This document shows positions 1 through 64,000 of a DNA stretch of 64,000 nt, piece by piece. Every line of letters starts with the position of its first letter. Positions within the stretch are counted from its first letter, which is position 1. Source of the DNA: Candidatus Magasanikiibacteriota bacterium. GTDB lineage: Bacteria; Patescibacteriota; Patescibacteriia; Magasanikbacterales; GWA2-37-8. The stretch spans positions 4,250 through 68,249 of the forward strand of contig JACOYB010000004.1 in the NCBI GenBank assembly GCA_016182085.1, written 5' to 3'. A model generated the notes under the pieces. That model was not told where the DNA came from, searched no databases, and was given only the letters and a program-made list of their open reading frames with translations. A program made the position numbers and the translations under genes.

Positions 1-22
1 ATTGGGGATAAGCCGGCTTGCC

Positions 23-47
23 AATAATACCCCCCTGGGGTATTATT
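23..47. promoter_or_regulatory. Perfect palindrome AATAATACCCC-cct-GGGGTATTATT (11-bp arms) immediately upstream of the csoR start; candidate CsoR autoregulatory operator
   Basis: Seen directly: reverse complement of 37-47 equals 23-33. G/C-tract palindromes of the TACCC..GGGTA type are the known operator class for CsoR-family repressors. Confidence 0.5.
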
Positions 48-55
48 ATATTTGT

Positions 56-328
56 ATGAAACCAATCCTAAAAAATAAACTGCTTAAACGCCTCAAAATT
101 ATTGAGGGGCAAATTCGCGGTTTGCAGGCTATGTTGGAAAATGGCACCTATTGCGTGGATGTTATTACCCAAGCCAGCGCCGTAAAAAAAGCCGTTTCCA
201 GTTTTGAGGATGCTTTGCTCGAAAGCCACTTATCTACCTGTGTGATAAATCAAATAAAATCCGGCCAGCACGCCAAAGCCGTTAATGAAGTAATGAAGGT
301 TTACAAATTGTCTAAAAAAGACAATTAA
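56..328 (+). CDS. csoR: CsoR/RcnR-family (DUF156) metal-sensing transcriptional repressor
   Basis: ~90 aa; the ..KKLLKRLKIIEGQIRGLQAMLENGTYCVDVITQASAV.. helix with the conserved Cys is typical of copper-sensitive operon repressors. Start taken at ATG 56 rather than the TTG at 2 so the operator stays upstream. Confidence 0.75.
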   Translation: MKPILKNKLLKRLKIIEGQIRGLQAMLENGTYCVDVITQASAVKKAVSSFEDALLESHLSTCVINQIKSGQHAKAVNEVMKVYKLSKKDN

Positions 329-342
329 GTTTTTATAGAATT

Positions 343-792
343 ATGCGTTTACAAACATTTTTAAAATTAATTTCCGGGTTAACGGCCGGCGTGATAATGG
401 CCGTAGCCCTGCTTATTTTTATTTGTCCCGGAGTTTTTATGTCTGATACCATGGTATCTAGTCCCGATATGGCCACGCCGTGTCAGAGCGATGTGGGTAT
501 GGCTGTTGGCGCCGTAGATTCCAGCGGCTGCACCAGTGTTCATTTGGCCCAGGCCCAGCGTTTTATTGGCAGCTTAGGCGGTGAAATGAGTTTGTTGTTA
601 GGAGCACTGCTTACTGTCACAGTTATTTATTTTATATCTCGGGCTGAATTTTTGAACCGGACACGCGCCGCCTTTGTCCGCTATAAATATTATTACCGGT
701 TATACTTTGCGTCCATTCGTTTACAATGCCAAAAAAAGACGATGGCTTGGCTGGCGCTGCTCAAAAATTACGAAACCGCTTCACTCGCTTAA
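343..792 (+). CDS. Hypothetical small membrane protein with Cys/Met-containing loop, in copper operon
   Basis: Two predicted TM segments; no recognisable family. Confidence 0.4.
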   Translation: MRLQTFLKLISGLTAGVIMAVALLIFICPGVFMSDTMVSSPDMATPCQSDVGMAVGAVDSSGCTSVHLAQAQRFIGSLGGEMSLLLGALLTVTVIYFISRAEFLNRTRAAFVRYKYYYRLYFASIRLQCQKKTMAWLALLKNYETASLA

Positions 793-891
793 GTTTTTGC
801 TAGCTTGAAAGGTTGGTAGCGTATTTAGATAGCGAAACTATATGGTGGAGTGATTTTTAATTTTATTTTTCTCTTAAAATTAGTTTATTAT

Positions 892-2214
892 ATGAACAAA
901 AAAACAATTCCTATTCGCGGCATGCACTGCGCTTCTTGCGAAATACTTGTGGGCGATGAATTAAAAAAAATCGCCGGGCTTAGCAGTGTTTATGTCAGCC
1001 AAAAAAGGGCTTTGGCGATAGTGAAATACCCGGAGGCAGCCCAGATAAATGATAATGATATTATTAAAGCCGTTCAAGAAGCCGGCTACGAAGTCGGACA
1101 GAAGGAAAAATTACCATGGATTTCTCGCAACGCCGCCGATTACAAAGATTTGGCGCGCGCTGCCGGAATTTTTTTGGTAATTTATTTGCTGGTCAGATGG
1201 TTTAATTTGTTTGATTTGGGTTTTAACACTCAAAGTTCCGGCGTAGCCGTGGCGCTGCTAGTCGGGCTGGTGGCCGGGGTATCAACTTGTATGGCGTTAA
1301 TTGGCGGTTTGGTGCTCAGTCTGTCGGCGCGGCATGCCGAACAGCACCCGGAAGCCACAACCTTGCAAAAATTTCGTCCGCATATCTATTTTAACATTGG
1401 TCGAATCTTAGGGTTTGCTGTTTTGGGCGGTTTAATCGGTCTTATCGGTCAAGCCTTCAAACCATCCAACAACTTGCTTGGACTTCTAACCGTGCTAATT
1501 GGCGGGGTAATGATATTCTTTGGTTTGAAGTTGATAGAAATTTTTCCGGCCTTACGCGACAAAAGCATCACTTTGCCATCGGGTATTGCCCGGTTTTTTG
1601 GATTAAAGAAAGAAGTAAAAGAATATAGCCACAAGGGCGCAATGGTAATGGGAGGGCTGACATTTTTCTTGCCTTGCGGTTTTACTCAAGCGATGCAGCT
1701 CTATGCGGTCTCTACCGGCAGTTTTTGGCAAGGCGCCGCAATTATGGGGCTGTTTGCTGTTGGCACCGCGCCCGGACTTCTTGGTATTGGTGGATTAACC
1801 TCGGTATTTAAAGGACGCAAGGCGCGCATATTTTTTATGACCGCCGGACTGACGGTAATTCTTTTGGGCTGGGTAAATATTGCCAATGGCAGCCGGCTAT
1901 TTGGCGCTCGCGTTGACAGTAAATCAGTTCCTGTAGTTACAGATCAAAACGCGCAAGAAGTGCGGATGACTCAAGGACGCACCGGTTACTCCCCAAATAT
2001 ATTTACCGTTAAAAAAGGCCAGCCGGTGAAATGGATAGTAAAATCAGAGACTTCTTTGTCCTGTGCGGCATATTTGGTAATGCCCAAATACGGCATCAGT
2101 AAAGCGCTTCAATCGGGAGAAAATATTATTAATTTTACACCCACCCAAGTTGGCGAAATTCCGTTCTCTTGTTCCATGGGGATGTATCGCGGAAAGTTTG
2201 TTGTGGTTGAATAA
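892..2214 (+). CDS. Fusion protein: N-terminal HMA (GMHCASC) domain, polytopic permease domain (DsbD_2/TauE-like, conserved Cys in TM helices), C-terminal cupredoxin_1-like domain
   Basis: MHCASCE heavy-metal-associated motif; ~8 hydrophobic helices with STCMAL and LPCGFTQ motifs; C-terminal ..KGQPVKWIVKSETSLSCAAY...FSCSMGMYRGKFVV resembles the cupredoxin-like copper-binding fold. Start at ATG 892. Confidence 0.65.
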   Translation: MNKKTIPIRGMHCASCEILVGDELKKIAGLSSVYVSQKRALAIVKYPEAAQINDNDIIKAVQEAGYEVGQKEKLPWISRNAADYKDLARAAGIFLVIYLLVRWFNLFDLGFNTQSSGVAVALLVGLVAGVSTCMALIGGLVLSLSARHAEQHPEATTLQKFRPHIYFNIGRILGFAVLGGLIGLIGQAFKPSNNLLGLLTVLIGGVMIFFGLKLIEIFPALRDKSITLPSGIARFFGLKKEVKEYSHKGAMVMGGLTFFLPCGFTQAMQLYAVSTGSFWQGAAIMGLFAVGTAPGLLGIGGLTSVFKGRKARIFFMTAGLTVILLGWVNIANGSRLFGARVDSKSVPVVTDQNAQEVRMTQGRTGYSPNIFTVKKGQPVKWIVKSETSLSCAAYLVMPKYGISKALQSGENIINFTPTQVGEIPFSCSMGMYRGKFVVVE

Positions 2215-2228
2215 TTAGAAATGATTAT

Positions 2229-2441
2229 ATGCCAAACCAAAAATTTGTTATTACTAATTTAACTTGCGCGGCTTGCGTAAAATTGTCCACCCTGGCGCTT
2301 AAAAAAATTCCGGGTGTAAGCGCAGCGGCAGTTGATCTTGCTACCGGCGCTGCCGAAATTACCGGCGACCGCGATGTGGCGTGGAAAGAAATTGAAGGAG
2401 CGCTTAAGAGCGTGGATAAAACCGCGGCTCAAATTACTTAA
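2229..2441 (+). CDS. copZ: Small HMA-domain metallochaperone (CopZ-like, CxxC = TCAAC)
   Basis: 70 aa; betaalphabetabetaalphabeta HMA pattern with CAAC. Confidence 0.6.
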
Positions 2442-2451
2442 TTTTAATTGT

Positions 2452-5214
2452 ATGGATAAAATCTTACTCAAAATTACAGGCATGCACTGTGAGTCGTGCG
2501 AAAAAATAATCGGCATGGAGCTGTCGGAAATAGCCGGCGTCAGTAATGTTAAAATAAATTTTGCGGCCGGGTCCGGAGAATTAGAAGCCTCCACCGAAGT
2601 ATCAAATGAAGCGATTGTTCAGGCGATTGTGAAGGCCGGGAATCAGGGAGAGGTGGTAAGTCGTATTAAAGAGCAAACTTCCTCTGTTCCAAATACATTT
2701 GAGAAAAATATCGTTTCCGGCAATCAACCATTTAAAGTAAAGATTGAAGTGACTGTAGAACCGGAAGGCGCTGTTGTTGGGAGCTCGTCCGCATATATCC
2801 CTCGGCCTGCGACAGAAAAAATTTCTAATCAAACAGCCCCAGGTTCTGCCGTAAAAGAGAAAAAAGAAGAACAAGTGCAACTAGCTCTTACCGGCATGCA
2901 TTGCGCGTCGTGCGCGGGTTTGATTGAACGAGGCTTAAAAAAAGTGGCGGGTGTAAAGAGTGCTAATGTTAATTTTGCGGTTGAAAAAGCGCGGGTGGTG
3001 TTTGATAATTCAGTCGCATCGGTAGAGCAGCTTATTGGGGCGGTAGAAAAATCCGGTTACAAAGCGCGGCTGGCCGGCACCGGCAATCCCGAGGAAGAAA
3101 GATTGCAGCGAGAAAATGTTATCAAAAGATACTGGCAAAAGTTTTTCTGGGGGCTTATCCTTAGTTTGCCGATGCTGTATTTCATGCTTCTGGATTTCTT
3201 TTCGTTTCTACCCAGCAGAACATTTCTTTTGCCGTATATTGGTATCGTATCGCTTATTCTTACCATTCCCGTACAATTTATTATCGGCGCGGGATTTTAT
3301 AAAGGAATGTGGAGCAGTCTGCGAATGAAAACGTTTAACATGGATAGTTTGATTGCTATCGGTACAAGCACCGCGTTTTTCTACAGCTTGGCGCAATTTA
3401 TTAACTATGTTGCGCGTACCGGCAGCGTGGTTGGTTTAAATGGCGCGAAAATTCCCGAATTATATTTTGAAACCGCCGCTTTTTTGATTACTTTTGTTAT
3501 TCTGGGCAAGTGGCTGGAAGCAAAAACAAAAGGGCGAACATCAGATGCTATAAAAAAATTGATGGGGCTTCAGGCTAAAACCGCGCGCGTGATGAAAAAT
3601 GGCGTGGCTTTGGATGTACCCATTGAACAGGTTGTGGCCGGCGATACAATTGTCGTCCGCCCGGGTGAAAAAATTCCGGTAGATGGCGCGGTAAGCAAGG
3701 GGCAGTCCAGCGTGGATGAATCTATGATTACGGGTGAAAGTATTCCGGTGGAAAAAAATATTGGTGACATGGTGATTGGTGCGACTATAAATAAACATGG
3801 CAGCTTTGAATTTACGGCCACCAAAGTGGGAAGCGAAACTATGCTGGCGCAAATTATTCGGGTGGTTGAAGAAGCGCAAGGATCTAAAGCGCCGATTCAA
3901 GCGTTTGCCGATAAAATTTCCGCCTACTTTGTGCCAATTGTTATTGGTTTAGCGGTGCTTACATTTTTGGTTTGGTATTTTGCTCTTGGCGCCAGCCTTA
4001 CTTTCGCGTTAATGGCTTTTACTTCGGTTATCGTTATTGCTTGTCCTTGCGCTTTGGGACTAGCCACGCCAACAGCCATTATGGTTGGTACGGGCAAGGG
4101 CGCCGAACATGGCATTCTTATCAAAGGCGGTGAGCCGCTGGAAGCCGCCTGCAAAATTAAAGCCGTAGTATTTGATAAAACAGGCACACTCACCAAAGGT
4201 CAGCCGGAAGTTACTGATGTGGTAAGCGCCGGTCTGTCTGATGAAGAAGAAATAATTCGTATCACCGCCAGTCTGGAAAAACTTTCCGAGCATCCGCTCG
4301 CGGACGCGATTGTTAAATATGCTGAAGAAGAATCCGTGCCGCTTAGCGAGGTGGCCGGTTTTCGCGCTATTCCCGGTCATGGTGTTGAGGGTGTATTAAA
4401 TAGCGTTAAATATTATTTTGGTAACCGTAAATTAGTGACGGATGTGGTTGGTATTTCCACAGTTGTTCTGGAAAAAGTGGAGCGTAAAATTCGCAAACTA
4501 GAAGAGAGCGGCAAGACGGTAATGATTTTGGCTTCAACCCAAGAAATTTTGGGATTGGTAGCGGTGGCCGATACGATAAAAGAAACAACCGTAGATGCGG
4601 TGCGCGCCTTACAAGAACAACACATCGAAGTCTTTATGATTACCGGCGATAATCGCCGCACAGCCGAAGCCATTGCTCGCCAGGCCGGAATAAAAAATGT
4701 CTTGGCGGAAGTATTGCCGGAAGACAAAGCTAATGAAGTCAAAAAATTACAGGGAACAGGTATTAAAGTGGCGATGGTGGGCGATGGAATCAACGACGCG
4801 CCCGCGCTGGCGCAAGCGGATTTGGGTATTGCCATGGGAAGCGGCACAGATGTGGCTATGGAAACGGGCGGAATTGTTATTATTAAAAATGATCTGCGTG
4901 ATGTACTTACGGCTATTAAACTGAGCCGTGAAACTATGAATAAAATTAAACAGAACATGTTTTTTGCCTTGTTCTATAATGTTATTGGTATTCCTATTGC
5001 CGCGCGCGTGTTTGTCGGTATTGGCATAGTGTTAAAACCGGAGTTGGCGGGTTTGGCCATGGCGCTTAGTTCAATATCGGTAGTCTCCAATTCTTTATTC
5101 TTGCGCGGATTCAAACCGGGCAAGCGTAACTGGCTGTCTATGGCCGCGCCGATAGTGATGGGATTACTATTTACCGCCATATTCTTTGTCTTTGCCCGGC
5201 TTAGCCGAATGTAG
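2452..5214 (+). CDS. copA: Copper-translocating P1B-type ATPase with two N-terminal HMA domains
   Basis: Two MHCxSC HMA domains; TGES actuator motif, CPC in TM6 ([12 protein letters not shown]), [16 protein letters not shown]1B signatures. Start at ATG 2452 ([16 protein letters not shown]); the upstream 2332-2451 part of the ORF overlaps copZ in another frame. Confidence 0.92.
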
Positions 5215-5277
5215 AATAATCGGAGTAGTGATACAATGTATACTAAGAAGTGTCTATAAAAGAAAGGATCTGGAAAT

Positions 5278-6390
5278 ATGAAAAAAGAAAAACAAATCAT
5301 TGAATCTTTGTTGGCCGGTACGGGAATTAAGATAAACGGAAACAATCCCTATGACCTGCAAGTACACAATGAAAATTTTTATGGCCGCTTATTGCGGTAT
5401 GGCTCATTAGGGCTCGGCGAGTCCTATATGGATGGCTGGTGGGATTGCGCCAGTCTTGATCAGTTTTTTCATAAAGTTCTGGAAGCTGATCTACACAGCC
5501 GAGTGAAAAACGATCTTGGCATCGCTCTAAAGATTGCTTTAAATTTTGTGTTGAATGTTGGCAGAAAGTCAAAAGCCTTTAAGAATGGAAGGCATTATGA
5601 TGCTGGCAATGATTTATATCGCGCGATGCTTGATAAGCGTTTAGCCTATACCTGCGGATATTGGAAAGATGCCGTTAATCTTGATGATGCGCAAGAAGCA
5701 AAACTTGATTTGGTCTGCAGAAAGATGGGCCTAAAACCCGGGCAAAAAATATTAGATATCGGTTCGGGCTGGGGGAGTTTTATGGGGTATGCGGCCGAAA
5801 AATACGGAGTAAATGCCGTTGGAGTTACTGTCTCAAAAGAACAAAAGGCGCTTGCGGATACTCTTTATAAAAATCTCCCCGTAGAAACGCGGCTGCAAGA
5901 TTATCGCGATATCAATGAAAAGTTTGACCAGGTAGTATCTTTAGGGATGTTTGAACATGTTGGATATAAGAATTATCGTACCTTTATGAAGGTCGCGCAT
6001 AGCTCTCTTAAAGACAACGGTTTATTTTTGTTGCACACTATCGGCGGCAATCATTCGGCGCGCATTACGGAGCCATGGATTGAAAAATATATTTTCCCCA
6101 ACTCCATGCTTCCCTCAATCAAGCAGATTGGCAAAGCTATTGAAGACCTATTTGTGATGGAAGATTGGCATAATTTTGGGGTTGATTATGACAAGACACT
6201 AATGGCTTGGTATAAGAATTTTGAAGATAATTGGGATAAAATAAAATCAAATTATGATGAAAGGTTTTATCGGATGTGGAAGTATTATCTTTTAGTCTCC
6301 GCCGGAAGCTTCCGAGCCAGAACAAATCAATTATGGCAGATTGTCTTGTCTAAAAAAGGGGTTCCTGGGGGGTATATATCAGTTAGGTAA
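5278..6390 (+). CDS. cfa: Cyclopropane-fatty-acyl-phospholipid synthase family SAM-dependent methyltransferase
   Basis: Full-length match to CFA synthase architecture (LDIGSGWGS SAM motif, conserved C-terminal region). Confidence 0.8.
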   Translation: MKKEKQIIESLLAGTGIKINGNNPYDLQVHNENFYGRLLRYGSLGLGESYMDGWWDCASLDQFFHKVLEADLHSRVKNDLGIALKIALNFVLNVGRKSKAFKNGRHYDAGNDLYRAMLDKRLAYTCGYWKDAVNLDDAQEAKLDLVCRKMGLKPGQKILDIGSGWGSFMGYAAEKYGVNAVGVTVSKEQKALADTLYKNLPVETRLQDYRDINEKFDQVVSLGMFEHVGYKNYRTFMKVAHSSLKDNGLFLLHTIGGNHSARITEPWIEKYIFPNSMLPSIKQIGKAIEDLFVMEDWHNFGVDYDKTLMAWYKNFEDNWDKIKSNYDERFYRMWKYYLLVSAGSFRARTNQLWQIVLSKKGVPGGYISVR

Positions 6391-6440
6391 ATGGTAAAGA
6401 TAAAAAGATTGTAAATAATTTATAGAGTATTTATTATTTT

Positions 6441-8507
6441 ATGCCAGAAAACCTTCACGGAGAGCATGCCGGCCACGATATGCAAAAGATGAGCCATATG
6501 GATCACGAAGCGGCCATGACCAATCCGCAAATGGCCAAGCAGATGGAAGCGGATATGCGCCGCCGCTTCTGGGTTTCTTTGTTTCTTTCTGTGCCGATTT
6601 TTTTGTACTCACCGGTCGGCGTTAATATATTTAAATTTAATTTGCCAACACCACTTCCCGTAAATTGGCTGCTTTTTATTCTCACTACCCCGATAGTTTT
6701 TTGGACAGGTTCTATTTTTATCACTGGTACATACTATTCTCTTAAAAGTAGAAAACTCAACATGTCGGTGCTTATTGCCACCGGCGTATTGGCCGCGTAT
6801 TTATTTAGCGTTCTGCTTACTTTTACTATTGGCGGCGAAACATTCTACGAAGCCGCGGCGCTACTGGTAACATTTGTATTATTTGGCCATTGGATGGAGA
6901 TGAAATCACGGCGCGGTACGTCTGATGCGTTGCGAGCCTTGTTTGATTTGGTGCCGCCAAAAGCCAATGTTGTTCGCGGAGGCAAAGAAATAAACATCAC
7001 CAGCGCGGAAATAGTCCAGGGCGACATTGTCGTGCTTCGGCCCGGCGACAAAGTGCCGGTGGATGGTGAAATCACCGAAGGCGAAACTTCTATTGATGAA
7101 TCACTTATTACCGGAGAATCTATTCCAGTTACTAAAACTATCGGAGCAAAAGTGGTGGGTGGATCGGTGAATCTTACCGGTATCGCGCAATTTAAAGCTA
7201 CAAAGGTTGGGTCGGAAACGGTGTTGGCCCAGATTATAAAAATGGTAGAGACTGCGCAGAACTCCAAAGCTCCCGGTCAGCGCATAGCCGACAAAGCCGC
7301 CGGCTGGCTAGTTATTCTTGCTATTGGCTCGGGGCTGGCTGCGTTTTTTGGCTGGTATGTTGGCGCAGGCGTGGGTCTTTTGGCCGCTCTCACTTTTGCA
7401 GTATCAACTGTGGTGATTGCCTGTCCGGATGCTTTGGGGCTCGCCACCCCGACAGCGGTCGCTGTGGGAACCGGCATTGGCGCAAAATATAATATTTTAA
7501 TAAAAGATGCCGCTACTTTGGAAAATACATCTCGGCTAACAGCCATTGTTTTGGATAAAACCGGCACTCTTACAGAAGGAAAACCAAAAGTCACCGAGGT
7601 TGTTGTGCGATCGGGATACGATCACCACGAAGTTTTATCGCTTGCTGCCTCGGCAGAGCGAGGTTCAAATCATCCTATTAGCGCCGCTATTTTAGAAGAA
7701 GCAAAAAAGAATGGGTTGGATGCAAACGAAAAGGTAGAAAAATTTGAATCAATTGGCGGCCATGGCGTAAGGGCTGTTATAAATGGCAAAGTTATTATTG
7801 CCGGCACGGAGCGGCTTATGCAACAAAATAATATTGATCTTTCTCCGATCAAAAAAGAAATTGACCGTTTGCTTAGTACCGGTAATACCATTAGTATTGT
7901 TGCTATTGATGGGCAAGTGGCGGGTGCTATCGGGGTGGCGGACACTCTTAGGCCTTCGGCGAAAAAAACTATCTCGGCGCTCCAGTCGCTTGGGCTGGAA
8001 GTGGCGATGATTACCGGCGATCATGAACAGGTGGCAAAAGCGGTATCAGATGAACTTGGCATAAATCGCTATTTCGCACAGGTGTTGCCGGAAGACAAGG
8101 CAAAATATGTAAAAAAACTTCAGGATGAAGGCAAATTTGTGGCAATGGTCGGAGATGGAATCAATGACGCTCCGGCACTCGCGCAGTCAAATATCGGCAT
8201 TGCCATCGGCGCCGGTACGGATGTGGCGATTGAAACAGGTAATATCGTGCTTATGAAATCAGATCCGTATGATATTGTGGCCGCCCTTCGTTTGAGCAAG
8301 GCAACGGTAGTAAAAATGAAACAGAATTTATTTTGGGCGGCGATATACAACGTGCTGGCCATTCCGGTTGCGGCCGGCGTGTTTTATAACTCATTAGGTT
8401 GGTCGTTGCGTCCGGAAATCTCCGCGCTTTTAATGTCAGCATCGTCTATTATTGTCGCCACTAACGCCGTGTTGTTGAAGCGAGTTGAATCCAAATTAAA
8501 AATTTAA
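6441..8507 (+). CDS. Second heavy-metal P1B-type ATPase, CopB-like (His/Met-rich N-terminus, no HMA domain), with unusual CPD transmembrane motif
   Basis: N-terminus HGEHAGHDMQKMSHMDHEAAMTNPQMAKQMEADM; [19 protein letters not shown] present; TM6 reads ACPDALGLATP (codons TGT CCG GAT). Confidence 0.85.
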   Translation: MPENLHGEHAGHDMQKMSHMDHEAAMTNPQMAKQMEADMRRRFWVSLFLSVPIFLYSPVGVNIFKFNLPTPLPVNWLLFILTTPIVFWTGSIFITGTYYSLKSRKLNMSVLIATGVLAAYLFSVLLTFTIGGETFYEAAALLVTFVLFGHWMEMKSRRGTSDALRALFDLVPPKANVVRGGKEINITSAEIVQGDIVVLRPGDKVPVDGEITEGETSIDESLITGESIPVTKTIGAKVVGGSVNLTGIAQFKATKVGSETVLAQIIKMVETAQNSKAPGQRIADKAAGWLVILAIGSGLAAFFGWYVGAGVGLLAALTFAVSTVVIACPDALGLATPTAVAVGTGIGAKYNILIKDAATLENTSRLTAIVLDKTGTLTEGKPKVTEVVVRSGYDHHEVLSLAASAERGSNHPISAAILEEAKKNGLDANEKVEKFESIGGHGVRAVINGKVIIAGTERLMQQNNIDLSPIKKEIDRLLSTGNTISIVAIDGQVAGAIGVADTLRPSAKKTISALQSLGLEVAMITGDHEQVAKAVSDELGINRYFAQVLPEDKAKYVKKLQDEGKFVAMVGDGINDAPALAQSNIGIAIGAGTDVAIETGNIVLMKSDPYDIVAALRLSKATVVKMKQNLFWAAIYNVLAIPVAAGVFYNSLGWSLRPEISALLMSASSIIVATNAVLLKRVESKLKI

Positions 8508-8543
8508 ATAATTTATAAAGGCCATTTTAGTAAATTAAAAAAT

Positions 8544-8571
8544 AATCACGATTAAGCCGTGATTGTTTTTT
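8544..8571 (+). terminator. Rho-independent terminator after the second ATPase
   Basis: aatcacg-attaagc-cgtgatt hairpin followed by TTTTTT. Confidence 0.55.
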
Positions 8572-8624
8572 AATCCACCTGCAGTCGCTCTACCACCGGT
8601 TGTGAAGGGGTTGAACATTGGCGG

Positions 8625-8653
8625 TTGACAAAAACCGGATTTTATACTATTAT
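8625..8653 (+). promoter_or_regulatory. Sigma70-like promoter TTGACA-17-TATTAT driving the GC-rich ORF at 8817
   Basis: Consensus -35 at 8625-8630, 17-nt spacer, -10 at 8648-8653. Confidence 0.5.
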
Positions 8654-8700
8654 ACTTTGTTCTTTAATAATTTTTTCCAACTTTCTTTTGGCTAATCATT

Positions 8701-8728
8701 GTCATTCCCGCCATAGCGGGAATCCAGT
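8701..8728. repeat. Half-copy of interspersed palindromic repeat (TGTCATTCCCGC-catA-GCGGGAATCCAG)
   Basis: Same 28-nt hairpin unit as at 18108-18135, 27723-27750 and 31963-31990. Confidence 0.8.
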
Positions 8729-8816
8729 GGGCCGGAAGAAGGCTGGAAAAAATCAGCGCTTCCTCTTTGCCACGTCGGCGAGGAGTGAGCTTTCTCAAAA
8801 GAGGAGGCAAAGGACA

Positions 8817-9305
8817 ATGGTAATGGCAATCGACTTCTTGCTTTCGGCCGCCCACCTCAAGCGTGAACTTGGCGAGGAGCTGTTCGAGGCTTTGGTCAGC
8901 TCGAACAACACTGCGGCAGTTCGCAAATTCGCGGAGGAGCTCGTCAAGTTGGGACCCCCCACTGAGATGACCCTCGGCGATCGCGCCTACGACATTCTCG
9001 GCATCCTCAAGGGAGACGAGAAGTCGGTCATCGGCCATACGATGGTCAGCCGCGCCAAGGAGCAGAACGCCCACAACGGGAAGGAAGAGCGAGAGCACGT
9101 CCTAAAGTATCAGGACCAGATTCCCGCCGCCCTCCGCGGCAAGGTCGTCCTCGTCTTCACCGACGACAGGCACCCCGACGACCCCGAGGGCGTCTACTGC
9201 GTTGGCTGGGACGGCAAGCGCTGGGTCAAGGACTGGCGCTGGCTCGACTTTGACGACTGGCGCGGCCGCTATCGGGTTCTCCGTCGCAAGTCCCCGCAGC
9301 CCTAG
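8817..9305 (+). CDS. Hypothetical protein, GC-rich (about 62% GC, strong GC3 bias), probably horizontally acquired
   Basis: Strong SD GAGGAGG 9 nt before ATG 8817; codon usage (CTC/GTC/GGC/CGC) unlike neighbouring genes; no recognisable domain (C-terminal W/D/R-rich). Confidence 0.6.
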   Translation: MVMAIDFLLSAAHLKRELGEELFEALVSSNNTAAVRKFAEELVKLGPPTEMTLGDRAYDILGILKGDEKSVIGHTMVSRAKEQNAHNGKEEREHVLKYQDQIPAALRGKVVLVFTDDRHPDDPEGVYCVGWDGKRWVKDWRWLDFDDWRGRYRVLRRKSPQP

Positions 9306-9388
9306 AATTCTTAGTCGCTCAGAACTTTCGGGTTCTGTGCTCACTTGATCCCTTCGGCTCGCCTGCCGTCAGGCAGGCTCGCAAAAAT

Positions 9389-9426
9389 GCCCACCCTGGG
9401 AAACTAGGGTGGGCAAATTATTTTTT
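9389..9426 (+). terminator. Rho-independent terminator
   Basis: gcccaccctgg-gaaact-agggtgggc hairpin then aaattatttttt; preceded by a second hairpin gcctgcc-gtca-ggcaggc. Confidence 0.6.
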
Positions 9427-9525
9427 AGGGTATCCTATGGCAAATCAACAGGTCGGCTTATTGATTTAATCGCCCGTTTCGTATATATTAGCTAAAGTTC
9501 ATATATATAAATTAAGCTAAACTCT

Positions 9526-10326
9526 GTGTTTTTAGATATTATTAAAGCAATTGTCTTGGGTTTGGTAGAGGGCATTACCGAGTTTTTGCCTATCTCTTCT
9601 ACCGGCCATCTTATTATATTAAACAATTGGTTGAGTTTTAGCCCGGATCTAACGGTAATGTTTGATATAGTGATTCAGTTCGGAGCTATTTTGGCGGTAG
9701 TGGTTGTGTTTTGGAAACGATTATGGCCGTTTGGCAAAGACCAGATTGAGAGGCTTGGGATTTTTAATCTTTGGCGCAAAACCATAGTGGGAGTATTACC
9801 GGCCATTGTTTTGGGCGCGGCGCTAGGCAGTATAATTGAAGAAAAACTATTTAATCCGTTGGTAGTGGCCGCGGCTTTGGTGGCGGGCGGTATTATTTTA
9901 ATTTTAGTGGAAAGAAGACAGGTTACCGCTAATATATTATCTGCCAAAGATATTTCTTATCGCACCGCTTTTTTAATCGGTCTATTTCAATCTTTGGCCA
10001 TGATTCCGGGCACTTCGCGGGCCGCGGCCACAATTATTGGCGCCATGCTTTTGGGGGCAACGCGAGTAGTGGCGGTAGAATTTTCTTTTTTCCTAGCTAT
10101 TCCTACCATGCTAGCCGCTTCGGCATACAGTTTACTCAAATATGATTTAGTAATTAGTGTAAATGATTTTATAATTTTAGGTATTGGTTTTGTCACAGCA
10201 TTTTTTACCGCCTTGGCAGTAATTAAATTTTTATTAAATTATATCCAAAATAATAATTTTAAGGTTTTTGGATATTATCGCATTGGGTTGGGTATTTTGG
10301 TGTTACTATTGTTTATAATATTATAA
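9526..10326 (+). CDS. uppP: Undecaprenyl-diphosphatase (BacA/UppP)
   Basis: Full-length match to UppP (GITEFLPISSTGHLII, conserved C-terminal PGTSRAAATIIG). GTG start assumed. Confidence 0.85.
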   Translation: MFLDIIKAIVLGLVEGITEFLPISSTGHLIILNNWLSFSPDLTVMFDIVIQFGAILAVVVVFWKRLWPFGKDQIERLGIFNLWRKTIVGVLPAIVLGAALGSIIEEKLFNPLVVAAALVAGGIILILVERRQVTANILSAKDISYRTAFLIGLFQSLAMIPGTSRAAATIIGAMLLGATRVVAVEFSFFLAIPTMLAASAYSLLKYDLVISVNDFIILGIGFVTAFFTALAVIKFLLNYIQNNNFKVFGYYRIGLGILVLLLFIIL

Positions 10327-10328
10327 TT

Positions 10329-11264
10329 ATGTCTAATTACGAAATACTTTTGTATTATAAATATACACACATCTCCGACCCGGATGAATTTTGTGATAAG
10401 CAAAAACTGCTTTGCGAAAAATTAGGATTAAAGGGCAGGATAATTATTACCGAAGAAGGCATAAATGGAACGGTAGAAGGCTTAAAAGAAAATACTCAAA
10501 AATATATTGATGAAACTGTTAAAGATTCTAGGTTTGCCGACATGAATTTTAAAAGAAGCGAAGGCACAGGCAATGCTTTTCCTAAACTATCGGTAAAATC
10601 ACGCACCGAAATTGTGAGCGCGCATTTGGGAGAAGATGATATTAACCCAAATGTTATCACGGGTAAATATTTGCCGGCCGAAGAATTACACAAATGGATT
10701 CATAGCGATAAAGAATTTTATATTGTGGACATGCGCAACGACTACGAACATTCAGTTGGATTTTTTAAGGATTCAATTTTGCCGCCGCTCAAACATTTCC
10801 GTGATTTGCCAAAAATTTTGCCAGGCCTGGCGCACTTAAAGGATAAAACAGTGGTGACAGTTTGTACTGGCGGCGTGCGCTGTGAAAAAGCTTCGGGATT
10901 TCTGGTAAAACACGGATTTAAAGATGTGTATCAATTGCACAATGGTATTGTGAGTTATATGGAAAAATACCCAAATGAAGATTTTTTGGGCAAGCTTTAT
11001 GTTTTTGACGGACGCGTAACGATGGCTTTTAATAACCCCGACAAACCGGCAGAAGTGGTAGGTAAGTGCAAAAAATGCGGAAGTTCAAGCGAAAATTTTG
11101 TAAATTGCATGCAGCCAAGCTGCCACGATCATTTTATCTGTTGTGAAAATTGTTTGAGCAGGAAAAAAGAGGCGTTCTGTAATTGGAAATGCGCTTTTGT
11201 TAAAAAATTACGGGATAATTTCTCAATTTTTAAACACAGTGTAAAACATAAAGTTAGCTTATAA
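10329..11264 (+). CDS. trhO: Rhodanese-domain tRNA uridine(34) hydroxylase (UPF0176/YceA/TrhO family) with Cys-rich C-terminal extension
   Basis: CTGGVRCEKASGFL rhodanese active-site loop and overall UPF0176 layout. Confidence 0.8.
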   Translation: MSNYEILLYYKYTHISDPDEFCDKQKLLCEKLGLKGRIIITEEGINGTVEGLKENTQKYIDETVKDSRFADMNFKRSEGTGNAFPKLSVKSRTEIVSAHLGEDDINPNVITGKYLPAEELHKWIHSDKEFYIVDMRNDYEHSVGFFKDSILPPLKHFRDLPKILPGLAHLKDKTVVTVCTGGVRCEKASGFLVKHGFKDVYQLHNGIVSYMEKYPNEDFLGKLYVFDGRVTMAFNNPDKPAEVVGKCKKCGSSSENFVNCMQPSCHDHFICCENCLSRKKEAFCNWKCAFVKKLRDNFSIFKHSVKHKVSL

Positions 11265-11276
11265 ATATAAGGCGTT

Positions 11277-11615
11277 ATGAAAATAGTTTCCGGAGTGGTG
11301 GTAGAAGGCCGTAAAAAAGGCAGAGAGCTGGGATTCCCCACAGCCAATATTATTTTGTTAGAAAAAATGGAAGGTGGAATTTATGCCGGTAAGACTATTA
11401 TTTCCGATAAAGAATACATTGGCGCGATTTTTGTTTATCCGGGCGGCGATTTATTTGAAGTGCATCTTTTGGATTTCGATGGAGATCTTTATGGACAGGC
11501 GTTGAAAGTAGAAGTGGGGGAAAAGATAAGAGATTCCAAACAATTTGATAATGCGGAAGATTTAAAAGCGCAGATAGCTGCAGATATTGCTCATATTAAA
11601 AATCTAAGTGTTTAA
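11277..11615 (+). CDS. Stand-alone riboflavin kinase (flavokinase domain)
   Basis: GRKKGRELGFPTANI motif typical of the RibF C-terminal kinase domain; 112 aa. Confidence 0.75.
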   Translation: MKIVSGVVVEGRKKGRELGFPTANIILLEKMEGGIYAGKTIISDKEYIGAIFVYPGGDLFEVHLLDFDGDLYGQALKVEVGEKIRDSKQFDNAEDLKAQIAADIAHIKNLSV

Positions 11616-11618
11616 ATT

Positions 11619-12203
11619 ATGTTTACCGGCATTATAAAGAAAACTTCGGTTGTAAAAGATATATACAAGAAAAACGAAAACTTGTTTGCTTCTATTTCCA
11701 AAGAAAAAGATTGGCCGGTAGAGTTGGGGCAGAGTATTGCTATAAACGGCGTATGTTCCACCGTAAAAAGCTTTGATAAAAATAGTTTTTTGGTGGAGTG
11801 GATGCCGGAAACGCTCAAAAAAACCAGTGTAAATAGTTTTAAAAAAGGCACGATGGTAAACTTGGAAACCAGTTTAAATTTAAGCACGATGCTGGATGGT
11901 CATATTGTGCAGGGTCACGTGGATACGGTAGGCAAGGTGGTGGAAATAAAACCAAAAAAAGATTCAAAGGTTATAAAAATAAAACTGCCGTCCCAATTTA
12001 TGAAGTTTATTGCCGACAAAGGTTCGGTGGCAGTGGACGGTGTAAGTTTAACCGTGGTAGATACGGGTAAAGATTGGTTTACGGTATCGCTTGTTAGTTA
12101 TACGATAGAAAATACTAACTTTAAAAACACCAAAAAAGGGGATTTGGTAAATATTGAAACTGATGTGCTAGCCAAATATCTGTATAAACTGATGAAGAAG
12201 TAA
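11619..12203 (+). CDS. ribE: Riboflavin synthase alpha subunit
   Basis: MFTGII N-terminus, two lumazine-binding repeats. Confidence 0.85.
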   Translation: MFTGIIKKTSVVKDIYKKNENLFASISKEKDWPVELGQSIAINGVCSTVKSFDKNSFLVEWMPETLKKTSVNSFKKGTMVNLETSLNLSTMLDGHIVQGHVDTVGKVVEIKPKKDSKVIKIKLPSQFMKFIADKGSVAVDGVSLTVVDTGKDWFTVSLVSYTIENTNFKNTKKGDLVNIETDVLAKYLYKLMKK

Positions 12204-12207
12204 TTTT

Positions 12208-13530
12208 TTATGATTCTAAATCTTCTATATCTTCTCTATATTTATCAGCTTGCGCCATCACATTATCTCCGTAGAAGCGGTAACGAAGATTGGTACCGCC
12301 GGAGAAGTAGCGCATGGCAGCTTTCCATTCGCCGTCACGAGTGCCATCGGCGCCGTTATTTTTGAGCAGTAGTGCCGCGGCCATAAATGCGTCTCGTATA
12401 TCCCACGGGTCAGCCGGACTTTTGCCGGTTATTGCGCTGACTTTGTCTTTGTATCCCATCCAAGTAGAAGGAATAAATTGGGCTGGACCCATAGCGCCTC
12501 CCCAGCCAAGCTGGGAGCCATCCTTATTTTTCATTGGGCAAGAAACCGGAGTAACATCCGGATCACGTCCTAGTTCCTCCGTAATTTTTACAAATGGTTC
12601 TTGGTCACGCGTTGGTTTCATAATAACACGCCAGCCTTTTTCGGGCGGGTCGCCGGGGCGATTGCAGGTGCCAACATTTTTACCCAGATTTGATTCTTGG
12701 GTAAGAATGGCAAGGAGAAAAGCCGCGGATACGCCAGTTTGTCTGTCAGTGGCCTGGGCAATTTCTACCGCTTGTCCGAAAGTGATCTGCTTGCCAACGC
12801 CCAAGAGTTCATAGATACGGCTTCGGATTTCAGCGGCATGTTTTTTACTATCTTGCAAAAGGTTTTGATAAGTAAGTTCCAGTCCCTTGGTTTGTTCGAG
12901 TAGTTGATTTTGTTCCTGTAGTTTTCCGCCCAAAGCGCCCTGCTGAATCCTGGCTACATTTAACAACTTCTCGGCATCGTCTTGCTGATCCTCATAGGCA
13001 ATTTGTTGCTGGTTTAATTGTTTTTGTATTCCTTTTGCTTCCCGTACCAAATCGTTTATGGAAGCGGACAGCCGCTCATAATTTGTTGCTTCCACGAATG
13101 CTTCGCTTAGTCCGTCTTCAACCAAAATATTAAGCAAGAACATTTGTTCGTCTTTTTGTTGGAGCGTACGAAGCATTTTTGCTAGTTCTATACGCAGACC
13201 AGCGATTTTTGATTTATTGGCATCTATGGCTTTGGAAGTTTTTACTAATTTTTGTTCTAAATCTTCAATTTTTACGTTGGTAGCTTTAATTTCCAGGCGC
13301 AGCCTAGCCTCTTCGTTTCTAAGCTGTTTGATTTTATTGGCCAAAGTATTTTTCTCGCCTTTGGTAACGCTGATTTGCTTTTCTAATTCCTTAATTTGAG
13401 ATTCAATTGCCTGCAACTCATTTTCCAGCTGCTCTCGGTTGCTATCTGGGGCGGCTATGCTAATATTAGCCAAAAACAAACTAATCACTGCGAGTAGTAG
13501 TATGGATTTTTTTAACAATGCGTATTTCAT
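12208..13530 (-). CDS. Secreted protein: N-terminal signal/TM, long coiled coil, C-terminal lytic-transglycosylase (SLT)-like domain
   Basis: Heptad-rich 30-230 region; C-terminal ..AILTQESNLG.. catalytic-Glu motif of the SLT/goose-lysozyme-like fold. Confidence 0.6.
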   Translation of the reverse strand: MKYALLKKSILLLAVISLFLANISIAAPDSNREQLENELQAIESQIKELEKQISVTKGEKNTLANKIKQLRNEEARLRLEIKATNVKIEDLEQKLVKTSKAIDANKSKIAGLRIELAKMLRTLQQKDEQMFLLNILVEDGLSEAFVEATNYERLSASINDLVREAKGIQKQLNQQQIAYEDQQDDAEKLLNVARIQQGALGGKLQEQNQLLEQTKGLELTYQNLLQDSKKHAAEIRSRIYELLGVGKQITFGQAVEIAQATDRQTGVSAAFLLAILTQESNLGKNVGTCNRPGDPPEKGWRVIMKPTRDQEPFVKITEELGRDPDVTPVSCPMKNKDGSQLGWGGAMGPAQFIPSTWMGYKDKVSAITGKSPADPWDIRDAFMAAALLLKNNGADGTRDGEWKAAMRYFSGGTNLRYRFYGDNVMAQADKYREDIEDLES

Positions 13531-13692
13531 GAAGTTTTCATTAAAATCAGGCTATTGTAGAGTATCAATTTTTACTATTCTTTTCAAGAAAAATATTGGC
13601 TATCATTCTAATTTTGAAGCGCCAAGCGTAATTATCCACAGCTAATTCTACATAAGGCTTGTTTTTTGTTATAATTGCTAAAGTTAAGATAA

Positions 13693-13714
13693 TTATGAAA
13701 ATACATTTTCATAA
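13693..13714. promoter_or_regulatory. Perfect palindrome TTATGAAAAT-ac-ATTTTCATAA in divergent promoter region
   Basis: 10-bp arms; lies between divergently transcribed 13530(-) and 13743(+) genes. Confidence 0.35.
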
Positions 13715-13742
13715 CTTAATTTATTAATTTATTTTTAAGCTT

Positions 13743-16373
13743 ATGTTCAAGCTTAAGGAAGTTCTCAGGTGGGGCGTATTGTCCCTGGTTTTTAGTTTGC
13801 TCATTGTATTTTCAGCGCGAGCGCAGACCGCAACGGATACTAGTTCTGGTTCTACCCAAACTGCTGATCAGCAGTGTGTAAGCGGTGGTGGAAAATTGTG
13901 TAACAGCTCATCCGGTTCAAGCTGGTGTTCATATTCCACCAGTCCTTGCCCGGCTTATGATTCGGCCAGTTGCGCGGCGCAAAGCGGAGAATGGTGCGCT
14001 TATTCTGGCGGTACCGGCGGTTATTGCAACAGCACTCCGGGAAATTGTCCAATAAATGATGAAGCGACTTGTACGGCAAAGAGCAGGCCTTGGTGCAAAT
14101 ATTCTTCCGGCTCCGGCTCTACGGCTAGTACTTATGGAGGGTGGTGTGGCGAGGTGGGGTATAAATGCCCGGCCTATGACCAGCCGTCTTGTACCGCTCA
14201 AGGCAGTGAATGGTGCACATCTTCGTATGGCTCAGGATGGTGCAGTACTGTTCCGGGAAGTTGTCCTATAAACGATAAGGCCACGTGTGAATCAAAAAGC
14301 CGTACTTGGTGTATAGATAGCAGCAGTTATAGCACTAGTGGCGGTTGGTGCGCCTCTACTGGCAGCAGCTGTCCGAGTACTTCCACAAGCACAACTCCTA
14401 CTCCTAGCCCTACCCCCGTTTATTCTTCTTGGCCAAGCACGGAAAGCGATTGTACTAAGTATAAAGGCGTATGGTGTGTAAGTACTTATACCGGTGGTTA
14501 TAGCATGATGTCCGGTTCTTGTATGATGGCTGGGCAAACTTGTCCTTCGGCCACTCCGGCTGGGAAAATGAGTTGTTGGGATGGAACTTACGTTGATACA
14601 TATTCCAGTTGTCCGACTACTCCCAGCGGAAAGAGCGACTGTGAAACAAAAGGATATAAATGGTGCGATTCAACTGCTGTCTCTAGCTATACTACATATA
14701 GTTCCGGCTGGTGTACGGGAAAAACTTATAATTGTCCTACTTATCCGCCGGCAGGAAAAATGTCTTGCCCGGATGGGGTTACTTTTGCCACTACTCTAAC
14801 CGAGTGTCCTAAGGCTGATGCTGGAGTAACAAGCCCCATCTCACCAACGCTAAAAACTTGCCCGGACGGATCCGTTATAGATAAATCATGGGTATGCCCG
14901 GTTGTTTTTTTGACTTGTTCAGACGGCGTAACCAAAGTTAGGAGCTTGACCGATTGTCCGATAAAAACCGAAGACAGTATTTCTACGTGTCTTAACAAGA
15001 AAGGCGTTTGGTGTTTGGACAAAGCGGGAGGGAACGGTTATTGCGCGTTACAGGGTGGATGTAAGACGGCTTTGCCAGATGAAAAAGAACCGGTTGTAGA
15101 AAAAGAAGCGCTGGATGCGAAGCAAATCAAGCTAGTAGAAACCATGAAGAAAGATTATGCGCGAAATTTGGATACCCTGGAAAAAACATTTAAACGCCTG
15201 GGAGATACGGAATCACTCGCAAAAATCACGGTTCTTAAGGAAAAATTATCTTCATTGCCAGCGGATACATCGGTTTTTGATGCCTTAGAAGCTACGAAAG
15301 ACGATATAATGACCCTGCGTGAAGTAAAGGATGATTTAATTGAGAAAAAAGGCGAGATTGAAATGTCAGAAAGAGATGTAGAGATGCAAGCAAAAGCCTT
15401 AAAACAGATGAAGAAGAACATGCTTATATTTGAAAAACAGCTTAACAAAATGAGCACCAAAGCCGCTCAACTGAAAAAGCAAGGATTTTCTTTGCCAAGC
15501 ACGCTAGATGATCTTTTAACGCAAGGAAAAGAATTAATTAAAAAAATAAAAGCCAGTACGAATTTTGAGGAAGCGCGAGATGCGGGAGAATCGCTGGCCG
15601 AATTGAGTGAAGATTTAAATTTGTGGGCTACAAACTTGGATCAATTGGCAAAAATCAGTTCGCTGCTTAGAAATATAAATGCCCAAATTACGAGAAGAGA
15701 GACGGCGCTTAAGAGTGTGCGGACAGTAGCTGCCAGATTAAAAGTTGATTTGCAGGCAAATTTAGACGAGGTCAGCGCGACACTTGCATCGGTTAGAGAA
15801 GCGTATGGACAGTTAAAAACAAAGGAATGGAACCAAGACGAACCGTTTGAATTTGTTCAGTCAGCCATCATTGATAAACTTGAGGATATGGACAATGATA
15901 TGGCTAATATCCGAGCGCTTGCCAACCTTAAAGCTTCGGTAAATAAAATCGGAGCGCAAATTAATAATTTTAATGTCAGAATTGCCCGTTTGGCAAAACA
16001 AAAGAAAGATGTGGTGGAGTTGCAAGGCTTGGTTGAGCAGCTAAAAGAAACACATGGCGAGCTAAAAGCTTTGTCCGGAGAAAAGTTAGCTAATTTGGAT
16101 GTGGAGAGTGTTATAGAAAAATTAGGCGCGGCCAGCGCGCTGATGGAAGAAATTATGGATTTGTTAAAAATTAACGCTCCCTCTCTTCTGGAGAAACAAT
16201 TAAAACAGAATTTTAAAGTTGAAAAAATAGATGTTCCGGAAGTTGAAAAACAGGTAATCCGCGCTTATAGAGTAGCCACATTTTTCCGCCGAGCTCCCGA
16301 GCAGATGGCGCAATACGCCACCGGCGTTAAGGAGGCAATAAATAGATGGAGAAATCGTTTGGCGATTGATTAG
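13743..16373 (+). CDS. Secreted protein with ~8 tandem Cys-rich modules (C-x4-5-WC-x6-14-G[WY]C-x4-7-CP) followed by ~450-aa coiled-coil region
   Basis: Signal peptide; repeats such as CAAQSGEWCAYSGGTGGYCNSTPGNCPINDEAT / CTAQGSEWCTSSYGSGWCSTVPGSCPINDKAT; C-terminal half heptad-rich; no known family. Confidence 0.6.
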   Translation: MFKLKEVLRWGVLSLVFSLLIVFSARAQTATDTSSGSTQTADQQCVSGGGKLCNSSSGSSWCSYSTSPCPAYDSASCAAQSGEWCAYSGGTGGYCNSTPGNCPINDEATCTAKSRPWCKYSSGSGSTASTYGGWCGEVGYKCPAYDQPSCTAQGSEWCTSSYGSGWCSTVPGSCPINDKATCESKSRTWCIDSSSYSTSGGWCASTGSSCPSTSTSTTPTPSPTPVYSSWPSTESDCTKYKGVWCVSTYTGGYSMMSGSCMMAGQTCPSATPAGKMSCWDGTYVDTYSSCPTTPSGKSDCETKGYKWCDSTAVSSYTTYSSGWCTGKTYNCPTYPPAGKMSCPDGVTFATTLTECPKADAGVTSPISPTLKTCPDGSVIDKSWVCPVVFLTCSDGVTKVRSLTDCPIKTEDSISTCLNKKGVWCLDKAGGNGYCALQGGCKTALPDEKEPVVEKEALDAKQIKLVETMKKDYARNLDTLEKTFKRLGDTESLAKITVLKEKLSSLPADTSVFDALEATKDDIMTLREVKDDLIEKKGEIEMSERDVEMQAKALKQMKKNMLIFEKQLNKMSTKAAQLKKQGFSLPSTLDDLLTQGKELIKKIKASTNFEEARDAGESLAELSEDLNLWATNLDQLAKISSLLRNINAQITRRETALKSVRTVAARLKVDLQANLDEVSATLASVREAYGQLKTKEWNQDEPFEFVQSAIIDKLEDMDNDMANIRALANLKASVNKIGAQINNFNVRIARLAKQKKDVVELQGLVEQLKETHGELKALSGEKLANLDVESVIEKLGAASALMEEIMDLLKINAPSLLEKQLKQNFKVEKIDVPEVEKQVIRAYRVATFFRRAPEQMAQYATGVKEAINRWRNRLAID

Positions 16374-16393
16374 TAAAGAGTAAAATGATAAAA

Positions 16394-16421
16394 AATCCCT
16401 CGTAATTGCGAGGGATTTTTT
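16394..16421 (+). terminator. Rho-independent terminator
   Basis: aatccctcg-taattg-cgagggatt + TTTTT. Confidence 0.7.
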
Positions 16422-16499
16422 AATGGACAAGGAAGTCTAATTTTGTTAGAGTATTACTGCTTAATTACACTTTAAGCGGGCGGAATTTAAGCGCTAAAT

Positions 16500-17765
16500 A
16501 TGTGGATGTTGGCAGCGGTTTATTTTTTACTTTTTGTATGTTTGGCTTGGAAGAATTTCCGCTCAGCCGTATTTTTATTTATCCTCCTTCTGCCGTCCTA
16601 TCTTATTCGTTTTGAGGTTTTTTATTTTAGAAAAATAGTTTTTCCATCCACAGTTTTAGAGTTATCTTTTGGAGCTTTATTTTTGGTTTGGCTCATTAAA
16701 TATAGCCGAGAAGACATTAAAAAAATTATAACCGCATCCAAAAAGCACGTATGGTTTTTTATCGTTTTTGATTTATTTTTTCTCTCTTCGGTAATAAGTA
16801 TTTTTGTCAGTGATATGCCCATTCCATCGCTGGGGGAGTGGCGGGCTTATTTTTTGGAACCAATGATTTTTTTCTTGATTTTGGTGGGCAGACAGATTAG
16901 TATTTATAACTTAAACTCCGCTTTAGCGATCTCTACTTTAAGCATCAGTCTTTATGCCGTCGCGCAAAAATTTACGGGCTGGGGGATTGCTACGCCAGAG
17001 TGGGTGGCCGAATCTACACGGCGGGTGACGGCCTTTTATTCTTCGCCCAACGCGGTGGGATTATATTTGGCGCCGGTAGCGATGATTTTGTTATTTATTA
17101 TTTATAAGATGCGGGGGAATAGAAATCGCAATTTTTGGTTGGCCAGCATGATTTGTTTATTGTCGCTGGCCGCGCTTATTTTTACCAAATCCCAGGGCGC
17201 ATGGATTGGGTTAGGAGCAGGGTTGTTAGTATTTTTATTTTTTATAGGGTATAAAAAAATAGTTGCTGGCTTGGCGATTGCGGGGGTAATTTTTTCTTTG
17301 GCTGCGCCCTCAATGCGACAAGCAGTTTTATTCCAAGATCAAGCCAATCAAAACCGCCTGCGGCTTTGGGGTTATTCGTGGACATTTTTAAAACAGTCGC
17401 CAAATAATTTTGTCTTGGGTACGGGTGTGCGCCAATTCTTTAGAAAAGTACAAAAACCATATTATGATAAAATGATTATGGAAAGATTGATTTATCCTCA
17501 TAATATATTTCTTAATTTTTGGACGGAGATCGGATTATTGGGCATGCTGGCGGCGGTTATAATATTGGGATATGCTTTTTATTTATCTAATAAAATTAGA
17601 CAGGCTGACAAAATAATGGGCGCGGGGCTGATGGCGGCGCTAACGGTTTTGGTAGTGCATGGGCTGGTAGATGTGCCTTATTTTAAAAACGATTTAGCCT
17701 TTTTATTTTGGATTTTAATCGCCAGTGTATTTATAATCGAAATGAGCGAGAGAAATAGCCAGTGA
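16500..17765 (+). CDS. O-antigen ligase/polymerase (Wzy_C) family membrane protein
   Basis: ~10 TM helices with a central ..KSQGAWIGLGAGLL.. loop typical of O-antigen ligase domain. Confidence 0.6.
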   Translation: MWMLAAVYFLLFVCLAWKNFRSAVFLFILLLPSYLIRFEVFYFRKIVFPSTVLELSFGALFLVWLIKYSREDIKKIITASKKHVWFFIVFDLFFLSSVISIFVSDMPIPSLGEWRAYFLEPMIFFLILVGRQISIYNLNSALAISTLSISLYAVAQKFTGWGIATPEWVAESTRRVTAFYSSPNAVGLYLAPVAMILLFIIYKMRGNRNRNFWLASMICLLSLAALIFTKSQGAWIGLGAGLLVFLFFIGYKKIVAGLAIAGVIFSLAAPSMRQAVLFQDQANQNRLRLWGYSWTFLKQSPNNFVLGTGVRQFFRKVQKPYYDKMIMERLIYPHNIFLNFWTEIGLLGMLAAVIILGYAFYLSNKIRQADKIMGAGLMAALTVLVVHGLVDVPYFKNDLAFLFWILIASVFIIEMSERNSQ

Positions 17766-17859
17766 GATATTTATAACCGCTTGCGAGTTATAAATATTGA
17801 GCCTGGATATTTCCGAGCGAATGAGTTTATATGGTTTACCTATATTGTTAAAATGGACT

Positions 17860-18078
17860 ATGAAAATATTTATCAAAGCCAAGCCGAGCGCGTATGAGGA
17901 AAAAGTAGAAAAGATTGATGAAACGCATTTTGTCGTGGCGGTAAAAGAGCCGCCGCAAAATGGGTTGGCCAATAAAGGTATATGCAGAGCTTTGGCAAAA
18001 TATTTTGGAGTATCGCAATCAATGGTGGTAGTAAAAAAAGGATTTACCAGTAAGAATAAAGTTGTTGAAATAATTTAA
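17860..18078 (+). CDS. DUF167 (YggU/UPF0235) family protein
   Basis: ..VAVKEPPQNGLANKGICRALAKYFGV...VVKKGFTSKNK matches the DUF167 signature; start at internal ATG 17860. Confidence 0.55.
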   Translation: MKIFIKAKPSAYEEKVEKIDETHFVVAVKEPPQNGLANKGICRALAKYFGVSQSMVVVKKGFTSKNKVVEII

Positions 18079-18082
18079 CGGC

Positions 18083-18227
18083 TGTCATTCTGAGTGAAGC
18101 GAATAATCCCTGTCTGTCATTCCCGCCAAAGCGGGAATCCAGTCGAATCAACAATTGTCTGGATTCCCATTGCGATGGGAATGACAATTAAACCGACAGA
18201 GATCCTTCACTCCGTTCAGGATGACAA
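18083..18227. repeat. Full copy of nested palindromic intergenic repeat (outer IR GTCATTCTGAGTGAAG / CTTCACTCCGTTCAGGATGAC; inner hairpins GTCATTCCCGC-caaa-GCGGGAATCCAG and CTGGATTCCC-attgcgat-GGGAATGACA)
   Basis: Seen directly; related copies at 8701, 27618-27832, 31961-32042. Confidence 0.85.
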
Positions 18228-18253
18228 TTAATTTTTAAATTAAGTATCATTCT

Positions 18254-19393
18254 ATGGACAAAGTATATATAGATTCGCTTAAACTCCACAAAAAATTCCA
18301 CGGAAAATTGGAATTAAAAAGTAAGGTAGCAATAAAGAATAAAAAAGACCTATCTTTGGCCTATACGCCCGGCGTGGCCGAGGTATGCCGAGTAATTGGC
18401 AAAGATAAAAGCTTAGCCCGTGAATATACTATAAAGAAAAATACCGTGGCGGTTATCTCTGATGGTTCAGCCATTTTAGGCCTGGGAAACCTTGGGCCAG
18501 AGGCCGCCATTCCGGTCATGGAAGGCAAGGCCGTGTTATTTAAAGAATTTGGGGGTGTGGATGCCTTTCCAATCTGTTTGGATACTCAAGATACGGAAGA
18601 AATTATTAAAACCGTAAAATATTTGGCGCCGGTTTTTGGCGGGATAAATTTGGAAGATATTTCTGCTCCTCGCTGCTTTGAAATAGAAGAAAGACTAAAA
18701 AAAGAATTATCTATTCCGGTCATGCACGATGACCAGCATGGCACAGCCGTGGTAGTGCTAGCCGCCATGATAAACGCTTTAAAGGTAAAAAAATTGGATA
18801 AAAACAAGGCCAAATTGGTAATTAGCGGTGCCGGCGCGGCCGGCACAGCGGTGGCCAAAATTTTGATGAATTACGGATTTAAAAATGTGGCTGTTTGCGA
18901 CAGTAAAGGCTTGATCTATAAAGAAAGAGGCGATTTAAATAGTGCCAAGGCAGAATTGGCTGGCTTAACAAACCAGAATGCTTTGCCGGATAGCAGTTTA
19001 AAGGGAGTTTTAAAAAATGCAGATGTGTTTATTGGAGTAAGCGGGCCAAATATCATCACTCGCGCCGAAGTAAAAAGTATGAACGCAAAGCCGATTATTT
19101 TGGTACTGGCCAATCCGATCCCTGAAATTATGCCGGATGAGGCAAAAGCTGGCGGCGCGTATATTGTGGGTACGGGCAGGTCGGATTTCCCTAATCAGAT
19201 AAATAATGTTTTGGCCTTTCCCGGAATTTTTAGAGGCGCGCTGGACAATAAAGTTACACAGATTACGGAAAAAATGCTGGTTAAAGCCGCGGAAAATTTG
19301 GCCAAGTATGTAAAAAAACCAAATGTAGAAAATATTTTACCAAAACCATTTGATAAGGGTGTGGCCAAAGCGGTAGCTAGAGCTATAAAATAA
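18254..19393 (+). CDS. NAD(P)-dependent malic enzyme (short form)
   Basis: ..AYTPGVAEVC.., GAGAAG Rossmann motif, overall malic-enzyme layout. Confidence 0.85.
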   Translation: MDKVYIDSLKLHKKFHGKLELKSKVAIKNKKDLSLAYTPGVAEVCRVIGKDKSLAREYTIKKNTVAVISDGSAILGLGNLGPEAAIPVMEGKAVLFKEFGGVDAFPICLDTQDTEEIIKTVKYLAPVFGGINLEDISAPRCFEIEERLKKELSIPVMHDDQHGTAVVVLAAMINALKVKKLDKNKAKLVISGAGAAGTAVAKILMNYGFKNVAVCDSKGLIYKERGDLNSAKAELAGLTNQNALPDSSLKGVLKNADVFIGVSGPNIITRAEVKSMNAKPIILVLANPIPEIMPDEAKAGGAYIVGTGRSDFPNQINNVLAFPGIFRGALDNKVTQITEKMLVKAAENLAKYVKKPNVENILPKPFDKGVAKAVARAIK

Positions 19394-19406
19394 TTTAAAA
19401 AACAAA

Positions 19407-19440
19407 AATCCGAGCTGTATCGCGCTCGGATTTTTATTTT
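19407..19440. terminator. Bidirectional rho-independent terminator between convergent malic enzyme and VKOR genes
   Basis: aatccgagc-tgtatcgc-gctcggatt with A-run upstream and T-run downstream. Confidence 0.75.
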
Positions 19441-19456
19441 GAACAATCCGCGATTG

Positions 19457-20014
19457 TTATACTGATAATTCTTCCGGAGTATTATTAGTTTTATTTTTTT
19501 TGAGAAAAGTCAGGCTAAAGATAAACAATAAAGTAGAAGTAGTAGCCGAAACCATGCAGAAAATACAAATGGCTTTAATAACAAATATTTGTAAATAGAC
19601 AAATCTTAAGGAAAATAAAAAGCCAAATAAGGTGAGCAGGCTTACAAGCAGTAGAGGCGCTCGTTGTTTGGTTTGCAGGTAAATAGTAATGAGAAGTAAT
19701 ACAGACAGATAATACAGAGCGCCTAAAAGAGCCACAGGCAAGCCAAACATAATAGAATACTCGCTCGCAGTTACCTGCTCGCAGCCGTGCAAAATAGAGC
19801 AGGTAATTGGCTCTCCCAGGAAGTGTTTTGCCGTAAGATAAGTAGCATCAACAAAGCCGACAGCGCTTACGGCTAGAAAACCAAATGAAAATTTATTAGA
19901 GGGCGCCGCCAGCTTGCTGGATAATAGTTCTAAACTCTTCATAAGTTTTAGGGTTTTGTATTTTTTGATTGTTGAGGAAGAAACTAGGGGTGCCGTCAAC
20001 TTCGTTGGCGCCAC
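19457..20014 (-). CDS. Vitamin K epoxide reductase (VKOR) family membrane protein
   Basis: TM helices, CIFC active-site motif and upstream loop Cys pair (CSILHGC). Confidence 0.75.
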   Translation of the reverse strand: MAPTKLTAPLVSSSTIKKYKTLKLMKSLELLSSKLAAPSNKFSFGFLAVSAVGFVDATYLTAKHFLGEPITCSILHGCEQVTASEYSIMFGLPVALLGALYYLSVLLLITIYLQTKQRAPLLLVSLLTLFGFLFSLRFVYLQIFVIKAICIFCMVSATTSTLLFIFSLTFLKKNKTNNTPEELSV

Positions 20015-20636
20015 TTTGATAGTCGCTAGTTATTTTTGTTTTAGCTGTTGCGGATTTAAAATCAGTCTTGAATTTTTCCATATCCAAGCCTAATTTTTCG
20101 GCATAGATATTAAAGGCTTCTTCAGGGTTAGGTGATACGGACCAAAATTTTTGATTTTCAAATAGCATGTCGTGCATTTCCCAGAATTTGCCTTGCTTTC
20201 CGGCAGCTTCCGCGGCTTGGGCCGCTGGCCTGGCATTATCATGTTGAGGTAACGGAAAGTGTCTGTACACGATCGCTAAATTTTTAAATTCTTTGCCAAG
20301 CTGTTTGACCATTGGATAGTATGCGCCGCAAGCCGGACATTGAAAGTCGCTATATTCAGTTAATACCACTTTAGCTTCTGCAAGCGTCGCGCCTTTTACC
20401 CAGTCACTGGCATCAGCCGGTTTTACCGTTCCGCCGGCAAATTGAGGTCCTGATTTTTTTGAGGCGAGGGCAATCATGGCGCCTATAGTTCCAACCACAA
20501 ATACGGTAATAACCGTCCAGAGGATGGCTGATTGCATTTTCTTTTTATTTTTTTCTTCCATTTGTTTATTTATTTTTTCTTCACGTTTTGTTTCCTGGCG
20601 TTCCTTATGGCTTAGATTTTGTTCGTTTTGTTCCAT
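19896..20636 (-). CDS. Membrane-anchored DsbA-like thioredoxin-fold oxidoreductase (CPAC)
   Basis: EYSDFQCPACGAY active site; N-terminal TM anchor; 3' end overlaps VKOR ORF by ~119 nt in a different frame. Confidence 0.75.
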   Translation of the reverse strand: MEQNEQNLSHKERQETKREEKINKQMEEKNKKKMQSAILWTVITVFVVGTIGAMIALASKKSGPQFAGGTVKPADASDWVKGATLAEAKVVLTEYSDFQCPACGAYYPMVKQLGKEFKNLAIVYRHFPLPQHDNARPAAQAAEAAGKQGKFWEMHDMLFENQKFWSVSPNPEEAFNIYAEKLGLDMEKFKTDFKSATAKTKITSDYQSGANEVDGTPSFFLNNQKIQNPKTYEEFRTIIQQAGGAL

Positions 20637-20762
20637 ATCAAAATGATTAGTATTTACATACTACAGACCGTAGTATGTAAATTATATATCGGAATCAATA
20701 AAAGGTCAATAATATTTGTAGATACGTTGAACCCACCTTTGCTCAAGATGGGTAAGTCATTT

Positions 20763-21437
20763 TTATTCACAAACACGCTTGCTCTCCTCACTCGCTTCAA
20801 ACGATTCGGATGGGCACCTGCAGCTGTCATAGAATGTACCTTCGCACCACGTTTCGTCATGGGGCGGGCATTCTTGGTGCAGATTGCATAAATCGTTCAT
20901 ATCTATGGGCAAAACTTTATTTCCCTTGCCCCACGACATGATGGAGTAGGTGTCTCGGTGGTTTAGCCCCAAAGCATGGCCAAACTCGTGAGCTGAGGTA
21001 GGTGTGGTAATTTGCCCAGGATCGTTGAAGATGATCCGAGGCGAGCCGGAGTCGGTTAGGTAACAGCCGAAATATTTGGTTGGGGGCACTCCAAGTACAC
21101 AGCCATTTTCTTTTATCTGCAGAGAGATAGGGAAGTTAACTGCCCTGAGAGGCATCTCCTCTGGAGAAAATACGATGATGGTTTTTGGTCTGAATCTTTT
21201 GGGAAAATGCTTAAACCAATCATCAAGTCCGGCTCTAAACACATCCAATCTTTTCTTTACACAAACATCAGTATCACCATCACAACCTGTGCTGAAACTG
21301 GGATCTACAACGAAGTAGATCGGTTCCCGCAGATTCAGATAGTATGTGGGTGATTCTTGAGAAAGAATAAAACTGGTTAATCCAAGAGCAAGAGCTAATC
21401 CCATTGCCACCTTGGCCATGAAATATTTGGCGCGCAT
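20763..21437 (-). CDS. Secreted metzincin-type zinc metalloprotease (matrixin/M10-like)
   Basis: Signal peptide; HEFGHALGLNH zinc-binding motif followed by Met-turn (SIM). Confidence 0.7.
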   Translation of the reverse strand: MRAKYFMAKVAMGLALALGLTSFILSQESPTYYLNLREPIYFVVDPSFSTGCDGDTDVCVKKRLDVFRAGLDDWFKHFPKRFRPKTIIVFSPEEMPLRAVNFPISLQIKENGCVLGVPPTKYFGCYLTDSGSPRIIFNDPGQITTPTSAHEFGHALGLNHRDTYSIMSWGKGNKVLPIDMNDLCNLHQECPPHDETWCEGTFYDSCRCPSESFEASEESKRVCE

Positions 21438-21527
21438 GCTGTACTCCTCTACGCGTCAAACGCGTTGTGAATTGTAAAAGTTCGCTACTCTTTTAAGGTA
21501 GCATATTTTTGAGAAGCAAGCGAGTAT

Positions 21528-22256
21528 TTAGGGCAAGATAGGGGTGTTTCCTTTTTGTTTAGACATTTTGGAAAATAAAGGCATATACATGTCTTCTCGT
21601 ATATCAATATGCAGTTCTTTAGCATTTATTTTTTCACAAAATTCAATCGGCGCGTTTTTAATAATTGCAAGCGGCTGTCTTTCTTTGCCTTCACCCATAA
21701 CCAGCACTGCCGCCGTGGCCAGGCTATCGGCTATATCAACTTTGGAAAATTCAAATTTTTTGCCAAAGATATCGGATGTGCCAATATAATTTTTAATTCC
21801 TTTTAAACCAGCGTATCCTAGCGCTACGCCGGTGATGCCAGCGCGCAGCGGCATAGTGCGGCCATCGGTAATAAGCACGCCTAAATTTTTTATTTTATAT
21901 TTTTTTCGTAATTGCAGGCGCAGATTGTGGGCGGATTTGAAACTGTCTTTTGGCAGGAGTATTAGTTTGCCACCCGCATTGGATTCGTCTATGCCGGCCG
22001 AAGCCATGACCATGTTGTCTTTTATCGTAAGCCAGACATATTTGGTGGGCATTGCCATTTGGCTTTCAGCGATGATCAACCTTTCTTTTTCTTTGTGATT
22101 TTTTACCATCGCTGTCCGATTTTCTGCCAGAGCTACGATTTTGGAAGTAACCACCAAGACTGATTTTTCCGGCAATTTTTTTATATAATGTGTAATAAAA
22201 TTAAAAAGATTTTTACCTTCTTTAAATACCCGGGTTTTTATTGGTTTGACGATCAT
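21528..22256 (-). CDS. CofE-like (F420-0:gamma-glutamyl ligase family) protein
   Basis: ..ASAGIDESNAG.. and ..GVLITDGRTMPLRAGITGVALG.. motifs typical of the CofE/F420 ligase domain. Confidence 0.6.
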   Translation of the reverse strand: MIVKPIKTRVFKEGKNLFNFITHYIKKLPEKSVLVVTSKIVALAENRTAMVKNHKEKERLIIAESQMAMPTKYVWLTIKDNMVMASAGIDESNAGGKLILLPKDSFKSAHNLRLQLRKKYKIKNLGVLITDGRTMPLRAGITGVALGYAGLKGIKNYIGTSDIFGKKFEFSKVDIADSLATAAVLVMGEGKERQPLAIIKNAPIEFCEKINAKELHIDIREDMYMPLFSKMSKQKGNTPILP

Positions 22257-22266
22257 ATATTAAAAT

Positions 22267-22626
22267 TTATTTGCGAGTGCGGGAAATTTCTATGCCGACT
22301 GATTTAAGAAAATTAAAACGGTTTGGCTTTTCAACTCTTACCATAACATATCGGACACGCGGGTTAAAGGCAAGGCTGTAGTCGCCGATAGCGCTGGCCA
22401 AAGTTTCAATAAGGCCAAATCGCGAAGTGCCGGCTAGTTCTAAAATGTACCGGTAAACTGGCCGATAATCAACCGTTTTATTAAGGTCGTCATCGGCAAT
22501 GGCTTCAATTACATCGGCGGCTAATTCCACATTTATTAAAATATCCTGCATTTCTTTTTTTTCTTCTTCATTAATACCAATCTGGCAGCGCACCAAGAGG
22601 TCTTTTATAAATATTTTTCCAAGCAT
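22267..22626 (-). CDS. folB: Dihydroneopterin aldolase
   Basis: 119 aa, conserved FolB pattern (RCQIGINEEE..LIETLA). Confidence 0.7.
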   Translation of the reverse strand: MLGKIFIKDLLVRCQIGINEEEKKEMQDILINVELAADVIEAIADDDLNKTVDYRPVYRYILELAGTSRFGLIETLASAIGDYSLAFNPRVRYVMVRVEKPNRFNFLKSVGIEISRTRK

Positions 22627-22778
22627 ATGTTTGTTGAATTATTATTTTAATTTATGACAAACAAAAAACCGCCGATAGGGCGGGAAAGAATACAAAATTC
22701 ACCCGCTCCTATTAGTCAGAAGGGTTGTGGTCAGTAAATCCGGACCAAGTAACTGTGTATTTATTATGAAGCATAATG

Positions 22779-23777
22779 TTATTTTTTCATCCCATGATGA
22801 ACCGTTTCTTTACTGCGGATCCATAGAGCGCCAACGACAGAAATTAATAGAGAGATGCCCACGACAATGCTAAAGGCATGGAGCGAGTTAGCAAATGGCA
22901 GAGATACATTCATACCATAAAATGTGCCAACAAGAGTTGGAAGCATTAGGATAAGGGTGAGTCTGGTCAGCCAATTAACGGTGCGAGTAAGGTTGTTGGA
23001 AATTAAGGAGCTTAAAGCGTTACGGGTATCTTCCGCAATGTGGCCATATACTTTTACCACCTCTAAAGCCTGGCGCATTTCATCCAGGGTATCATCAAAC
23101 AACTCTCGATCATCCTCGGTTTCCATAAAACCGCGCCGGCGGGCAAGTTTTTCTAAAACAATATAGTTTGACGATAAAGCTGCGTTGAAATAAACCAGAG
23201 AGCGTTCAATACTTAACAAGTCAATAATTTCTTTATCTAATTCTCTTAAACGGCGTTCAGCCAGAGGAATTTGTAAGCGGTTATATAAATCGCGAAGGTA
23301 GCGCAGATAAATTTTTGCGGTAATCAAAAGTACTTTGGTGACAAATTGCGGCTGGTGCTGGGTGTCTACAATATGGTTGCGGCTGGTATTTTTTATTTTT
23401 GTTTCCAAATAACTAATCACGTCGTTTTTTCTGGCGCTTATCGTTACTATGCATTGCGGTGTCAGCAGTATGGCGAGTGGATTTACGGAGTATTTAATAT
23501 CCAACTGCTCTGTATCTTTGGGCGGGGTAGAGAGCGGCGTCTGCGCGAGCAAGTAAAACATACCGTCCAACCTGTCCAGTTTTGGCACTTCGTTTACATC
23601 GCGCACATCAGTAATTACCTCCTCAGGAATCTTAATGAGGGGGGCAAGCGCGATGATATCGTCTTCAGTCGGAGATTCTAATTCAACCCACACTTCCGAA
23701 ACTTCTTTCATCTGCTGTTGGGTAAGATTGGGAAGCACCTCTGATTTTCCATCGTGAATTGAGTATATACTAAACAT
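22779..23777 (-). CDS. corA: CorA-family Mg2+/Co2+ transporter
   Basis: C-terminal two TM helices with YGMN motif (LVGTFYGMNVSLP); start placed at ATG 23777 (ORF extends to TTG at 23828). Confidence 0.8.
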   Translation of the reverse strand: MFSIYSIHDGKSEVLPNLTQQQMKEVSEVWVELESPTEDDIIALAPLIKIPEEVITDVRDVNEVPKLDRLDGMFYLLAQTPLSTPPKDTEQLDIKYSVNPLAILLTPQCIVTISARKNDVISYLETKIKNTSRNHIVDTQHQPQFVTKVLLITAKIYLRYLRDLYNRLQIPLAERRLRELDKEIIDLLSIERSLVYFNAALSSNYIVLEKLARRRGFMETEDDRELFDDTLDEMRQALEVVKVYGHIAEDTRNALSSLISNNLTRTVNWLTRLTLILMLPTLVGTFYGMNVSLPFANSLHAFSIVVGISLLISVVGALWIRSKETVHHGMKK

Positions 23778-23887
23778 ATTTAAGTGCAATAATAGCCATA
23801 GTATATCTAAGAAAGTGAAATTTAACAAGCTTAAGAAGCATTCCTTAGAGTTCCTCTAAAACAGTATCTAATTAGAGTTTGTGCTTA

Positions 23888-23920
23888 AACAAAAAGAGAG
23901 GCCCGATTCCAGACCTCTCT
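23888..23920 (-). terminator. Rho-independent terminator (minus strand) downstream of small membrane protein gene
   Basis: agagagg-cccgattccagac-cctctct hairpin with A-run on plus (= T-run on minus). Confidence 0.5.
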
Positions 23921-23931
23921 TTGTATGTTGT

Positions 23932-24186
23932 TTAAAGCGGTCCGACTTTACCCCAGAACATGACTTTCCAGTCGTTGTCGTCGCCGTCGGAAACCCAAGC
24001 GCCAAACGGACGCCAGCCCGAACCAAGCTGGGCATAAGGTTTCATCCAGCCATTTTCCATGCGGTACTTATAATCCGCGGTGGACTTCACCTTTTTAATA
24101 GCGCCGCCTTTTACCCACGGAGCCCAGAAAAGAAGACCGACAACTGCCACTGCGACCAGCAGGGCAATCACAAGTTTTTTTCTCAT
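23932..24186 (-). CDS. Small membrane-anchored hypothetical protein (84 aa, W-rich)
   Basis: N-terminal TM helix; own terminator. Confidence 0.4.
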   Translation of the reverse strand: MRKKLVIALLVAVAVVGLLFWAPWVKGGAIKKVKSTADYKYRMENGWMKPYAQLGSGWRPFGAWVSDGDDNDWKVMFWGKVGPL

Positions 24187-24244
24187 ATGCTTGCTGCATT
24201 TAAAAATTAAAACTCTTTATATATATGATACACGAATTTCGCTT

Positions 24245-24263
24245 GTCGGGGTAGTGGGACTTG
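24245..24263. repeat. 19-nt direct repeat duplicating the 3' end of tRNA-Pro (T-loop to discriminator + 2-nt flank); att-like scar
   Basis: GTCGGGGTAGTGGGACTTG identical at 24245-24263 and 24587-24605. Confidence 0.7.
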
Positions 24264-24587
24264 GCCTCGACTCATAATGCCCGCGAGCATTATGGTCTGG
24301 CCACCGCCTCGCCATCCGCGCGAGCGGATATGGCTCCGGCGTTCAAGTCCCAACACGAGCAAAACTTTTTGCTCGTTCTACCTCTCCTCATTTCATTCGT
24401 CGGCCTAATATCGCAATTACAGAACTTCATCGGCTTTACACCGCCATCTCACGGGCAGTGGAACGCGCGCCAGAAGATCTCCAGATAGAGAGTTCCAGTT
24501 CCCATTCCCTTACCTGATTGAGCCAAAGAACAACCAAAAGGCCTCATGTGATGCAGGAATGATAACAGTTCGATATGTTCTGATTCC

Positions 24588-24661
24588 GTCGGGGTAGTGG
24601 GACTTGAACCCACAATCCCCTGCTCCCAAAGCAGGTGCTCTAGCCAATTGAGCCATACCCC
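24588..24661 (-). tRNA. tRNA-Pro (anticodon TGG)
   Basis: Cloverleaf on reverse complement: CGGGGTA acceptor, D arm, anticodon loop tTTGGGa, T arm GTGGGTTCAAGTCCCAC. Confidence 0.85.
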
Positions 24662-24673
24662 GTTTATATTATC

Positions 24674-24746
24674 TCGTGCCGCGAGTCAGAGTCGAACTGA
24701 CCACGCCAGCCTCTTCAGGGCTGCGCTCTACCGATGAGCTATCGCG
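24674..24746 (-). tRNA. tRNA-Phe (anticodon GAA)
   Basis: Reverse complement GCCGCGATAGCTCATCGGTAGAGC..CTGAAGA..GGTCAGTTCGACTCTGAC..CGCGGCA folds as canonical tRNA. Confidence 0.85.
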
Positions 24747-24752
24747 GCTTAT

Positions 24753-24989
24753 TTATATCCTATTTTTTAAAAATCGTCTACCGAAACCAGTTTTGAAATA
24801 TTTTTCCCTGGCCAGTGCTTTATTTTTAGATAAACACGCTTCGTAATATACCAATTGAAGTGGTCGTCTAGCTAATGTGGCCGGCACATGTCCGTCACAG
24901 TGTTCTTTGAATCTAATCTTTAAATTTTCGCTATATCCAATGTAAAGTTTGCTATCTTTTAAGCTTTTTAATACATAAGTATAGTGCAT
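24753..24989 (-). CDS. GIY-YIG nuclease family protein (UPF0213-like, 79 aa) inserted between tRNA-Phe and tRNA-Ala
   Basis: MHYTYVLKSLKDSKLYIGYSENLKIRFKEH...RPLQLVYYEAC matches GIY-YIG motif; start at ATG 24989 (upstream part of the ORF is tRNA/repeat sequence). Confidence 0.7.
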   Translation of the reverse strand: MHYTYVLKSLKDSKLYIGYSENLKIRFKEHCDGHVPATLARRPLQLVYYEACLSKNKALAREKYFKTGFGRRFLKNRI

Positions 24990-25055
24990 ATTAATGTGGC
25001 TGCGCTCCCGCGCCCGCAACGCCTGAGCAAGCTCAAGCTTGCGATGGCGGGCGGG

Positions 25056-25077
25056 TACCGATGAGCTATCGCGGCTT
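25056..25077. repeat. 22-bp direct repeat duplicating the 5' end of tRNA-Phe plus 3 flanking nt; together with 24727-24748 it brackets the GIY-YIG gene
   Basis: TACCGATGAGCTATCGCGGCTT identical at both sites. Confidence 0.7.
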
Positions 25078-25080
25078 TTG

Positions 25081-25153
25081 TGGACCCTATCGGGCTCGAA
25101 CCGATCACCCCCGCGTTGCAAACGCGGTGCTCTACCAAATGAGCTAAGGGCCC
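25081..25153 (-). tRNA. tRNA-Ala (anticodon TGC)
   Basis: Reverse complement GGGCCCTTAGCTCATTTGGTAGAGC..TTTGCAA..GGTTCGAGCCC..AGGGTCCA; G3:U70 Ala identity pair present. Confidence 0.85.
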
Positions 25154-25190
25154 GTAACCAATTAAAAAAGTAAAAATATTCTATCAATAG

Positions 25191-25219
25191 TTAACAAAAA
25201 AGTCAACTGATGATATAAT
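25191..25219 (+). promoter_or_regulatory. Sigma70-like promoter TTAACA-17-TATAAT upstream of the MgtC-family gene
   Basis: Seen directly. Confidence 0.4.
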
Positions 25220-25252
25220 GATTTTGTCTTTATTAATTAAAATTAATATATT

Positions 25253-25672
25253 ATGGGACAGTTCTCTATGTTGGGGCAAGTAATTTTGGCCTTGTTGTTG
25301 GGAGGGCTTTTAGGTTGGCAAAGAGGTGCAAGAGGCAAATGGGCTGGGCCGCGAACATTTGCGTTTGTAGCTGGGGGTTCAGCACTATTTACGGTACTAT
25401 CTCTTTATGCTTTTGGAGCTGATATAGCCAGAATTGCTTCGCAAATTGTCGTAGGGATAGGTTTTTTGGGCGCAGGTACCATTTTACATACAGAAAACAG
25501 GGTGGTTGGTCTTACGACAGCTGCCGGACTTTGGATGGCATCTGCCATCGGGATGTCTGTGGGAGTCGGTTATTATTTGTTAGCTGTTTTAGTAAGTTTG
25601 CTGGCCCTCGGTATTTTTATGATGGATGATAGAAACTACGAAAAAAATTTGGAAAACAAAGATACTAAGTAA
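25253..25672 (+). CDS. MgtC/SapB-family membrane protein
   Basis: LLGGLLGWQRG and following four TM helices typical of the MgtC N-terminal domain. Confidence 0.6.
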   Translation: MGQFSMLGQVILALLLGGLLGWQRGARGKWAGPRTFAFVAGGSALFTVLSLYAFGADIARIASQIVVGIGFLGAGTILHTENRVVGLTTAAGLWMASAIGMSVGVGYYLLAVLVSLLALGIFMMDDRNYEKNLENKDTK

Positions 25673-25754
25673 TTTTCTTTTTGAAGCAGACCAGAAAAAT
25701 AATCGTAATAAAAATAACCCGCCCAGATTCTTGGACGGGTTATTTTAAATATTG

Positions 25755-26822
25755 TTATTCTTCAGTTGGGGGCGGCGCATTCTCGTCTTCATCGGCCGGT
25801 TCTTCTTCCGGAGCTTCGCCCTTCTCTACTACTTCCCAAATGTCTTTGGAAATAGCCTTCAGAAGTTTAGGATTCTCTCTTAAGAATTTTTTAGCGGTTT
25901 CTCTGCCCACACCCAGTTTTTCATCGCCATAGCTGTAAGAATTTCCGGATTTATTTATAACTTTATAAATGACGCCGTTATCAAGCACATCACCGGAAAC
26001 AGAAATACCTTCGTTATACATGATATCAAACTCACAGGTGCGGAATGGGGGAGCGACTTTATTTTTTACAACTTTAACTTTCACTCGGTTGCCGATAATT
26101 TTATCACCCTGTTTGATTTGCGCGGCGCGGCGAACTTCTATACGCAGAGAAGAATAAAATTTCAAAGCATTGCCGCCAGTGGTTGTTTCCGGATTACCAA
26201 ACACAATCCCAATTTTCATTCTGGTTTGGTTAATAAAAACAACGACAGTTTTGGATTTGCTGATAATACCAGTCAATTTTCGCAGAGCCTGACTCATAAG
26301 TCTGGCCTGTAAGCCCATATGTGAATCGCCCATCTCACCTTCAATTTCCGCTTTTGGCACTAGGGCCGCAACCGAGTCTATAACAATTACATCCACCGCG
26401 TTGGAACGTACCAAAGTTTCTACGATATCCAAGGCTTGTTCGCCAGTATCTGGCTGGGAGATTAAAAGCTCGTCTACTTTTACACCGATTTTTTTCGCGT
26501 AATCCGGGTCTAGTGCGTGTTCGGCATCCACAAACGCGGCAATGCCGCCCAGTTTTTGCACTTCAGCCACAATGTGTTGAGCGAGCGTGGTTTTACCCGA
26601 GGCTTCCGGCCCATAAATTTCAACGATACGTCCGCGCGGCACTCCGCCTACGCCTAAGGCGATATCAAGTGATAAACATCCGGTAGGTACGGCATCCACT
26701 TCCATGGTTTTGGATTCACCGAATTTCATTATCGCTCCATCTCCGAATTTACTTTTAATCTGTTCTATGGCGCTTTCCGCGGCCTTCAATTTCTCCTTTA
26801 CCTCCTCGGATATTTTTGGCAT
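25755..26822 (-). CDS. recA: Recombinase A
   Basis: Walker [12 protein letters not shown], full-length RecA. Confidence 0.95.
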
Positions 26823-26904
26823 ACAAGCTTTGCATTATGAATAATGAGCCATAAGTTATGGACCCAAAAGGTCCTTAGCATATAATTCACAATTCACAAT
26901 TCGT

Positions 26905-27606
26905 TTAGAAGTTTGATTCTATTTTTTTAACGGTCAAATTATTGGATTTGACGATAATGTGCCGGGTAACCATTGTGGTTTTGCCGTGTTTTTTGATTGC
27001 AGATATAGTAATCGTATTTACTCCATTTGACAAGTCAATTGGCACTTCAAACCTTCCTTGATTATTTGCCATGGCCTCCTTGCCGTTTACGGTCAGACGT
27101 ACCTCTTTTTCAGTTTCACCTTGCACGATTGCTACCGGCTTATTGGAAATATACCCTTCAATAGGGCTAAATACAGCCAGTTTTGGCGGCTGTAAAATGC
27201 CATTTACTTGCCAGATAAGATAACTGACAAATCCAACCACTAAAACTCCCAGGGAAACATATCTAAAAAGATTGGATAATGAACTCATACGCCATAATCG
27301 TAAGACACGAAGCGGGTGAGTCGGCTTGTAATTGTGCAAATCCGATTCTTGTGAAAATTGATGCAAAAAGCTGGCTGGATTTAAATTCAGAGTTTCCGCG
27401 TACTGACGGATATAAGCCAAACGGTGGGCTTTGGCTTGGGGTAGTTCTTTAAAACGCGCGCTTTCAATGGCCTCTAAATATTTTATTGGTATCCTCGTTT
27501 TTTTAGAGATATCTTCCAAAGATAAGCATAGTTCTCGGCGAGTTTTTTTTAAACGTTCTCCCACCCGGATCAGCGGCTCTAATTTTTTTAGACAAAACAC
27601 TGCCAT
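26905..27606 (-). CDS. XRE-type HTH domain membrane protein, RodZ-like
   Basis: N-terminal HTH (LKKTRRELCLSLEDISKKTRIPIKYLEAIE), single TM, C-terminal beta-rich domain. Confidence 0.5.
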   Translation of the reverse strand: MAVFCLKKLEPLIRVGERLKKTRRELCLSLEDISKKTRIPIKYLEAIESARFKELPQAKAHRLAYIRQYAETLNLNPASFLHQFSQESDLHNYKPTHPLRVLRLWRMSSLSNLFRYVSLGVLVVGFVSYLIWQVNGILQPPKLAVFSPIEGYISNKPVAIVQGETEKEVRLTVNGKEAMANNQGRFEVPIDLSNGVNTITISAIKKHGKTTMVTRHIIVKSNNLTVKKIESNF

Positions 27607-27617
27607 ATGCTACTTTC

Positions 27618-27832
27618 TTGTCATGCTGAATTTATTTGCAAGTCGAGTGAGAGAAAAGTAAAAGTTTACTTTTCCGAACGAGCGAAGCAAATATGTTTTA
27701 ACTATATTTCAGCATCTTCATTTGTCATTCCCGCAACAGTGGGAATCCAGTATCCATAAATTGTCTGGATTCCCGCCTTGGCGGGAATGACAATGTACGT
27801 ATAGAGATCCTGAAACAAGTTCAGGATGACAG
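27618..27832. repeat. Composite copy of nested palindromic intergenic repeat (GTCATGCTGAAAT / ATTTCAGCATC IR; GTCATTCCCGC-aaca-GTGGGAATCCAG; CTGGATTCCCGCCTTGGCGGGAATGACA; ATCCTGAAACAAGTTCAGGATGAC)
   Basis: Seen directly. Confidence 0.8.
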
Positions 27833-27839
27833 TTATTTG

Positions 27840-30137
27840 TTAATTATCTTTTTCTTCTTCAGGAATCAGGTCTTCAAACACCGGCGCTCCGCCCGAATTT
27901 AAAGTTTGCCTCTCCTCGGGTATATCATCGGATTCAGTTGGCCGCATATGTTCGGTAAATAGCTCTCTAGGTTTGGCACCGTCCGCTGGTCCTACTATAC
28001 CAGCTTCTTCCATTTCATCCAAGAGGCGGGCAGCTCGGGCATAGCCGATTCTCATACGGCGCTGCAGAAGCGAGGCGCTAGCTTTGCCGGATTCAATTAT
28101 TATTTTTTTAGCTTCATCAAAGAGCGGGTCTAAATCGCTGCTGGCGCCGCCAAACATATTTACGGTTCCACTGCTGCTACCGCCGCCCCTGGAAGTAATA
28201 GATTCATCATATACTGGCGGTTCATCGCCTTTTAAATTATTTATCACTCGTTTCATTTCTTCTTCAGAAACAAAAGCGCCTTGCAAGCGTTTTGGTTTGG
28301 AAAGCTCGGCTGTTAAAAATAACATATCACCGCGCCCTAATAATTTTTCCGCGCCCGGTGAATCTAAAATGGTGCGGGAGTCAATAAGCGATGCCACCGA
28401 AAAAGCGATGCGAGCCGGAATGTTGGCTTTCATAAGACCGGTAATAACTTCCACACTTGGCCGCTGCGTGGCCACGATTAAATGTATGCCAACCGCGCGG
28501 GCCATTTGAGCGATACGAATAATACCGGCTTCCACTTCGCTGGCAGCCATAGCCATCAGGTCGGCAAGTTCATCAATTATAAATACAATATACGGAAGCG
28601 GTTCGGCCGCGGATTTGTTGTATGAACCAATATCACGTTTACCGGCTTCAGCAAGCATGGTAAAGCGTCTATCCATTTCGCCAATGGTCCACTTTAAAGC
28701 GTTTACGGTTTTGGCTGGGTCGGTAATTACCGGCGTCAGTAAATGAGGAATGCCATTATATAATGTTAGTTCCACGCGTTTAGGATCAACCATTATCAAA
28801 CGCAATGTTTCGGCTGTGTTTTGGTAAAGCAAACTTAAAATAATTGTATTAATACAAACAGTTTTTCCCGAACCGGTGGAACCAGCCACGAGAAGGTGGG
28901 GCATTTTAAGCAAATCTCCGAACCAAACTTTGCCAGCTACGTCTTTGCCGAGCGCGATCATCATGTTATGTGTATCTGGGTTTTTAAATTCCGGGCTTTC
29001 CAGCAATTCGCGAAGTGTGACCATGGCTACTTTTTGGTTTGGCACTTCAATACCGACAAGAGACTGTCCGGGAATCGGAGCCTCAATACGAATTGGGTGG
29101 GCGGCGAGCGCCAGCGCCAAATCATTGCTTAAATTGGTGATGCGGGTAAGTTTGACGCCTTTGGCAGGCTTCATGGAGTATTGGGTAACCGTTGGGCCGA
29201 CACGCACTTCACCCATATCCACTTCAATACCAAAATTTTGAAAGGTATCACGGATCACTTCGGCATTGCCTTTAATATCTCCGGAAGTTGGTTTGGTTTT
29301 GGACGTATATAATAAATCAATTGACGGCAAATCACGAATAATTGGTTTAGGAATTTTAGGCATTTCAGTTTTTTCTTCGGTAATTTCTTCCTCACTTTCT
29401 ATTTGTTCATTTTCAACATCTTGTTTTGCAATTACGCGCTGCTGAAACACTCGCTGTTCTTCTTCCTCTTCTTCTATTTCTTCTTCATCCATTTCCGCGC
29501 TTGCGGTTTCTTGATAGTCGCCCTTTATTTGAAACGCGACTTTTTCATTTTTAAATGAGCCGAAGAAAGCAATAATTTGTTGTCCGAACCAGCCAAGCAA
29601 TAAAAAGAATTTTTTATGCAGTTCAACAATTTGCGCCAAGGATGTATTGAATAAAAAGATAATGCCAATAAGCAGGAAGGCGACAAGCACCATGGTGGCG
29701 CCCCAATAGCCGATATATTGGTTTAGAAACCAAGCAGGTAAATAGCCGATAAGTCCGCCACCGTACCCTTGGGTAGCCAGATCAAACATTTCTTCGGCCG
29801 GTTTTTGTAAATGAATTAAGCCGTTAAATCCGGTGATAAATAAAATTGAACCAAGCCAGTGAGTGGCGCGGTACTCGTACTCCATGTCTTTGATTATCAA
29901 AATTGCGACCAGAATTAGGATAATAGGGAAAATGTAGCGAACCTGGCCAAAGGTAATGGAAAGCAGCGAATCAATAAATTGTCCGGCCACTCCGGCGAGT
30001 GAAAAGAAGCTGAGGGCGGAAATACCGCCGATAATAAATAACAAAATAGCCAAAAGACCTCGGCTAATATCTGGATTTAGGTTTATTTTTTCTGAAAATG
30101 ATAATTTGCGGTTTCGTTGTCTGGGCATAACAGGCAT
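27840..30137 (-). CDS. ftsK: DNA translocase FtsK/SpoIIIE
   Basis: N-terminal TM helices, acidic linker, motor domain with Walker A AGSTGSGKT and C-terminal gamma domain; start at ATG 30137 (MPVMPRQ). Confidence 0.9.
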   Translation of the reverse strand: MPVMPRQRNRKLSFSEKINLNPDISRGLLAILLFIIGGISALSFFSLAGVAGQFIDSLLSITFGQVRYIFPIILILVAILIIKDMEYEYRATHWLGSILFITGFNGLIHLQKPAEEMFDLATQGYGGGLIGYLPAWFLNQYIGYWGATMVLVAFLLIGIIFLFNTSLAQIVELHKKFFLLLGWFGQQIIAFFGSFKNEKVAFQIKGDYQETASAEMDEEEIEEEEEEQRVFQQRVIAKQDVENEQIESEEEITEEKTEMPKIPKPIIRDLPSIDLLYTSKTKPTSGDIKGNAEVIRDTFQNFGIEVDMGEVRVGPTVTQYSMKPAKGVKLTRITNLSNDLALALAAHPIRIEAPIPGQSLVGIEVPNQKVAMVTLRELLESPEFKNPDTHNMMIALGKDVAGKVWFGDLLKMPHLLVAGSTGSGKTVCINTIILSLLYQNTAETLRLIMVDPKRVELTLYNGIPHLLTPVITDPAKTVNALKWTIGEMDRRFTMLAEAGKRDIGSYNKSAAEPLPYIVFIIDELADLMAMAASEVEAGIIRIAQMARAVGIHLIVATQRPSVEVITGLMKANIPARIAFSVASLIDSRTILDSPGAEKLLGRGDMLFLTAELSKPKRLQGAFVSEEEMKRVINNLKGDEPPVYDESITSRGGGSSSGTVNMFGGASSDLDPLFDEAKKIIIESGKASASLLQRRMRIGYARAARLLDEMEEAGIVGPADGAKPRELFTEHMRPTESDDIPEERQTLNSGGAPVFEDLIPEEEKDN

Positions 30138-30237
30138 ATTGTAGCATAATTTTATATTGCGAGAAAGAAAAAATATTCCAGCTTGGAAGTTTACAACAGG
30201 TTTGCTATATGTTAGGGTTTTTATAAGGGAGGAAGTC

Positions 30238-30603
30238 ATGTCCCAACAGCCGGAACTGATTTCTCTGGATGGTGAACGGCAGAAACGCTGGCGAAAACTG
30301 AGGCGGTGGCTGCGTCAACGACGGCAAAAACGGCAAAAGGCCAGAAAAAGCGCATGCCCTTGTCAGCGGTCTAAAAGGGTGCAAATTGTCGGTGTCTCAA
30401 TCCCCACGCTCAACGCTGCATACGGAGCAGCTGCCTGGGCTTTGGGTTGGTCATTGGAAATGGCGGTGGTTCTATCTGTCACTGCGGCCCTGGCGCTTCT
30501 TGGAGTATTCGGTTATATGCGCAATGGGCATGGAGTTGAAACGCAGCCGCACCTGCCAAGTTGCCCTCATCAGAAAAATGCAGAGCTATCCGCTCGACGA
30601 TAA
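30238..30603 (+). CDS. Hypothetical 121-aa protein, GC-rich foreign-looking gene: Arg/Lys-rich N-terminus, one TM helix, Cys/His-rich motifs
   Basis: Perfect SD AGGGAGG 6 nt upstream of ATG; enterobacterial-like codon usage (CTG, CGC, GCG); followed by strong terminator. Confidence 0.5.
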   Translation: MSQQPELISLDGERQKRWRKLRRWLRQRRQKRQKARKSACPCQRSKRVQIVGVSIPTLNAAYGAAAWALGWSLEMAVVLSVTAALALLGVFGYMRNGHGVETQPHLPSCPHQKNAELSARR

Positions 30604-30669
30604 CTCTGTTTTTGCTCTTTCACCTGTCGAGAGTTGTTCATGTATAAAATATTTTTATCCAGGGCCAAA

Positions 30670-30712
30670 CAAAAAATCCTCCAATGTTGCATTGGAGGAT
30701 TTTTTGTTTTTT
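30670..30712. terminator. Strong bidirectional rho-independent terminator
   Basis: aaaaaa-TCCTCCAATG-ttgc-ATTGGAGGA-ttttttgtttttt. Confidence 0.8.
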
Positions 30713-30987
30713 CTGCATTAAGCTGCGACAAGAATTGCATGTTTTAATGAGCGAATCAAATTTAGAAAACTTTCTCTGAACAAAGAAATGTTCAAGAGAA
30801 AAGAGAGAGATTTGTTTAATAAATTCGATCCGATTGAGACATCAACTCTTGCGCAACTTGATGAAGAAAAATATATTATAAAAAAATACTGCACTATATT
30901 TTATAACGAAAAAATATTTTGTCAAGTTTAGGCATAAATTTTTTATAAAATCTATTTTTGATAGAAAGTTTTTTTATTTTTTTAAAA

Positions 30988-31057
30988 CAAAAAAGCCGCC
31001 AACCAATCATGTTCCAAAATATTTAGAACATAGTTGGTGTGGTGGCGGCTTTTTTTG
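30988..31057. terminator. Long imperfect hairpin with flanking A- and T-runs; terminator for minus-strand GC-rich ORF
   Basis: aaaaaaGCCGCCAACCAATCATGTTC...GAACATAGTTGGTGTGGTGGCGGCttttttt. Confidence 0.6.
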
Positions 31058-31091
31058 CGCCTTCCATCGCACACGGGCTTGGAGCTGTTGC

Positions 31092-31523
31092 CTACGAGGC
31101 GTTCAGGCACCAGATGATGGCCGCTCGGCCCCGCGTGAGGGCCGCGTCTCGATCGGTTAAAGGAGACATCATTAACCGAGATAACAACCGCGGATCATCC
31201 CCTCGCTGCCACCAGTTCAAGAGCCAGGTAGAGTTGGGGAAATCCGCCGGCGGTCGTCGCATCGGCATGACCTCTTTCGCCAGTCGGAAGATCAGTACGG
31301 CCATCGCTTTCTGGACATGCTGTTGAGTCATCTTGTAGTCGGAGACTTTCTCAGGGAGAGGTGACTTGTCCAGGTAGGTCACTGCTTCGGGCAGAGCTTC
31401 TCGCGCCCGTTTCATCAACAGCCGTCTGGTATGTGAGCGGATGTATGCCAGCTCTACTTCACAGTGGTTCTCGGCCAGCACTTCTTGGACGAACTCATTC
31501 AAGAGTTCGAGGATGGATTTCAT
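31092..31523 (-). CDS. Hypothetical 143-aa protein, GC-rich foreign-looking gene
   Basis: GC3-biased codon usage unlike flanking DNA; SD AAGGAA upstream; no recognised domain. Confidence 0.5.
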   Translation of the reverse strand: MKSILELLNEFVQEVLAENHCEVELAYIRSHTRRLLMKRAREALPEAVTYLDKSPLPEKVSDYKMTQQHVQKAMAVLIFRLAKEVMPMRRPPADFPNSTWLLNWWQRGDDPRLLSRLMMSPLTDRDAALTRGRAAIIWCLNAS

Positions 31524-31960
31524 AGAGTTTTCCTTGTGGAGGACTAAAGTTGAACATACTAAAAAAATGTAAAAATGTCAATATTAAAAATGGAAAAGTA
31601 TCAAATTTATGGATAAACTGTGGATAAAAAGCCAATTTTTTAGCAGATTTTCAGCTTTAATGCTAAAAATACTCTAAAATTAGCCAAAATAATCATTTTC
31701 CTTGACAAACTTTAAAATTCGTTAAGTTCTTGACAATCCTTTATTTTTAGCGTAATATGTAAATACTTAACACTTCTGTGGAGAGAGAAAACGGTTTTTT
31801 GGCTTAAATTAGCGCAAATCTAGCAATCCTGGTTTCATCTGGATTGCAAAGTCGTGCAAGGAATAAATAAATTTACATGCTGGCCTTGCTTTTATTGGCT
31901 AAACTTTAAGAAAAAAGGAAAAAACGCCCTCAAGGCGCCAATTTTTGTTTTACATACCAA

Positions 31961-32042
31961 CTGTCATTCCCGTCAAAGCGGGAATCCAGACAAAACAGAT
32001 CGATTAGATGCTAGATTCCAGCTGAAGCGGGAATGACAATGA
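31961..32042. repeat. Copy of palindromic intergenic repeat (CTGTCATTCCCGTCAAAGCGGGAATCCAG ... GCTGAAGCGGGAATGACAATG) just upstream of rpoB
   Basis: Seen directly. Confidence 0.8.
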
Positions 32043-32083
32043 TAAAATTAATTTAAAAAATAATTTAAGTTTAATTAATCTGT

Positions 32084-35000
32084 ATGCCCATTTTTAAACG
32101 CCAGGCTCTGAAAACGACTGAACGAAAATTCTTCACGAGTGTCCGTGACGCGATGCCCGTACCGGATCTTATTGACGTGCAAAAAAGTTCGTATGACTGG
32201 TTTTTAAAATTTGGCATTAAAGAATTATTTGATGAAGTTTCACCGATGACCGATTTTACCGGACGCGATCTGGAATTATATTTGGAAAATTATTATTTGG
32301 ATGATCCAAAATTTGATGAAGTGGTTTGCCGCGAAAGAAATTTAACTTTTGAAGCCCCGCTTCGCGTAACTGCTCGTCTGGTTAATAAACGCACCGGCCA
32401 ATCCAAATCCCAAGAAATTTATTTAGGCGATATTCCGCTCATGACCCAGCGCGGCACGTTTATCATAAACGGCATTGAACGCGTGGTAGTATCCCAGCTT
32501 ATCCGCAGCGCCGGCGCGTTCTTTACCGCCGAAAATATTCGCGGCCGCAGATATTATGGCGCGAAAATTATTCCAAATCGCGGCGCTTGGATTGAAATTG
32601 AAACCGACATGAACAATGTCGTGTGGATTAAGGTAGACCGCAAACGTAAAATGGCTGCCACCTCGCTGCTTCGCGCGTTTGGCTATGAAGGCGATGAAAA
32701 GATGATGGAATTATTTAAAGATGTAAACAATCATCCAACCGTAGATTATGTTGACGCCACGCTTAAAAAAGACGTAGCCAAAACGCAGGATGAAGGACTT
32801 ATTGAAGTATATAAAAGAATTCGCCCGGGTGATTTGGCCACTGCCGACAATGCCAAGAGTTTGATCTTCGCGATGTTTTTCAATTTTGATCGGTATGATT
32901 TGGGCCGCGTGGGTGTATATAAATTTAATACCAAATTTGATTTTGGACATAAGAACGAAGATTTTGATAAAAAAGAAAACAGAGTATTGTCTCCGGAAAA
33001 GTTGCTCGCAGTGCTTAAAGAAGTTATTCGTTTAAATGTTACGCAGGAAGAACCGGATGATATTGACCATCTTGGCAACCGCCGTATTCGCGCCGTGGGT
33101 GAACTCGCGCAAAACAGATTCCGTGTAGGCCTAGCTCGTATGGAACGTATCGTTAAAGACCGTATGAGTACCCAGGAAATGGAAGCATTGTCTCCAAATA
33201 AATTAATCAATGCTCGTCCGGTAATTTCCGCAATTCGTGAGTTCTTCATGAGTTCTCAGCTTTCACAGTTCATGGATCAAACCAATCCACTTTCTGAATT
33301 AGAACACAAACGCCGCGTAAGCGCGCTTGGCCCAGGCGGTTTGTCTCGCGATAGAGCCGGCTTTGAAGTTCGTGACGTACACACCACGCACTATGGCCGT
33401 ATTTGTCCAATTGCAACTCCGGAAGGACCGAACATCGGTTTGGTAAACCACCTTTCCAGTTTTGCTCGCGTGAACGAATTTGGGTTTATTGAAACTCCAT
33501 ATAGAAAAGTGTTGAGAGAAGTTCCAAATGATCCTAAATTTACAGAAGGTGAAATTTTATTAAATGAAACAGAAGGCGTAAAAGCCGGTACAAAAATTAC
33601 CAAAGACGTAGCTGCCAAGCTAGCTAAGGCCAAAGCAAAAATTATTCCAGTTCACGCTCGCGTGACCAATGAAGTTGTTTTCCTAAATGCTTTCAAAGAA
33701 GAAAAAGTAAATACCGCCGCGGCCACTACGAAAGTTGATGAAAATGGTTATTTCTTGGAAGAATCCGTGCCAACTCGTATCCATGGTAATCCGGGTGTAG
33801 GTAAAACCAGCGATTTGGATTACATTGACGTTGCTTCAAATCAAATTATTTCTATTGCCACTTCCTGTATTCCATTTTTGGAACACGATGACGCCACTCG
33901 CGCGCTCATGGGTACGAACATGCAAAGACAGGCTGTGCCTTGTATTCGTCCGCAACAGCCGCTTGTTGGTACTGGTACCGAACAAAGCGCCGCGTATTAT
34001 TCAGGCTATGTAGTCTTATCCGAAGTAGATGGTGAAGTTACGGAAGTAGATGGCAACCATATTGTGGTAACTGACAAGAAAGGCGTACACCATACATATT
34101 ATTTAAGTAAATTTGTTCGTTCCAACCATTCCACCTGCGTAAACCAAACGCCGATTGTGAAATTGGGAGAAAAAGTTAAAAAAGGACAAGGTCTTACCGA
34201 TGGTCCCGGTATTAAAGACGGAGAATTGGCGCTTGGCCAGAACATGCTCGTTGCCTATATGGTATGGGATGGGTATAACTATGAAGACGCGATCATTGTT
34301 TCCGAACGCGTCGTGCAAAAAGATAATTTCACTTCCATTCATATTGAAGACTATACGATTGATGTTCGTGAAACCAAACTTGGTCCGGAAATCATTACCG
34401 CCGATATTCCAAACGTAAGTGAAGAAAAATTAAAAAATTTGGACAGCGAAGGTATTATCCGCATTGGCGCCGAAGCAAAATCCGGTGATATTTTGGTTGG
34501 TAAAATTACGCCAAAAGGAGAAACCGAACTTTCCGCTGAAGAAAGACTCTTGCGCGCGATTTTCGGTGAAAAAGCCCGTGATGTTCGCGACTCTTCTCTC
34601 TATTTAGAACACGGTGAACATGGACGTGTAACCGGCATTAAAGTATTTTCCACTGAAAATGGCGATAAGCTGCAGCCAGGTGTTATCAAACAAGTCCAGG
34701 TCAGAGTTGCCGACATGAGAAAAATTCAAGTAGGTGATAAAATGGCCGGTCGCCATGGTAACAAAGGTGTAATTTCCAGAGTTGTCCCAGCCGAAGATAT
34801 GCCTTTCTTGGAAGACGGAACTCCGGTTGATATTATTTTGTCTCCGCTTGGTGTTATTTCCCGTATGAACTTGGGTCAGATTTTGGAAACTCATTTGGGT
34901 CTGGCGGCCAATGCTTTGGGATATAAAGTTGCAACACCGGTATTAAATGGTATTAACGAAGCCCAAATAAAAGAAGAGTTGGAAAAAGCCGGTCTGCCAA

Positions 35001-35527
35001 CTGGCGGCCAGGTTACTCTTTATGATGGCCGTACCGGCGAACCATATGACCACAAAGTAACTGTGGGTTATAACTACATGCTTAAACTCAACCACATGGT
35101 TGAAGATAAGATTCACCAGAGATCCACCGGTCCTTACAGCTTGATTACCCAACAACCTTTGGGCGGTAAAGCTCAATTCGGTGGTCAGAGATTTGGTGAA
35201 ATGGAAGTCTGGGCCCTGGAAGCATACGGCGCCGCCCACACTTTGCAAGAAATTTTGACTATCAAATCCGATGACGTCCCAGGTCGCTCCAAAGCCTATG
35301 AAGCGATTATTAAAGGTGAAACTATCAGTCGTGTAAACTTGCCGGAATCATTCAACGTACTTGTCAGAGAGTTGAAAGGCTTAGGTCTAGATGTTGAACT
35401 TCTCAAGAAGTCAGAATCCGGAGAATACAGGCCGATGGAGGAAGTTAGAAAACAACAAGAAAAAGACGCAAGGTCGGAAGGTGAAGGAAGAACCGAAGTG
35501 CAGGCGGGAAAAAACTCTGATAAATAA
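32084..35527 (+). CDS. rpoB: DNA-directed RNA polymerase subunit beta
   Basis: Full-length, universally conserved motifs. Confidence 0.97.
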
Positions 35528-35561
35528 TTCATTAATGTCATCATTACAATAGAATAAATAT

Positions 35562-38500
35562 ATGAATGATACTATTTTCCCAGCCGACTTTGATGCCATT
35601 CGCCTCAAACTTGCATCCCCCGAAGTCATTAAAGGCTGGTCATACGGCGAAGTAAACAAGCCGGAAACCATCAATTACCGCACTCAGAAACCGGAAAAAG
35701 GCGGACTCTTTGCCGAAGAAATTTTTGGCCCAACCAAAGATTGGGAATGTTATTGCGGCAAGTATAAAAAAATTCGGTATAAAGGAATCGTATGTGACAA
35801 ATGCGGCGTAGAAGTAACGCATTCTTCCGTACGCCGTGAACGCATGGGTCATATTGAACTTTCCACTGCCGTTGCTCATATTTGGTTCTTACGCTCTGTG
35901 CCTTCCAAGATCGGTTTGATCCTGGATCTTTCCGCGCAGTCACTAGAAAAGGTAATTTACTTTGCATCATTTGTTATTACTCACGTTAATGAAGAAGAAA
36001 AGAAAAAGACCGCCGACCTCTTGCGTCAGGAATATAAATCCAAGAAAAAACAGATTGAAAAAGAAGGCCAAGACCAAATAAAGAGCGCCAATGATAAAAA
36101 ATTGGGCGCCCAAGCTTTGGAAAAAATCCAGGAAGAAACCGAAAGAAAACACAAAGCCTTGGAAGAAGATTTCCAACAAGCAGACAAAGAACTTAAAGAA
36201 CTCCAGGTAATGAAAATTATTTCTGAAAATAAATATCAGGAATTGTCATTGCGTTATGGCCACTTGTTTGAAGCATCCATTGGCGCCGAAGGTGTTAGAA
36301 ATTTATTGTCTCGCATTAATCTTGAAGACACCATAAAAAAATTGGAAGAAGAGCAATCTAAAGCCAAGGGTTCAAAATTGGAACGCATCATTCGCCGTAA
36401 AAAAGTATTAAAGAGTTTCTTCTTAAATAATATTCGTCCGGAATGGATGGTCTTGCAGGCAATCCCGGTTATCCCCCCGGATTTACGTCCAATGGTTGCG
36501 CTTGATGGCGGCCGTTTTGCTACCTCCGATTTAAACGATCTATACCGCCGTGTAATTAACCGCAACAACCGTTTGCGCAGACTCTTGGAACTTGATGCTC
36601 CGGAAGTTATTTGCCGCAATGAAAAACGCATGTTGCAGGAAGCCGTTGACGCTCTCATTGATAACAATGCGCGTCAAGCCAAAACGGTAACTGCTTCTAC
36701 CGGTCAAAAGAGACAATTACGATCACTGGCTGATATTTTGAAAGGCAAGCAAGGCCGTTTCCGCCAAAACTTGCTCGGTAAACGCGTAGACTATTCCGGT
36801 CGTTCCGTAATCGTGGTTGGTCCAAACTTAAATATTGATGAATGCGGTTTGCCAAAACGCATGGCTTTGGAACTATTTAAACCATTTATCATGAGCGAAG
36901 TTATCAAGCGTGAACTTGCTCACAATGTTCGCAGCGCTTCTAAATATATTGAAGCCGAACATGATGAAGTGTGGGATATTTTGGAAGATTTGACCAAAAA
37001 GACCCGCGTACTTCTAAACCGCGCGCCGACCTTGCACCGTTTGGGTATTCAAGCATTCCACCCGCGTCTTATTGAAGGTAAGGCTATCCAACTCCATCCT
37101 TTGGTATGTACCGCGTTTAACGCCGACTTTGACGGTGACCAGATGGCTGTACACTTGCCGCTTACGGCCGAAGCCCGTTGGGAGGCCGATAACTTAATGG
37201 CCGCGGAAAAAAATATTCTAAAACCTGCCACCGGCAGTCCGGTAATTACGCCGAAACAAGATATTGCTCTCGGTTGTTATTATCTTACTCGCTATGAAAC
37301 CAATGACACTGGTGAAGTAAAGAATCACTTCAGTTCGGAAAAAGAAGCTATTTTGGCTTATCGTTCTCGCGTGATTTCTTTGCAAGAGAGAATAAAAGTT
37401 CGTTTCCAGGATGTAAGCCGGTTTGCGGAAGGTGTAAATCCTATCTTAGAAACTTCAGTTGGCCGAATACTGTTCAATAAAATTTTACCTCCACAGCTTC
37501 CATATTTTAATGAAACGATAAATGTAAAGAAGCTTGGCCACATTATTCGTTTGTGTTTGGAACTTACAAATGATCAGCAGGAAGTTGCTTACTTTTTGGA
37601 TGAACTCAAAAACCTTGGTTACCGCTATGTTACTAAATCCGGCTATTCCTTGGGCATGGATGATTTCCCAGCCATTTCCGAAAAACCGGGCATGCTGGCC
37701 GAATCCGACAAGATGGTAGCGATTGTTGAAGAACAATATCAAGAAGGTTTGCTCACTCAGTCCGAACGTCACGTAAAGATTTTGGAAATCTGGGCCGAGA
37801 CCAAAGAAAGAATTGTTGCCAAGAACCAACAAACCTTGCGCAAAGATGGTCCGGTATTTGCCATGATTGATTCCGGCGCGCGCGGCAGCTGGGGCCAGTT
37901 GGGTCAGGTTATCGGTATGAAGGGTCTTGTGGCTTCGCCATCCGGTGATACCATTGAACTTCCGGTTAAAGGCAACTTTAAAGAAGGCGTGGAAGTTCTG
38001 GAATTCTTTATTTCTTCCCACGGTACCAGAAAAGGTTTGGCCGATACCGCGCTTCGTACGGCTAATGCCGGTTACTTAACCAGACGTTTAGTAGATGTAT
38101 CGCAAGATGTGATCGTGTTTGAAGAGGATTGTGGAGATACAAATGGTGAAACCTTTACCGCTGCTCAATCCAAAGAAATGGGTGAAAAATTGTCCGAACG
38201 TATTTGGGGCCGTTATTCACTGGAAACCATAAAGGTGGGTAATAAAGTAATTATTAAAGAAGGTGAAACCATTGATGATAAGACTGCTCGCTATGTTGAT
38301 GAGCATAAACTTGAATCCGTGCGTGTTCGCAGTATTCTGCAATGCAGAATGCAAAAGGGTGTTTGCCGCAAATGTTACGGCTTTGATCTGTCCAAGAACA
38401 AGCCGGTAGAGTTTGGCGTGGCCGTGGGTATTATTGCCGCGCAATCCATCGGTGAACCTGGTACGCAGCTTACTATGAGAACCTTCCACACTGGTGGTGT

Positions 38501-39437
38501 GGCTGGCGGCGACGATATCACTCAAGGTTTGCCAAGAGTAGACGAACTCTTTGAAGCTCGCGCTCCAAAGAAACAAGCTATGCTTGCCGAAGTGTCCGGT
38601 GAAATTGAAATAGAAAAAGCCGATGGAAAAATTATTACTTCTCCAAGCGGCAAGAAAATCTTTGAAGGCCGCCGCGGACAGGAAATAATTCATATTCACT
38701 TCTCCGGTGTTGATGAAATGAAGATAAAAACAAAATCCGAAGATGAGCTCATGGTTAAAGATGGAGATTCCGTACAAAAAGATCAGGTAATTTTGGTGCG
38801 CGGCTCATCGGGAGAAGAAGTCTTGGCCAAATATCCAAGCACAGTCAAAGTTGAAAAGAATACCGTTACGCTTACCTACGAAGGCCCGCATGTACGCGAA
38901 TATATCGTACCATTGGGTTACAAAGTGCTGGCAAAGACCGGTGATAAAGTAGAAAAAGGCGACGTGCTTACCGATGGCAGTATCAATCCTCATCAGCTCT
39001 TTGAACTCAAAGGCAGAGAGGCCGTACAGCGATATATTTTACAGGAAGTACAAAATATCTACTCCGCTCAAGGTCAGAAAGTAAATGATAAGCACGTAGA
39101 ACTTATCATTCGCCAAATGTTTAGCCGCGTCTATATAGAAGACGCCGGTGAAACCGACTTGTTGCCGGGTGAAGTGGTAGAAAAATCCCAAATGGATGTT
39201 TCTAATCGCCAAGCCAAAAAAGATGGCACCAAACCTGCTATTGGCCGAGAAATGTTCTTGGGTATTTCCAAAGTTGCTCTCTCCACCCAAAGCTTCTTGT
39301 CCGCCGCTTCCTTCCAGGAAACTGCCAAAGTGCTCATCAATACTTCTATTACCGGTAAGATCGACTACTTGGACGGTTTGAAAGAAAACGTAATTATCGG
39401 CCGCTTAATTCCGGCTGGAACTGGGTTTAAACAGTAA
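35562..39437 (+). CDS. rpoC: DNA-directed RNA polymerase subunit beta'
   Basis: Zinc-binding CX2C..CX2C, NADFDGD catalytic motif, full length. Confidence 0.97.
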   Translation: MNDTIFPADFDAIRLKLASPEVIKGWSYGEVNKPETINYRTQKPEKGGLFAEEIFGPTKDWECYCGKYKKIRYKGIVCDKCGVEVTHSSVRRERMGHIELSTAVAHIWFLRSVPSKIGLILDLSAQSLEKVIYFASFVITHVNEEEKKKTADLLRQEYKSKKKQIEKEGQDQIKSANDKKLGAQALEKIQEETERKHKALEEDFQQADKELKELQVMKIISENKYQELSLRYGHLFEASIGAEGVRNLLSRINLEDTIKKLEEEQSKAKGSKLERIIRRKKVLKSFFLNNIRPEWMVLQAIPVIPPDLRPMVALDGGRFATSDLNDLYRRVINRNNRLRRLLELDAPEVICRNEKRMLQEAVDALIDNNARQAKTVTASTGQKRQLRSLADILKGKQGRFRQNLLGKRVDYSGRSVIVVGPNLNIDECGLPKRMALELFKPFIMSEVIKRELAHNVRSASKYIEAEHDEVWDILEDLTKKTRVLLNRAPTLHRLGIQAFHPRLIEGKAIQLHPLVCTAFNADFDGDQMAVHLPLTAEARWEADNLMAAEKNILKPATGSPVITPKQDIALGCYYLTRYETNDTGEVKNHFSSEKEAILAYRSRVISLQERIKVRFQDVSRFAEGVNPILETSVGRILFNKILPPQLPYFNETINVKKLGHIIRLCLELTNDQQEVAYFLDELKNLGYRYVTKSGYSLGMDDFPAISEKPGMLAESDKMVAIVEEQYQEGLLTQSERHVKILEIWAETKERIVAKNQQTLRKDGPVFAMIDSGARGSWGQLGQVIGMKGLVASPSGDTIELPVKGNFKEGVEVLEFFISSHGTRKGLADTALRTANAGYLTRRLVDVSQDVIVFEEDCGDTNGETFTAAQSKEMGEKLSERIWGRYSLETIKVGNKVIIKEGETIDDKTARYVDEHKLESVRVRSILQCRMQKGVCRKCYGFDLSKNKPVEFGVAVGIIAAQSIGEPGTQLTMRTFHTGGVAGGDDITQGLPRVDELFEARAPKKQAMLAEVSGEIEIEKADGKIITSPSGKKIFEGRRGQEIIHIHFSGVDEMKIKTKSEDELMVKDGDSVQKDQVILVRGSSGEEVLAKYPSTVKVEKNTVTLTYEGPHVREYIVPLGYKVLAKTGDKVEKGDVLTDGSINPHQLFELKGREAVQRYILQEVQNIYSAQGQKVNDKHVELIIRQMFSRVYIEDAGETDLLPGEVVEKSQMDVSNRQAKKDGTKPAIGREMFLGISKVALSTQSFLSAASFQETAKVLINTSITGKIDYLDGLKENVIIGRLIPAGTGFKQ

Positions 39438-39475
39438 CACAGATTTAGACAGATTATAAAGGGATTACACAGATT

Positions 39476-39510
39476 AAAAAACGGCCGCCATTACAGCGGT
39501 CGTTTTTTGT
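39476..39510. terminator. Bidirectional rho-independent terminator after rpoC / TrmB-family gene
   Basis: aaaaaACGGCCGC-cattaca-GCGGTCGTtttttt. Confidence 0.7.
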
Positions 39511-39520
39511 ATTCCCCATT

Positions 39521-40255
39521 TTATAATCGATCCCACAGTAGCTTAAAGATTTTTCGCTGAAACTGGGCAAAAGTCGGGCTTTCAATAATAGACGCAACTT
39601 CATTTTTAAAATCAATAAATGATACTTTGTCCCGGTAAATAAATTGGGTTATATCATACATAAATAGATCGTATTTACTCGGTACGGTTTTAAATAAACG
39701 GCCCAAGCGTTTTTCTTTGCCCTTACGATTTTTGGTAATTTCATTGGTAATAATCAACCAATCAACCTCAGTTTTATCTAAAATACGTTCCCGATATTGG
39801 CGCGGAATATACCGATCATATTTAGTATGATCTTTTGGTGATTCGTAGCGGTAGATTATGTCTGATTTTTTAACAGTGCTGAGAAAATCAAAATACGCCT
39901 GGCGGATACCTTGCTCGCCATAGTAATACCGAATTACCGGTCGGTTTAGACTGGCAGCGTAGGTATGCATAAGAGCCGGAAGCTCTGTGCTTAGATTATC
40001 CTCAATGCGTCTGACCAGATGTTTTAGATTTTCCGGATGTTCAGCGCTATATACGTTACGTTTCCCTTTTTTAGATTCTAGCACCAACCCTTTTTCTATA
40101 AGGATAGGTATATGACGATAGATCATAGGACGATACAAGCCAGTGCGCTCGGCAATATCGCTTATGCCAAGCACACCGCCTTCCACGAGCGTTCGATATA
40201 TAGTGCTTTCTTCTTGGCTTAAGCCCAGTTGTGACAGAGCATCAATTTTTTTCAT
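39521..40255 (-). CDS. TrmB-family winged-helix transcriptional regulator
   Basis: N-terminal LSQLGLSQEESTIYRTLVEGGVLGISDIAERTGLYRPMIYRHIPILIEKGLV typical of the TrmB N-domain. Confidence 0.6.
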   Translation of the reverse strand: MKKIDALSQLGLSQEESTIYRTLVEGGVLGISDIAERTGLYRPMIYRHIPILIEKGLVLESKKGKRNVYSAEHPENLKHLVRRIEDNLSTELPALMHTYAASLNRPVIRYYYGEQGIRQAYFDFLSTVKKSDIIYRYESPKDHTKYDRYIPRQYRERILDKTEVDWLIITNEITKNRKGKEKRLGRLFKTVPSKYDLFMYDITQFIYRDKVSFIDFKNEVASIIESPTFAQFQRKIFKLLWDRL

Positions 40256-40446
40256 AGTATTGTATTATTAGTAATACACTTTTTATATTACTTTTTTATT
40301 TAATAAATAGATACTTTTAGCTTTATAAAATAATTATAGTACGAATTATAGTACAAATCAACATATAGAGTGGGTAGATTGGTAGAGTATAGATAGATCT
40401 TTCACAATACGAAAAACCAAAGTGTCAGATCTAGAAAGGATTGTGT

Positions 40447-41319
40447 ATGAAAACGCTTCTTATCGGTCTTGGTCAAATTGGTCTCGGCCTCATCGCTCCC
40501 ACTTTCCAGAAGGCAGGATACGCAATTGTTGGTACTGATGCGAATGAAGATCGTCTCAGCGCCCTTCGTCATGGATATATTCTCAAAACTCCCAGCAAAG
40601 TTGAGAATATAAATATTGATGTCGAAAGTATGGATAAAGTCACGGAAAATTTTGATTTAGTTGTGACCTCTGTTGGTCGGAAACATTTAGGCAAGGTTGC
40701 GGTTTGGTGCCAGGAGAAAGGAATTGTTGCTCCTGTGCTTATGGCAGAGAATCTGCCCGATCCAGTTAGTTTTTTTCCTGAGCAAATCCCGATTGTTATT
40801 GATCGAATTTGCCCCAGAATAGAAACACAGGGTAGCTTGTTGACGGTCATAGCTGAAGACTACTACAAGATTGTATCTTTGCAGAATCCGATAACTAGTT
40901 CGTTGGCAGTGGTGGAAGCCGTGGAACTCAAAGATTCGGAATTGAGCGTTGAAAGCAGAAGGAAGCAGAAGATGTTTACAGTGAATACTTGCCATGTTCT
41001 TGCTGCTCTTTTCGGCCAGCAGTTTGGTTGTTCGTTGGTTGAGGAATCTGCCAGACATCCCGAAGTTGTATCCAGAATTATGGCTGTGGTTTCCGAGGTC
41101 GGGCCATGGTTGGGTTTTGACTCTCAAGGCGCCGCAGCAAGAGCAAGTGAGATCCTGTTGAGATTTGCTAATCCGATTCAAGATTCACTGTCCAGAATCC
41201 TTAGCACAACTAACCGTACCTCTGCTCTAAGGTATATTGAGATCCCGCTTAACGGCCTTCGTTCGCTGGGTATTCAAGCGCCCGTCTTGGAGGAAGCCTA
41301 TTTGCTCCTAAGTTCCTAG
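40447..41319 (+). CDS. Putative NAD(P)-binding dehydrogenase (GxGxxG Rossmann N-terminus; possibly mannitol-1-phosphate dehydrogenase-like)
   Basis: LLIGLGQIGLG at N-terminus; divergent from sugar-regulator-like TrmB gene; specific family uncertain. Confidence 0.4.
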   Translation: MKTLLIGLGQIGLGLIAPTFQKAGYAIVGTDANEDRLSALRHGYILKTPSKVENINIDVESMDKVTENFDLVVTSVGRKHLGKVAVWCQEKGIVAPVLMAENLPDPVSFFPEQIPIVIDRICPRIETQGSLLTVIAEDYYKIVSLQNPITSSLAVVEAVELKDSELSVESRRKQKMFTVNTCHVLAALFGQQFGCSLVEESARHPEVVSRIMAVVSEVGPWLGFDSQGAAARASEILLRFANPIQDSLSRILSTTNRTSALRYIEIPLNGLRSLGIQAPVLEEAYLLLSS

Positions 41320-41688
41320 TAATATAGTCTTGAGGTTGTTCTTTCCTTGGCTCACCGTTTGTGTGGGCCTGGTTGTTTTATAAGTCGGTAGAGAAAAAAT
41401 TTAAAATATACTAGTTTAGATAGATTTATGACTATTTTTTACCATTTTTCCTCTTGACCCCGTATAATTACGCCCGAAATCGCTTATGCAAATTGCGATA
41501 TATGGGATTATTTTACTAAAGTTGATAATAATTAATTTTAAAAGAAATTATCATATAGTTGCGATTACCAATTTGCTCGGGCGTATCTATACGGGGAATT
41601 GTGGATAAGTTGAGTAAAAATATGGTATAATAATTACGTAATTGGCGGATGAGAACTTTTTCAAATAATTATTTTTTAAAATAAAAAT

Positions 41689-44600
41689 ATGCGCGGAGGG
41701 AAATTTCGTCTTTGTCGTGGCTCGGTCACGATTTTTTTGGTTTTTACTGTTGGTATCCTCGTGGCGGGAGTGCTGGCGGTAGTTTTGGTGTTGCGACCAA
41801 AAACATCGGTGCCGGACAAGGGTTTGCCAGGGATATCTAAAACAATGGGCGGATTTGTGAAGACGCCAATTGGCGCAGCTACGCCGTCAGTTAAATTGGA
41901 AAGCCGTGTGCTTGAATTGACACCGGCGACAACTAAAACATTTTTAACGGAATTGGCGCAATCTGATAAATCAACGCAGCATGTCTATGTCCGCTTGGCG
42001 CGGTATCCGCAACTGGTTGATCGGGATACGTTGGAAAAAGCCGGAGTGACGCTTCTGGATTTTCTCGGCCAGCGCGTGTATATGGCCGTTGTTTCTGGTA
42101 AATTCACGGTTGATGATTTGGGCAAACAGCCGCTGGTTGAGGCCTTGGCAAAGATTGAGGATGCCGATAAAGCTCATCAAGATATTTGGAAAGAGAGATT
42201 TTTTGTTTTTGTCGTTAAACCGGGAGAAGATGAAAATGAGCCGGAGATTAATTATGTGCAAAATTCCGACGGTACGTTGAATTTAACGGTAGAATTTTTT
42301 GCCGATGTGGCCGCATCAGTCGCGAGAAATATTTTACAGGACGCTGGCGGCGCTAGAAGCGCCATGGGGCGTGGGCTGTGGGAAGTGAAATCAGCGCCCG
42401 CCTCGGCTGTTCGTCGGTTGGCTGCTTACGATGCAGTGAAACGTGTTGATCCGGGTCCGGCGCCATTTATGGCGGACAACAATCGCAGCCGCGCCGCGCT
42501 TAATGTTGATACCGTGCAGAATTTCACCACGGCCACCAATGTTTTTGGCGGTTTGAGCGGTTTGGGCGTGCAAGCGATTATTTTTGAAAGCATGATGGAT
42601 GAAACGCATGATGATTTTAGTTTGCTTGATGCCGCTAATAATATTATCGGCAGTCGGGTTGCCCGCCATCAGCCATCGGCGCATGCTACTCATGGCAGTC
42701 ATGCTACGCATGTGGCGGGTATTGTCGGCGGCAACGGGTTTATGAGTACAAGCACTATTATTGTTCAATGTCCGGGGACACCGGCGGTCAGCGGCACCCC
42801 TTGGCTGTTCCGCGGCATGGCACCACAGGCCACGCTTCTTGATTATGCCAGTTGGGAACGGACGCCAGACGGCATTCTTGATGCGGTTGCTAATTTTGGC
42901 ACCGAGTTGTCCAATAATTCATACTCAATTACATATGACGGGGATTATAGCGCCGCTATGCAAATCAACGACCGGCTGATCCGCGGTTCGGCCGTTTCAT
43001 CAGGGGGCGTAGCAGTGCCAGGCCGATCGATGATGTTTTCGGCAGGTAATCATGGATCCTATACATATAACGGCGGCGAGCAGGTTGGCTATTTTGCTCT
43101 GACTAAACAAAATAAAAATGACACCATGGTGGGGAATTGGAATGCCTGTGGCGCTACGCTGGCCGGTGGCAACATTGGTACCAGTATGGGTCCTGCTTAT
43201 GACGGGCGTATCAAGCCGGATGTGGTTGCTTCGGGCAGCTATGTTATATCCACGCAAAGCAACAATAATGGTTACACCAACAAATCAGGAACCTCAATGG
43301 CTACTCCGGCAGTGACTGGCGTCAGCGCGCTAGTTCTACAACAATACGCCACGACTTATGGTGTCAATCTTGATGTGAATCCGCCGCGTCCTTCAACTAT
43401 TAAAGCAGTATTAGTTAATACCGCAACTGATATTGACTGGGCAACGGCCGCGCCCGCCGGCTATGTTTATCCGCCCGCCGGCGGTATAACTGGCTGCGCT
43501 CCCGGGCTTCTCAATAATCCGGCATTTTGCGTGGGTGACGGCCCGGTGGTTTTCTTTCCCGGTCCTGACTTTGCGACTGGTTGGGGCATGGTTAACGCCC
43601 AAGCCGCGGTGAATGCGGTGGCGGCGCAAACTTTATTTGAAGATCAGATCGATGTGACTGGACAATTCCGTGGCATACAGTTTAGCGTTGCTTCGGGTAC
43701 AACCAATATGCGCATGACGCTGGCCTGGGATGATGTGGAAGGCAGTCCCGCAATTCTCGATACGAGCCCGCACTTGGTTAATGATCTTGATCTTGAGCTG
43801 ACTGACCCGGCCGGAGTCGTGTTTTACCCTTGGCAGTTGAATCAAGCCATTGCTGATGTTGCGGGTGTGCCATTGCCTAATGAACAGCAATATCCTGGTA
43901 CCGGTATCGTAATTACCACTGCGTTGGCACCGACAGCCGCGCCTATTGACTGCGATGGCAGCGCTGCTGATCCGAATCCATGCATACCCCAGAACGACTA
44001 TCCGGGCACCATTCCGGTAGCGCCCGCCGGCCAGGGGCGTGATCACCTCAACAATGTCGAGCAAGTATTTGTCTCGGCGCCGGTTGCCGGCACGTGGAAC
44101 TTGCGCGTTACCGGCTTCCAGATCCCTGATCCGGCTAATCCCCAGCCATACTCCATCGCCGGTTTGTCGGCCGCCGGCAATGCCTGGCCTGACCTGACGC
44201 CGATTGGCGATGTAACTATTGATGAAGGCGCGACCATGATTATTCCAATTACCGCCGTTGATCCCGAAGGCACGCCAATCACGCTTACCGCCAGCGGTCT
44301 GCCACCGTTTGCCGCCTTTGCCGATTTGGGTGGTGGCGCCGGCACGCTTACTCTGACACCAAGTTGCACTGACACTGGCGTCTATCGCGGTCTGGCTATC
44401 ATTGCTACTGATGGCGGCGCGCCGATAAAATATGAAGGCCAATATATAACCATTACCGTTAATCCGGCCAACTGCGCTCCGGCTATTGATCCGGTTGCCG
44501 ATGTGACTATTACCGAAGGCGATACACTTGATGTGCCGGTGAGCGCTACCGATCCGGAAGGCGATGCGTTGGTTTTGGCCGCTCCTGATTTGCCGCCGTT

Positions 44601-46827
44601 TGCCGCCTTTGCGCCAACAGGTCCGGGTACCGGGGCAATAAATTTGGCGCCAAGTTGCAGTGATGCCGGTGTTTATGCAGACCGGACGATTACTGCCACC
44701 GATAGTGGCGCTCCACCCCAGACAATGACTGAACTCTTTACGATTACCGTCGACGATGATTTGGTTCCGGTGGCTAATGCCGGAGCGGACATCGTTACGT
44801 ACAGCGCCATGGCTACCGTACTCAACGGCGCCGCCAGTAGCGATCCGGAGGCCAAGCCATTGACCTATAGTTGGGCACAGACCGCGGGTACACCGGTGGT
44901 TCTGGCCGGCCTCGATACAGCCACGCCGAGCTTTACGGCACCAACGGTCGCCGCCAGCGAAACGCTTACCTTCACCGTAACCGTTACCGATTCGTGCGCG
45001 CAACCTGCCGCCGACACTGTCGTTGTGACTGTCCGTCCGCTCGTTGATGCTTCTATTATCCTCGATCGTTCCGGCAGTATGATGTGGCCTGTGCCGGCCG
45101 AGGGCGGCGGCACCATTACCAAGATGAACTCATTAAAAAATTCGGTCAATCTTTTCCTCTCGCTCTTTGTTAATGAACGCCCGGGCGCGCCTGATAAGCT
45201 CGGTATTGTTAAGTTTGCCGACAACACGGCGGCGGATACGCAAACAATCCGTCCGCTGGCCGATGTCGAACCGGCGGACATAGCGCCTGCCGGCGCCGTG
45301 AGCGCGCTGATTTCCGGTCTGACCACCGATGCGACCACGTGGATTCGCGGCGGTCTTAATCTTGGATTGGCGGAACTGTTCGGTCCGGCCGGAGTAGCCA
45401 GTCACAAAAAAGCGATGGTACTCTTCTCCGACGGCAAAGAAAATGAATCGCCTTTGACGCAGGATCCGCCGCCGGCGCCGGATGGGGTTTTAAGCGATCC
45501 TGATTTTATCAGTACGTCAGTATATGCGGTCGGCTTTGGCGTCGCTGGCGCGGCCGGCGATACCGGTATTGATGAGGCGCTCTTAACCACCATTCAAAAC
45601 GTCGGTGCCGCCGATGGTTTCGTCAATGTTACCGCCGAGCCGTTGGCGCTTACCAAGTTCTTTGTTGAGGCGTTGGCCACCATGTTCGATCAAACCATAT
45701 CGCTTGATCCGGTGACCACGTTATCCGGAGCCGGGTCATCGTTCCAGTCGGCTACCATCAGTAGCGCCGATCGCCAGGCCACGTTCGTGCTTACTTGGAA
45801 TCAGCCGCAGACCGATGCGCTCGACCTTAAACTGCGTACGCCCGAAGGTGAACTGATTACTACCGCCGACGCCGCGCCGGGAACACCGATTGAATATGTG
45901 AGTGGCGCGACGTTCAAGTACTTTATCGTGCGTTTTCCGCTTACCGGTCGTTTGCGCGGCATTCACGCCGGCACTTGGCAGATGGAAGTCAGTCGCAATC
46001 AGGCGCCCGCCAATCAGCTGGCGACCTTTGCCACGGCGGTCATGGTAGATAGTCCTAGTTTGCGCTGGATGCCTTCAATACCATCATCTATGCTGTTTAC
46101 CGGGGATGAATTCGGCATCCGGACATCGCTGCTTGAAAACGGCAAGCCGATTGCCAATGCCAAAGTGTTTGCCGACATTGAACGCCCAATAGTCAACCCG
46201 CATCAGGTTGTGGTCACGGCCAAGCTCGATCCGCGCCAAGCGTATATTCCATCTGTTCTCAAAACCGATCCGCCGTCGCCGTATGACCAGAAATTGCTTC
46301 AGATTATTAAAAACGCCCGCGGTAAAAATCCATTTCCTGTGAGCAAGGAGCGGGTGCAACTCTTTGATGACGGTAAGCATAATGATGGCAAAGCGAACGA
46401 TGGCACGTATGGCGCCAATCTAACTAAAACCAATGTTGGCGGTGTCTACCGCATTCATCTGCGCGCCCAAGGTAAAAGTTCGCAGTACGGGGCATTTACC
46501 CGTGAGTCCAGCCGGAGTATTACCGCTATCATCAAAGCTAGTCCCAAGGCATCGAATGTTACCATTGCGCCGATTACCAAAGCTTCAGCCCGTGGGACCA
46601 TATACCAATTGACGGTGACACCGAAAGACAGCCAAGGAAACATAGTTGGCGCTGGCTATGCTAGTATGGTTAAAGTAAGTGGCGCCGATATCAAGCCGAT
46701 TGAAGCGGTAGAAGACAAGACCAATGGCAGTTACACACTGCGTTTTACGGCCGACCCGCGGGCCATTCTGACTGTCCGGTTTGGTGATGAGAAGCTTGCC
46801 AGTATGGTAGTTGAAAAATCTCAATAG
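41689..46827 (+). CDS. Giant (1712 aa) secreted subtilisin-like serine protease (S8) with cadherin-like/Ig-like repeats and a von Willebrand factor A domain
   Basis: Signal/TM; HGSHATHVAGIVGG (His) and GTSMATPAVTG (Ser) motifs; three ~90-aa repeats (DPEGTPITLTASGLPPFAAF..); VDASIILDRSGSM vWA MIDAS motif. Confidence 0.85.
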   Translation: MRGGKFRLCRGSVTIFLVFTVGILVAGVLAVVLVLRPKTSVPDKGLPGISKTMGGFVKTPIGAATPSVKLESRVLELTPATTKTFLTELAQSDKSTQHVYVRLARYPQLVDRDTLEKAGVTLLDFLGQRVYMAVVSGKFTVDDLGKQPLVEALAKIEDADKAHQDIWKERFFVFVVKPGEDENEPEINYVQNSDGTLNLTVEFFADVAASVARNILQDAGGARSAMGRGLWEVKSAPASAVRRLAAYDAVKRVDPGPAPFMADNNRSRAALNVDTVQNFTTATNVFGGLSGLGVQAIIFESMMDETHDDFSLLDAANNIIGSRVARHQPSAHATHGSHATHVAGIVGGNGFMSTSTIIVQCPGTPAVSGTPWLFRGMAPQATLLDYASWERTPDGILDAVANFGTELSNNSYSITYDGDYSAAMQINDRLIRGSAVSSGGVAVPGRSMMFSAGNHGSYTYNGGEQVGYFALTKQNKNDTMVGNWNACGATLAGGNIGTSMGPAYDGRIKPDVVASGSYVISTQSNNNGYTNKSGTSMATPAVTGVSALVLQQYATTYGVNLDVNPPRPSTIKAVLVNTATDIDWATAAPAGYVYPPAGGITGCAPGLLNNPAFCVGDGPVVFFPGPDFATGWGMVNAQAAVNAVAAQTLFEDQIDVTGQFRGIQFSVASGTTNMRMTLAWDDVEGSPAILDTSPHLVNDLDLELTDPAGVVFYPWQLNQAIADVAGVPLPNEQQYPGTGIVITTALAPTAAPIDCDGSAADPNPCIPQNDYPGTIPVAPAGQGRDHLNNVEQVFVSAPVAGTWNLRVTGFQIPDPANPQPYSIAGLSAAGNAWPDLTPIGDVTIDEGATMIIPITAVDPEGTPITLTASGLPPFAAFADLGGGAGTLTLTPSCTDTGVYRGLAIIATDGGAPIKYEGQYITITVNPANCAPAIDPVADVTITEGDTLDVPVSATDPEGDALVLAAPDLPPFAAFAPTGPGTGAINLAPSCSDAGVYADRTITATDSGAPPQTMTELFTITVDDDLVPVANAGADIVTYSAMATVLNGAASSDPEAKPLTYSWAQTAGTPVVLAGLDTATPSFTAPTVAASETLTFTVTVTDSCAQPAADTVVVTVRPLVDASIILDRSGSMMWPVPAEGGGTITKMNSLKNSVNLFLSLFVNERPGAPDKLGIVKFADNTAADTQTIRPLADVEPADIAPAGAVSALISGLTTDATTWIRGGLNLGLAELFGPAGVASHKKAMVLFSDGKENESPLTQDPPPAPDGVLSDPDFISTSVYAVGFGVAGAAGDTGIDEALLTTIQNVGAADGFVNVTAEPLALTKFFVEALATMFDQTISLDPVTTLSGAGSSFQSATISSADRQATFVLTWNQPQTDALDLKLRTPEGELITTADAAPGTPIEYVSGATFKYFIVRFPLTGRLRGIHAGTWQMEVSRNQAPANQLATFATAVMVDSPSLRWMPSIPSSMLFTGDEFGIRTSLLENGKPIANAKVFADIERPIVNPHQVVVTAKLDPRQAYIPSVLKTDPPSPYDQKLLQIIKNARGKNPFPVSKERVQLFDDGKHNDGKANDGTYGANLTKTNVGGVYRIHLRAQGKSSQYGAFTRESSRSITAIIKASPKASNVTIAPITKASARGTIYQLTVTPKDSQGNIVGAGYASMVKVSGADIKPIEAVEDKTNGSYTLRFTADPRAILTVRFGDEKLASMVVEKSQ

Positions 46828-46852
46828 TATTTATTTATAATCTTCATACTAT

Positions 46853-47554
46853 ATGCCGGAACCAAAAAAGATACTCCTCGAAGAGCCATATAAGGTTTCT
46901 ACCATTCCAGTTAAACCGTGGAGCAAAAACGCGCTTGAATCCTTGCGCGGTCAGGTGAGCGACTTGTTATTTAACACCGGCGCTGTCGACCGACCGCGCG
47001 GACCGATTTTACTTGATACTACCACTACGACGCCGAAGAGGCCGCCGCGTGGACCGGTGGTCGGCGAACCTCCCGTCGAACCGGGTGCAGGCGAACCGGC
47101 AGGCGGCGGAAATCCTCTGGGCGGAGGAAATAACCAACAGCCCGACCAGCCAGCGCCGCGTGTTATTCCGTGCGACAATGTGATTATCGATGAGAGCGAT
47201 GGGGCTGGCGGCAATCCTCGTCGAGGTGGTGGCAACGGCGGTGGCATGCCGCCCGGAGCTGGCCAGCAGCCACGCGAGCGAATCGTTGAAATCCCCGAGG
47301 ATCTACAGCCATGTATATTTACCCAGCATCACACCGCGGATAACGGTGAAGGGTGGGTGGTGCTTGTCCATATCGAGGGAGGGCGCATGAAGCGAGTAGT
47401 TGTCATTGATGAGAAAGGTAACCAGCGATACATTCATCAGAATGTCGGCAAGATAATCAAGGTGCATAAAGACAATAATAAAATAACCGTGGTCGGCGAC
47501 AAGAAAACTTGTATTTACTTCATTGTCACAAATCAACTGGTTTGTTATTCCTAA
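46853..47554 (+). CDS. Hypothetical protein with Gly/Pro-rich low-complexity centre
   Basis: ORF immediately downstream of the protease, shared terminator. Confidence 0.45.
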   Translation: MPEPKKILLEEPYKVSTIPVKPWSKNALESLRGQVSDLLFNTGAVDRPRGPILLDTTTTTPKRPPRGPVVGEPPVEPGAGEPAGGGNPLGGGNNQQPDQPAPRVIPCDNVIIDESDGAGGNPRRGGGNGGGMPPGAGQQPRERIVEIPEDLQPCIFTQHHTADNGEGWVVLVHIEGGRMKRVVVIDEKGNQRYIHQNVGKIIKVHKDNNKITVVGDKKTCIYFIVTNQLVCYS

Positions 47555-47568
47555 ACAGTTTGTAAGAT

Positions 47569-47612
47569 AAAACTCCGGCCGCCTAAAACGGCCGGAGTTT
47601 TATTTATTTTTA
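47569..47612 (+). terminator. Rho-independent terminator
   Basis: aaaaCTCCGGCCG-cctaaaa-CGGCCGGAGtttta ttt attttt. Confidence 0.8.
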
Positions 47613-47797
47613 TAGGCGTTATAATGTAAAAAAATACCGTTGAGGTTTATTCTCAACGGATAGTATTTGCGCGTTAAGGCAATTCCAAAAACATTTCAAA
47701 CATCTCACAACAAGTCAATGGCCAAGCTTATGCAATAAATTGACGCACTATAAATTAAGATATACAATTGCGGGTATATACATTAAATATTTAAAAT

Positions 47798-49630
47798 ATG
47801 GCAAATGAAATATTGGTTCCGCCGGAACAAAAATTCTCGCTGTCTGTAAAATTATTATTAGCCGCGGGCGCAATTCTTGCGGTAGTCGCCGCCGCCGTGG
47901 CGGGTTATTTTTTTGCGCAGAATAAAAATAGTAATAATCAAAAACTTACTGAAAACTCTCTGCAAAATACTTCGTCATCAGTAAATAATCAACCAGTTGA
48001 AGAGGTCGTTAGTCCCACCTCAACTAATAATGCAAATGCTGAACCAATATCTATAAATTTCCCCACCACCTCTTTGCCTCAGGAAATCGCAGCAAAGATT
48101 AATTGGACCCAGCCAAATAAGCTTAACGATCTGCGCTGGTTTGTAGAAAAAAAATCATACGCGCCAGAAAATTCAGAATATGAAGTAATGATTTTAAATG
48201 AGTATTATGAAGTCGGAACCTTTGAGTATAATGGCGAGCGCGGCAGGGTAGTGTTAGTGCAAATTCAGCCCGAGGAACCGAGTTCCCCGTGGTATTTTTA
48301 TATTCTAGATTTCAAAAAACAATTTACAGTGCTGGCAAAATATTCTGGGTTTGACGGATACACTAATAAACAATTTGATTCAAATCCTATTTCAACCTTA
48401 GAGGCACATTTGGCAAACTTTGTTCCGGAAATACAAAAATTAGCAAAAGTAGATTTAAATTTTACTATTCCTGCTCTTGAATTTCCTAAAACCGTAAAGG
48501 GTCCGAAAGAGCGCCAGGTTTTAAATCTTAGAGGAGTTTATCCTCTACAGGAACGCGTTGGTTTCAGTAATGTGACGGTAAAAGCAGAGGTGCCAGTATT
48601 TGTTGATCCTCAACTCGGAATGGTGTATACATCGGCAGTTACCGGAGGTTTTTATGTACATGGTCCAGATGGCACTCGAGCTGCTTACGCACTGGAACCA
48701 GACTTCTTTAATCCAAATAGCGCCCAGGCCCAAATTATTTGGAATGACGGGTCTTGGAATGGGTATGAATATATGTACGGTGACCAGGGAGGTTGCGGCG
48801 CGATGAATTATATTTCGGTTGTTACTTCAACAGATATAACCCTAGCCAATGATTTAGCTGTAGTAGGAAAAAATAGCAAAGGAGATAATATCTATGAGTT
48901 AAAAGACAAAAATCATAGATTATTAAAATCATTTTATAGCGGCGCATATTTCCCTCAGCAGAATGGTTATAAAATAAGTTATGAAGAATTTGTTACATTA
49001 AAACCAATAATATTTTGGGTAGATCCGTTTGGCAGGTTGATTAAAATGACAAATCGACGTTTTATCATTCCGGCTGAATGCGGCAAGCCGGTTATCTATC
49101 TGTATCCGGAAAAGACTACAAATGTATCGGTGCGTGTTGAACCAAAAGGCGGCATGAGTGTTTCTGATCCGTTTTATAATGGGGGTTGGGAAGTTATGGC
49201 CGAACCAAGTGGACAGCTAACAGAATTAAAATCAAACAAAAAATATCCGTATCTTTTTTGGGAAGGCCAGGGCGATTTATATCAGCAACCCGAACAAGGA
49301 TTTATTATGAAACGAGAAGATGTTGGCAGTGAGTTGCCAAAGAAACTGGCTCGGCTTGGGCTAAACACAGCCGAGATAAAAGACTTTATGGAATTTTGGC
49401 ATCCGCGTATGCAGGAAAAGCCATATTATTTTGTAACGTTTTTAGGCACTCAGCAAATGAATCAGCTAGCGCCTCTAACTGTTTCTCCGAGTCCTGATAC
49501 AGTCGTAAGAATTCTTATGGATTTTACTCCGCTTGACCAGCCAAAAAAGGTATTGCCATTGCCACTCGGCCGTACACCAGAGCGGAAAGGATTTACCGTG
49601 ATTGAATGGGGCGGGGTCATTAGAAAATAA
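47798..49630 (+). CDS. Hypothetical membrane-anchored extracytoplasmic protein (610 aa)
   Basis: N-terminal TM; no known domain recognised. Confidence 0.5.
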   Translation: MANEILVPPEQKFSLSVKLLLAAGAILAVVAAAVAGYFFAQNKNSNNQKLTENSLQNTSSSVNNQPVEEVVSPTSTNNANAEPISINFPTTSLPQEIAAKINWTQPNKLNDLRWFVEKKSYAPENSEYEVMILNEYYEVGTFEYNGERGRVVLVQIQPEEPSSPWYFYILDFKKQFTVLAKYSGFDGYTNKQFDSNPISTLEAHLANFVPEIQKLAKVDLNFTIPALEFPKTVKGPKERQVLNLRGVYPLQERVGFSNVTVKAEVPVFVDPQLGMVYTSAVTGGFYVHGPDGTRAAYALEPDFFNPNSAQAQIIWNDGSWNGYEYMYGDQGGCGAMNYISVVTSTDITLANDLAVVGKNSKGDNIYELKDKNHRLLKSFYSGAYFPQQNGYKISYEEFVTLKPIIFWVDPFGRLIKMTNRRFIIPAECGKPVIYLYPEKTTNVSVRVEPKGGMSVSDPFYNGGWEVMAEPSGQLTELKSNKKYPYLFWEGQGDLYQQPEQGFIMKREDVGSELPKKLARLGLNTAEIKDFMEFWHPRMQEKPYYFVTFLGTQQMNQLAPLTVSPSPDTVVRILMDFTPLDQPKKVLPLPLGRTPERKGFTVIEWGGVIRK

Positions 49631-49639
49631 TTCCACGTT

Positions 49640-51460
49640 ATGTCTGTTAAAACCAAGTTGCTAATCTATATTGTTGTCATAGCGTTGCTGGCAACAATAG
49701 GGGCGGCGCTTGGTTTTTGGTTTTATAATAATAGCAGTTTTGCATCTCTACCTTCCTTCGTTAAGGAGACTTCTCAAGAAGAATCCCAGATGCACAGGGC
49801 TTATTCCATGGACGAAGGATTCTATAGTGTTTTCTTTGCCAATAATAAACAAACAAAAAATATTGAAGAGAAAGTTGTGTCGGCAGTGGTGCCGCATCAT
49901 TTAATTGCCGGACAATTTATCGGTTCTTTTTTTAATAGTATGGCAGGGCAAAAGCCGGATACGGTCGTTATTATCGGTCCGAATCATAAACAGGTAGGAA
50001 ATAGTTCTGTTATTACCAGTAATTTGTCTTGGCAAACTCCGTATGGCACTTTAAACACAAATAAAAAGTTAATTAATAAAATTATTGCTACCAATATTGC
50101 TTCTTCACATCAAGAAGTTATGGGTGATGAGCATAGTATTTCCAGCCTCGTGCCATTTGTAAAAAAAACTTGGCCTAAAGCCATGGTGGTGCCAATTATT
50201 TTAAAAAATAATGCTAAAGGCTCGGATTTAGATAGATTAGTTGAGACGTTGTCAGATTCAAAAGAAAAAATTTTAGTCTTGGCCAGTGTTGACTTCTCAC
50301 ACTATTTGCCGCAATCAGTCGCGGATTTTCATGACGCGCTCTCTATAAATACCTTAGAAAGCGGCAGTTTCCAAAATTTGCGTGAACTGGAAATAGACAG
50401 TCAGCCAAGTTTGTATGCATTATTAAAATATAATGAATATAAAAAATCACAAGCCTTTACTTTGCTGTCTCATACAAATAGCGGCGAAATTATTGGTAAA
50501 GATATAAGCGATACCACCAGTCATATCATTGGATACTATAGGGGCGGCGCCCCCGGTAAAAAACCGGCTGCTTCGGTGCAGTTTTTTGGCGATATTATGC
50601 TTGATCGCGAAGTGGCTAAAGTGATGGGCAAGACCGGGCTAAATTATATATTCAAAAATTTGCGCGCCGAAGAAGATAGATTTTTTCAAGGAATGCATAT
50701 GCTTGTGGCAAATTTGGAAGGCCCGTTTGCGCCAGCGCGAGTGTCTACAACCAAATCAATCGCGTTTCGGTTTGATCCAAAACTGGCAGGAGAGTTAAAG
50801 TCGCATGGCTTTGATGCATTTAGTCTAGCCAATAATCATAGCATGGACATGGGTCGAAAGAATGTTGAGTTTACCAGAGGAGTATTAAATCAAAATGGGT
50901 TTGGTTATTTTGGCGATGAGTATAATCAAGGTTTAGAGTATTCGTATATTGCCGGAGAAGAAAAAAATTTGCCATTTAACATAGCTTTTATTGGTTTAAA
51001 TTTTACCGAAGGGCCCTTGGATATGGTTAAAGTTAAAGAAGCTATAGATGATGCTAGCATGCAAGCCAAGTTTGTAGTCATTAATATTCATTGGGGAGAA
51101 GAATACAAGCGTAATTCCAATAAAAGCCAGCAAGATTTGGCCCACCAATTGATTGATTGGGGCGCGGACGTAATCATTGGCCATCATCCTCATGTGGTTC
51201 AGGAAGTGGAAGTATATAAGGATAAGTACATTTTTTATTCCTTGGGAAATTTTATTTTTGATCAGTATTTTTCTAAAGATACTCAAGAGGGCATGAGCGT
51301 TGGTTTAATTTTACAAGATGATGGTGGGGTAAAAGTCCATATTATTCCTTTTTTCTCCAAAAGATCCCAGGTGCAGGTGATGACTGGAGCGCAGAAAGAG
51401 GAGTTTTTTAAATGGATGAAGGAAAATAGCAGAATGGGGAGTTCTTCTTTTAGGTTTTAA
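49640..51460 (+). CDS. Membrane-anchored fusion of a Memo-like (MEMO1/AmmeMemoRadiSam protein B family) domain and a CapA/PGA_cap metallophosphatase-fold domain
   Basis: N-terminal TM; ..VVPHHLIAG..VVIIGPNH..WQTPYG..EHSISSLVPFV..SVDFSHY resembles Memo fold; C-terminal ..FFGDIMLDR..SLANNHSMDMG..IHWGEEY..IIGHHPHVVQ..YSLGNFIFDQ is the CapA signature. Confidence 0.65.
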   Translation: MSVKTKLLIYIVVIALLATIGAALGFWFYNNSSFASLPSFVKETSQEESQMHRAYSMDEGFYSVFFANNKQTKNIEEKVVSAVVPHHLIAGQFIGSFFNSMAGQKPDTVVIIGPNHKQVGNSSVITSNLSWQTPYGTLNTNKKLINKIIATNIASSHQEVMGDEHSISSLVPFVKKTWPKAMVVPIILKNNAKGSDLDRLVETLSDSKEKILVLASVDFSHYLPQSVADFHDALSINTLESGSFQNLRELEIDSQPSLYALLKYNEYKKSQAFTLLSHTNSGEIIGKDISDTTSHIIGYYRGGAPGKKPAASVQFFGDIMLDREVAKVMGKTGLNYIFKNLRAEEDRFFQGMHMLVANLEGPFAPARVSTTKSIAFRFDPKLAGELKSHGFDAFSLANNHSMDMGRKNVEFTRGVLNQNGFGYFGDEYNQGLEYSYIAGEEKNLPFNIAFIGLNFTEGPLDMVKVKEAIDDASMQAKFVVINIHWGEEYKRNSNKSQQDLAHQLIDWGADVIIGHHPHVVQEVEVYKDKYIFYSLGNFIFDQYFSKDTQEGMSVGLILQDDGGVKVHIIPFFSKRSQVQVMTGAQKEEFFKWMKENSRMGSSSFRF

Positions 51461-51547
51461 ATAATTTAATACCTGTTGATTTTTCATTAAAGGGACGGTA
51501 AAATTATGTAAAGCTTTTATACTTAAATCCTATTAAATTTTTATCCT

Positions 51548-52564
51548 ATGGATAAAGAACGGCAATTTCTTGACCCTGTCGATCTCGAATTTGACGAACC
51601 GCCAGAAGGGCAAGAACAAGAACCTCTTCCTGTAAATCCTCGGATCGAAAGTCTGCACAGAGATTTTCGTGTCGTGGAATCTAATATAGTTAAATTTAAA
51701 AAGCGCATCGATAAATTTGAAGGGGACGGTGGTAGGCAGGTAGGTGAGGTCATTAGAGATCTTCTATCAATAAAAGGTATTGTAGAAAAAGACCCAAGCA
51801 GTCTTTCGGAAGATGAGTGGCAAAAGTTTAGGGAAATATCTACTAAGATCGGAATTGGCTTTTATCGTTTTGAAAAAGAATATGATGATATTTGTAAATG
51901 GGCGGATTTGTTGGCTAGACAAGACACGGGCATAGGAAGTCAATTAGAGGCTCTTAGGGGGTTTGAACTAGAAAGTGAATTTGCAGAATTAGAGAAAATG
52001 GTTAACGAACAACATAACAAACATTTTCAACCAGCCTTTGAACAAGGCGCAGGAGTGCTAGAGAAGAATGGTCAATTTTTACAAGAAATTAGAGCGGCGT
52101 CTGAAATGTTCAGGAGTTTTGTTGCAAATGCGCGCCTACTTTTAGATGCTCTGCCACAGAGATTAGATGGATTACGTGCTCGTGCGGCTGCAGAGAGTGA
52201 CAAAGAAAGCGCCGACATAGAATTATTGGATTTACAGAAGAAATTGGATAAAATTTTATTAAAATATACAAGTACATTAAGACTTGTGCTTTTGAAATTA
52301 ACTAGAAGAATAAAGGAGGACGACGAGATGACTAAAAGAGACGAAAGCCGTTTCAAGCAGTTAGAAGCTGCGAAAGCAGAAAAAACTAAAGCGTCAAGAG
52401 AGATAGAACGTGAATTCCGCTCGTTGAAGCAATTACAAAGGCAGTTGGAGTATGTGGTAGGTGCAAGTAAGGAGGGCGCAAAAAGAAAAATGAAGCACGA
52501 TCAACCAACCCTATATGATAACTACATTGATTTTGTGGAAAGTTTTGCTAAGGAAGCAGTTTAG
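51548..52564 (+). CDS. Hypothetical cytoplasmic coiled-coil protein
   Basis: Acidic N-terminus, heptad-rich. Confidence 0.45.
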   Translation: MDKERQFLDPVDLEFDEPPEGQEQEPLPVNPRIESLHRDFRVVESNIVKFKKRIDKFEGDGGRQVGEVIRDLLSIKGIVEKDPSSLSEDEWQKFREISTKIGIGFYRFEKEYDDICKWADLLARQDTGIGSQLEALRGFELESEFAELEKMVNEQHNKHFQPAFEQGAGVLEKNGQFLQEIRAASEMFRSFVANARLLLDALPQRLDGLRARAAAESDKESADIELLDLQKKLDKILLKYTSTLRLVLLKLTRRIKEDDEMTKRDESRFKQLEAAKAEKTKASREIEREFRSLKQLQRQLEYVVGASKEGAKRKMKHDQPTLYDNYIDFVESFAKEAV

Positions 52565-52640
52565 TTATTTTGCAATTTTACTAAAAATTTCTACATACTA
52601 AGTTATTTTAAGAGGAAGAATAAAATTTAACTTTTTCCTC

Positions 52641-52669
52641 TTGATTTTTTATCTTAAAAATGGTATAAT
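52641..52669 (+). promoter_or_regulatory. Promoter TTGATT-17-TGgTATAAT (extended -10) for the yebC-ruvC operon
   Basis: Seen directly. Confidence 0.5.
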
Positions 52670-52741
52670 CATATTGTTAGATGAAAATTTTTGAAGAAAT
52701 GATGAGCAGTTCATTGCAGGGCAAGGAGTAAATGAAGTTAT

Positions 52742-52822
52742 ATGAGTGGACACAGTAAATGGCACCCCGGTAGCAGATCCGCACGGGCGGCTCGCTACGG
52801 GGTAGGCGTACTGAATTTGTAG
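52742..52822 (+). pseudogene. Short ORF in the yebC leader that re-encodes the first 8 aa of YebC (MSGHSKWH) with different codons, then a GC-rich structured tail
   Basis: ATG AGT GGA CAC AGT AAA TGG CAC versus downstream ATG TCC GGT CAT TCA AAA TGG CAT at 52856. Confidence 0.4.
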
Positions 52823-52855
52823 ATATCCTGCTTAATCAGAATTGCATAACATAAT

Positions 52856-53569
52856 ATGTCCGGTCATTCAAAATGGCATAACATTCAGGCAAGGAAAGGA
52901 AAGCAGGACGCGCTGCGAAGCGGACAATTTACCAAAGTTTCTAAACTTATCACGATTGCCGCCAAAAGCGGCAGCGATTCGGCAACAAATTTCTCCTTAC
53001 GCTTGGCCATGGAAAAAGCCAAAGAGGTGGGAATGCCGAAAGATAATGTAGAACGCGCGATAAAACGGGGTACCGGCGAGCTCGCTGGCGACCAAATAGA
53101 AGAAACCCTTTATGAAGGATATGGACCGGGAGGGGTGGCAATCCTTATAAAGTGCCTAACTGACAATAAAAATCGCACCGTTTCCGATATTAAACATATA
53201 TTATCAAAACACGGCGGATCAATGGCCGGAGCCGGAAGCGTAATGTGGATGTTCCAGCAGCTTGGTGTTATAACACTAGAAAAAGATAAAATAACCAATA
53301 AAGATGATTTTGAACTGCAAATGATAGAAGCAGGGGCTGAAGATATGGTAGAAGATGGGGAGTTGGAGATACGAACAAAAATAGATAATCTTCAAAAAGT
53401 TTTGGCTAAGATAAAAGAAATAGCGTTGGAACCGAAAGAATCAAGTTTGCAATGGATAGCCAAAGATACAGTGCCGGTAAATCAAGAAGTTGCGGAAAAA
53501 TTAGAGAAATTATTTGCGGAATTTGAGGAAAATGATGATGTAGAAAATTATTTTACCAATGCCCAATAG
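52856..53569 (+). CDS. yebC: YebC/PmpR-family DNA-binding protein
   Basis: MSGHSKWHNIQARKGKQDA.. N-terminus and full-length family match. Confidence 0.9.
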   Translation: MSGHSKWHNIQARKGKQDALRSGQFTKVSKLITIAAKSGSDSATNFSLRLAMEKAKEVGMPKDNVERAIKRGTGELAGDQIEETLYEGYGPGGVAILIKCLTDNKNRTVSDIKHILSKHGGSMAGAGSVMWMFQQLGVITLEKDKITNKDDFELQMIEAGAEDMVEDGELEIRTKIDNLQKVLAKIKEIALEPKESSLQWIAKDTVPVNQEVAEKLEKLFAEFEENDDVENYFTNAQ

Positions 53570-53578
53570 TAAAGCCAT

Positions 53579-54079
53579 ATGAAAGAGGAAGTTATATTGG
53601 GAATAGACCCGGGATTTGGCAGAATGGGGTATGGCATAATTAAAAAAAATAAGAAAGGCGAGTGGGATGCAATGGGGTATGGATGTATAGAAACATCCGG
53701 CAAGTACAGCTTTGTCCAAAGATTAGCTCAAATACACCAGGCACTTTTAAAAATTATTGATACATATAAACCCACAAGAATGGCCGTGGAAGAGTTATTC
53801 TTTTTCAAGAACGCTAAAACAGCCATTGAAGTGGGGCAGGCCAGAGGGGTAATACTCCTTACAGGAATTGAAAGTAATTTAGCCATAGATGAGTTTACGC
53901 CGCTGGAAGTAAAACAAGCCATGACCGGGTACGGCCGGGCCGAAAAGAGGCAGATGCAGAAAATCGTGGCAATGGTCCTTAATATAAAAGATAAAATAAA
54001 ATCCGATGATGCAGCCGACGCTTTGGCGGTAGCCATTTGCGCTGGTCAAAGTTTATGGGTAAAAAAGCTGAATAAATAA
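53579..54079 (+). CDS. ruvC: Crossover junction endodeoxyribonuclease RuvC
   Basis: ILGIDPGFGRMGYG N-terminus, conserved acidic residues; yebC-ruvC synteny. Confidence 0.88.
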   Translation: MKEEVILGIDPGFGRMGYGIIKKNKKGEWDAMGYGCIETSGKYSFVQRLAQIHQALLKIIDTYKPTRMAVEELFFFKNAKTAIEVGQARGVILLTGIESNLAIDEFTPLEVKQAMTGYGRAEKRQMQKIVAMVLNIKDKIKSDDAADALAVAICAGQSLWVKKLNK

Positions 54080-54144
54080 CATATATACTCATTCGCTCGG
54101 AAATAATCAAACACATTTGATTATTTCTCTCACTCATTTCGTAT

Positions 54145-57100
54145 ATGAAAAAACGCCTGGGTTTTTCCCTCCTCATCGCCGCATTTAGCTTGGCGATCTA
54201 TGTATCTTTTTTGGCTCCAAGCAAAGTTGCGGCTGATTCAAATCTGGTTGAAGACCCGGGCTTTGAAACGAGCATGTCTAACTTTGAACCAAATCAAGAC
54301 GGTACATCCGTATCTCTTACGAGCATTAGTCCAATTAACGGATCCCGAAGTTTGGTAGTTGGCACTACTGGTTATGGTGATAGTGTATTATGGCAAGGCC
54401 GGGATATTTCTACCTTTGCTACCAAAAGATCAAATCAATTTACCGCTTCAGTGCGTATTCGTTCCACCGTTGGTTCGGCTTCAGAGATTTCTTTTTGCGG
54501 TTTGGTAGATTACGCAACTGGCGAAGGCGTTCGCAATTGTAAAGAAGTAACAGGTTCGGTTGGTGACAAAGGCACAGTCAATCTTTCCTTTGCTCTTGAT
54601 AACAGCCGAGATTTAGACAGAGTCCGTGTTGGTATTTTCCAAGAAGGAAGCGCCGCCTTACGTGAAGTTTTAATTGATGACTTGTCAGTGATATTAACCG
54701 GTATTTCCATCGGTTCGCCAGCTCCTACTCCGGTAAATGGTGCGTGTGGATCTTCAAATAACGCCACTGTTGCCAGCGCTCCAACCACCAACCTCTGTTC
54801 ATCCGGTTCTGCCAGCACGGTTGCGGGTTCCGGTCCATGGACTTGGAGCTGCGCCGGATCAAATGGCGGTACAACCGCCAGCTGCAGCGCTCAAATGATT
54901 TCTACTTCAAATCCAGTAAATGGTACTTGCGGCGCGGCTAATAACACCCAAGTTTCTTCAGCTCCAACTAACTATCTGTGTTCATCGGGTACAGCCAGTA
55001 CTGTTTCTGGTTCCGGCCCATGGACATGGAGTTGTTCGGGTACAAACGGTGGTACCAACTCTAGTTGTAGCGCTCAAACAATTACTACCCAAAATCCAGT
55101 AAACGGTGTTTGCGGCTCGGCTAATAATACAACAGTTTCAACAGCCCCAACGACTGGTCTTTGTTCCGTTGGCTCAGCCAGCACGGTGGCCGGTTCCGGC
55201 CCATGGACATGGAGCTGCGCCGGTCAAAACGGCGGCACAACCGGTAGTTGTAGCGCTCAAAAAACTATTTCTTCCACACCGCCGCCTGTTTCAAGCGCAA
55301 ATAATTTAATTGAAGAACCTAGTTTTGAAACCACTCTTTCTAATTTTGAACCAAATCAAGCCGGCACCTCTGTTAATGTTACAAATGTTAATCCCATTAG
55401 CGGCGCTAGAAGTTTATCTATAACTACCGGCGGCTACGGCGATAGTATTCTTTGGGCAGGCCGGGACATTTCTACTTTTACTACCAAAAGATCTTCTCAA
55501 TTTACCGGTTCTATCCGTATTCGTTCTACCGTTGCTTCTGCCTCCGAAATTTCATTCTGCGGTTTAGTTGATTACGCAACCGGATCCGGCGTACGTAATT
55601 GTACTAATGTTAGTGGTTCTGTTGGCGATAAAGGTACAGTTAATCTTTCCTTTGCTCTTGATAGCGCTCGTGATTTAGACAGGGTCCGTGTTGGTATTTT
55701 CCAAGAAGGCAGCTCTCCTCTTAGAGCAGTTATGCTTGATGATGCTTCCGTAGTTTTAGCAGGTATTTCTCCTCCGATTCCAGTAAGCGGAGCTTGCGGA
55801 TCATCTAATAACACCACTCTTTCATCTGCCCCAACTACCAATCTTTGTGCCAGTGGCAGCCCGAGCTCTGTATCCGGTTCGGGTCCTTGGAGTTGGACAT
55901 GTAATGGTTCAAATGGCGGCACTACTGCTAGCTGTACTGCCCAAAGAACTATTACCCAAACTCCGGTAAATGGCGTATGTGGTTCAGCCAATAACACAAC
56001 AGTTTCAACTGCTCCAACTACCAATCTGTGTTCTTCCGGTTCTGCCAGCACGGTTGCCGGTTCTGGCCCATGGACTTGGTCTTGCGCCGGTTCAAATGGC
56101 GGCACAACCGGTAATTGTAGCGCTCAGCTTTCCGGATCAACTACAATTCCACCTTCAACTAGATTTACAATCGGTCAACGCGTGCAAACAACAGCTAATT
56201 TAAATGTTAGAGCCACTCCAAATACCGCAGGTACTTTGCTTGGCACACAAACTTCCGGTTCGTTAGGCACAGTAACAGGCGGGCCAGTAGCCCAGGGAGG
56301 CTATAATTGGTGGGGTATAAACTACGATGCGGGAGCAGACGGATATTCGGTAGAAAATTTCTTAACCGCCTATTCATCTCCAAATCCTCCTCCAACTCCT
56401 CCACCGGGCGGCGCCATAACTTATCCGGCCTTTAATTTAAACGATCCGGCAGATGCCCCGCTTATTAAATTTGCAGAAACATGGGCAAGAAATTGGAATT
56501 TTGAAGGACATAATGTTGATCCTAACTTTAGCGGCAATAGCGGCAATTGGAATTATACCGAAACCACTTATGAGCCATGGCTTTTTGATCGTGCTTCCGT
56601 TGGTTACTATTTATATAAAAGAACTACCGACCCTACGCAAAAAGCTCGCTGGTATCAGCAATTTTTATCCGACTTTGCTTATTATAGAAATCATATAGAT
56701 TCAGCCGGTATATTTACTCCAAAAGGATATGGCGATACAAAATATAGTTATATCACTCCATTCTTACTTTACGAAAAAGAAACCGGAGACACTCAATATC
56801 GTCCAATTGCCCAAAGAATCTATAATGCATGGATGAGTGATTTTAGTAGCACATATTCACCAAATGGAAACGATCTTTGGACAGAACGTGAAATTGGTCT
56901 GGCTTTGGAAGCGGCCGTGTCTTGGTACGAAATTACTGGTGATTCTTCCGCGCTTACTCGCGCCAATGCTTTGATATCTCAATGGACTGTGGTGGCCAAC
57001 GCAGGCGGAGGCGTACCTCTTACTACCGTAGATCGCCATGAAGGTGGCGGAGGAACACAACTCATCACAAGTCCTTGGATGAGTGGATTATACTTCCAAG

Positions 57101-59904
57101 CTGCCCGCAGACTTTATGCTATAACTGGCAATACAGAAATATTGCAACAAGTAACTCGTTATGCAGATTGGATGGAACAGCACGCCTATTTTGATGCCGG
57201 TGTTGTAGACGATCCATATGCCGGAATAACGGCTGCTTACTATTTGGTTGGTCCTACAGGTCCTTACACTCCGGAAACTCCAAGCGCAGGCGACCTAGAC
57301 CACTGTTTAGATGTTTCAGGAATAGTATCGTTTGCCATTAGCGCCAAACAGCTTCTTGGTCAATCTGCTACTGCGCTTACCGCTCGCCATGCTCAACTAC
57401 GAACTTGCGCGGTATATGCATTTAATGATGCCACTCGCACCACCATTACTCTTCCTAAATATCGCGTAAATCCTCCTCGCAAATTTAATTGGTGGATGCG
57501 TTCTACCCTTGGATATAATGGTCCAACCAGTCCTGTCACTCCTCCACCAACTACTTTAGTAAATGGCGTTTGTGGTTCTGCAAACAACACTACCGTTGCT
57601 TCTGCTCCAACCACCAACCTTTGTTCCGCTGGAACAGCTAGTGCGGTCGCCGGTTCCGGCCCATGGACTTGGTCTTGCGCCGGATCAAATGGCGGCACCA
57701 CTGCCAACTGCAGCGCTCAAAGAACAGCTTCAACTCCGCCAACTAGTTATTCTTTATCCGTATCTCTTGGTGGTAGTGGTACCGTAGTTTCAACTCCGAC
57801 TGGTATTAACTGTGGCGCTGCCTGTACTGCCAACTTTACGAGCGGTACTTCGGTTACTCTTACCGCAACTCCAGCAACCGGAAATACATTTATTGGTTGG
57901 AGCGGTGGAGTTTGTAGCGGTACTGGAACCTGTGTCGTTTCAATGACTGCCGTTAGAAGCGTTGGCGCGACATTTGCAGCAAATACTACCCAAACTTCCG
58001 TAAGACCTTTGGCTACTGCCAATCCGCGCGTTTTGTTAAATGATGCTACGACCGTATCAAGATTACAAAATGCTTTGTCTACAAATGCGGCTGGCGCGGC
58101 CAGATTTAGAACCATGGTAAACAATGAACTTGCAAGTCCGGGCACAAACTATGCCTTCCAAGGATGGTTTGCCGCTTTAATGTATCGTCTCACCGGTACA
58201 GCGAGCTATGGAACCTTTGCCGTAAATAAAGTAGATACATTTGTTAATGCCGAAATGGCCAGAATAAACGCCGGCCAACGTCCGCTTGTCGCTGGTGATA
58301 GTTTCTTAGAAGTGGGAGATATGGTCGGCGATGTGGCCCTTGTATATGACTGGGCAAACAATTTACTTACTCCAGCTCAAAAGACAACCTGGGTTAACTA
58401 CATGAATTTAGTTTTAAATAATTTATGGGGTAATCCGGACGCAGTTCGTTGGGGCGGAGTTTCTTATCCTTGGTCCGGCTGGTCATTAAATGATCCTTAC
58501 AACAATTATTATTATTCATTCTTGCAAGCCACCATGTTGACTGGTTTAGCTACTTACGGAGATAACCCTCAAGCGCAACAGTGGTTAAATAAATTTTATA
58601 ACGATAAAATCATCGCTCAATTATTGCCAGCCTTCAATATTATGCCAGGCGGCGGATCTCGTGAAGGTACGGGTTATGGCACGGCTCTGGCCAGATTATT
58701 CAAGTTATACTTCTGGTGGGAAAAATCAACCGGTGTAAATATTGCCAACCAAACTCCGCACACTTTGGGCACAATGTTCTGGTTTACCCATTCCATCGTT
58801 CCATCACTTGATAAATTGGTTCCAACCGGCGATCATTCTCGCGATGAAACTGCCGAGTTGTATGATTACCATCGTGATTTACTTCAGAATTTAATTTCTC
58901 TCTATCCAAACGAACAAATTTCTGGAGCGGTAAAACAACTATTGTCCCAGTCCAATGTACAAAGAATGCAGTTTAGCGTAAGTTACTGGTCGGACTTTGT
59001 AAATGATTGGCCATCCATTACTGCCAGACCTTTAACTACTCTTAACACCACCTATTTTGGAACCGGTACTGGCAACTTCTATACCCGTTCTTCTTGGAAT
59101 AATAATGCCATAATGGTACACATGATGGCTGGCCCTTACGACCAAAGCCATGCTCATAGGGATCAAGGTTCAGTTCTGCTTAATTCTGCCGGCGCTTGGT
59201 TATTTGATGATGCAAACCGCCGCTCTTCTAGCGGTATAGAATTAGACGAAGAGATGCATAACTTGGTACGCTTCCGTTCCGGTGGAAGTACTGTCAGACA
59301 AGTAGAAAGCGCTGCCCCATCCGAAGTTTTGGCTTTATCTGATGGAACTTTGTTCTCTTATGAACTGGCCAATACTAAACCGATTTATAACAACAAACCG
59401 GAAGTAGTAAAATCAGAAAGAGAAATGGTCTTTATTAAACAGGGCGCGGTTGTGCTGTTTGATAGATCTGCTGCCAACTCATCTGCGGTTTCCAGAATTT
59501 TCCAGTTACAAATGTCAACCGCTCCGTTTATCTCTGGCAACCGATTAACCTTTACCAGTGGTGCGCAAAGAGCCGATGTGTGGAGACTCTCTCCTGCCAA
59601 TGTTCCATGGACAACCGTGCCTGTATTTAGCGGTCAACGAGCAGAAGCTGTAGACAACAACGGCACTCAATCTTTGTTCCTGCATGTTATAGGTGTAAAC
59701 AGCCAAGTAACATCGGTAATCTCTGATAATACGGCCACCGAAACCGGTGCTCGCATCACCTTTAGTGATGGAACCGTGGCTACCGTACGCTTTAGCAATG
59801 CTGGTCGCGGCGGTACATTAAACATGGTAAGTGCCTCTGGCCAAACCTTGTATAATGCCGCTCTACCTATAACTGTAAATACATTCCCGCAATATCAACA
59901 ATAA
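54145..59904 (+). CDS. Giant (1919 aa) secreted surface protein with a heparinase II/III-like lyase domain
   Basis: Signal peptide. Two ~180-aa carbohydrate-binding-like modules, seven ~55-aa four-Cys repeats (PVNGxCGSANNTTVSxAPTTNLCSSGSASTVAGSGPWTWSCAGSNGGTT), an SH3b-like segment and a B-repeat-like beta domain. C-terminal part has SHAHRDQGSVLL (HxHxDxxS) and surrounding features of heparinase II/III. Confidence 0.8.
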   Translation: MKKRLGFSLLIAAFSLAIYVSFLAPSKVAADSNLVEDPGFETSMSNFEPNQDGTSVSLTSISPINGSRSLVVGTTGYGDSVLWQGRDISTFATKRSNQFTASVRIRSTVGSASEISFCGLVDYATGEGVRNCKEVTGSVGDKGTVNLSFALDNSRDLDRVRVGIFQEGSAALREVLIDDLSVILTGISIGSPAPTPVNGACGSSNNATVASAPTTNLCSSGSASTVAGSGPWTWSCAGSNGGTTASCSAQMISTSNPVNGTCGAANNTQVSSAPTNYLCSSGTASTVSGSGPWTWSCSGTNGGTNSSCSAQTITTQNPVNGVCGSANNTTVSTAPTTGLCSVGSASTVAGSGPWTWSCAGQNGGTTGSCSAQKTISSTPPPVSSANNLIEEPSFETTLSNFEPNQAGTSVNVTNVNPISGARSLSITTGGYGDSILWAGRDISTFTTKRSSQFTGSIRIRSTVASASEISFCGLVDYATGSGVRNCTNVSGSVGDKGTVNLSFALDSARDLDRVRVGIFQEGSSPLRAVMLDDASVVLAGISPPIPVSGACGSSNNTTLSSAPTTNLCASGSPSSVSGSGPWSWTCNGSNGGTTASCTAQRTITQTPVNGVCGSANNTTVSTAPTTNLCSSGSASTVAGSGPWTWSCAGSNGGTTGNCSAQLSGSTTIPPSTRFTIGQRVQTTANLNVRATPNTAGTLLGTQTSGSLGTVTGGPVAQGGYNWWGINYDAGADGYSVENFLTAYSSPNPPPTPPPGGAITYPAFNLNDPADAPLIKFAETWARNWNFEGHNVDPNFSGNSGNWNYTETTYEPWLFDRASVGYYLYKRTTDPTQKARWYQQFLSDFAYYRNHIDSAGIFTPKGYGDTKYSYITPFLLYEKETGDTQYRPIAQRIYNAWMSDFSSTYSPNGNDLWTEREIGLALEAAVSWYEITGDSSALTRANALISQWTVVANAGGGVPLTTVDRHEGGGGTQLITSPWMSGLYFQAARRLYAITGNTEILQQVTRYADWMEQHAYFDAGVVDDPYAGITAAYYLVGPTGPYTPETPSAGDLDHCLDVSGIVSFAISAKQLLGQSATALTARHAQLRTCAVYAFNDATRTTITLPKYRVNPPRKFNWWMRSTLGYNGPTSPVTPPPTTLVNGVCGSANNTTVASAPTTNLCSAGTASAVAGSGPWTWSCAGSNGGTTANCSAQRTASTPPTSYSLSVSLGGSGTVVSTPTGINCGAACTANFTSGTSVTLTATPATGNTFIGWSGGVCSGTGTCVVSMTAVRSVGATFAANTTQTSVRPLATANPRVLLNDATTVSRLQNALSTNAAGAARFRTMVNNELASPGTNYAFQGWFAALMYRLTGTASYGTFAVNKVDTFVNAEMARINAGQRPLVAGDSFLEVGDMVGDVALVYDWANNLLTPAQKTTWVNYMNLVLNNLWGNPDAVRWGGVSYPWSGWSLNDPYNNYYYSFLQATMLTGLATYGDNPQAQQWLNKFYNDKIIAQLLPAFNIMPGGGSREGTGYGTALARLFKLYFWWEKSTGVNIANQTPHTLGTMFWFTHSIVPSLDKLVPTGDHSRDETAELYDYHRDLLQNLISLYPNEQISGAVKQLLSQSNVQRMQFSVSYWSDFVNDWPSITARPLTTLNTTYFGTGTGNFYTRSSWNNNAIMVHMMAGPYDQSHAHRDQGSVLLNSAGAWLFDDANRRSSSGIELDEEMHNLVRFRSGGSTVRQVESAAPSEVLALSDGTLFSYELANTKPIYNNKPEVVKSEREMVFIKQGAVVLFDRSAANSSAVSRIFQLQMSTAPFISGNRLTFTSGAQRADVWRLSPANVPWTTVPVFSGQRAEAVDNNGTQSLFLHVIGVNSQVTSVISDNTATETGARITFSDGTVATVRFSNAGRGGTLNMVSASGQTLYNAALPITVNTFPQYQQ

Positions 59905-59917
59905 AAATATAGCAGTT

Positions 59918-59958
59918 TAAAAACTAAAGGCCGCCCTCCAGGCGGTTTTTAGTTTTGG
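59918..59958 (+). terminator. Rho-independent terminator
   Basis: aaaactaaaGGCCGCC-ctcca-GGCGGtttttagtttt. Confidence 0.7.
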
Positions 59959-59968
59959 TTTAATAGGG

Positions 59969-59997
59969 TTGACAAAGAGGTTCTTGTATGATAATGT
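59969..59997 (+). promoter_or_regulatory. Sigma70-like promoter TTGACA-(15-17)-GATAAT/TAATGT
   Basis: Seen directly, upstream of small GC-rich peptide genes. Confidence 0.45.
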
Positions 59998-60078
59998 CTG
60001 TTATCTTGTATGACTTATAGCGCCTTATTATAGGCGCCTAAAGCCCGCTGCAAGATCAACAACCGGGAGAGTAACTGA

Positions 60079-60219
60079 ATGCTGTTTAGCGCTTCTGATC
60101 TGATTTCTCATCTCTGGCTGGAGGTCAAGGCACAGTCCAAGAAGTCCCTGATCTACGGGATCGTGACTGCGATCCTTCTAGGGCTCGGGGTAAAGTTTGT
60201 GATTTGGCTCTTCTTGTAG
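60079..60219 (+). CDS. Small hydrophobic peptide (46 aa, one TM helix), GC-rich foreign-looking
   Basis: SD GGGAGA; distinct codon usage; followed by 10-bp-stem hairpin terminator. Confidence 0.4.
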   Translation: MLFSASDLISHLWLEVKAQSKKSLIYGIVTAILLGLGVKFVIWLFL

Positions 60220-60249
60220 AAGGTGAGTCAATCGCAACGGTTGTCAGTG

Positions 60250-60287
60250 GCACGGCGGCTCAAGCAGGCCGCCGTGCACCCCATTTT
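60250..60287 (+). terminator. Hairpin terminator GCACGGCGGC-tcaagcag-GCCGCCGTGC + ACCCCATTTT
   Basis: Perfect 10-bp GC stem. Confidence 0.5.
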
Positions 60288-60492
60288 AATATAAATCAAA
60301 AAACTGCCGTAGTAGGCAGTTTTTTGATTATAAAAAATTATGCTTATTCGGCTCTTGAAAAAATGGTTAAATTATGGTAGTATTATCTTTCTTGCATAGT
60401 GCTCGGTGGCACCTTTAGAAAGGTGCGCCAAGCCGGTTGCAAGTGTTCGTAAACAACTAGCGCCCGTATTGTGCGGGTGGAGGAATGGTCGC

Positions 60493-60690
60493 ATGATCAC
60501 CTATGATAAGTGGTACAAGCCGTTTGGTTCCGCGCTCGTGTTTCTGGTCATCGCCGTTACGGCGCTGACCATTGCTCATGGGGATCCAAGTTTCCTGTAT
60601 TCCTTGGGTCAGTGGTGGCAGGAGACCCGCTGTCATCTGATCTCTGGCTTTCCTACGGCCATGTGCCCCTACGCACCGCTGTCGTTCTAA
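60493..60690 (+). CDS. Small membrane protein (65 aa, one TM helix, Cys/Trp-rich tail), GC-rich
   Basis: Strong SD GGAGGAA 8 nt upstream; ORF could extend to 60406. Confidence 0.4.
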   Translation: MITYDKWYKPFGSALVFLVIAVTALTIAHGDPSFLYSLGQWWQETRCHLISGFPTAMCPYAPLSF

Positions 60691-60807
60691 CAGGGGCGAT
60701 GCAGAAGGTTGTTCCACGGATTTATGGGCGAAGCTCTGCGCGAGTCAAGCCCCACGCCTTTTATACATCAATGGTATGGTGTCTAGAAGAAGTGAAATAT
60801 TTTCTAT

Positions 60808-61290
60808 ATGGTTCTTGATAAGAAAAATGAATTAAAGAATTTTATTCTTATTCTTCCCAATATTCGCAGCGGCCACAATGTGGGCGCAATTTTTCGTACG
60901 GCTGATGGCGCGGGCGCAGACAAATTATATCTAACCGGTTATACGCCATGTCCGCCTCATACCCAAGTAGACAAAGTATCGCTGGGAGCGGAAAAATGGA
61001 TGCCGTGGGAATATCACAAGCAAGCCGGAAAATTACTTAAAGAATTAAAGAGAGTAGGGTATAATATAGTGGCTCTTGAACAAACGAAAACCAGCCAGAA
61101 CATATTTAAGTGGAAACCGGTGTTTCCATTGGCGCTGGTTTTAGGAAATGAAAAGACAGGCGTATCCAAAACACTGCTAAAATATTGCGATGAGGCTTTG
61201 GAAATTCCTATGCGCGGAAAGAAAAATAGTTTAAATGTCAGCGTGGCCGCCGGTGTGGCGATGTATCACATTTCAAATTCTAAATACTAA
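60808..61290 (+). CDS. SpoU/TrmH-family RNA 2'-O-methyltransferase
   Basis: ..HNVGAIFRTADGAG.. and ..LVLGNEKTGVS.. SPOUT motifs. Confidence 0.8.
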   Translation: MVLDKKNELKNFILILPNIRSGHNVGAIFRTADGAGADKLYLTGYTPCPPHTQVDKVSLGAEKWMPWEYHKQAGKLLKELKRVGYNIVALEQTKTSQNIFKWKPVFPLALVLGNEKTGVSKTLLKYCDEALEIPMRGKKNSLNVSVAAGVAMYHISNSKY

Positions 61291-61295
61291 ATACA

Positions 61296-62018
61296 ATGCA
61301 ATTCACCATACAACTCTTCAATCATTTGTATAAAAATTTACCGCCACTGGTGCCCGAGTCGGTTGTGTTGGGTATGCAACAGGCGCTTGAAAATTTAGAA
61401 AATAATTCCAATATTAGTCTAGAAGAAATAGAAGACATAATGATTCAGTTTGGTTATCAAGTTTGGGCGTGGAATCAAGCATATAAATACTTTTTGACTG
61501 CAGCCACCGAACAGTTTGGCGATCATTTTTTACTGCCGCGCCTGAGCGATGAGTTGCGCAATAGATACCTATCTTTTCAAACGTATGGCGGTACGTTACA
61601 AGATCTGCATTCTGGGCGTCCGGCATCATTTTTTACGTCCGAGCAGCGAGCTGAACTCTGCGAAAGATTGGTGGAAATGAGACAACATGTAAAGGAATAT
61701 GTAAATAGGGATGTAGTAGGGGTAAACCAAAATTCTTACCTTGCCAAAGTAGAAGAATATAAAGATTTACTGGAAAAAATTAAGTTTAATTTGGAATCCC
61801 TGCGTAATTTTGTGGAAAAGGAAGAAGACGGCTCAACACTAGTTAGTGAAATTAATGCAAAAATTAAAGATTTTGAACATAGTTTATGTTTGCTTGGGTC
61901 AGAAATGGATTATGAGGCGGTGTGTCAGGCCCAAGATTTTTTTGTTGGAAGAAAAGTGGAATTAAGCCGAATGAAGGGTATTAATATTCCTATGCAAATA
62001 GACTTCTTTAATTCTTAA
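61296..62018 (+). CDS. Hypothetical protein
   Basis: ORF only. Confidence 0.4.
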   Translation: MQFTIQLFNHLYKNLPPLVPESVVLGMQQALENLENNSNISLEEIEDIMIQFGYQVWAWNQAYKYFLTAATEQFGDHFLLPRLSDELRNRYLSFQTYGGTLQDLHSGRPASFFTSEQRAELCERLVEMRQHVKEYVNRDVVGVNQNSYLAKVEEYKDLLEKIKFNLESLRNFVEKEEDGSTLVSEINAKIKDFEHSLCLLGSEMDYEAVCQAQDFFVGRKVELSRMKGINIPMQIDFFNS

Positions 62019-62037
62019 GGGACGCGCTTTTGTCTGT

Positions 62038-62760
62038 TTATATTTTCTCCGCTGTTATATAACCTAATTCGCTATTTTCAATATAGCCTTTCCAAAAATC
62101 TTCTCCCATTTTTATTTTTCCTTCATCTGAAATTATTGGTGCATGAGAAGTAATATTTTGAAAGCCAGCTTCCTTAAGTAATTGTTTTATTGTTTCTTCT
62201 TTAAAGTAAGTTGCATGAAGAGATAAAATAAATTTTCCTTGATTGTATAGGTCAATTTGCATGTTTGCCCCATCTATATTCTCATCTAAAGTTTTTTTTG
62301 CTCCAAATTTTTCTAAGTTACTTCCTGAAGGTTTGTCGAAAACTAATACTATTTTGCCATCTGTATTTAATGTATTAAAAAGACGTTGGAAGTAATTAGA
62401 AAGAGTAAGTGTATCAGTGGCATAATTGAGTACAAACGGGCTGTTTATAAAATCAGCTTTGGGTAATTCATCTTTAAAAATATCTGCTAATCTATACTCT
62501 GTTTTTTCAGATTTTATTTTATTTGCAAGTCCGATTTGTTTTTCTGAATTGTCAATACCAATAACTTTTACTGCGCCTTGACTTGCTAGTTGTTCTGTAA
62601 AAAATCCATCTCCACAACCTAAATCTAGTACAGTTTTTCCATCAAGTCGCTCAGCTAATTGTAAAACAGTTGGAAGAATAGAGTATTTTTTATCTGGTTT
62701 TATATCACTTTCACTATATTTCTCTGCTATTTCATTATATCTATTTTCCTGGAAAGGCAT
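62038..62760 (-). CDS. Class I SAM-dependent methyltransferase
   Basis: VLDLGCGDGFFT motif I. Confidence 0.7.
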   Translation of the reverse strand: MPFQENRYNEIAEKYSESDIKPDKKYSILPTVLQLAERLDGKTVLDLGCGDGFFTEQLASQGAVKVIGIDNSEKQIGLANKIKSEKTEYRLADIFKDELPKADFINSPFVLNYATDTLTLSNYFQRLFNTLNTDGKIVLVFDKPSGSNLEKFGAKKTLDENIDGANMQIDLYNQGKFILSLHATYFKEETIKQLLKEAGFQNITSHAPIISDEGKIKMGEDFWKGYIENSELGYITAEKI

Positions 62761-62789
62761 ATTGTAGTTTATTCTAACGTATACTGAAA

Positions 62790-63770
62790 TTAGTTTATCT
62801 CAGTTGGTTTTATAGGAGAGAATTGGGAAATGGTTTTAGCCATTTCTTTTTTGTTTAAAGGTATTTTATCGGAAGAAGCAATAGAAATAACATGGCTGCT
62901 ATTTGCAATACCCCATAGCAATGCAGTATCAATGTCTTCTTTATAGAAGCGCGCGGCTAGATATGCCGCGGAAAACGCATCACCAGCACCGGTTTTGGAT
63001 AGCACTTCTACAGGGAAGCTTTCACAGTGCCAAACTTTGTCTTTATTTCCGGCCCAAGCACCCTTGGCGCTATCGGTAAGGGCGACTTCTTTTGCCCCTA
63101 AGTTCAGCAGACCGTCTATACATGCGCGGATTTTTGCCGGATTAAATTTTGTGTTCAAAATTGCTTCCGCTTCTTCTACGTTTAGAATTAACATATCCGT
63201 ACGGGCAATAACTTGTTTTACCAGCGGAATGTTTTTTAATTGCAGAGAGCCCGGGTTATAAGCCAGATGTATTTGTTTGTGTTTATTTAAAAAATCAAGC
63301 ATTTTTTCTTGGAGTGTTTCATAGCCTTCACTAAGACTTGTATAGTAAACCCAATCTATCTGCGGCAGATCTTCATGAAAATCATATTCTCTTTTTTCAT
63401 GATAGGATAAAATAGTTCTTTCTTTTTTAAAATTCAAGACCACTGAATAGCGAGTGGGGGTTTGCTTGTCTACGGAAACAAGATTGGTATGTACTTTTTG
63501 TTTTTTAAGTTCTTCTTTTACCATTTTGCCGCTGGCATCATCGCCAATTGTCGTAAGAATTGCGGTTTTAAGGCCTAAATTTGCCGTCCCCACCGCCACA
63601 TTGGCAGCATTTCCTCCCAAAGCCTGGAAGCTGTGAGTAATGGGAATCTTAGTGGCGAAATTCAAGCAGAGCTGACAGTTTTCTTGATTAAGGTCGCATT
63701 CAAGCGTGGCATTATCTATAAAAACATGCGTATCAATAAGCGCGTCCCCGATGGTGATGAGATTAAACAT
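62790..63770 (-). CDS. PfkB-family carbohydrate/nucleoside kinase
   Basis: GGNAANVAVG and TGAGDAFSAAYLA motifs. Confidence 0.8.
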   Translation of the reverse strand: MFNLITIGDALIDTHVFIDNATLECDLNQENCQLCLNFATKIPITHSFQALGGNAANVAVGTANLGLKTAILTTIGDDASGKMVKEELKKQKVHTNLVSVDKQTPTRYSVVLNFKKERTILSYHEKREYDFHEDLPQIDWVYYTSLSEGYETLQEKMLDFLNKHKQIHLAYNPGSLQLKNIPLVKQVIARTDMLILNVEEAEAILNTKFNPAKIRACIDGLLNLGAKEVALTDSAKGAWAGNKDKVWHCESFPVEVLSKTGAGDAFSAAYLAARFYKEDIDTALLWGIANSSHVISIASSDKIPLNKKEMAKTISQFSPIKPTEIN

Positions 63771-64000
63771 ATATTAAGGAGTAGTGGGTAAGGTGTAGGG
63801 AGTAGTGAGTGGGTAAAAGTATTTTATTATTACTCTTTACGCCCCACGCCTCACTTTTTTCTTTATTTTTTTTCATCAGATGTCGCGATTGAGTGTTTAT
63901 GTTTGCCGATAATGATTTCTATATATTCTATAGAGCTGCCAACCAGTAGTCCGAGCATGGCCAGTGAAAAGATTTTATTGCCAATCCAAATCGAGTAAGT

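Follow-up and report, generated by a model that had tools for sequence, protein, structure and literature searches.

A putative CsoR-controlled copper-tolerance block in a Patescibacterial genome

In the CsoR-regulated copper operons of Bacillus subtilis (csoR, copZA) and Mycobacterium tuberculosis (cso operon), a repressor with a C-H-C ligand set is autoregulated through a GC-rich palindromic operator lying over the promoter, and the regulated genes include CopZ and a CPC-type CopA pump. All of these traits are present or predicted in a gene block located at the beginning of the window analyzed here, i.e., a 64,000-nt stretch of contig JACOYB010000004.1 from a Candidatus Magasanikiibacteriota bacterium. 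Three identical proteins assigned this stretch to a Candidatus Magasanikbacteria MAG. Seven co-directional open reading frames fill positions 56–8507 of the + strand, at the place where a first-pass annotation had located a copper-homeostasis island, and these are framed by a CsoR-box promoter (box at 23–47) upstream and a strong terminator hairpin (8534–8575) downstream. The features of the block are as follows.

18–46, + strand: predicted sigma-70-like promoter (−35 TTGCCA at 18–23, 17-nt spacer, −10 TATTAT at 41–46)
23–47, no strand assigned: putative CsoR operator, AATAATACCCC-CCT-GGGGTATTATT, a perfect 11-nt inverted repeat
56–328, + strand: csoR, 90 aa (PF02583, 3e-26)
343–792, + strand: 149-aa protein with two transmembrane (TM) helices, family not assigned
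892–2214, + strand: fusion protein, 440 aa (HMA 7.7e-10, DsbD_2 6.2e-31, Cupredoxin_1 1.7e-9)
2229–2441, + strand: copZ-like gene, 70-aa HMA metallochaperone with LTCAAC (PF00403, 3.6e-9)
2452–5214, + strand: copA, 920 aa (TIGR01511, 619 bits, cutoff 397)
5278–6390, + strand: cfa, 370 aa (NF008686 equivalog, 584 bits, cutoff 400; PF02353, 3.9e-88)
6441–8507, + strand: second P1B ATPase of a "CPD" subtype, 688 aa (TIGR01511, 566 bits, cutoff 397)
8534–8575, no strand assigned: putative terminator hairpin with A-/T-runs at its flanks (dG −17.5 kcal/mol, z −6.78)

In domain searches, the predicted domains all passed curated thresholds, and the gene inventory of the first-pass annotation was borne out together with its CsoR operator, three-domain fusion, CPC-type CopA with two HMA domains, and identity of cfa. 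On balance, we favor the view that the block is a genuine CsoR-controlled copper-tolerance operon with a layout that is standard for Patescibacteria.

Regulation and extent of the block

The predicted promoter matches 10 of 12 consensus positions in a consensus scan, and since its −10 element ends 9 nt ahead of the csoR ATG, the csoR transcript would be nearly leaderless, unlike those of B. subtilis and M. tuberculosis. The two operator arms (23–33 and 37–47) are exact and separated by a 3-nt spacer, and the box fills the promoter spacer between the −35 and −10 elements. The motif TACCCC-N3-GGGGTA occurs once in the window, for a dinucleotide-shuffle expectation of 0.00. When related loci were included (2.26 Mb in total with the window), it was found 39 times, and in 22 cases it marked the 5′ end of csoR. 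An alignment of 60 CsoR homologs served to score the C/H/C columns, giving the ligand fingerprint x-C33-H58-C62, with spacings of 25 and 4 residues that we take to be those of C36/H61/C65 in M. tuberculosis. Judged from its sequence, the csoR product is a Cu(I)-sensing CsoR-family repressor. We infer that, at low copper, CsoR would occupy TACCCC-N3-GGGGTA in its own promoter spacer and keep transcription off, and that Cu(I) binding to Cys33, His58, and Cys62 would cause it to leave the operator, most likely followed by read-through of all seven genes up to the 8534–8575 hairpin.

None of 200 shuffled sequences folded as well as this hairpin, which is probably a bidirectional intrinsic terminator ending the block, and the end originally assigned to the block (8572) was thus apt. 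Terminator prediction found no terminator-like site in the intergenic gaps, and transcription of the seven genes as a single unit would fit the one operator, the lack of a predicted internal terminator, and the short gaps. Promoter-like hexamers were also found upstream of cfa (5192–5220, plus a candidate TG-n-TACAAT near 5229–5237) and of the second pump (6409–6437), with no CsoR box at either of these sites, so that both genes may be transcribed independently and without responding to copper. The start originally assigned to the block is cut only by the edge of the window, and the nearest gene before it is an msrB, with its end 13 nt upstream.

The 149-aa protein had no match to any Pfam or NCBIfam family, and a search of 1.84 billion proteins yielded only 36 cluster representatives. 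Based on its alignment and hydropathy profile, its first TM helix ends in I-C-P and its cytoplasmic tail is basic, and the predicted outer loop holds two further conserved Cys and one His, which would make it an accessory Cys3/His membrane protein of the outer face. It is carried by 11 of 80 loci encoding the fusion protein, mostly between csoR and the fusion gene. The CopZ-like protein scored under the cutoffs of the NCBIfam CopZ models. CopA displays two N-terminal HMA domains, CPC in TM4, YN(x)4P, MALSS, and DKTGT, motifs by which it is classified as a P1B-1 Cu(I) exporter. Cytoplasmic Cu(I) would travel from CopZ to the HMA domains of CopA and then be exported by this CPC-type pump.

A conserved fusion protein next to CopA

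The fusion protein was detected in no fewer than 592 species genomes, and we evaluated its gene neighborhood across 80 fusion-centered loci from as many genomes. It was preceded by csoR at 50 of these loci and followed by copA at 72, with a copZ homolog in between at 43 and a second pump of the type seen here nearby at 15. The csoR, fusion, (copZ), copA arrangement is therefore the Patescibacterial norm, and not the "unusually elaborate" copper system initially described; this module recurs across Patescibacteria, but cfa does not recur with it (0 of 80 loci).

The three domain matches of the fusion all exceed Pfam gathering scores. An HMA domain with a copper-type MHCxxC motif (nt 904–1092, predicted cytoplasmic) is followed by a seven-TM DsbD_2 membrane core (Pfam match at nt 1252–1872, with TM0 upstream of the match) containing invariant Cys133 (STCM) and Cys262 (PCG), and by a C-terminal CupA-type domain (nt 1942–2205, predicted extracytoplasmic) containing Cys391 and C427-S-M-G-M431. 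All Cys and Met ligands are invariant among 71 sequences, and topology prediction yielded seven helices with 18 K+R inside versus 4 outside. The Cupredoxin_1 match upholds the earlier label of this last domain as cupredoxin-like, but does not extend to a blue-copper reading: its ligands are of the CupA type (Cys...CxMxM), and a type-1 copper site is ruled out since the domain is devoid of histidine.

The C-terminal domain instead matches CupA and the metal-binding domain of CopA from Streptococcus pneumoniae, with ligands aligned. In the pneumococcal copY-cupA-copA operon, CupA (PDB 4F2E) and the CopA domain (PDB 4F2F) share with the fusion both a cupredoxin-like fold and the Cu(I) ligand set Cys...Cys-x-Met-x-Met, and cupA lies just ahead of the CopA pump gene in a copper-derepressed operon, a placement like that of the fusion. 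Differences include the regulator (CsoR here, CopY in S. pneumoniae), the presence of HMA domains in the CopA of this block instead of the cupredoxin domain of pneumococcal CopA, and the membrane context: CupA has a single anchor and faces the cytoplasm, whereas in the fusion this domain comes after an HMA domain and a seven-TM DsbD_2 core, with a predicted outward orientation.

We propose that the fusion, the conserved partner of CopA, may act as a three-station thiolate relay moving Cu(I) across the membrane in one direction or the other, its stations being the cytoplasmic HMA CxxC, the two invariant Cys of the DsbD_2 core, and the outward CupA-type Cys/Met site, where it would hold or pass on Cu(I). 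This reading draws on predicted topology and a predicted structure whose membrane part is of low confidence (pLDDT 38–65 in places), and for which we found no solved homolog, nor a sequence match to any solved CcdA/DsbD structure. Three observations speak against a relay: the cytoplasmic orientation of pneumococcal CupA is opposite to that predicted for the fusion, the membrane-domain family is named after thiol-disulfide electron transfer, and distant homologs of the fusion are found in mercury-resistance clusters.

One alternative is that the fusion carries electrons instead of metal, as in DsbD, CcdA, or ScsB, passing them from the cytoplasmic HMA CxxC to the membrane Cys pair and then to an outer Cys pair, and keeping surface thiols reduced while copper drives the formation of wrong disulfides. 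These proteins belong to a related membrane fold family, with one Cys per core half and Cys-pair soluble domains on either side of the membrane, and the fusion, with its strong DsbD_2 match, likewise has one invariant Cys pair in each of its three modules, comparable to the alpha, beta, and gamma domains of DsbD. CcdA and Redoxin gene pairs are also recurrent in Patescibacterial metal islands (L087, L091, L171, L173, and L179), which shows that reductant export belongs to the response. Unlike these shuttles, however, the fusion lacks a thioredoxin-fold domain, and both of its soluble domains have folds with established Cu(I) binding, including an HMA domain with the copper-type M-H-C-x-x-C. 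In addition, the two methionines of the outer CxMxM site are invariant, and these would be useless to a disulfide relay. Finally, CsoR islands of this kind have separate CcdA/Redoxin pairs (L091 has such a pair as well as the fusion), making the fusion unnecessary for this task. We thus regard a reductant shuttle as unlikely.

Another possibility is transport in the opposite direction, in the style of the mercury system (MerP to MerT to NmerA), where a soft metal is passed between thiol pairs from an outer domain to membrane Cys to a cytoplasmic HMA domain, a logic like that of the fusion. Here, the outer Cys/Met domain would take Cu(I), or Hg(II)/Ag(I), and deliver it through the membrane Cys to the HMA domain, leaving the rest to CopZ and CopA. 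Relatives with 27% identity on Tsukamurella and Deinococcus plasmids consist of DsbD_2 and cupredoxin domains with a separate adjoining HMA gene, next to merA, merB, a MerR-type regulator, a P1B ATPase, and a multicopper oxidase. The fusion also lacks an energy-coupling domain, and downhill flow toward high-affinity cytoplasmic thiols would be easier. Yet these mercury-linked relatives are distant and without a fused HMA, and the membrane fold differs from that of the Mer proteins, as does the outer domain (a cupredoxin, not an HMA). The Patescibacterial context is one of copper efflux, not reduction, with a partner that is always a copper exporter and never a reductase, and copper uptake under a repressor released by excess copper, followed by re-export, would amount to a futile cycle. 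Import accordingly appears quite improbable.

Optional cargo and a second pump

In E. coli, RpoS and small RNAs control cfa, a gene that is not known to be linked to metal genes. The cfa of this block is a full-length, equivalog-level match to E. coli Cfa (NF008686, 584 bits), and its homologs (72–81% identity) are spread over many Patescibacterial classes. Unlike in E. coli, this gene and half of its close Patescibacterial relatives lie within CsoR/P1B islands: 7 of 14 close cfa loci had csoR, a P1B pump, or the fusion no more than 8 kb away, compared to 2 of 51 distant ones (equal mean flank length, Fisher p = 1.4e-4, although positives may lack phylogenetic independence). The proposed coupling of membrane-lipid remodeling to copper stress is thus backed by the comparison of cfa loci, but cfa is not a fixed component, being also absent from two further CPD-pump loci beyond the 80 fusion-centered ones. 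By gene context, the linkage of cfa to copper islands is real yet optional. Cfa converts double bonds of membrane phospholipids to cyclopropane rings, which would lower membrane permeability and the susceptibility to copper-driven oxidation, and its gene may be regulated by copper. In E. coli, copper resistance and reduced lipid peroxidation accompany a lower unsaturated acyl content (PMC13104621).

Alternatively, cfa may be a passenger that a rearrangement or the shuffling of islands placed between the two pump genes, with its own promoter and no copper role. Such a scenario would be consistent with its absence from the loci above, with the promoter-like site and good Shine-Dalgarno sequence ahead of it in the absence of a CsoR box, with the 3 of 14 close cfa loci found among housekeeping genes, and with the high variability of these islands, which seem mobile between Patescibacterial classes, the pump being 78–90% identical from class to class. 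The enrichment near copper genes argues against it, as do three loci (L087, L171, and L173) in which cfa is part of a tightly packed gene string starting with csoR and its box. Positives also vary in gene order and pump type (CPD, CPH, and CPC), contrary to what would be expected from one inherited accident. A passenger cfa is hence the less probable reading, though one to be taken seriously.

The second ATPase had been described as His/Met-rich and CopB-like. It is indeed a P1B ATPase with 5 His and 8 Met in its first 40 residues, and shares with CopB/P1B-3 pumps (Enterococcus hirae, Archaeoglobus fulgidus) a His/Met-rich N-terminus without HMA, YN(x)4P in TM5, and an M-S-x-S-(S/T) motif in TM6. 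A canonical CopB is however ruled out, as TM4 carries CPD instead of the defining CPH, and TM6 reads MSASS instead of MSxST. Most Patescibacterial CPD pumps additionally carry an N-terminal HMBD zinc-ribbon, which this copy lacks. CPD was conserved in all 120 best homologs (78–90% identity, from many Patescibacterial classes), and a CPD variant, described as a novel subtype, has otherwise been noted only in silico, for three genomes of Rhizobiales (PMC5552934). From its motifs, the pump belongs to a conserved, uncharacterized subtype with no assigned substrate, and would provide a second, probably copper-specific exporter.

The CPD aspartate, a hard ligand, could instead favor a harder ion, for example Zn(II), Cd(II), or Pb(II), turning the block into a multi-metal island; ZntA has an Asp in its membrane metal site, and the CPD subtype was never characterized. 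Against this, the pump keeps the copper-type YN(x)4P and MxxSS, fits the copper model TIGR01511 (566 bits) better than the Cd/Zn model TIGR01512 (379 bits), and has CopA pumps as its closest solved relatives, and copies in relatives are accompanied by their own CsoR-type box and regulator (L061 and L173). We therefore give little credence to a non-copper substrate.

Overall, compared to the CsoR operons of B. subtilis and M. tuberculosis, this block adds the fusion, the 149-aa Cys-rich membrane protein, cfa, and the CPD pump. Three of these parts are uncharacterized, namely a fusion joining inner and outer copper sites, a pump of the CPD type, and a lipid-modifying cfa that is frequent in such islands.

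Gene content and predicted regulation of the copper block

Seven open reading frames, all on the plus strand, were read from the sequence of window positions 1-8600, and profile searches recovered every domain foreseen for this block by a first-pass annotation, each at or above its curated threshold.

Genes of the copper block (window coordinates, strand, assignment)
56-328, plus: csoR; PF02583 (Trns_repr_metal), 3e-26, 92 bits against a cutoff of 22.8
343-792, plus: 149-aa membrane protein without an assigned family
892-2214, plus: fusion protein of 440 aa with HMA, DsbD_2, and Cupredoxin_1 domains
2229-2441, plus: copZ-like gene for a 70-aa HMA protein with a C-A-A-C motif
2452-5214, plus: copA, 920 aa, two HMA domains; TIGR01511, 619 bits against a cutoff of 397
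5278-6390, plus: cfa; equivalog NF008686, 584 bits against a cutoff of 400, residues 3-368; PF02353, 3.9e-88
6441-8507, plus: second P1B ATPase, 688 aa, CPD subtype

The perfect palindrome described ahead of csoR was confirmed as AATAATACCCC-CCT-GGGGTATTATT, with exact 11-nt arms at 23-33 and 37-47, and it occupies the 17-nt spacer between a predicted -35 element (TTGCCA, 18-23) and -10 element (TATTAT, 41-46). Its core, TACCCC-N3-GGGGTA, is found once in the 64 kb (0.00 copies expected from shuffled sequence), and no further CsoR box was detected in the window before the fusion gene, cfa, or the second pump gene when up to three mismatches were tolerated. Across 2.26 Mb comprising the window and related loci, 39 copies were identified, and because csoR genes carry 22 of these at their 5' ends, we regard the box as a conserved predicted operator. 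The CsoR protein itself displays the copper-type x-Cys-His-Cys ligand fingerprint (C33, H58, and C62 in an alignment of 60 homologues), in a spacing identical to that of Mycobacterium tuberculosis CsoR (C36/H61/C65).

Intergenic gaps measure, in gene order, 14, 99, 14, 10, 63, and 50 nt, none of which contains a predicted terminator-like site, and a hairpin follows the last gene (8534-8575; dG -17.5 kcal/mol, z -6.8). On the upstream side, short assemblies from related samples that add 202 nt to the left of the window place the end of an msrB gene (SelR domain, 2e-18) 13 nt before the window start. Database records list proteins identical to the fusion, Cfa, and the second pump from a 410-kb contig of a Candidatus Magasanikbacteria MAG, confirming that the block is Patescibacterial. 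The simplest reading of this arrangement is a single CsoR-controlled operon for all seven genes. Weak promoter-like hexamers do occur upstream of cfa and of the second pump gene, and we consider it possible, if rather unlikely, that cfa is a passenger with its own promoter. The csoR start codon (ATG at 56) lies 9 nt downstream of the predicted -10 element and has no Shine-Dalgarno sequence, so that the transcript would be almost leaderless. Since a -10-like TATTAT also ends 3 nt upstream of the second pump's ATG (6441), both genes may undergo leaderless or near-leaderless translation.

A variant CsoR with Cys-His-His in place of Cys-His-Cys accounted for 21 of the 60 homologues and is common in islands of this kind. 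All cfa-linked CsoR proteins in six related loci (L087, L089, L090, L092, L171, and L173) belong to this variant, as opposed to the Cys-His-Cys protein of the window, and in at least L087, L090, L171, and L173 it accompanies an identical TACCCC-N3-GGGGTA box.

Two other reading frames in the window stood out by composition. Directly after the copper block, a 162-aa ORF (8817-9305, plus strand) has 62% GC and 83% GC3 in a region of 39-47% GC, and is flanked by a promoter-like site (8625-8653) and a hairpin (9388-9415). It matched no Pfam or NCBIfam family and yielded a single weak homologue (24 bits, in related locus L057); we suspect a recent acquisition of foreign origin. Further downstream, a 1712-aa ORF (41689-46827, plus strand) covers a rise to 52-58% GC, and because it carries Peptidase_S8, PKD-like, and weak VWA domains, we annotate it from these matches as a giant subtilase-like surface protein. 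Ribosomal RNA was ruled out as the cause of the high GC at 42-46 kb, as Rfam models identified just three tRNAs, a Pro-TGG, Phe-GAA, and Ala-TGC cluster at 24588-25153 on the minus strand.

The three-domain fusion and its distribution

The fusion protein was correctly described as joining HMA, permease-like, and cupredoxin-like domains, the last of which is not of the blue-copper type. Sequence searches linked its C-terminal domain to pneumococcal CupA (3.9e-12) and to the cupredoxin-type metal-binding domain of pneumococcal CopA (6.7e-9), and C391 and the C427-S-M-G-M431 motif align with the CupA ligands Cys...Cys-x-Met-x-Met. Residues 351-440 include no histidine, and thus cannot supply the His-Cys-His-Met ligands of a type-1 site; with CupA as its best relatives, a blue-copper electron-transfer cupredoxin was ruled out. 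Across 71 fusion sequences, each of the three modules retained invariant positions: H-C-x-x-C in the HMA domain, S-T-C in the first core helix (C133) and P-C-G-F-T-Q in the fourth (C262), and C391, C427, M429, and M431 as the outer ligands. A structure model and hydropathy profile both gave seven membrane helices, with 18 Lys and Arg residues in loops assigned inside vs 4 in loops assigned outside, from which we predict a cytoplasmic HMA domain and an outward-facing CupA-like domain. The membrane core matched no solved structure. In public databases the protein is named a "sulfite exporter TauE/SafE family protein", which appears to be a misnomer: at E <= 0.01, DsbD_2, HMA, and Cupredoxin_1 were the only models matching the fusion, to the exclusion of TauE (PF01925), and we dropped the name.

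Given one genome per species, the fusion was detected in at least 592 genomes. We examined the neighborhoods of the best 80 of these matches, most of which have Patescibacterial names from many classes, while about one-third are labelled non-Patescibacterial, mostly as "uncultured Gammaproteobacteria bacterium". Among these best 80 loci, copA lies downstream of the fusion in 72, csoR upstream in 50, and a copZ-like gene between fusion and copA in 43, whereas a pump of the second type was found nearby in 15 and the 149-aa protein in 11. The most common orders were csoR > fusion > copA and csoR > (149-aa protein) > fusion > copZ > copA. Taken together, the counts and order in these loci indicate an ordinary copper operon of Patescibacteria, and the initial impression of an unusually elaborate system did not survive this synteny check. 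A search of 1.84 billion proteins gave just 36 cluster representatives for the 149-aa protein, whose very small family conserves I-C-P at the end of TM1, a basic tail, and an outer loop containing two more cysteines and a histidine, as seen by alignment and hydropathy.

We are confident that these genes form a copper-operon core, and the overall scheme we favor is an efflux operon that would be derepressed through CsoR. Within it, the fusion would pass Cu(I) along a paired-thiol relay or hold copper at the outer face, partnering CopZ and CopA; this relay role is put forward tentatively, as plausible but short of probable. One rival is that the fusion shuttles reductant in the manner of DsbD, in line with its fold family and the single cysteine pair in each module, but the protein's invariant methionines and its lack of a thioredoxin fold argue against this. 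It could also be a Mer-like importer, as plasmids of Tsukamurella and Deinococcus encode distant homologues next to merA, merB, and a MerR regulator; import would, however, create a futile cycle with CopA.

These plasmid-borne relatives (L175 in Tsukamurella, L176 in Deinococcus) combine DsbD_2 and cupredoxin domains, are annotated "sulfite exporter TauE/SafE", and in each case precede a small HMA gene. Their neighborhoods include merA or merB, MerR-type regulators, a P1B ATPase, a multicopper oxidase, and a CcdA/TlpA pair, and they may be unrecognized transporters of mercury or copper resistance clusters. Closer to the window's protein, many homologues of about 585 aa carry an additional Cys/Gly-rich linker (e.g., CGGGGGCGCGGG) and a second cupredoxin-like domain on the outer side with G-C-M-S ... 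T-C-A-M-G (columns ~470-631 of the fusion homologue alignment A1; proteins P0033, P0036, and P0064). Certain genomes encode the CupA-like domain in a stand-alone gene adjoining the pump (L171).

The two pumps

The 70-aa CopZ-like protein reached 42 bits with the best CopZ model, below the cutoff of 85, and retains the HMA domain and C-A-A-C. For CopA, the CPC-type assignment with two HMA domains held, and all P1B-1 traits were found: CPC in TM4, YN(x)4P in TM5, MxxSS in TM6, DKTGT, and N-terminal HMA CxxC domains.

The second pump had been called CopB-like. This stands for its N-terminus, which lacks an HMA match and has 5 His and 8 Met among its first 40 residues, but fails in the membrane, where TM4 has CPD rather than CPH and TM6 MSASS rather than MSxST, with the copper-type YN(x)4P kept; with CPD for CPH, a canonical CopB was ruled out. 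Among its best 120 homologues, CPD was found in all 120, and is therefore not a sequencing error, and MSASS in 115. The only literature found on this variant describes it in silico for three Rhizobiales pumps, as a novel P1B-3 subtype (PMC5552934). We would class the protein as a CPD-type pump related to CopB. Copper is its favored substrate because the TIGR01511-type copper model outscores the Cd/Zn model (566 vs 379 bits), CopA pumps are its nearest relatives of solved structure, and relatives carry their own CsoR box (L061 and L173); transport of another metal seems quite improbable.

At 78-90% identity, homologues of this pump span many classes of Patescibacteria, and an N-terminal HMBD that the window copy lacks is present in most of them. 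These proteins (P0278-P0396) come from genomes assigned to Wildermuth-, Kaiser-, Adler-, Lloyd-, Yanofsky-, and Colwellbacteria, among other classes. Such identity is far above expectation for lineages this distant, which suggests that the island spreads horizontally inside Patescibacteria.

Linkage of cfa to copper islands and comparison with known systems

The identity of cfa was upheld by a full-length equivalog-level match, and its proposed coupling to copper stress gained comparative support from gene neighborhoods. None of the 80 fusion-centered loci contains cfa, which initially pointed to a gene unique to the window's genome, but sampling from the cfa side overturned this view. Cfa homologues with 72-81% identity are common in Patescibacteria, and in 5 of 8 such loci, picked by length of available sequence alone, a CsoR gene and a P1B pump both occur no more than 8 kb away. 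When the count was limited to loci flanked by 3 kb or more (mean flank 11 kb in both groups), csoR, a P1B pump, or the fusion occurred within 8 kb for 7/14 high-similarity cfa genes vs 2/51 of lower similarity (Fisher p = 1.4e-4). Two loci from a metagenome scan (L091 and L092) reproduce the window-like order copA ... cfa ... CPD pump, and in L087, L171, and L173 cfa sits inside a tightly packed gene string headed by the box and csoR. The neighboring pump is of the CPD type in the window, L089, L091, L092, and L173, CPH in L087, and CPC in L090 and L171, and the varied gene orders among cfa-positive loci argue against a single inherited accident. Linkage is not constant, however, and because two additional CPD-pump islands (L178 and L179) do not include cfa, we describe it from these neighborhoods as a frequent but optional passenger of variable islands.

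The CsoR-led islands L087, L091, L171, L173, L178, and L179 share a recurring yet variable cargo of CcdA (DsbD_TM) and Redoxin pairs, ABC1 kinases, ICMT/PEMT-like methyltransferases, YHS and HMBD mini-proteins, YgaP-like TM proteins, MacB-type ABC pumps, and multicopper oxidases. Membrane proteins with a Lycopene_cyc domain are encoded directly 5' of cfa in CsoR-led islands.

Cfa takes away double bonds in situ. In E. coli, a mutant richer in unsaturated acyl chains was more copper-sensitive, and one poorer in them was more resistant, with lower lipid peroxidation (PMC13104621). A functional rationale for cfa in copper islands exists. Patescibacteria are thought to be incapable of their own fatty-acid synthesis and to obtain lipids from hosts. 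A joint reading would hold that the fusion represents a new ATP-independent class that moves or parks Cu(I) via three paired-thiol stations as the universal Patescibacterial partner of CopA, and that cfa is a genuine CsoR-regulon member, with copper defense achieved partly by cyclopropanating borrowed phospholipids; in this full form we judge it unlikely.

Overall, what was first observed in this block holds, and its interpretation is only partly supported. One uncharacterized family, filed as a "sulfite exporter" in at least 592 species genomes, emerges as the conserved core of Patescibacterial copper operons, and a metal-binding or cysteine-pair site in all three of its modules makes clear mutational tests possible. 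The CPD pump represents a second abundant, uncharacterized family, and from the recurrent placement of cfa a link of lipid remodeling to copper stress can be put to the test, notable given the presumed fatty-acid auxotrophy. Our literature search found no paper on the fusion, Patescibacterial copper operons, or cfa in copper regulons.

Compared to known systems, these results extend current models and correct one annotation, and overturn nothing. The regulator has the traits of the CsoR/RcnR family, i.e., PF02583, the C-H-C fingerprint, and a GC-tract palindromic operator overlapping the predicted promoter. Like P1B-3 CopB, the second pump has a His-rich N-terminus without HMA, and it departs from that group at TM4 and TM6. 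With DsbD/CcdA the fusion shares a membrane domain with one cysteine per half (DsbD_2 6.2e-31; C133 and C262 invariant), but not the thioredoxin-fold partner domain. By homology and alignment, its outer domain shares with the CupA chaperone the cupredoxin-like fold and binuclear Cu(I) ligand set; whereas CupA has a single N-terminal anchor and a cytoplasmic domain, the fusion has this domain after seven TM helices, at a predicted position outside the cell.

Follow-up and report, generated by a model that had tools for sequence, protein, structure and literature searches.

A fusion protein of HMA, DsbD_2 and cupredoxin domains in a CsoR/CopA-type operon of a Magasanikbacteria genome: a possible Cu(I) relay

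What is carried, and in which direction, by a membrane protein that ends in a copper-binding domain on both sides and is encoded next to a Cu(I)-exporting ATPase? This question is raised by a gene at positions 892 to 2214 of a 64,000-nucleotide stretch of contig JACOYB010000004.1 from a Candidatus Magasanikiibacteriota bacterium; the entire stretch is called the window in the following, and all gene and domain coordinates refer to its plus strand. The gene codes for a fusion protein of 440 aa, composed of an HMA domain, an additional membrane helix (TM0), a six-TM core of the DsbD_2 type and a CupA-type cupredoxin.

Domains and topology of the fusion protein

The open reading frame spans positions 850 to 2214, and its start was placed at the ATG at 892, because this choice agrees with the N-termini of homologues (MNKKTIPIRGMHC versus MSTLKVPIRGMHC). 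HMA, DsbD_2 and Cupredoxin_1 were each found above their gathering scores in a Pfam scan, which bears out the proposal of a preliminary description that an HMA domain, a membrane core and a cupredoxin are joined in one polypeptide. The N-terminal HMA domain (aa 5-67; nt 904-1092; E 7e-10; 39.5 bits versus a cut-off of 24.8) contains the motif GMHCASC with C13 (nt 928-930) and C16 (nt 937-939). The DsbD_2 core (PF13386; aa 121-327; nt 1252-1872; E 6e-31) matches profile positions 2-198 of 199 with 108 bits, compared to a cut-off of 24.9, and the TM region alone reaches 110 bits. The C-terminal domain, previously addressed as cupredoxin-like, is a true cupredoxin (Cupredoxin_1, PF13473; aa 351-438; nt 1942-2205; E 1.6e-9) and carries the CupA ligand set, i.e. 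C391 (nt 2062-2064), C427 (nt 2170-2172), M429 (nt 2176-2178) and M431 (nt 2182-2184). A split or mis-called gene was also considered and rejected, as the relatives of approximately 585 aa gain a second C-terminal cupredoxin and not the upstream orf149.

The core contains two cysteines, C133 (nt 1288-1290) in the motif STCM and C262 (nt 1675-1677) in LPCGFTQAMQ. Both had already been pointed out as conserved, in the segments STCMAL (aa 131-136) and LPCGFTQ (aa 260-266), and this was confirmed with 150 representatives of 50%-identity clusters, in which the domain content was scored with domain HMMs made from the family alignment. Throughout this sample, which extends down to approximately 30% identity, C13, C16, C133, C262, C391, C427 and M429 are each conserved in at least 90% of the sequences; the CxxC cysteines C13 and C16 of the N-terminal HMA domain fused to the membrane core are near-invariant, and the PCGFTQ motif is near-invariant as are C133 and C262. 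Furthermore, the Met, Thr and Gln residues flanking the membrane cysteines are conserved, and M134, M268 and M431 are invariant in closer homologue sets. The actinomycete version does not have the methionine in TM1 (VSCAAV).

Seven membrane helices (aa 81-103, 116-151, 157-189, 193-215, 247-275, 278-305 and 309-337) were obtained with AF2, in models of only moderate confidence (pLDDT 68 and 73), so that the initial estimate of approximately eight helices has to be corrected. The first of them, TM0 (aa 81-103; nt 1132-1200), is an extra helix joining the HMA domain to the core, while TM1 and TM4 are interrupted right before C133 and C262. Among 35 homologues the mean number of Lys and Arg residues amounts to 3.7, 3.2, 5.9 and 2.8 in loops 0, 2, 4 and 6, and to 0.2, 0.7 and 0.0 in loops 1, 3 and 5; at TM0 it thus drops from 3.7 on the N-terminal side to 0.2 after the helix. 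This charge bias predicts that the HMA domain is cytoplasmic, as had been supposed before, that the N-terminus of the core lies outside and that the cupredoxin is extracytoplasmic. An exported HMA domain with TM0 serving as signal anchor was rejected, since it is contradicted by the charge bias and by the 80-residue N-terminal domain. No match to any solved structure was found when PDB sequences were searched with an HMM of the TM region, and no internal repeat was detectable by hhalign of TM1-3 against TM4-6; a 3+3 symmetry of the core is suggested only by the matching helix breaks.

Similarities to known thiol and metal carriers

The core resembles the electron carriers CcdA, DsbD and ScsB (DsbD_TM, PF02683; TCDB 5.A.1) in its six helices, in one cysteine each in TM1 and TM4 at helix breaks, and in having soluble domains with cysteine pairs on both sides. 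A link to copper tolerance exists for ScsB and DsbD, and DsbD_2 and DsbD_TM presumably belong to the same Pfam clan. The window protein did not match PF02683 even at E up to 10, and hhalign gave a probability of only 1.4% when the family TM profile was aligned with one Tsukamurella CcdA. A Clostridial homologue of 29% identity matches PF02683 over the full length with 36.8 bits versus a cut-off of 27.1; via this intermediate, which matches both models, the homology of the family to CcdA/DsbD is remote but real. Differences exist in the flanks, which are thioredoxin or Ig-like redox domains in CcdA/DsbD, whereas the window protein has two Cu(I) binders, the HMA domain and the CupA-type cupredoxin. 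Thioredoxin-fold partners (TlpA/ResA/DsbDgamma/ScsC) were found neither in the protein nor among the Pfam-annotated neighbours on four contigs.

The C-terminal domain was compared with CupA and the N-terminal cupredoxin of CopA from Streptococcus pneumoniae (PDB 4f2e/2mry and 4f2f). It shares with CupA the cupredoxin beta-barrel fold and the C...CxMxM ligand set, which we take to be Cys74, Cys111, Met113 and Met115 of the binuclear Cu(I) site in CupA numbering; in the phmmer alignment SLSC stands opposite PSPC and FSCSMGMYRGK opposite FACGMNMMHGK. However, CupA has a single-helix anchor, faces the cytoplasm and serves a cupredoxin-bearing CopA, whereas the cupredoxin of the window protein follows seven TM helices and is predicted to lie outside. 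Moreover, the CopA in the window carries two HMA domains, unlike the pneumococcal CopA with its cupredoxin metal-binding domain.

Another comparable system is the MerP-MerT-MerA (NmerA) pathway, in which cysteine pairs in an outer domain, in a membrane protein and in an HMA domain of the cytoplasm likewise hand on a thiophilic metal. Here, however, a cupredoxin instead of an HMA domain forms the outer part, the membrane part is not related to that of the Mer system, the context is CsoR/CopZ/CopA and the direction is likely outward. The window protein has neither the three-TM MerT with a CC pair nor the periplasmic MerP; NCBIfam matches to MerP, MerTP and MerT_CopZ were restricted to the HMA region and stayed far under the cut-offs, and the TM region matched none of the models. 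With UreH/SodT and other LysE-superfamily carriers (NicO/RcnA, CadD, MntP) the window protein shares a large superfamily of small carriers with six TM helices, of which many move metal cations; some relatives are annotated as UreH domain-containing, after a Ni-transporter family. UreH/SodT and the other carriers named bind divalent ions of hard or borderline character at His/Asp/Glu sites and, unlike the window protein, are devoid of HMA and cupredoxin end-domains. It should be mentioned that the LysE superfamily, DsbD included, contains many metal-ion carriers, and that roles of the DsbD family in Hg and Cu resistance have been reported (PMC4608589).

The copper operon and the distribution of the family

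The fusion gene is the third of five genes in the order csoR-orf149-fusion-copZ-copA. Just upstream of csoR we found a promoter-like site (18-46, plus strand) with a -35 hexamer TTGCCA (18-23), a 17-nt spacer and a -10 hexamer TATTAT (41-46). It has 10 of 12 consensus matches and gains its weight from an overlapping palindrome, the CsoR-type operator ATACCCC-CCT-GGGGTAT (27-43), which is situated between the two hexamers, occurs once in the window compared to 0.12 occurrences expected by chance, and presumably resembles published CsoR operators. Of 80 related loci, 12 have the strict box TACCC-N3-7-GGGTA upstream of the homologous gene; in 534 kb of sequence downstream of that gene it does not occur. 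CsoR itself (56-328, ATG at 56, 90 aa; Pfam Trns_repr_metal, E 3e-26) belongs to the CsoR/RcnR family of which it would be a Cu(I)-sensing repressor; it contains the Cys of YCVDV and the His-x3-Cys of HLSTC, a C-H-C ligand pattern that we take to be the one of Cu-sensing CsoR. Downstream of the fusion gene, a copZ-like HMA chaperone of 70 aa with a CAAC motif (2229-2441; Pfam HMA, E 3.6e-9) is followed by copA (2452-5214), which codes for a P1B-1 Cu(I)-exporting ATPase with the Pfam domains E1-E2_ATPase, Hydrolase and two N-terminal HMA domains and with the motifs CPC, YN and MxxSS. Judged from these sequence features, everything that would mark a CsoR-regulated cop operon is present, namely a csoR of the C-H-C type, a promoter with a palindromic, GC-rich operator, and a CopA of the P1B-1 type.

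The second gene, orf149 (343-792), encodes a small two-TM membrane protein, in which a loop with Cys and Met residues is predicted to be outside. It has no Pfam or NCBIfam match, and a word-indexed search returned only two database homologues. Weak homologues with three invariant cysteines were found at the same position in two related loci (L004 and L005), and many related loci contain positional analogues with Cys-rich segments. The product of orf149 is a possible accessory component.

This arrangement is widespread. A P-type ATPase is encoded directly downstream of the fusion in 71 of the 80 related loci, which were counted at the species level; a CopZ-like gene lies between the two in 47 and a csoR gene upstream in 41 of them. 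In one locus (L006), a CupA-like gene of 119 aa stands in place of copZ, as in some related genomes. The Clostridial homologue mentioned above likewise adjoins CopA. Because the gene is almost always a neighbour of copA, a role as partner of the ATPase is more likely for the fusion protein than one as an independent exporter. The earlier suggestion of a Cu or thiol shuttle distinct from P-type ATPases is retained as the most reasonable reading of a protein from a copper operon, and its variant of an independent exporter has become less likely.

The window protein is an ordinary member of the COG2836 / HMA+DsbD_2(+Cupredoxin_1) family and not a one-off. An NCBI entry from a Candidatus Magasanikbacteria MAG is 100% identical to it, the family comprises approximately 966 50%-identity clusters at E<1e-30, and the architecture occurs in at least 588 species genomes, mostly of Patescibacteria. 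It exists in Clostridia as well, and Actinomycetes and Deinococcus have it in the form of split genes. With thousands of relatives sharing the three domains, the architecture can no longer be called unusual. In many relatives a second cupredoxin and a Gly/Cys-rich linker are added. The Tsukamurella and Deinococcus versions without HMA domain are also without TM0 and have a separate HMA gene next door, and this pattern of fusion and fission suggests that the HMA domain is functionally tied to the TM-cupredoxin unit. On plasmids, such split modules have merA or merB as neighbours, within mixed islands for Cu and Hg.

In the databases, the relatives are named sulfite exporter TauE/SafE family protein, UreH domain-containing protein or heavy metal transporter (COG2836), and some carry the JGI name sulfite exporter TauE/SafE/copper chaperone CopZ/plastocyanin domain-containing protein. 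Regulation of COG2836 (HMA+DsbD_2) by CsoR was predicted for gut Firmicutes, where a variant has DUF2318 in the position of the cupredoxin (PMC4938975). Our literature searches found this regulon prediction only and no experimental study of the HMA-DsbD_2-cupredoxin architecture or of any member; as far as they reach, the family is catalogued but uncharacterised, and the corresponding statement in the preliminary description holds. That description was to be given up if the core proved to be a DsbD-type protein with common HMA fusions and, at the same time, the cupredoxin fold was missing. The former is the case, but the cupredoxin fold is there, so that the description does not fall on this ground.

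A possible Cu(I) relay and its alternatives

Our preferred reading, which we consider close to evenly balanced with a slight lean towards doubt, is a Cu(I) relay across the membrane that makes use of three two-cysteine stations on a CcdA/DsbD-type scaffold and is accessory to the CsoR-controlled detoxification operon. Cu(I) would cross the cytoplasmic membrane by ligand exchange between successive stations. The first would be the CxxC of the cytoplasmic HMA domain (C13/C16), which receives the metal directly or from the neighbouring CopZ, and the next the membrane pair of C133 in the broken TM1 and C262 in the broken TM4, near the conserved Met, Thr and Gln, which the six-helix core may open alternately to either side. 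As third station, the bis-thiolate/methionine Cu(I) cluster site of the outer CupA-type cupredoxin (C391, C427, M429, M431) would take over the metal, and this domain, of which many relatives have two, could hold the exported Cu(I) at the cell surface. A metal is assumed as cargo because the two soluble end-stations are specialised in Cu(I) binding and are not thioredoxin folds. For CupA, a bis-thiolate S1 site and a Met-rich S2 site have been described (PMC7558416). We infer the transit of Cu(I) through the membrane cysteines, its direction, which would be outward alongside CopA, and its energy source, perhaps Cu+/H+ exchange via thiol protonation or a down-gradient flow to a sink. Several points speak against such a relay. 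C133 and C262 are exactly the electron-carrier cysteines of CcdA/DsbD and hence cannot by themselves distinguish a metal from an electron cargo. A second, unpowered exporter seems redundant given the near-constant pairing with an ATP-driven Cu(I) pump, no energy-coupling element is evident in the fusion protein, and the methionine next to the TM1 cysteine is missing from the actinomycete version. The direction is likewise uncertain, since for the split module beside merA on the Tsukamurella plasmid an inward delivery of Hg(II) fits better. The further generalisation to a class of ATP-independent soft-metal translocators is rather doubtful; it would comprise a re-purposed CcdA/DsbD scaffold with three bis-thiolate stations for Cu(I) and, in the islands of actinomycetes, perhaps for Hg(II), with a direction set by the sink, as near-universal CopA partner in Patescibacteria and common in Clostridia.

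The scaffold itself invites the assumption that C133 and C262 pass reducing equivalents outward, as in DsbD/CcdA, and no metal at all. The protein would then keep the cysteines of the surface cupredoxin reduced for binding of Cu(I) released by CopA, or allow the cupredoxin to reduce Cu(II), in parallel to the protection from copper-catalysed disulfide damage by ScsB/ScsC or DsbD/DsbC. Extracytoplasmic thiols need protection in the presence of copper, the central domain belongs to DsbD_2, the conserved cysteines in TM1 and TM4 are a hallmark of such electron carriers, and the PF02683 match of the Clostridial homologue and the reported contribution of the DsbD family to copper resistance (PMC4608589) point in the same direction. 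In addition, the S1 cysteines of CupA can reduce Cu(II) in vitro (PMC7558416). We nevertheless regard this explanation as unlikely, though by no means negligible: no thioredoxin-fold domain or partner occurs in the protein or near its gene in the loci that were inspected, the HMA domain at the cytoplasmic entry, fused or encoded next door, would be superfluous in a carrier that takes its electrons from thioredoxin, and the conserved Met ligands of the cupredoxin as well as the Met/Gln/Thr residues around the TM cysteines fit metal coordination. The window protein itself, moreover, matched neither PF02683 nor a bona fide CcdA.

The direction of a relay could also be reversed, with Cu(I) or Hg(II) accepted by the cupredoxin, imported via the TM cysteines and passed by the HMA domain to CopZ/CopA or, in mercury islands, to MerA. 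This would clear thiophilic metal from the surface or supply a sensor in the cytoplasm, as has been suggested for the CopC/CopD proteins of cop operons. The layout with three cysteine stations mirrors the Mer relay, the HMA region gave sub-threshold matches to MerP and MerTP models, and the split versions are located beside merA or merB. Yet the partners in the window and in the 71 loci with an adjoining ATPase are CsoR, CopZ and CopA and not MerA, the ligand set of the cupredoxin is the Cu(I) cluster set of CupA, and any likeness to MerT, MerC or MerF is missing, the NCBIfam matches being confined to the HMA and cupredoxin regions. As import of copper while CsoR senses an excess would create a futile cycle with CopA, we consider this direction improbable. 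Still less probable appears a mere buffer or regulator at the surface, in which the cupredoxin(s) sequester Cu(I), the HMA domain senses it and the membrane domain is an anchor or modulator of CopA without any transit. Surface Cu(I)-binding lipoproteins such as CopL of S. aureus do exist in monoderms, the gene is tightly linked to copA, and the second cupredoxin and Gly/Cys-rich linker of many relatives add binding capacity; but an anchor needs no six-TM core in which cysteines, PCGFTQ and polar residues are kept down to approximately 30% identity, and CupA manages with one helix. A sulfite/organosulfonate exporter of the TauE/SafE type is hardly credible. It is backed by automatic NCBI and JGI names only, and was rejected since Pfam TauE (PF01925) was not matched by the TM region even with E values of up to 10 allowed, and the soluble domains and the operon are copper-specific.

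If the Cu(I) relay is true, a membrane component would have to be added to the textbook CsoR-CopZ-CopA scheme in a very large bacterial group, including most Patescibacteria, many Clostridia and the plasmid metal islands of Actinomycetes and Deinococcus. It would also imply that the cysteine-pair scaffold which moves electrons in DsbD/CcdA can carry a thiophilic metal, and that monoderm cells carry a CupA-type Cu(I) site at their outer surface, a place where little is understood of what becomes of Cu(I) after export. If the core conducts reductant instead, the protein would represent a new, self-contained version of the copper protection by ScsB/DsbD. The name sulfite exporter TauE/SafE family protein is probably wrong for thousands of database entries. 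Among the hosts of relatives are the cultured species Acetoanaerobium noterae, Clostridium thermosuccinogenes and Sporobacter termitidis.

Architecture and distribution of the fusion protein

The open reading frame at 850-2214 (+) contains an in-frame ATG at 892, which agrees with the N-termini of homologues, and the gene (892-2214, +) accordingly encodes a protein of 440 aa. All three domains claimed in the preliminary description are present in this one polypeptide above the curated Pfam thresholds, namely HMA (residues 5-67, E 7e-10), DsbD_2 (PF13386; residues 121-327, E 6e-31) and Cupredoxin_1 (PF13473; residues 351-438, E 1.6e-9), and both quoted motifs were recovered (STCMAL, 131-136; LPCGFTQ, 260-266). 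Therefore, the fusion is real, far beyond chance. When 150 cluster representatives (clustered at 50% identity and reaching down to about 30% identity) were aligned, at least 90% conservation was found for C13 and C16 of the HMA domain, C133 and C262 of the membrane part including the PCGFTQ motif, and C391, C427 and M429 of the cupredoxin; M134, M268 and M431 are also invariant in closer homologue sets.

The assumption that this architecture is unusual had to be abandoned. An identical protein from a Candidatus Magasanikbacteria MAG is labelled 'sulfite exporter TauE/SafE family protein' at NCBI, HMMER run exhaustively over 1.84 billion cluster representatives found 5984 matches with E<=1e-3, of which 966 reach E<=1e-30, and the family occurs in at least 588 species-level genomes. 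Thus, the HMA-DsbD_2-cupredoxin architecture is catalogued and common. Among the best 149 representatives, 109 are HMA-TM-cupredoxin proteins, 19 carry a second cupredoxin and 2 also a second HMA domain. The best 80 genomes all belong to Patescibacteria/CPR lineages or generically labelled MAGs. A second large branch exists in Clostridia, cultured species included, under names such as 'UreH domain-containing', 'heavy metal transporter' or 'sulfite exporter TauE/SafE/copper chaperone CopZ/plastocyanin domain-containing protein'. Many MAGs with close homologues in typical Patescibacteria-like cop clusters are named 'uncultured Gammaproteobacteria bacterium' (e.g. loci L008, L009 and L016), and these labels look like placeholders or wrong taxonomy.

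The fusion is a member of Pfam DsbD_2/COG2836. The statement that it belongs to no characterised family holds as far as our literature search reaches; it found no functional study of the HMA-DsbD_2-cupredoxin family, only the computational prediction of COG2836 (HMA and DsbD_2) in the CsoR regulon of gut Firmicutes (PMC4938975). As a member of this large, catalogued family of putative function the locus is ordinary; it is unsurprising in sequence terms, and it points to a widespread, testable gap in the standard picture of copper efflux.

Membrane core, topology and cupredoxin site

DsbD_2 was the sole family matched by the central domain; TauE, DsbD_TM and the NCBIfam models gave no match, permissive thresholds included. 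Repeat detection found no internal repeat in the core, and its sequence profile had no match in the PDB. Membership in CcdA is not demonstrable, given the missing DsbD_TM match and an hhalign probability of 1.4% against one CcdA. A full-length homologue from Acetoanaerobium noterae (29% identical) matches DsbD_2 (2e-52) and also canonical DsbD_TM at full length and above threshold (36.8 bits); therefore, as judged from sequence, the core is a remote relative of CcdA/DsbD electron carriers. The possibility that it is a known CcdA/DsbD paralog is borne out as remote relatedness through this intermediate and not as a direct DsbD_TM match.

A core of about eight helices had been proposed. Its multi-helix nature was retained, the count was not: AlphaFold placed seven membrane helices both in the whole protein (pLDDT 67.7) and in the membrane part only (pLDDT 73.2, pTM 0.69), i.e. 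the six of the core (TM1-TM6) and an extra helix behind the HMA domain (TM0). In these models TM1 and TM4 are each broken directly before the conserved cysteine. Across 35 homologues, mean K+R counts are 3.7 ahead of TM0, 3.2 in loop TM1-2, 5.9 in TM3-4 and 2.8 in TM5-6, versus 0.2, 0.7 and 0.0 in the three alternate loops, so that by the positive-inside rule the HMA domain is predicted in the cytoplasm and the cupredoxin outside. The plasmid versions of Tsukamurella and Deinococcus have neither HMA nor TM0; the DsbD_2 core stands at their very beginning (matched by Pfam from residue 6) and the cupredoxin at their end, and an HMA protein of 72 aa is encoded by a gene of its own behind them. 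Since HMA and TM0 are missing together, TM0 probably serves to join a cytoplasmic HMA domain to an outward-facing N-terminus of the core, which is an argument for the predicted topology independent of charge bias.

The proposed cupredoxin nature of the C-terminal domain was confirmed, as a PDB sequence search retrieved from S. pneumoniae both CupA (E 5e-12) and the metal-binding cupredoxin domain of CopA (E 6e-9), the single Cys and the C-x-M-x-M motif being aligned. In CupA, Cu(I) is bound as a binuclear cluster, one site being a high-affinity bis-thiolate and the other rich in Met (PMC7558416), and by this alignment the domain is a putative CupA-type Cu(I) site. The fusion is not a strict CupA-type chaperone, because anchoring, predicted membrane side and partner domain all differ.

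Many relatives of about 555-590 aa (P0033, P0064, P0089) carry a second cupredoxin, in which fewer ligands are present (GCM...C-A-M-G), and an added Gly/Cys-rich linker, e.g. CGAGGCGGCGGG, which together suggest extra surface thiolate capacity. In some Patescibacteria (L006:7345-7704; also L007, L008 and L013) a 119-aa protein takes the place of copZ between fusion and copA; that of L006 has a cupredoxin behind a single N-terminal helix, and its FVCGMNMFHGK is exactly the ligand motif of CupA. CupA is known from only a few streptococcal species according to a review, so judging by these motifs CupA-like chaperones appear more widespread.

The copper operon and its surroundings

A promoter-like site (TTGCCA, 17 nt, TATTAT; 18-46) lies at the window start, and its spacer holds a CsoR-type operator palindrome, ATACCCC-CCT-GGGGTAT (27-43), unique in the window. 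With the last base of the -10 hexamer at 46 and the ATG of csoR at 56 (window 41-58), the transcript of the operon would have little or no leader. The genes csoR (56-328; C, H-x3-C ligands present), orf149 (343-792, +; a small Cys-containing membrane protein), the fusion gene, a copZ-like gene (2229-2441; 70-aa HMA protein) and copA (2452-5214; P1B-1 ATPase with two HMA domains, CPC, YN and MxxSS) follow one another at intervals of 10-14 nt, except for a single interval of 99 nt. The fusion gene has no evident Shine-Dalgarno sequence ahead of it (780-891).

Parts of this arrangement recur across the 80 related species-level loci. A P-type ATPase lies 3' of the fusion in the same orientation in 71, and of the other nine loci three stop at a contig end; a CopZ-like gene intervenes in 47, and csoR lies upstream in 41. 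The strict CsoR box was found upstream in 12 loci versus none in 534 kb downstream. The Clostridial homologue is likewise located directly upstream of CopA.

In many loci the csoR-fusion gap encodes a rapidly evolving membrane protein of small size, about 120-157 aa, in which a segment rich in Cys, Met and His is predicted outside (343-792 (+) in the window, L004:5504-5935, L005:5513-5941, and the gaps of L046, L049, L050, L079 and L082). orf149 matched no Pfam or NCBIfam family and a word search found only two database homologues. Three invariant Cys are common to orf149 and two distant homologues; the analogues of other loci look unrelated and have PCC or GCC motifs. Downstream, 6441-8507 (+) encodes a second P1B-type ATPase of 688 aa, whose N-terminus is rich in His and Met and whose transport helix reads CPD where CPC or CPH is usual. 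All seven CPR homologues seen in related loci share this CPD, and several of them begin with a YTCPMHPE...CPKCGM metal-binding module; we know of no described CPD subclass of P1B ATPases. Between the two metal ATPases lies a cyclopropane-fatty-acid synthase gene (5278-6390, +; Pfam CMAS, E 4e-88), also found 3' of copA on an identical Logan contig, and membrane lipid modification may be linked to the copper locus. Very long ORFs occur at 41689-46827 (1712 aa) and 54145-59904 (1919 aa), both +; G+C reaches 0.52-0.58 around the former versus about 0.43 for the window.

A possible Cu(I) relay and its alternatives

The fusion has three two-cysteine sites in series, the HMA CxxC, C133/C262 and C391/C427 (plus Met), which would lie inside, in the membrane and outside, respectively. 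DsbD arranges its cysteine sites in the same serial way (Trx, beta domain, gamma and alpha domains) to move electrons. Both end-stations of the fusion are dedicated Cu(I) binders, and HMA is kept, as part of the protein or as a neighbouring gene; the most economical reading is therefore that the cargo is Cu(I). It could be passed on by ligand exchange while the CcdA-like core alternately shows its Cys pair to each face, and outward movement or surface capture of Cu(I) would be physiologically sensible in a CsoR-derepressed operon with CopZ and CopA. We tentatively favour such a relay, at somewhat below an even chance, and infer its transit, direction and energy source. By analogy, the fusion would work as a hybrid that takes its scaffold from DsbD/CcdA, its metal sites from CupA/CopZ and its logic from the Mer relay, and the whole family would represent a new version of cysteine-relay systems already known.

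The main rival keeps the ancestral function of the core: the membrane pair would carry reducing equivalents so that the cupredoxin thiols at the surface stay reduced, much as with ScsB/DsbD, which we regard as rather unlikely given the Cu(I)-binding ends and the retained HMA domain. An inward, Mer-like relay, for which especially the split versions beside merA speak, appears improbable for the family, and a role as passive buffer or regulator is more doubtful still. Export of sulfite in the TauE manner, as the database label implies, is hardly credible with no TauE model matching the protein.

In L089, the Tsukamurella tyrosinosolvens plasmid NZ_LR134469.1 (43.3-54.3 kb), the split TM-cupredoxin and HMA genes are flanked by those for a P-type ATPase and MerA, and a multicopper oxidase, a MerR-type regulator and a CcdA/TlpA pair are encoded in the vicinity. 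It is a mixed Cu/Hg island, and its split module might handle Hg(II).

Follow-up and report, generated by a model that had tools for sequence, protein, structure and literature searches.

Only a few membrane residues are taken as the readout of ion selectivity in P1B ATPases, and one branch of the family, CopB, has already forced a reclassification from Cu(II) to Cu(I). A gene in a 64,000-nucleotide stretch of a Candidatus Magasanikiibacteriota genome (contig JACOYB010000004.1; the whole stretch is referred to here as the window) raises the question of what such a pump exports when the third position of its CPx motif holds neither Cys nor His but Asp. The clade of pumps with this Cys-Pro-Asp (CPD) motif, in which a carboxylate takes the place of a His or Cys ligand, is a natural test of the role of the third CPx residue in metal and valence selectivity, and it marks a mobile copper-resistance island across very deep taxonomic boundaries, including small Patescibacteria genomes. 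The gene in the window establishes no new principle by itself; it is already annotated as a copper ATPase, and the CPD motif was published in 2017 (PMC5552934).

An intact P1B ATPase with a fixed Asp

The open reading frame begins with ATG and encodes 688 aa without interruption. Its product scores 589.3 bits against TIGR01525 (cut-off 346.25) and 565.9 bits against TIGR01511 (cut-off 397), which bears out the first-pass annotation of the gene as a P1B ATPase, and Zn- and Co-type P1B signatures are not its top family matches. NCBI holds an identical protein from a Candidatus Magasanikbacteria MAG under the name 'copper-translocating P-type ATPase'. The gene and the principal features of its product are located as follows:

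6441..8507, + strand: CPD pump gene (TIGR01511 and TIGR01525 above cut-off; PF00122 and PF00702)
6441..6566, + strand: His/Met-rich N-terminus, aa 1-42, with conserved H12, H19, D21-H22, M26, M35 and D38-M39
6756..6770, + strand: LNMSV, in which Asn107-Met108 is the counterpart of A. fulgidus CopA N157-M158, the copper entry Met (alignment)
6885..6902, + strand: GHWMEM in M2, with Glu153 (= CopA E205) flanked by His150 and Met154 (alignment)
7422..7430, + strand: Cys328-Pro329-Asp330 (TGT CCG GAT), the CPx motif of M4, the sixth TM helix (alignment)
7554..7568, + strand: DKTGT with the phosphorylated Asp372, 43 residues past Pro329
8346..8366, + strand: YNVLAIP (636-642), the YN(X)4P of M5 with Tyr636 and Asn637 (motif)
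8433..8447, + strand: MSASS (665-669), the MxxSS of M6 with Met665, Ser668 and Ser669 (motif)

The catalytic motifs of the pump are all intact, comprising TGES (224-227), DKTGT (372-376), HP (411-412, within SNHP 409-412), MITGD (523-527), and GDGINDAP (571-578). The Met/His-rich N-terminus described at first pass is also present, with 8 Met and 5 His in the first 42 residues, whereas over the full length Met makes up 2.6% and His 1.6%; its H22 is 82% conserved in CPH pumps too. A Pfam scan of the protein gave no match to an HMA domain (PF00403), and no HMBD domain was found in it; a short, Cys-rich N-terminal HMBD (PF19335) is carried by most of its close relatives. An AlphaFold2 model with 27 close homologues as input places eight long helices where they are expected, but its mean pLDDT is 58.9 and falls under 50 in the membrane helices, too low to judge the geometry of the metal site. 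The gene in the window is an intact P1B ATPase and a further member of an already known CPD subtype.

The M4 segment of the pump reads IACPDALGLATP, as had been claimed for TM6 from the nucleotide sequence, and the peptide VVIACPDALGLATP is present in the protein. In the alignment with A. fulgidus CopA, the CPD tripeptide takes the place of C380-P-C382. The CPC of the CopA type (P1B-1) is absent from this helix, as is the CPH of CopB, whose His is replaced by Asp330. CPD is likewise found in all 120 of the best listed homologues of the window protein, in all 120 of the best listed homologues of a second query, a 47%-identical member to which they are as little as 45% identical, and in 83 of 83 fetched genomic and plasmid loci, in which Asp is spelled with either synonymous codon (GAT 45, GAC 34). 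Because both Asp codons are used, it is the amino acid itself that is conserved, and Asp is a fixed residue of the CPD subfamily at the third CPx position, under purifying selection. A sequencing or assembly artefact, with GAT standing in for CAT (His) or TGT (Cys), is ruled out, and decay of the gene into an inactive paralogue is scarcely credible: GAT and CAT do differ by a single base, and the window copy does lack the HMBD of most of its relatives, but both homologue sets and every fetched locus, from independent assemblies of hundreds of samples, read Asp, the frame is unbroken with complete catalytic motifs, and full-length identity to relatives is 78-90%.

Phylogenetic position of the CPD pumps

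All tree support comes from neighbor joining (NJ) with 200 bootstraps. CPD and CPH pumps, the latter including S. aureus CopB and E. faecium TcrB, form one clade in 200/200 replicates and in 193/200 of a second NJ bootstrap set, and the CPC pumps of the CopA type fall apart from this clade. Within it, CPH is monophyletic in 194 and CPD in 104 of the 200 NJ bootstraps, and the two groups are reciprocally monophyletic in the point tree. The initial description of the pump as CopB-like is thereby upheld, and it is matched by derived residues common to both groups, namely His150 and Met154 (both in GHWMEM), L290, A294, G298, P609, and A640. His150 occurs in 94% of CPD, 100% of CPH, and 0% of CPC pumps, and Met154 in 94, 91, and 2%, respectively. 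The residues that tell CPD from CPC pumps are common to the CPH pumps, whereas CPD and CPH pumps are separated by position 330 alone (D in 100% versus H in 100%). On these trees, the CPD group is placed as the sister of CopB/TcrB rather than nested within CopB. The window pump belongs to a tight branch found mainly among Patescibacteria.

The motif, called non-canonical at first pass, is not a rare one and characterizes a very large clade that spans many phyla and reaches plasmids of cultured bacteria. In a second explanation, CPD would be a functionally neutral spelling of CPH or CPC, free to drift and without a meaning of its own. Apart from this residue the site matches that of CopB, a single nucleotide change would convert GAT to CAT, and one SPD variant (P0210) lies within the CPD clade. 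Free drift is nonetheless very improbable, since CPD is never exchanged for CPH or CPC in the 240 listed homologues or the 83 loci, at identities as low as 45%, and the use of both Asp codons shows that the amino acid is what is conserved; the monophyly of CPH in the bootstraps and the reciprocal monophyly of CPD and CPH in the point tree argue in the same direction. The possibility raised at first pass that CPD is a common neutral variant is thus ruled out, as regards free interchange, across this sample.

Genomic context and predicted substrate

The CPD pump is the last gene of a same-strand cluster, with intergenic gaps of 14-117 nt, in which it is preceded by the following features:

27..43, + strand: predicted CsoR box ATACCCCCCTGGGGTAT, a perfect consensus match overlapping a promoter-like site at 18..46
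56..328, + strand: csoR (PF02583, 92 bits), with the x-C-H-C Cu(I)-sensor ligand pattern (YCVD ... ESHLSTC)
343..792, + strand: predicted membrane protein (149 aa) without a family assignment, encoded between csoR and the gene for the HMA-DsbD protein
850..2214, + strand: fusion of HMA, DsbD_2 membrane domain, and cupredoxin (domain scan)
2332..5214, + strand: CopA-type CPC P1B-1 ATPase with two HMA domains (copA); likely true start ATG 2452
5278..6390, + strand: cyclopropane-fatty-acyl-phospholipid synthase (cfa; PF02353), directly upstream of the CPD pump

The predicted CsoR box fits the published C. glutamicum consensus, ATACCCCnnnGGGGTAT, and the ligands of the regulator correspond to the Cys of YCVD and the His-x3-Cys of HLSTC. 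The 149-aa membrane protein had no match in a Pfam scan. Gene order and spacing suggest that the pump gene would be co-transcribed with the csoR cluster, a suggestion weakened by a weak promoter-like site just upstream of the pump; a search for a second CsoR box ahead of the window pump found none. GC content is 0.41-0.52 at positions 1..10000 compared with 0.37-0.40 at 9501..12500, and the copper-resistance cluster sits in this higher-GC, probably horizontally acquired island.

Islands with CPD pumps occur in Patescibacteria, DPANN archaea, and plasmids of cultured bacteria. Of 80 related loci, 24 have csoR, 10 CopA, and 8 the HMA-DsbD-cupredoxin gene no more than 6 kb from the CPD pump, and cfa adjoins the pump in 5. 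The element TACCC-N5-GGGTA is found at csoR 5′ ends in nine related loci, and in one locus (L007) a CsoR-box-like TACCC-N5-GGGTA lies ∼130 nt upstream of the CPD pump itself. On Rhodococcus and Meiothermus plasmids, the CPD pumps are adjoined by genes for a multicopper oxidase, an HMA protein, CopA, and DUF305. Pfam scans of the recurrent neighbor families mostly gave no match.

The Cu(I)-type transport residues other than Asp330 are all kept in the window pump (Met108, Glu153, Asp284, YN(X)4P, and MSASS). M108, E153, D284, and C328 align with M158, E205, D336, and C380 of A. fulgidus CopA, and Y636, N637, M665, S668, and S669 with Y682, N683, M711, S714, and S715; the roles of the CopA residues, including the entry Met158, have been described (PMC9433437). 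The entry segment LNMSV is invariant among the compared relatives, and His150 and Met154 are specific to CPD and CPH pumps.

Together with the CsoR-regulated copper context, the retention of these Cu(I)-type residues makes copper the most likely substrate, and the CPD pump is probably a functional ATP-driven heavy-metal (copper) exporter encoded by the last gene of a CsoR-controlled copper cluster. The exported copper would most probably be Cu(I). In the proposed mechanism, copper stress would release CsoR from its box and allow transcription of the cluster, and the His/Met-rich N-terminus, or else a chaperone, would deliver cytoplasmic copper to an entry site formed by Met108, His150, Glu153, Met154, and Asp284. 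Within the membrane, the ion may then be coordinated by Cys328 and Asp330 of M4, Tyr636 and Asn637 of M5, and Met665, Ser668, and Ser669 of M6, with Asp330 as a putative metal ligand in the place of the CopB His or the second CopA Cys, and phosphorylation of Asp372 would drive the transition from E1 to E2P and release of the ion outside. The chemistry of the carboxylate, a harder ligand than either Cys or His and not an expected partner of Cu(I), counts against the copper(I) reading. The copper-export reading is further weakened by some proteobacterial and mycobacterial plasmid CPD pumps, which sit among non-copper genes, encoding an MFS transporter, PPK2, an MBL-fold hydrolase, PRPP synthetase, a thymidine-phosphorylase-like protein, and a MerR regulator.

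These same contexts lend some weight to a third explanation, in which the CPD site alters selectivity, in line with the different substrate suggested at first pass, and the pump, working beside the Cu(I)-specific CopA of the same cluster, would export Cu(II) or some other cation that is harder or divalent (Zn, Co, Ni, Fe, or Pb) or would couple transport to protons through the M4 carboxylate. The invariance of Asp in the clade down to 45% identity suggests that a carboxylate is specifically required, and the presence of a CPC CopA in the same cluster argues against simple redundancy. The position of the residue is also suggestive, in that the HMMER match of the pump to SERCA1a ends at query residue 394, equivalent to chain residue 373, and the resulting offset of 21 places Asp372 on SERCA D351 and Asp330 on Glu309, the cation-gating residue of the PEGL motif; Pro329 and Asp372 are 43 residues apart. 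Relatives of the pump are, moreover, annotated as Cu2+ transporters, in JGI as 'Cu2+-exporting ATPase', a name that also agrees with copper as the substrate, but these names are automatic transfers only. An altered selectivity is, on balance, rather unlikely, given that every other Cu(I)/Ag(I) signature is kept (entry Met, YN(X)4P, MxxSS), that the best family matches are not the Zn- or Co-type signatures, and that the regulator combines Cu(I)-type C-H-C ligands with a canonical CsoR box. The sister CPH pumps, formerly called Cu(II) pumps, are today regarded as Cu(I) pumps (PMC10654040). It is similarly doubtful that an M4 Asp at the position of the P2 PEGL Glu gives the CopB-sister clade a distinct chemistry, whether Cu(II)/divalent export or proton-coupled copper transport, although such a chemistry would account for the retention of the pump next to a canonical CopA in mobile resistance islands. 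Export of copper, most probably as Cu(I), remains the preferred reading of the window pump.

Comparison with known systems

The systems compared here include the P2-type ATPases (SERCA and Na,K-ATPase), whose PEGL motif places a carboxylate right after the M4 Pro, as in the CPD pump, where it stands 42 residues before the phosphorylated Asp in a P2-like position. The two differ in sequence family, in the other ligands, and in substrates, and the likeness is a positional analogy only. The best solved-structure matches of the window pump are CopA-type ATPases (A. fulgidus 7r0g/3j08 and L. pneumophila 3rfu; E ∼1e-160), which are 41-48% identical to it and have the same domain order, entry Met/Glu/Asp, YN(X)4P, and MxxSS. 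They differ in that their second Cys is replaced by Asp and their HMA/CxxC domain is missing from the window pump, in that M2 reads GHWMEM rather than G-K/R-x-L-E-A, and in that the pump falls outside the CPC group in trees.

The CopB/TcrB proteins (CPH, formerly P1B-3; S. aureus plasmid CopB, E. faecium TcrB, A. fulgidus CopB) resemble the window pump in their His/Met-rich N-terminus without HMA, in YN(X)4P, and in M-S-x-S-S/T of M6, at only 38-46% identity. The third CPx position is His in these proteins and Asp in CPD pumps, and the MSxST of CopB is not matched by the MSASS of the window pump, other CPD members having MSAST, MSGSS, or MSVSS. The HMBD (PF19335) found in most close CPD relatives is seemingly dispensable in the sampled CopB proteins.

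A literature search (CPD with P1B or ATPase, and Cys-Pro-Asp) returned one report of the motif, Cubillas et al. (2017), and no biochemically characterized member of the CPD subfamily; B. liaoningense CueA, considered as a characterized CPD pump, was rejected as its motif is CPC. [quoted passage not shown] These proteins have CPD, YN(X)4P, and an MSxSS-type M6 in common with the window pump, but they are longer, with a His-poor N-terminus and MSGSS in M6, whereas the window pump, at 688 aa, has a His/Met-rich N-terminus and MSASS.

Gene cluster and architecture of the CPD pump

Six genes on one strand, with gaps of 14-117 nt between them, end in the CPD pump. Its motif lies in the stretch ...STVVIACPDALGLATP..., and the Cys-Pro-Asp that the first-pass annotation had read there is confirmed in an intact ORF.

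Genes and sites of the cluster (window coordinates)
27..43, upstream of csoR: candidate CsoR box ATACCCCCCTGGGGTAT, overlapping a promoter-like site
56..328, + strand: csoR (PF02583), with a Cys ... His-x3-Cys ligand pattern as in Cu(I)-sensing CsoR
Second gene, + strand: 149-aa membrane protein with no assigned family
850..2214, + strand: third gene, HMA-DsbD_2-cupredoxin fusion, whose membrane domain is of the DsbD_2 type and whose cupredoxin-like domain is C-terminal
2332.., + strand: fourth gene, CPC-type CopA with two HMA domains
5278..6390, + strand: fifth gene, cyclopropane-fatty-acid (CFA) synthase, directly upstream of the CPD pump
6441..8507, + strand: CPD pump, ATG start, 688 aa
7422..7430, + strand: Cys328-Pro329-Asp330 of the pump, codons TGT CCG GAT

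The CopA ORF as listed opens at a TTG (2332..2451 being the extra part), 40 codons before an ATG at 2452 lying just ahead of the first HMA domain, and this shorter start is more plausible. The candidate box upstream of csoR is an exact match to the CsoR-box consensus ATACCCCnnnGGGGTAT given for C. glutamicum (PMC5057107). A looser TACCC-N5-GGGTA is found at the csoR 5' end in nine related loci, ∼130 nt ahead of the CPD pump gene in locus L007, and, in Rhodococcus, upstream of the HMA/CopA genes adjoining the CPD pump.

The pump, composed of E1-E2 ATPase and HAD hydrolase domains, scores 589 bits against TIGR01525 and 566 bits against TIGR01511 (heavy-metal and copper P1B ATPases), both far above the curated cut-offs, and its catalytic motifs are all intact (TGES, DKTGT with Asp372, HP, MITGD, and GDGINDAP). 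NCBI holds an identical protein from a Candidatus Magasanikbacteria MAG, labelled 'copper-translocating P-type ATPase'. A domain scan for HMA in the pump returned none, and the protein also is without the short Cys-rich N-terminal HMBD (YTCPMHPEV...PGxCPxCGM, PF19335) present in 51 of 78 related loci and in most listed homologues. Four of the five relatives with cfa upstream of the pump keep this HMBD. The pump's start (6441..6470, compared with relatives over alignment columns 1-110) falls approximately where relatives have '...GMDLIPE'. The Met/His-rich N-terminus noticed at first reading is real, with 8 Met and 5 His among residues 1-42 against 2.6% Met and 1.6% His in the whole protein.

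Fixation of the motif and kinship with CopB

CPD is found in all 120 best database homologues of the pump, which are 78-90% identical to it and come mostly from Patescibacteria, of many classes. Scanning one genome per species placed relatives in at least 559 genomes, and the motif is present in all 80 loci kept from it and in three plasmid loci (83/83). Two Asp codons are in use: of the 79 loci matched by codon scan, 45 have GAT and 34 have GAC (the remaining four loci were read from translation), and conservation therefore acts on the amino acid. Among 1.84 billion cluster representatives, the top matches are seven CPD sequences (Roseiflexaceae, Candidatus Aquicultor, and others), followed by CPH and CPC pumps at 41-48% identity. 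The divergent homologue P0124, 47% identical to the pump, likewise has CPD in 120/120 of its own best homologues (45-89% identical to it), whose hosts include Mycobacterium, Mycolicibacterium, Deinococcus, Rubrobacter, Caldilineaceae, Calditrichia, Gemmatimonadaceae, and Planctomycetaceae. In cultured Rhodococcus, Phenylobacterium zucineum, and Meiothermus taiwanensis, plasmids encode pumps ∼50% identical to this one in which CPD was read; the other top plasmid matches, of the same identity, are in Mycolicibacterium gilvum, Acidovorax, Deinococcus, and Methylophaga. The sole deviation seen within the clade is one SPD sequence.

A sequencing error (GAT for CAT), raised as a check by the first-pass annotation, and a private variant are rejected by the uniform CPD of homologues, loci, and cluster representatives and by the two Asp codons; error, gene decay, and neutral drift can in effect be dismissed as explanations of the motif. 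Nor does the rarity implied by the word 'non-canonical' hold for so widely distributed a subtype.

CPD pumps were aligned with CPH pumps (including annotated plasmid-borne S. aureus CopB and E. faecium TcrB) and with CPC pumps, among them Klebsiella SilP and the CopA encoded in the window. In bootstrapped trees, built by neighbor joining (NJ) only, of 39 CPD/SPD, 11 CPH, and 48 CPC sequences, CPD and CPH formed one clade in 200/200 replicates (193/200 with thinner earlier sampling). The two are reciprocally monophyletic in the point tree, with bootstrap monophyly of 194/200 for CPH and 104/200 for CPD. Compared column by column, the residues setting CPD apart from CPC are common to CPH: His150 and Met154 (GHWMEM, M2), L290, A294, G298, P609, A640, and the N-terminal His22. 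Position 330 alone separates CPD from CPH (D 100% versus H 100%). Because of this joint clade and these common residues, the original label 'CopB-like' is right, and the subfamily is, judged by sequence, the sister subfamily of CopB.

Genomic neighborhood and probable transfer

Within 6 kb of the pump, the 80 related loci encode CsoR (24), CopA (10), the HMA-DsbD-cupredoxin protein (8, adjoining CopA), and CFA synthase (5). The last lies directly upstream of the pump in the window and in L009, L013, L036, L073, and L078, which suggests that membrane-lipid modification travels with the metal island. Other recurrent neighbors are a ∼326-aa family with the motif PCCNNSTHFPDCNHGMAM (28 of 80 loci, e.g., L076 323..1300), for which a Pfam search gave no match, a 154-aa membrane protein with SCCTHYL (24 loci), a 162-aa protein with GPGPGGHH (23), DUF1573 (17), and DsbD-like, thioredoxin-like, SHOCT, and DUF302 proteins. 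In both L007 (4489..5438; a Patescibacteria MAG filed under Candidatus Saccharibacteria) and the Phenylobacterium plasmid L082 (5757..6634), genes for a DUF2933-like small protein and an ICMT-like methyltransferase lie ahead of the pump and look like a conserved accessory pair; in Klebsiella, DUF2933 follows SilP (L086 2733..2930).

Plasmid neighbors in Rhodococcus and Meiothermus are a multicopper oxidase, an HMA protein, CopA, DUF305, and a metal-sensitive regulator. Those on the Phenylobacterium, Acidovorax, and Mycolicibacterium plasmids (MFS transporter, PPK2, MBL-fold hydrolase, thymidine-phosphorylase-like protein, PRPP synthetase, and MerR-type regulator) do not obviously form a copper context. 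The Phenylobacterium (L082 9115..15571) and Acidovorax (L090 1669..11953) plasmids share a conserved module of the pump with the MFS transporter, MBL-fold hydrolase, thymidine-phosphorylase-family protein, and ribose-phosphate pyrophosphokinase, to which PPK2 is added in Acidovorax.

Two observations suggest a mobile island: the raised GC of the cluster (0.41-0.52 over 1..10000 versus 0.37-0.40 in windows spanning 9501..12500), and pump identities of 63-87% across very distant lineages, which comprise many CPR classes, one archaeon (Woesearchaeota), and MAGs of Gammaproteobacteria, Bdellovibrionales, and Acidimicrobiia. In L057 (Woesearchaeota, DPANN), L034 and L067 (Gammaproteobacteria MAGs), L066 (Bdellovibrionales), and L068 (Acidimicrobiia), the pumps share 68-75% identity with that of the window, which implies either recent inter-domain and inter-phylum transfer or mis-binned contigs. 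The pump is followed by a 226-aa ORF (8625..9305) of the highest local GC (0.52), for which no family match was found, and this ORF in turn by a strong terminator-like hairpin with a 12-bp stem (9388..9415). GC falls to ∼0.37 at bacA (9526..), which probably marks the island's right edge. Farther on, an 876-aa ORF (13743..16373) gave no Pfam match.

Predicted metal site and comparison with known pumps

Residues were mapped by HMMER alignment to A. fulgidus CopA, with roles taken from its E1 structure paper (PMC9433437).

Metal-pathway residues, A. fulgidus CopA and window pump
Entry methionine: M158, Met108
Entry region, M2: E205, Glu153
Entry region, M3: D336, Asp284
First Cys of CPx, M4: C380, Cys328
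Second CPx position, M4 (changed): C382, Asp330
YN(X)4P, M5: Y682 and N683, Tyr636 and Asn637
MxxSS, M6: M711, S714, and S715; Met665, Ser668, and Ser669

Since all of these but C382 are kept, the predicted site is of the Cu(I)/Ag(I) type with one ligand exchanged. The formal charge of Cys thiolate plus Asp carboxylate would equal that of the two thiolates of CPC. The membrane domain of the AlphaFold model is too uncertain for use.

The pump is probably a copper exporter with a normal P1B cycle, induced through CsoR, in which Asp330 would take the place of the CopB histidine as third M4 ligand. The main rival reading, close to the different substrate suggested by the first-pass annotation, is that the carboxylate at the one changed position might instead shift selectivity towards a harder cation, Cu(II) or another, or add proton coupling; beside the otherwise retained pathway this appears unlikely, and it would give the pump a role that the adjoining CopA does not duplicate.

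Given the 43-residue spacing from Pro329 to Asp372 and an offset of 21 at the end of the SERCA1a match, Asp330 falls, by established SERCA numbering, where P2-type pumps have the glutamate of PEGL, an analogy of position only. A literature search turned up no functional work on CPD pumps and one publication mentioning the motif, in which three rhizobial pumps with a 'novel CPD motif' were set beside CPH pumps and the subtype named (Cubillas et al., 2017). The value of the pump lies in its subfamily, which offers a natural experiment on the CPx ligand, rather than in this particular gene; sharing its motif with the rhizobial pumps as published precedent, it is a fresh member of a widely distributed CPD subtype.
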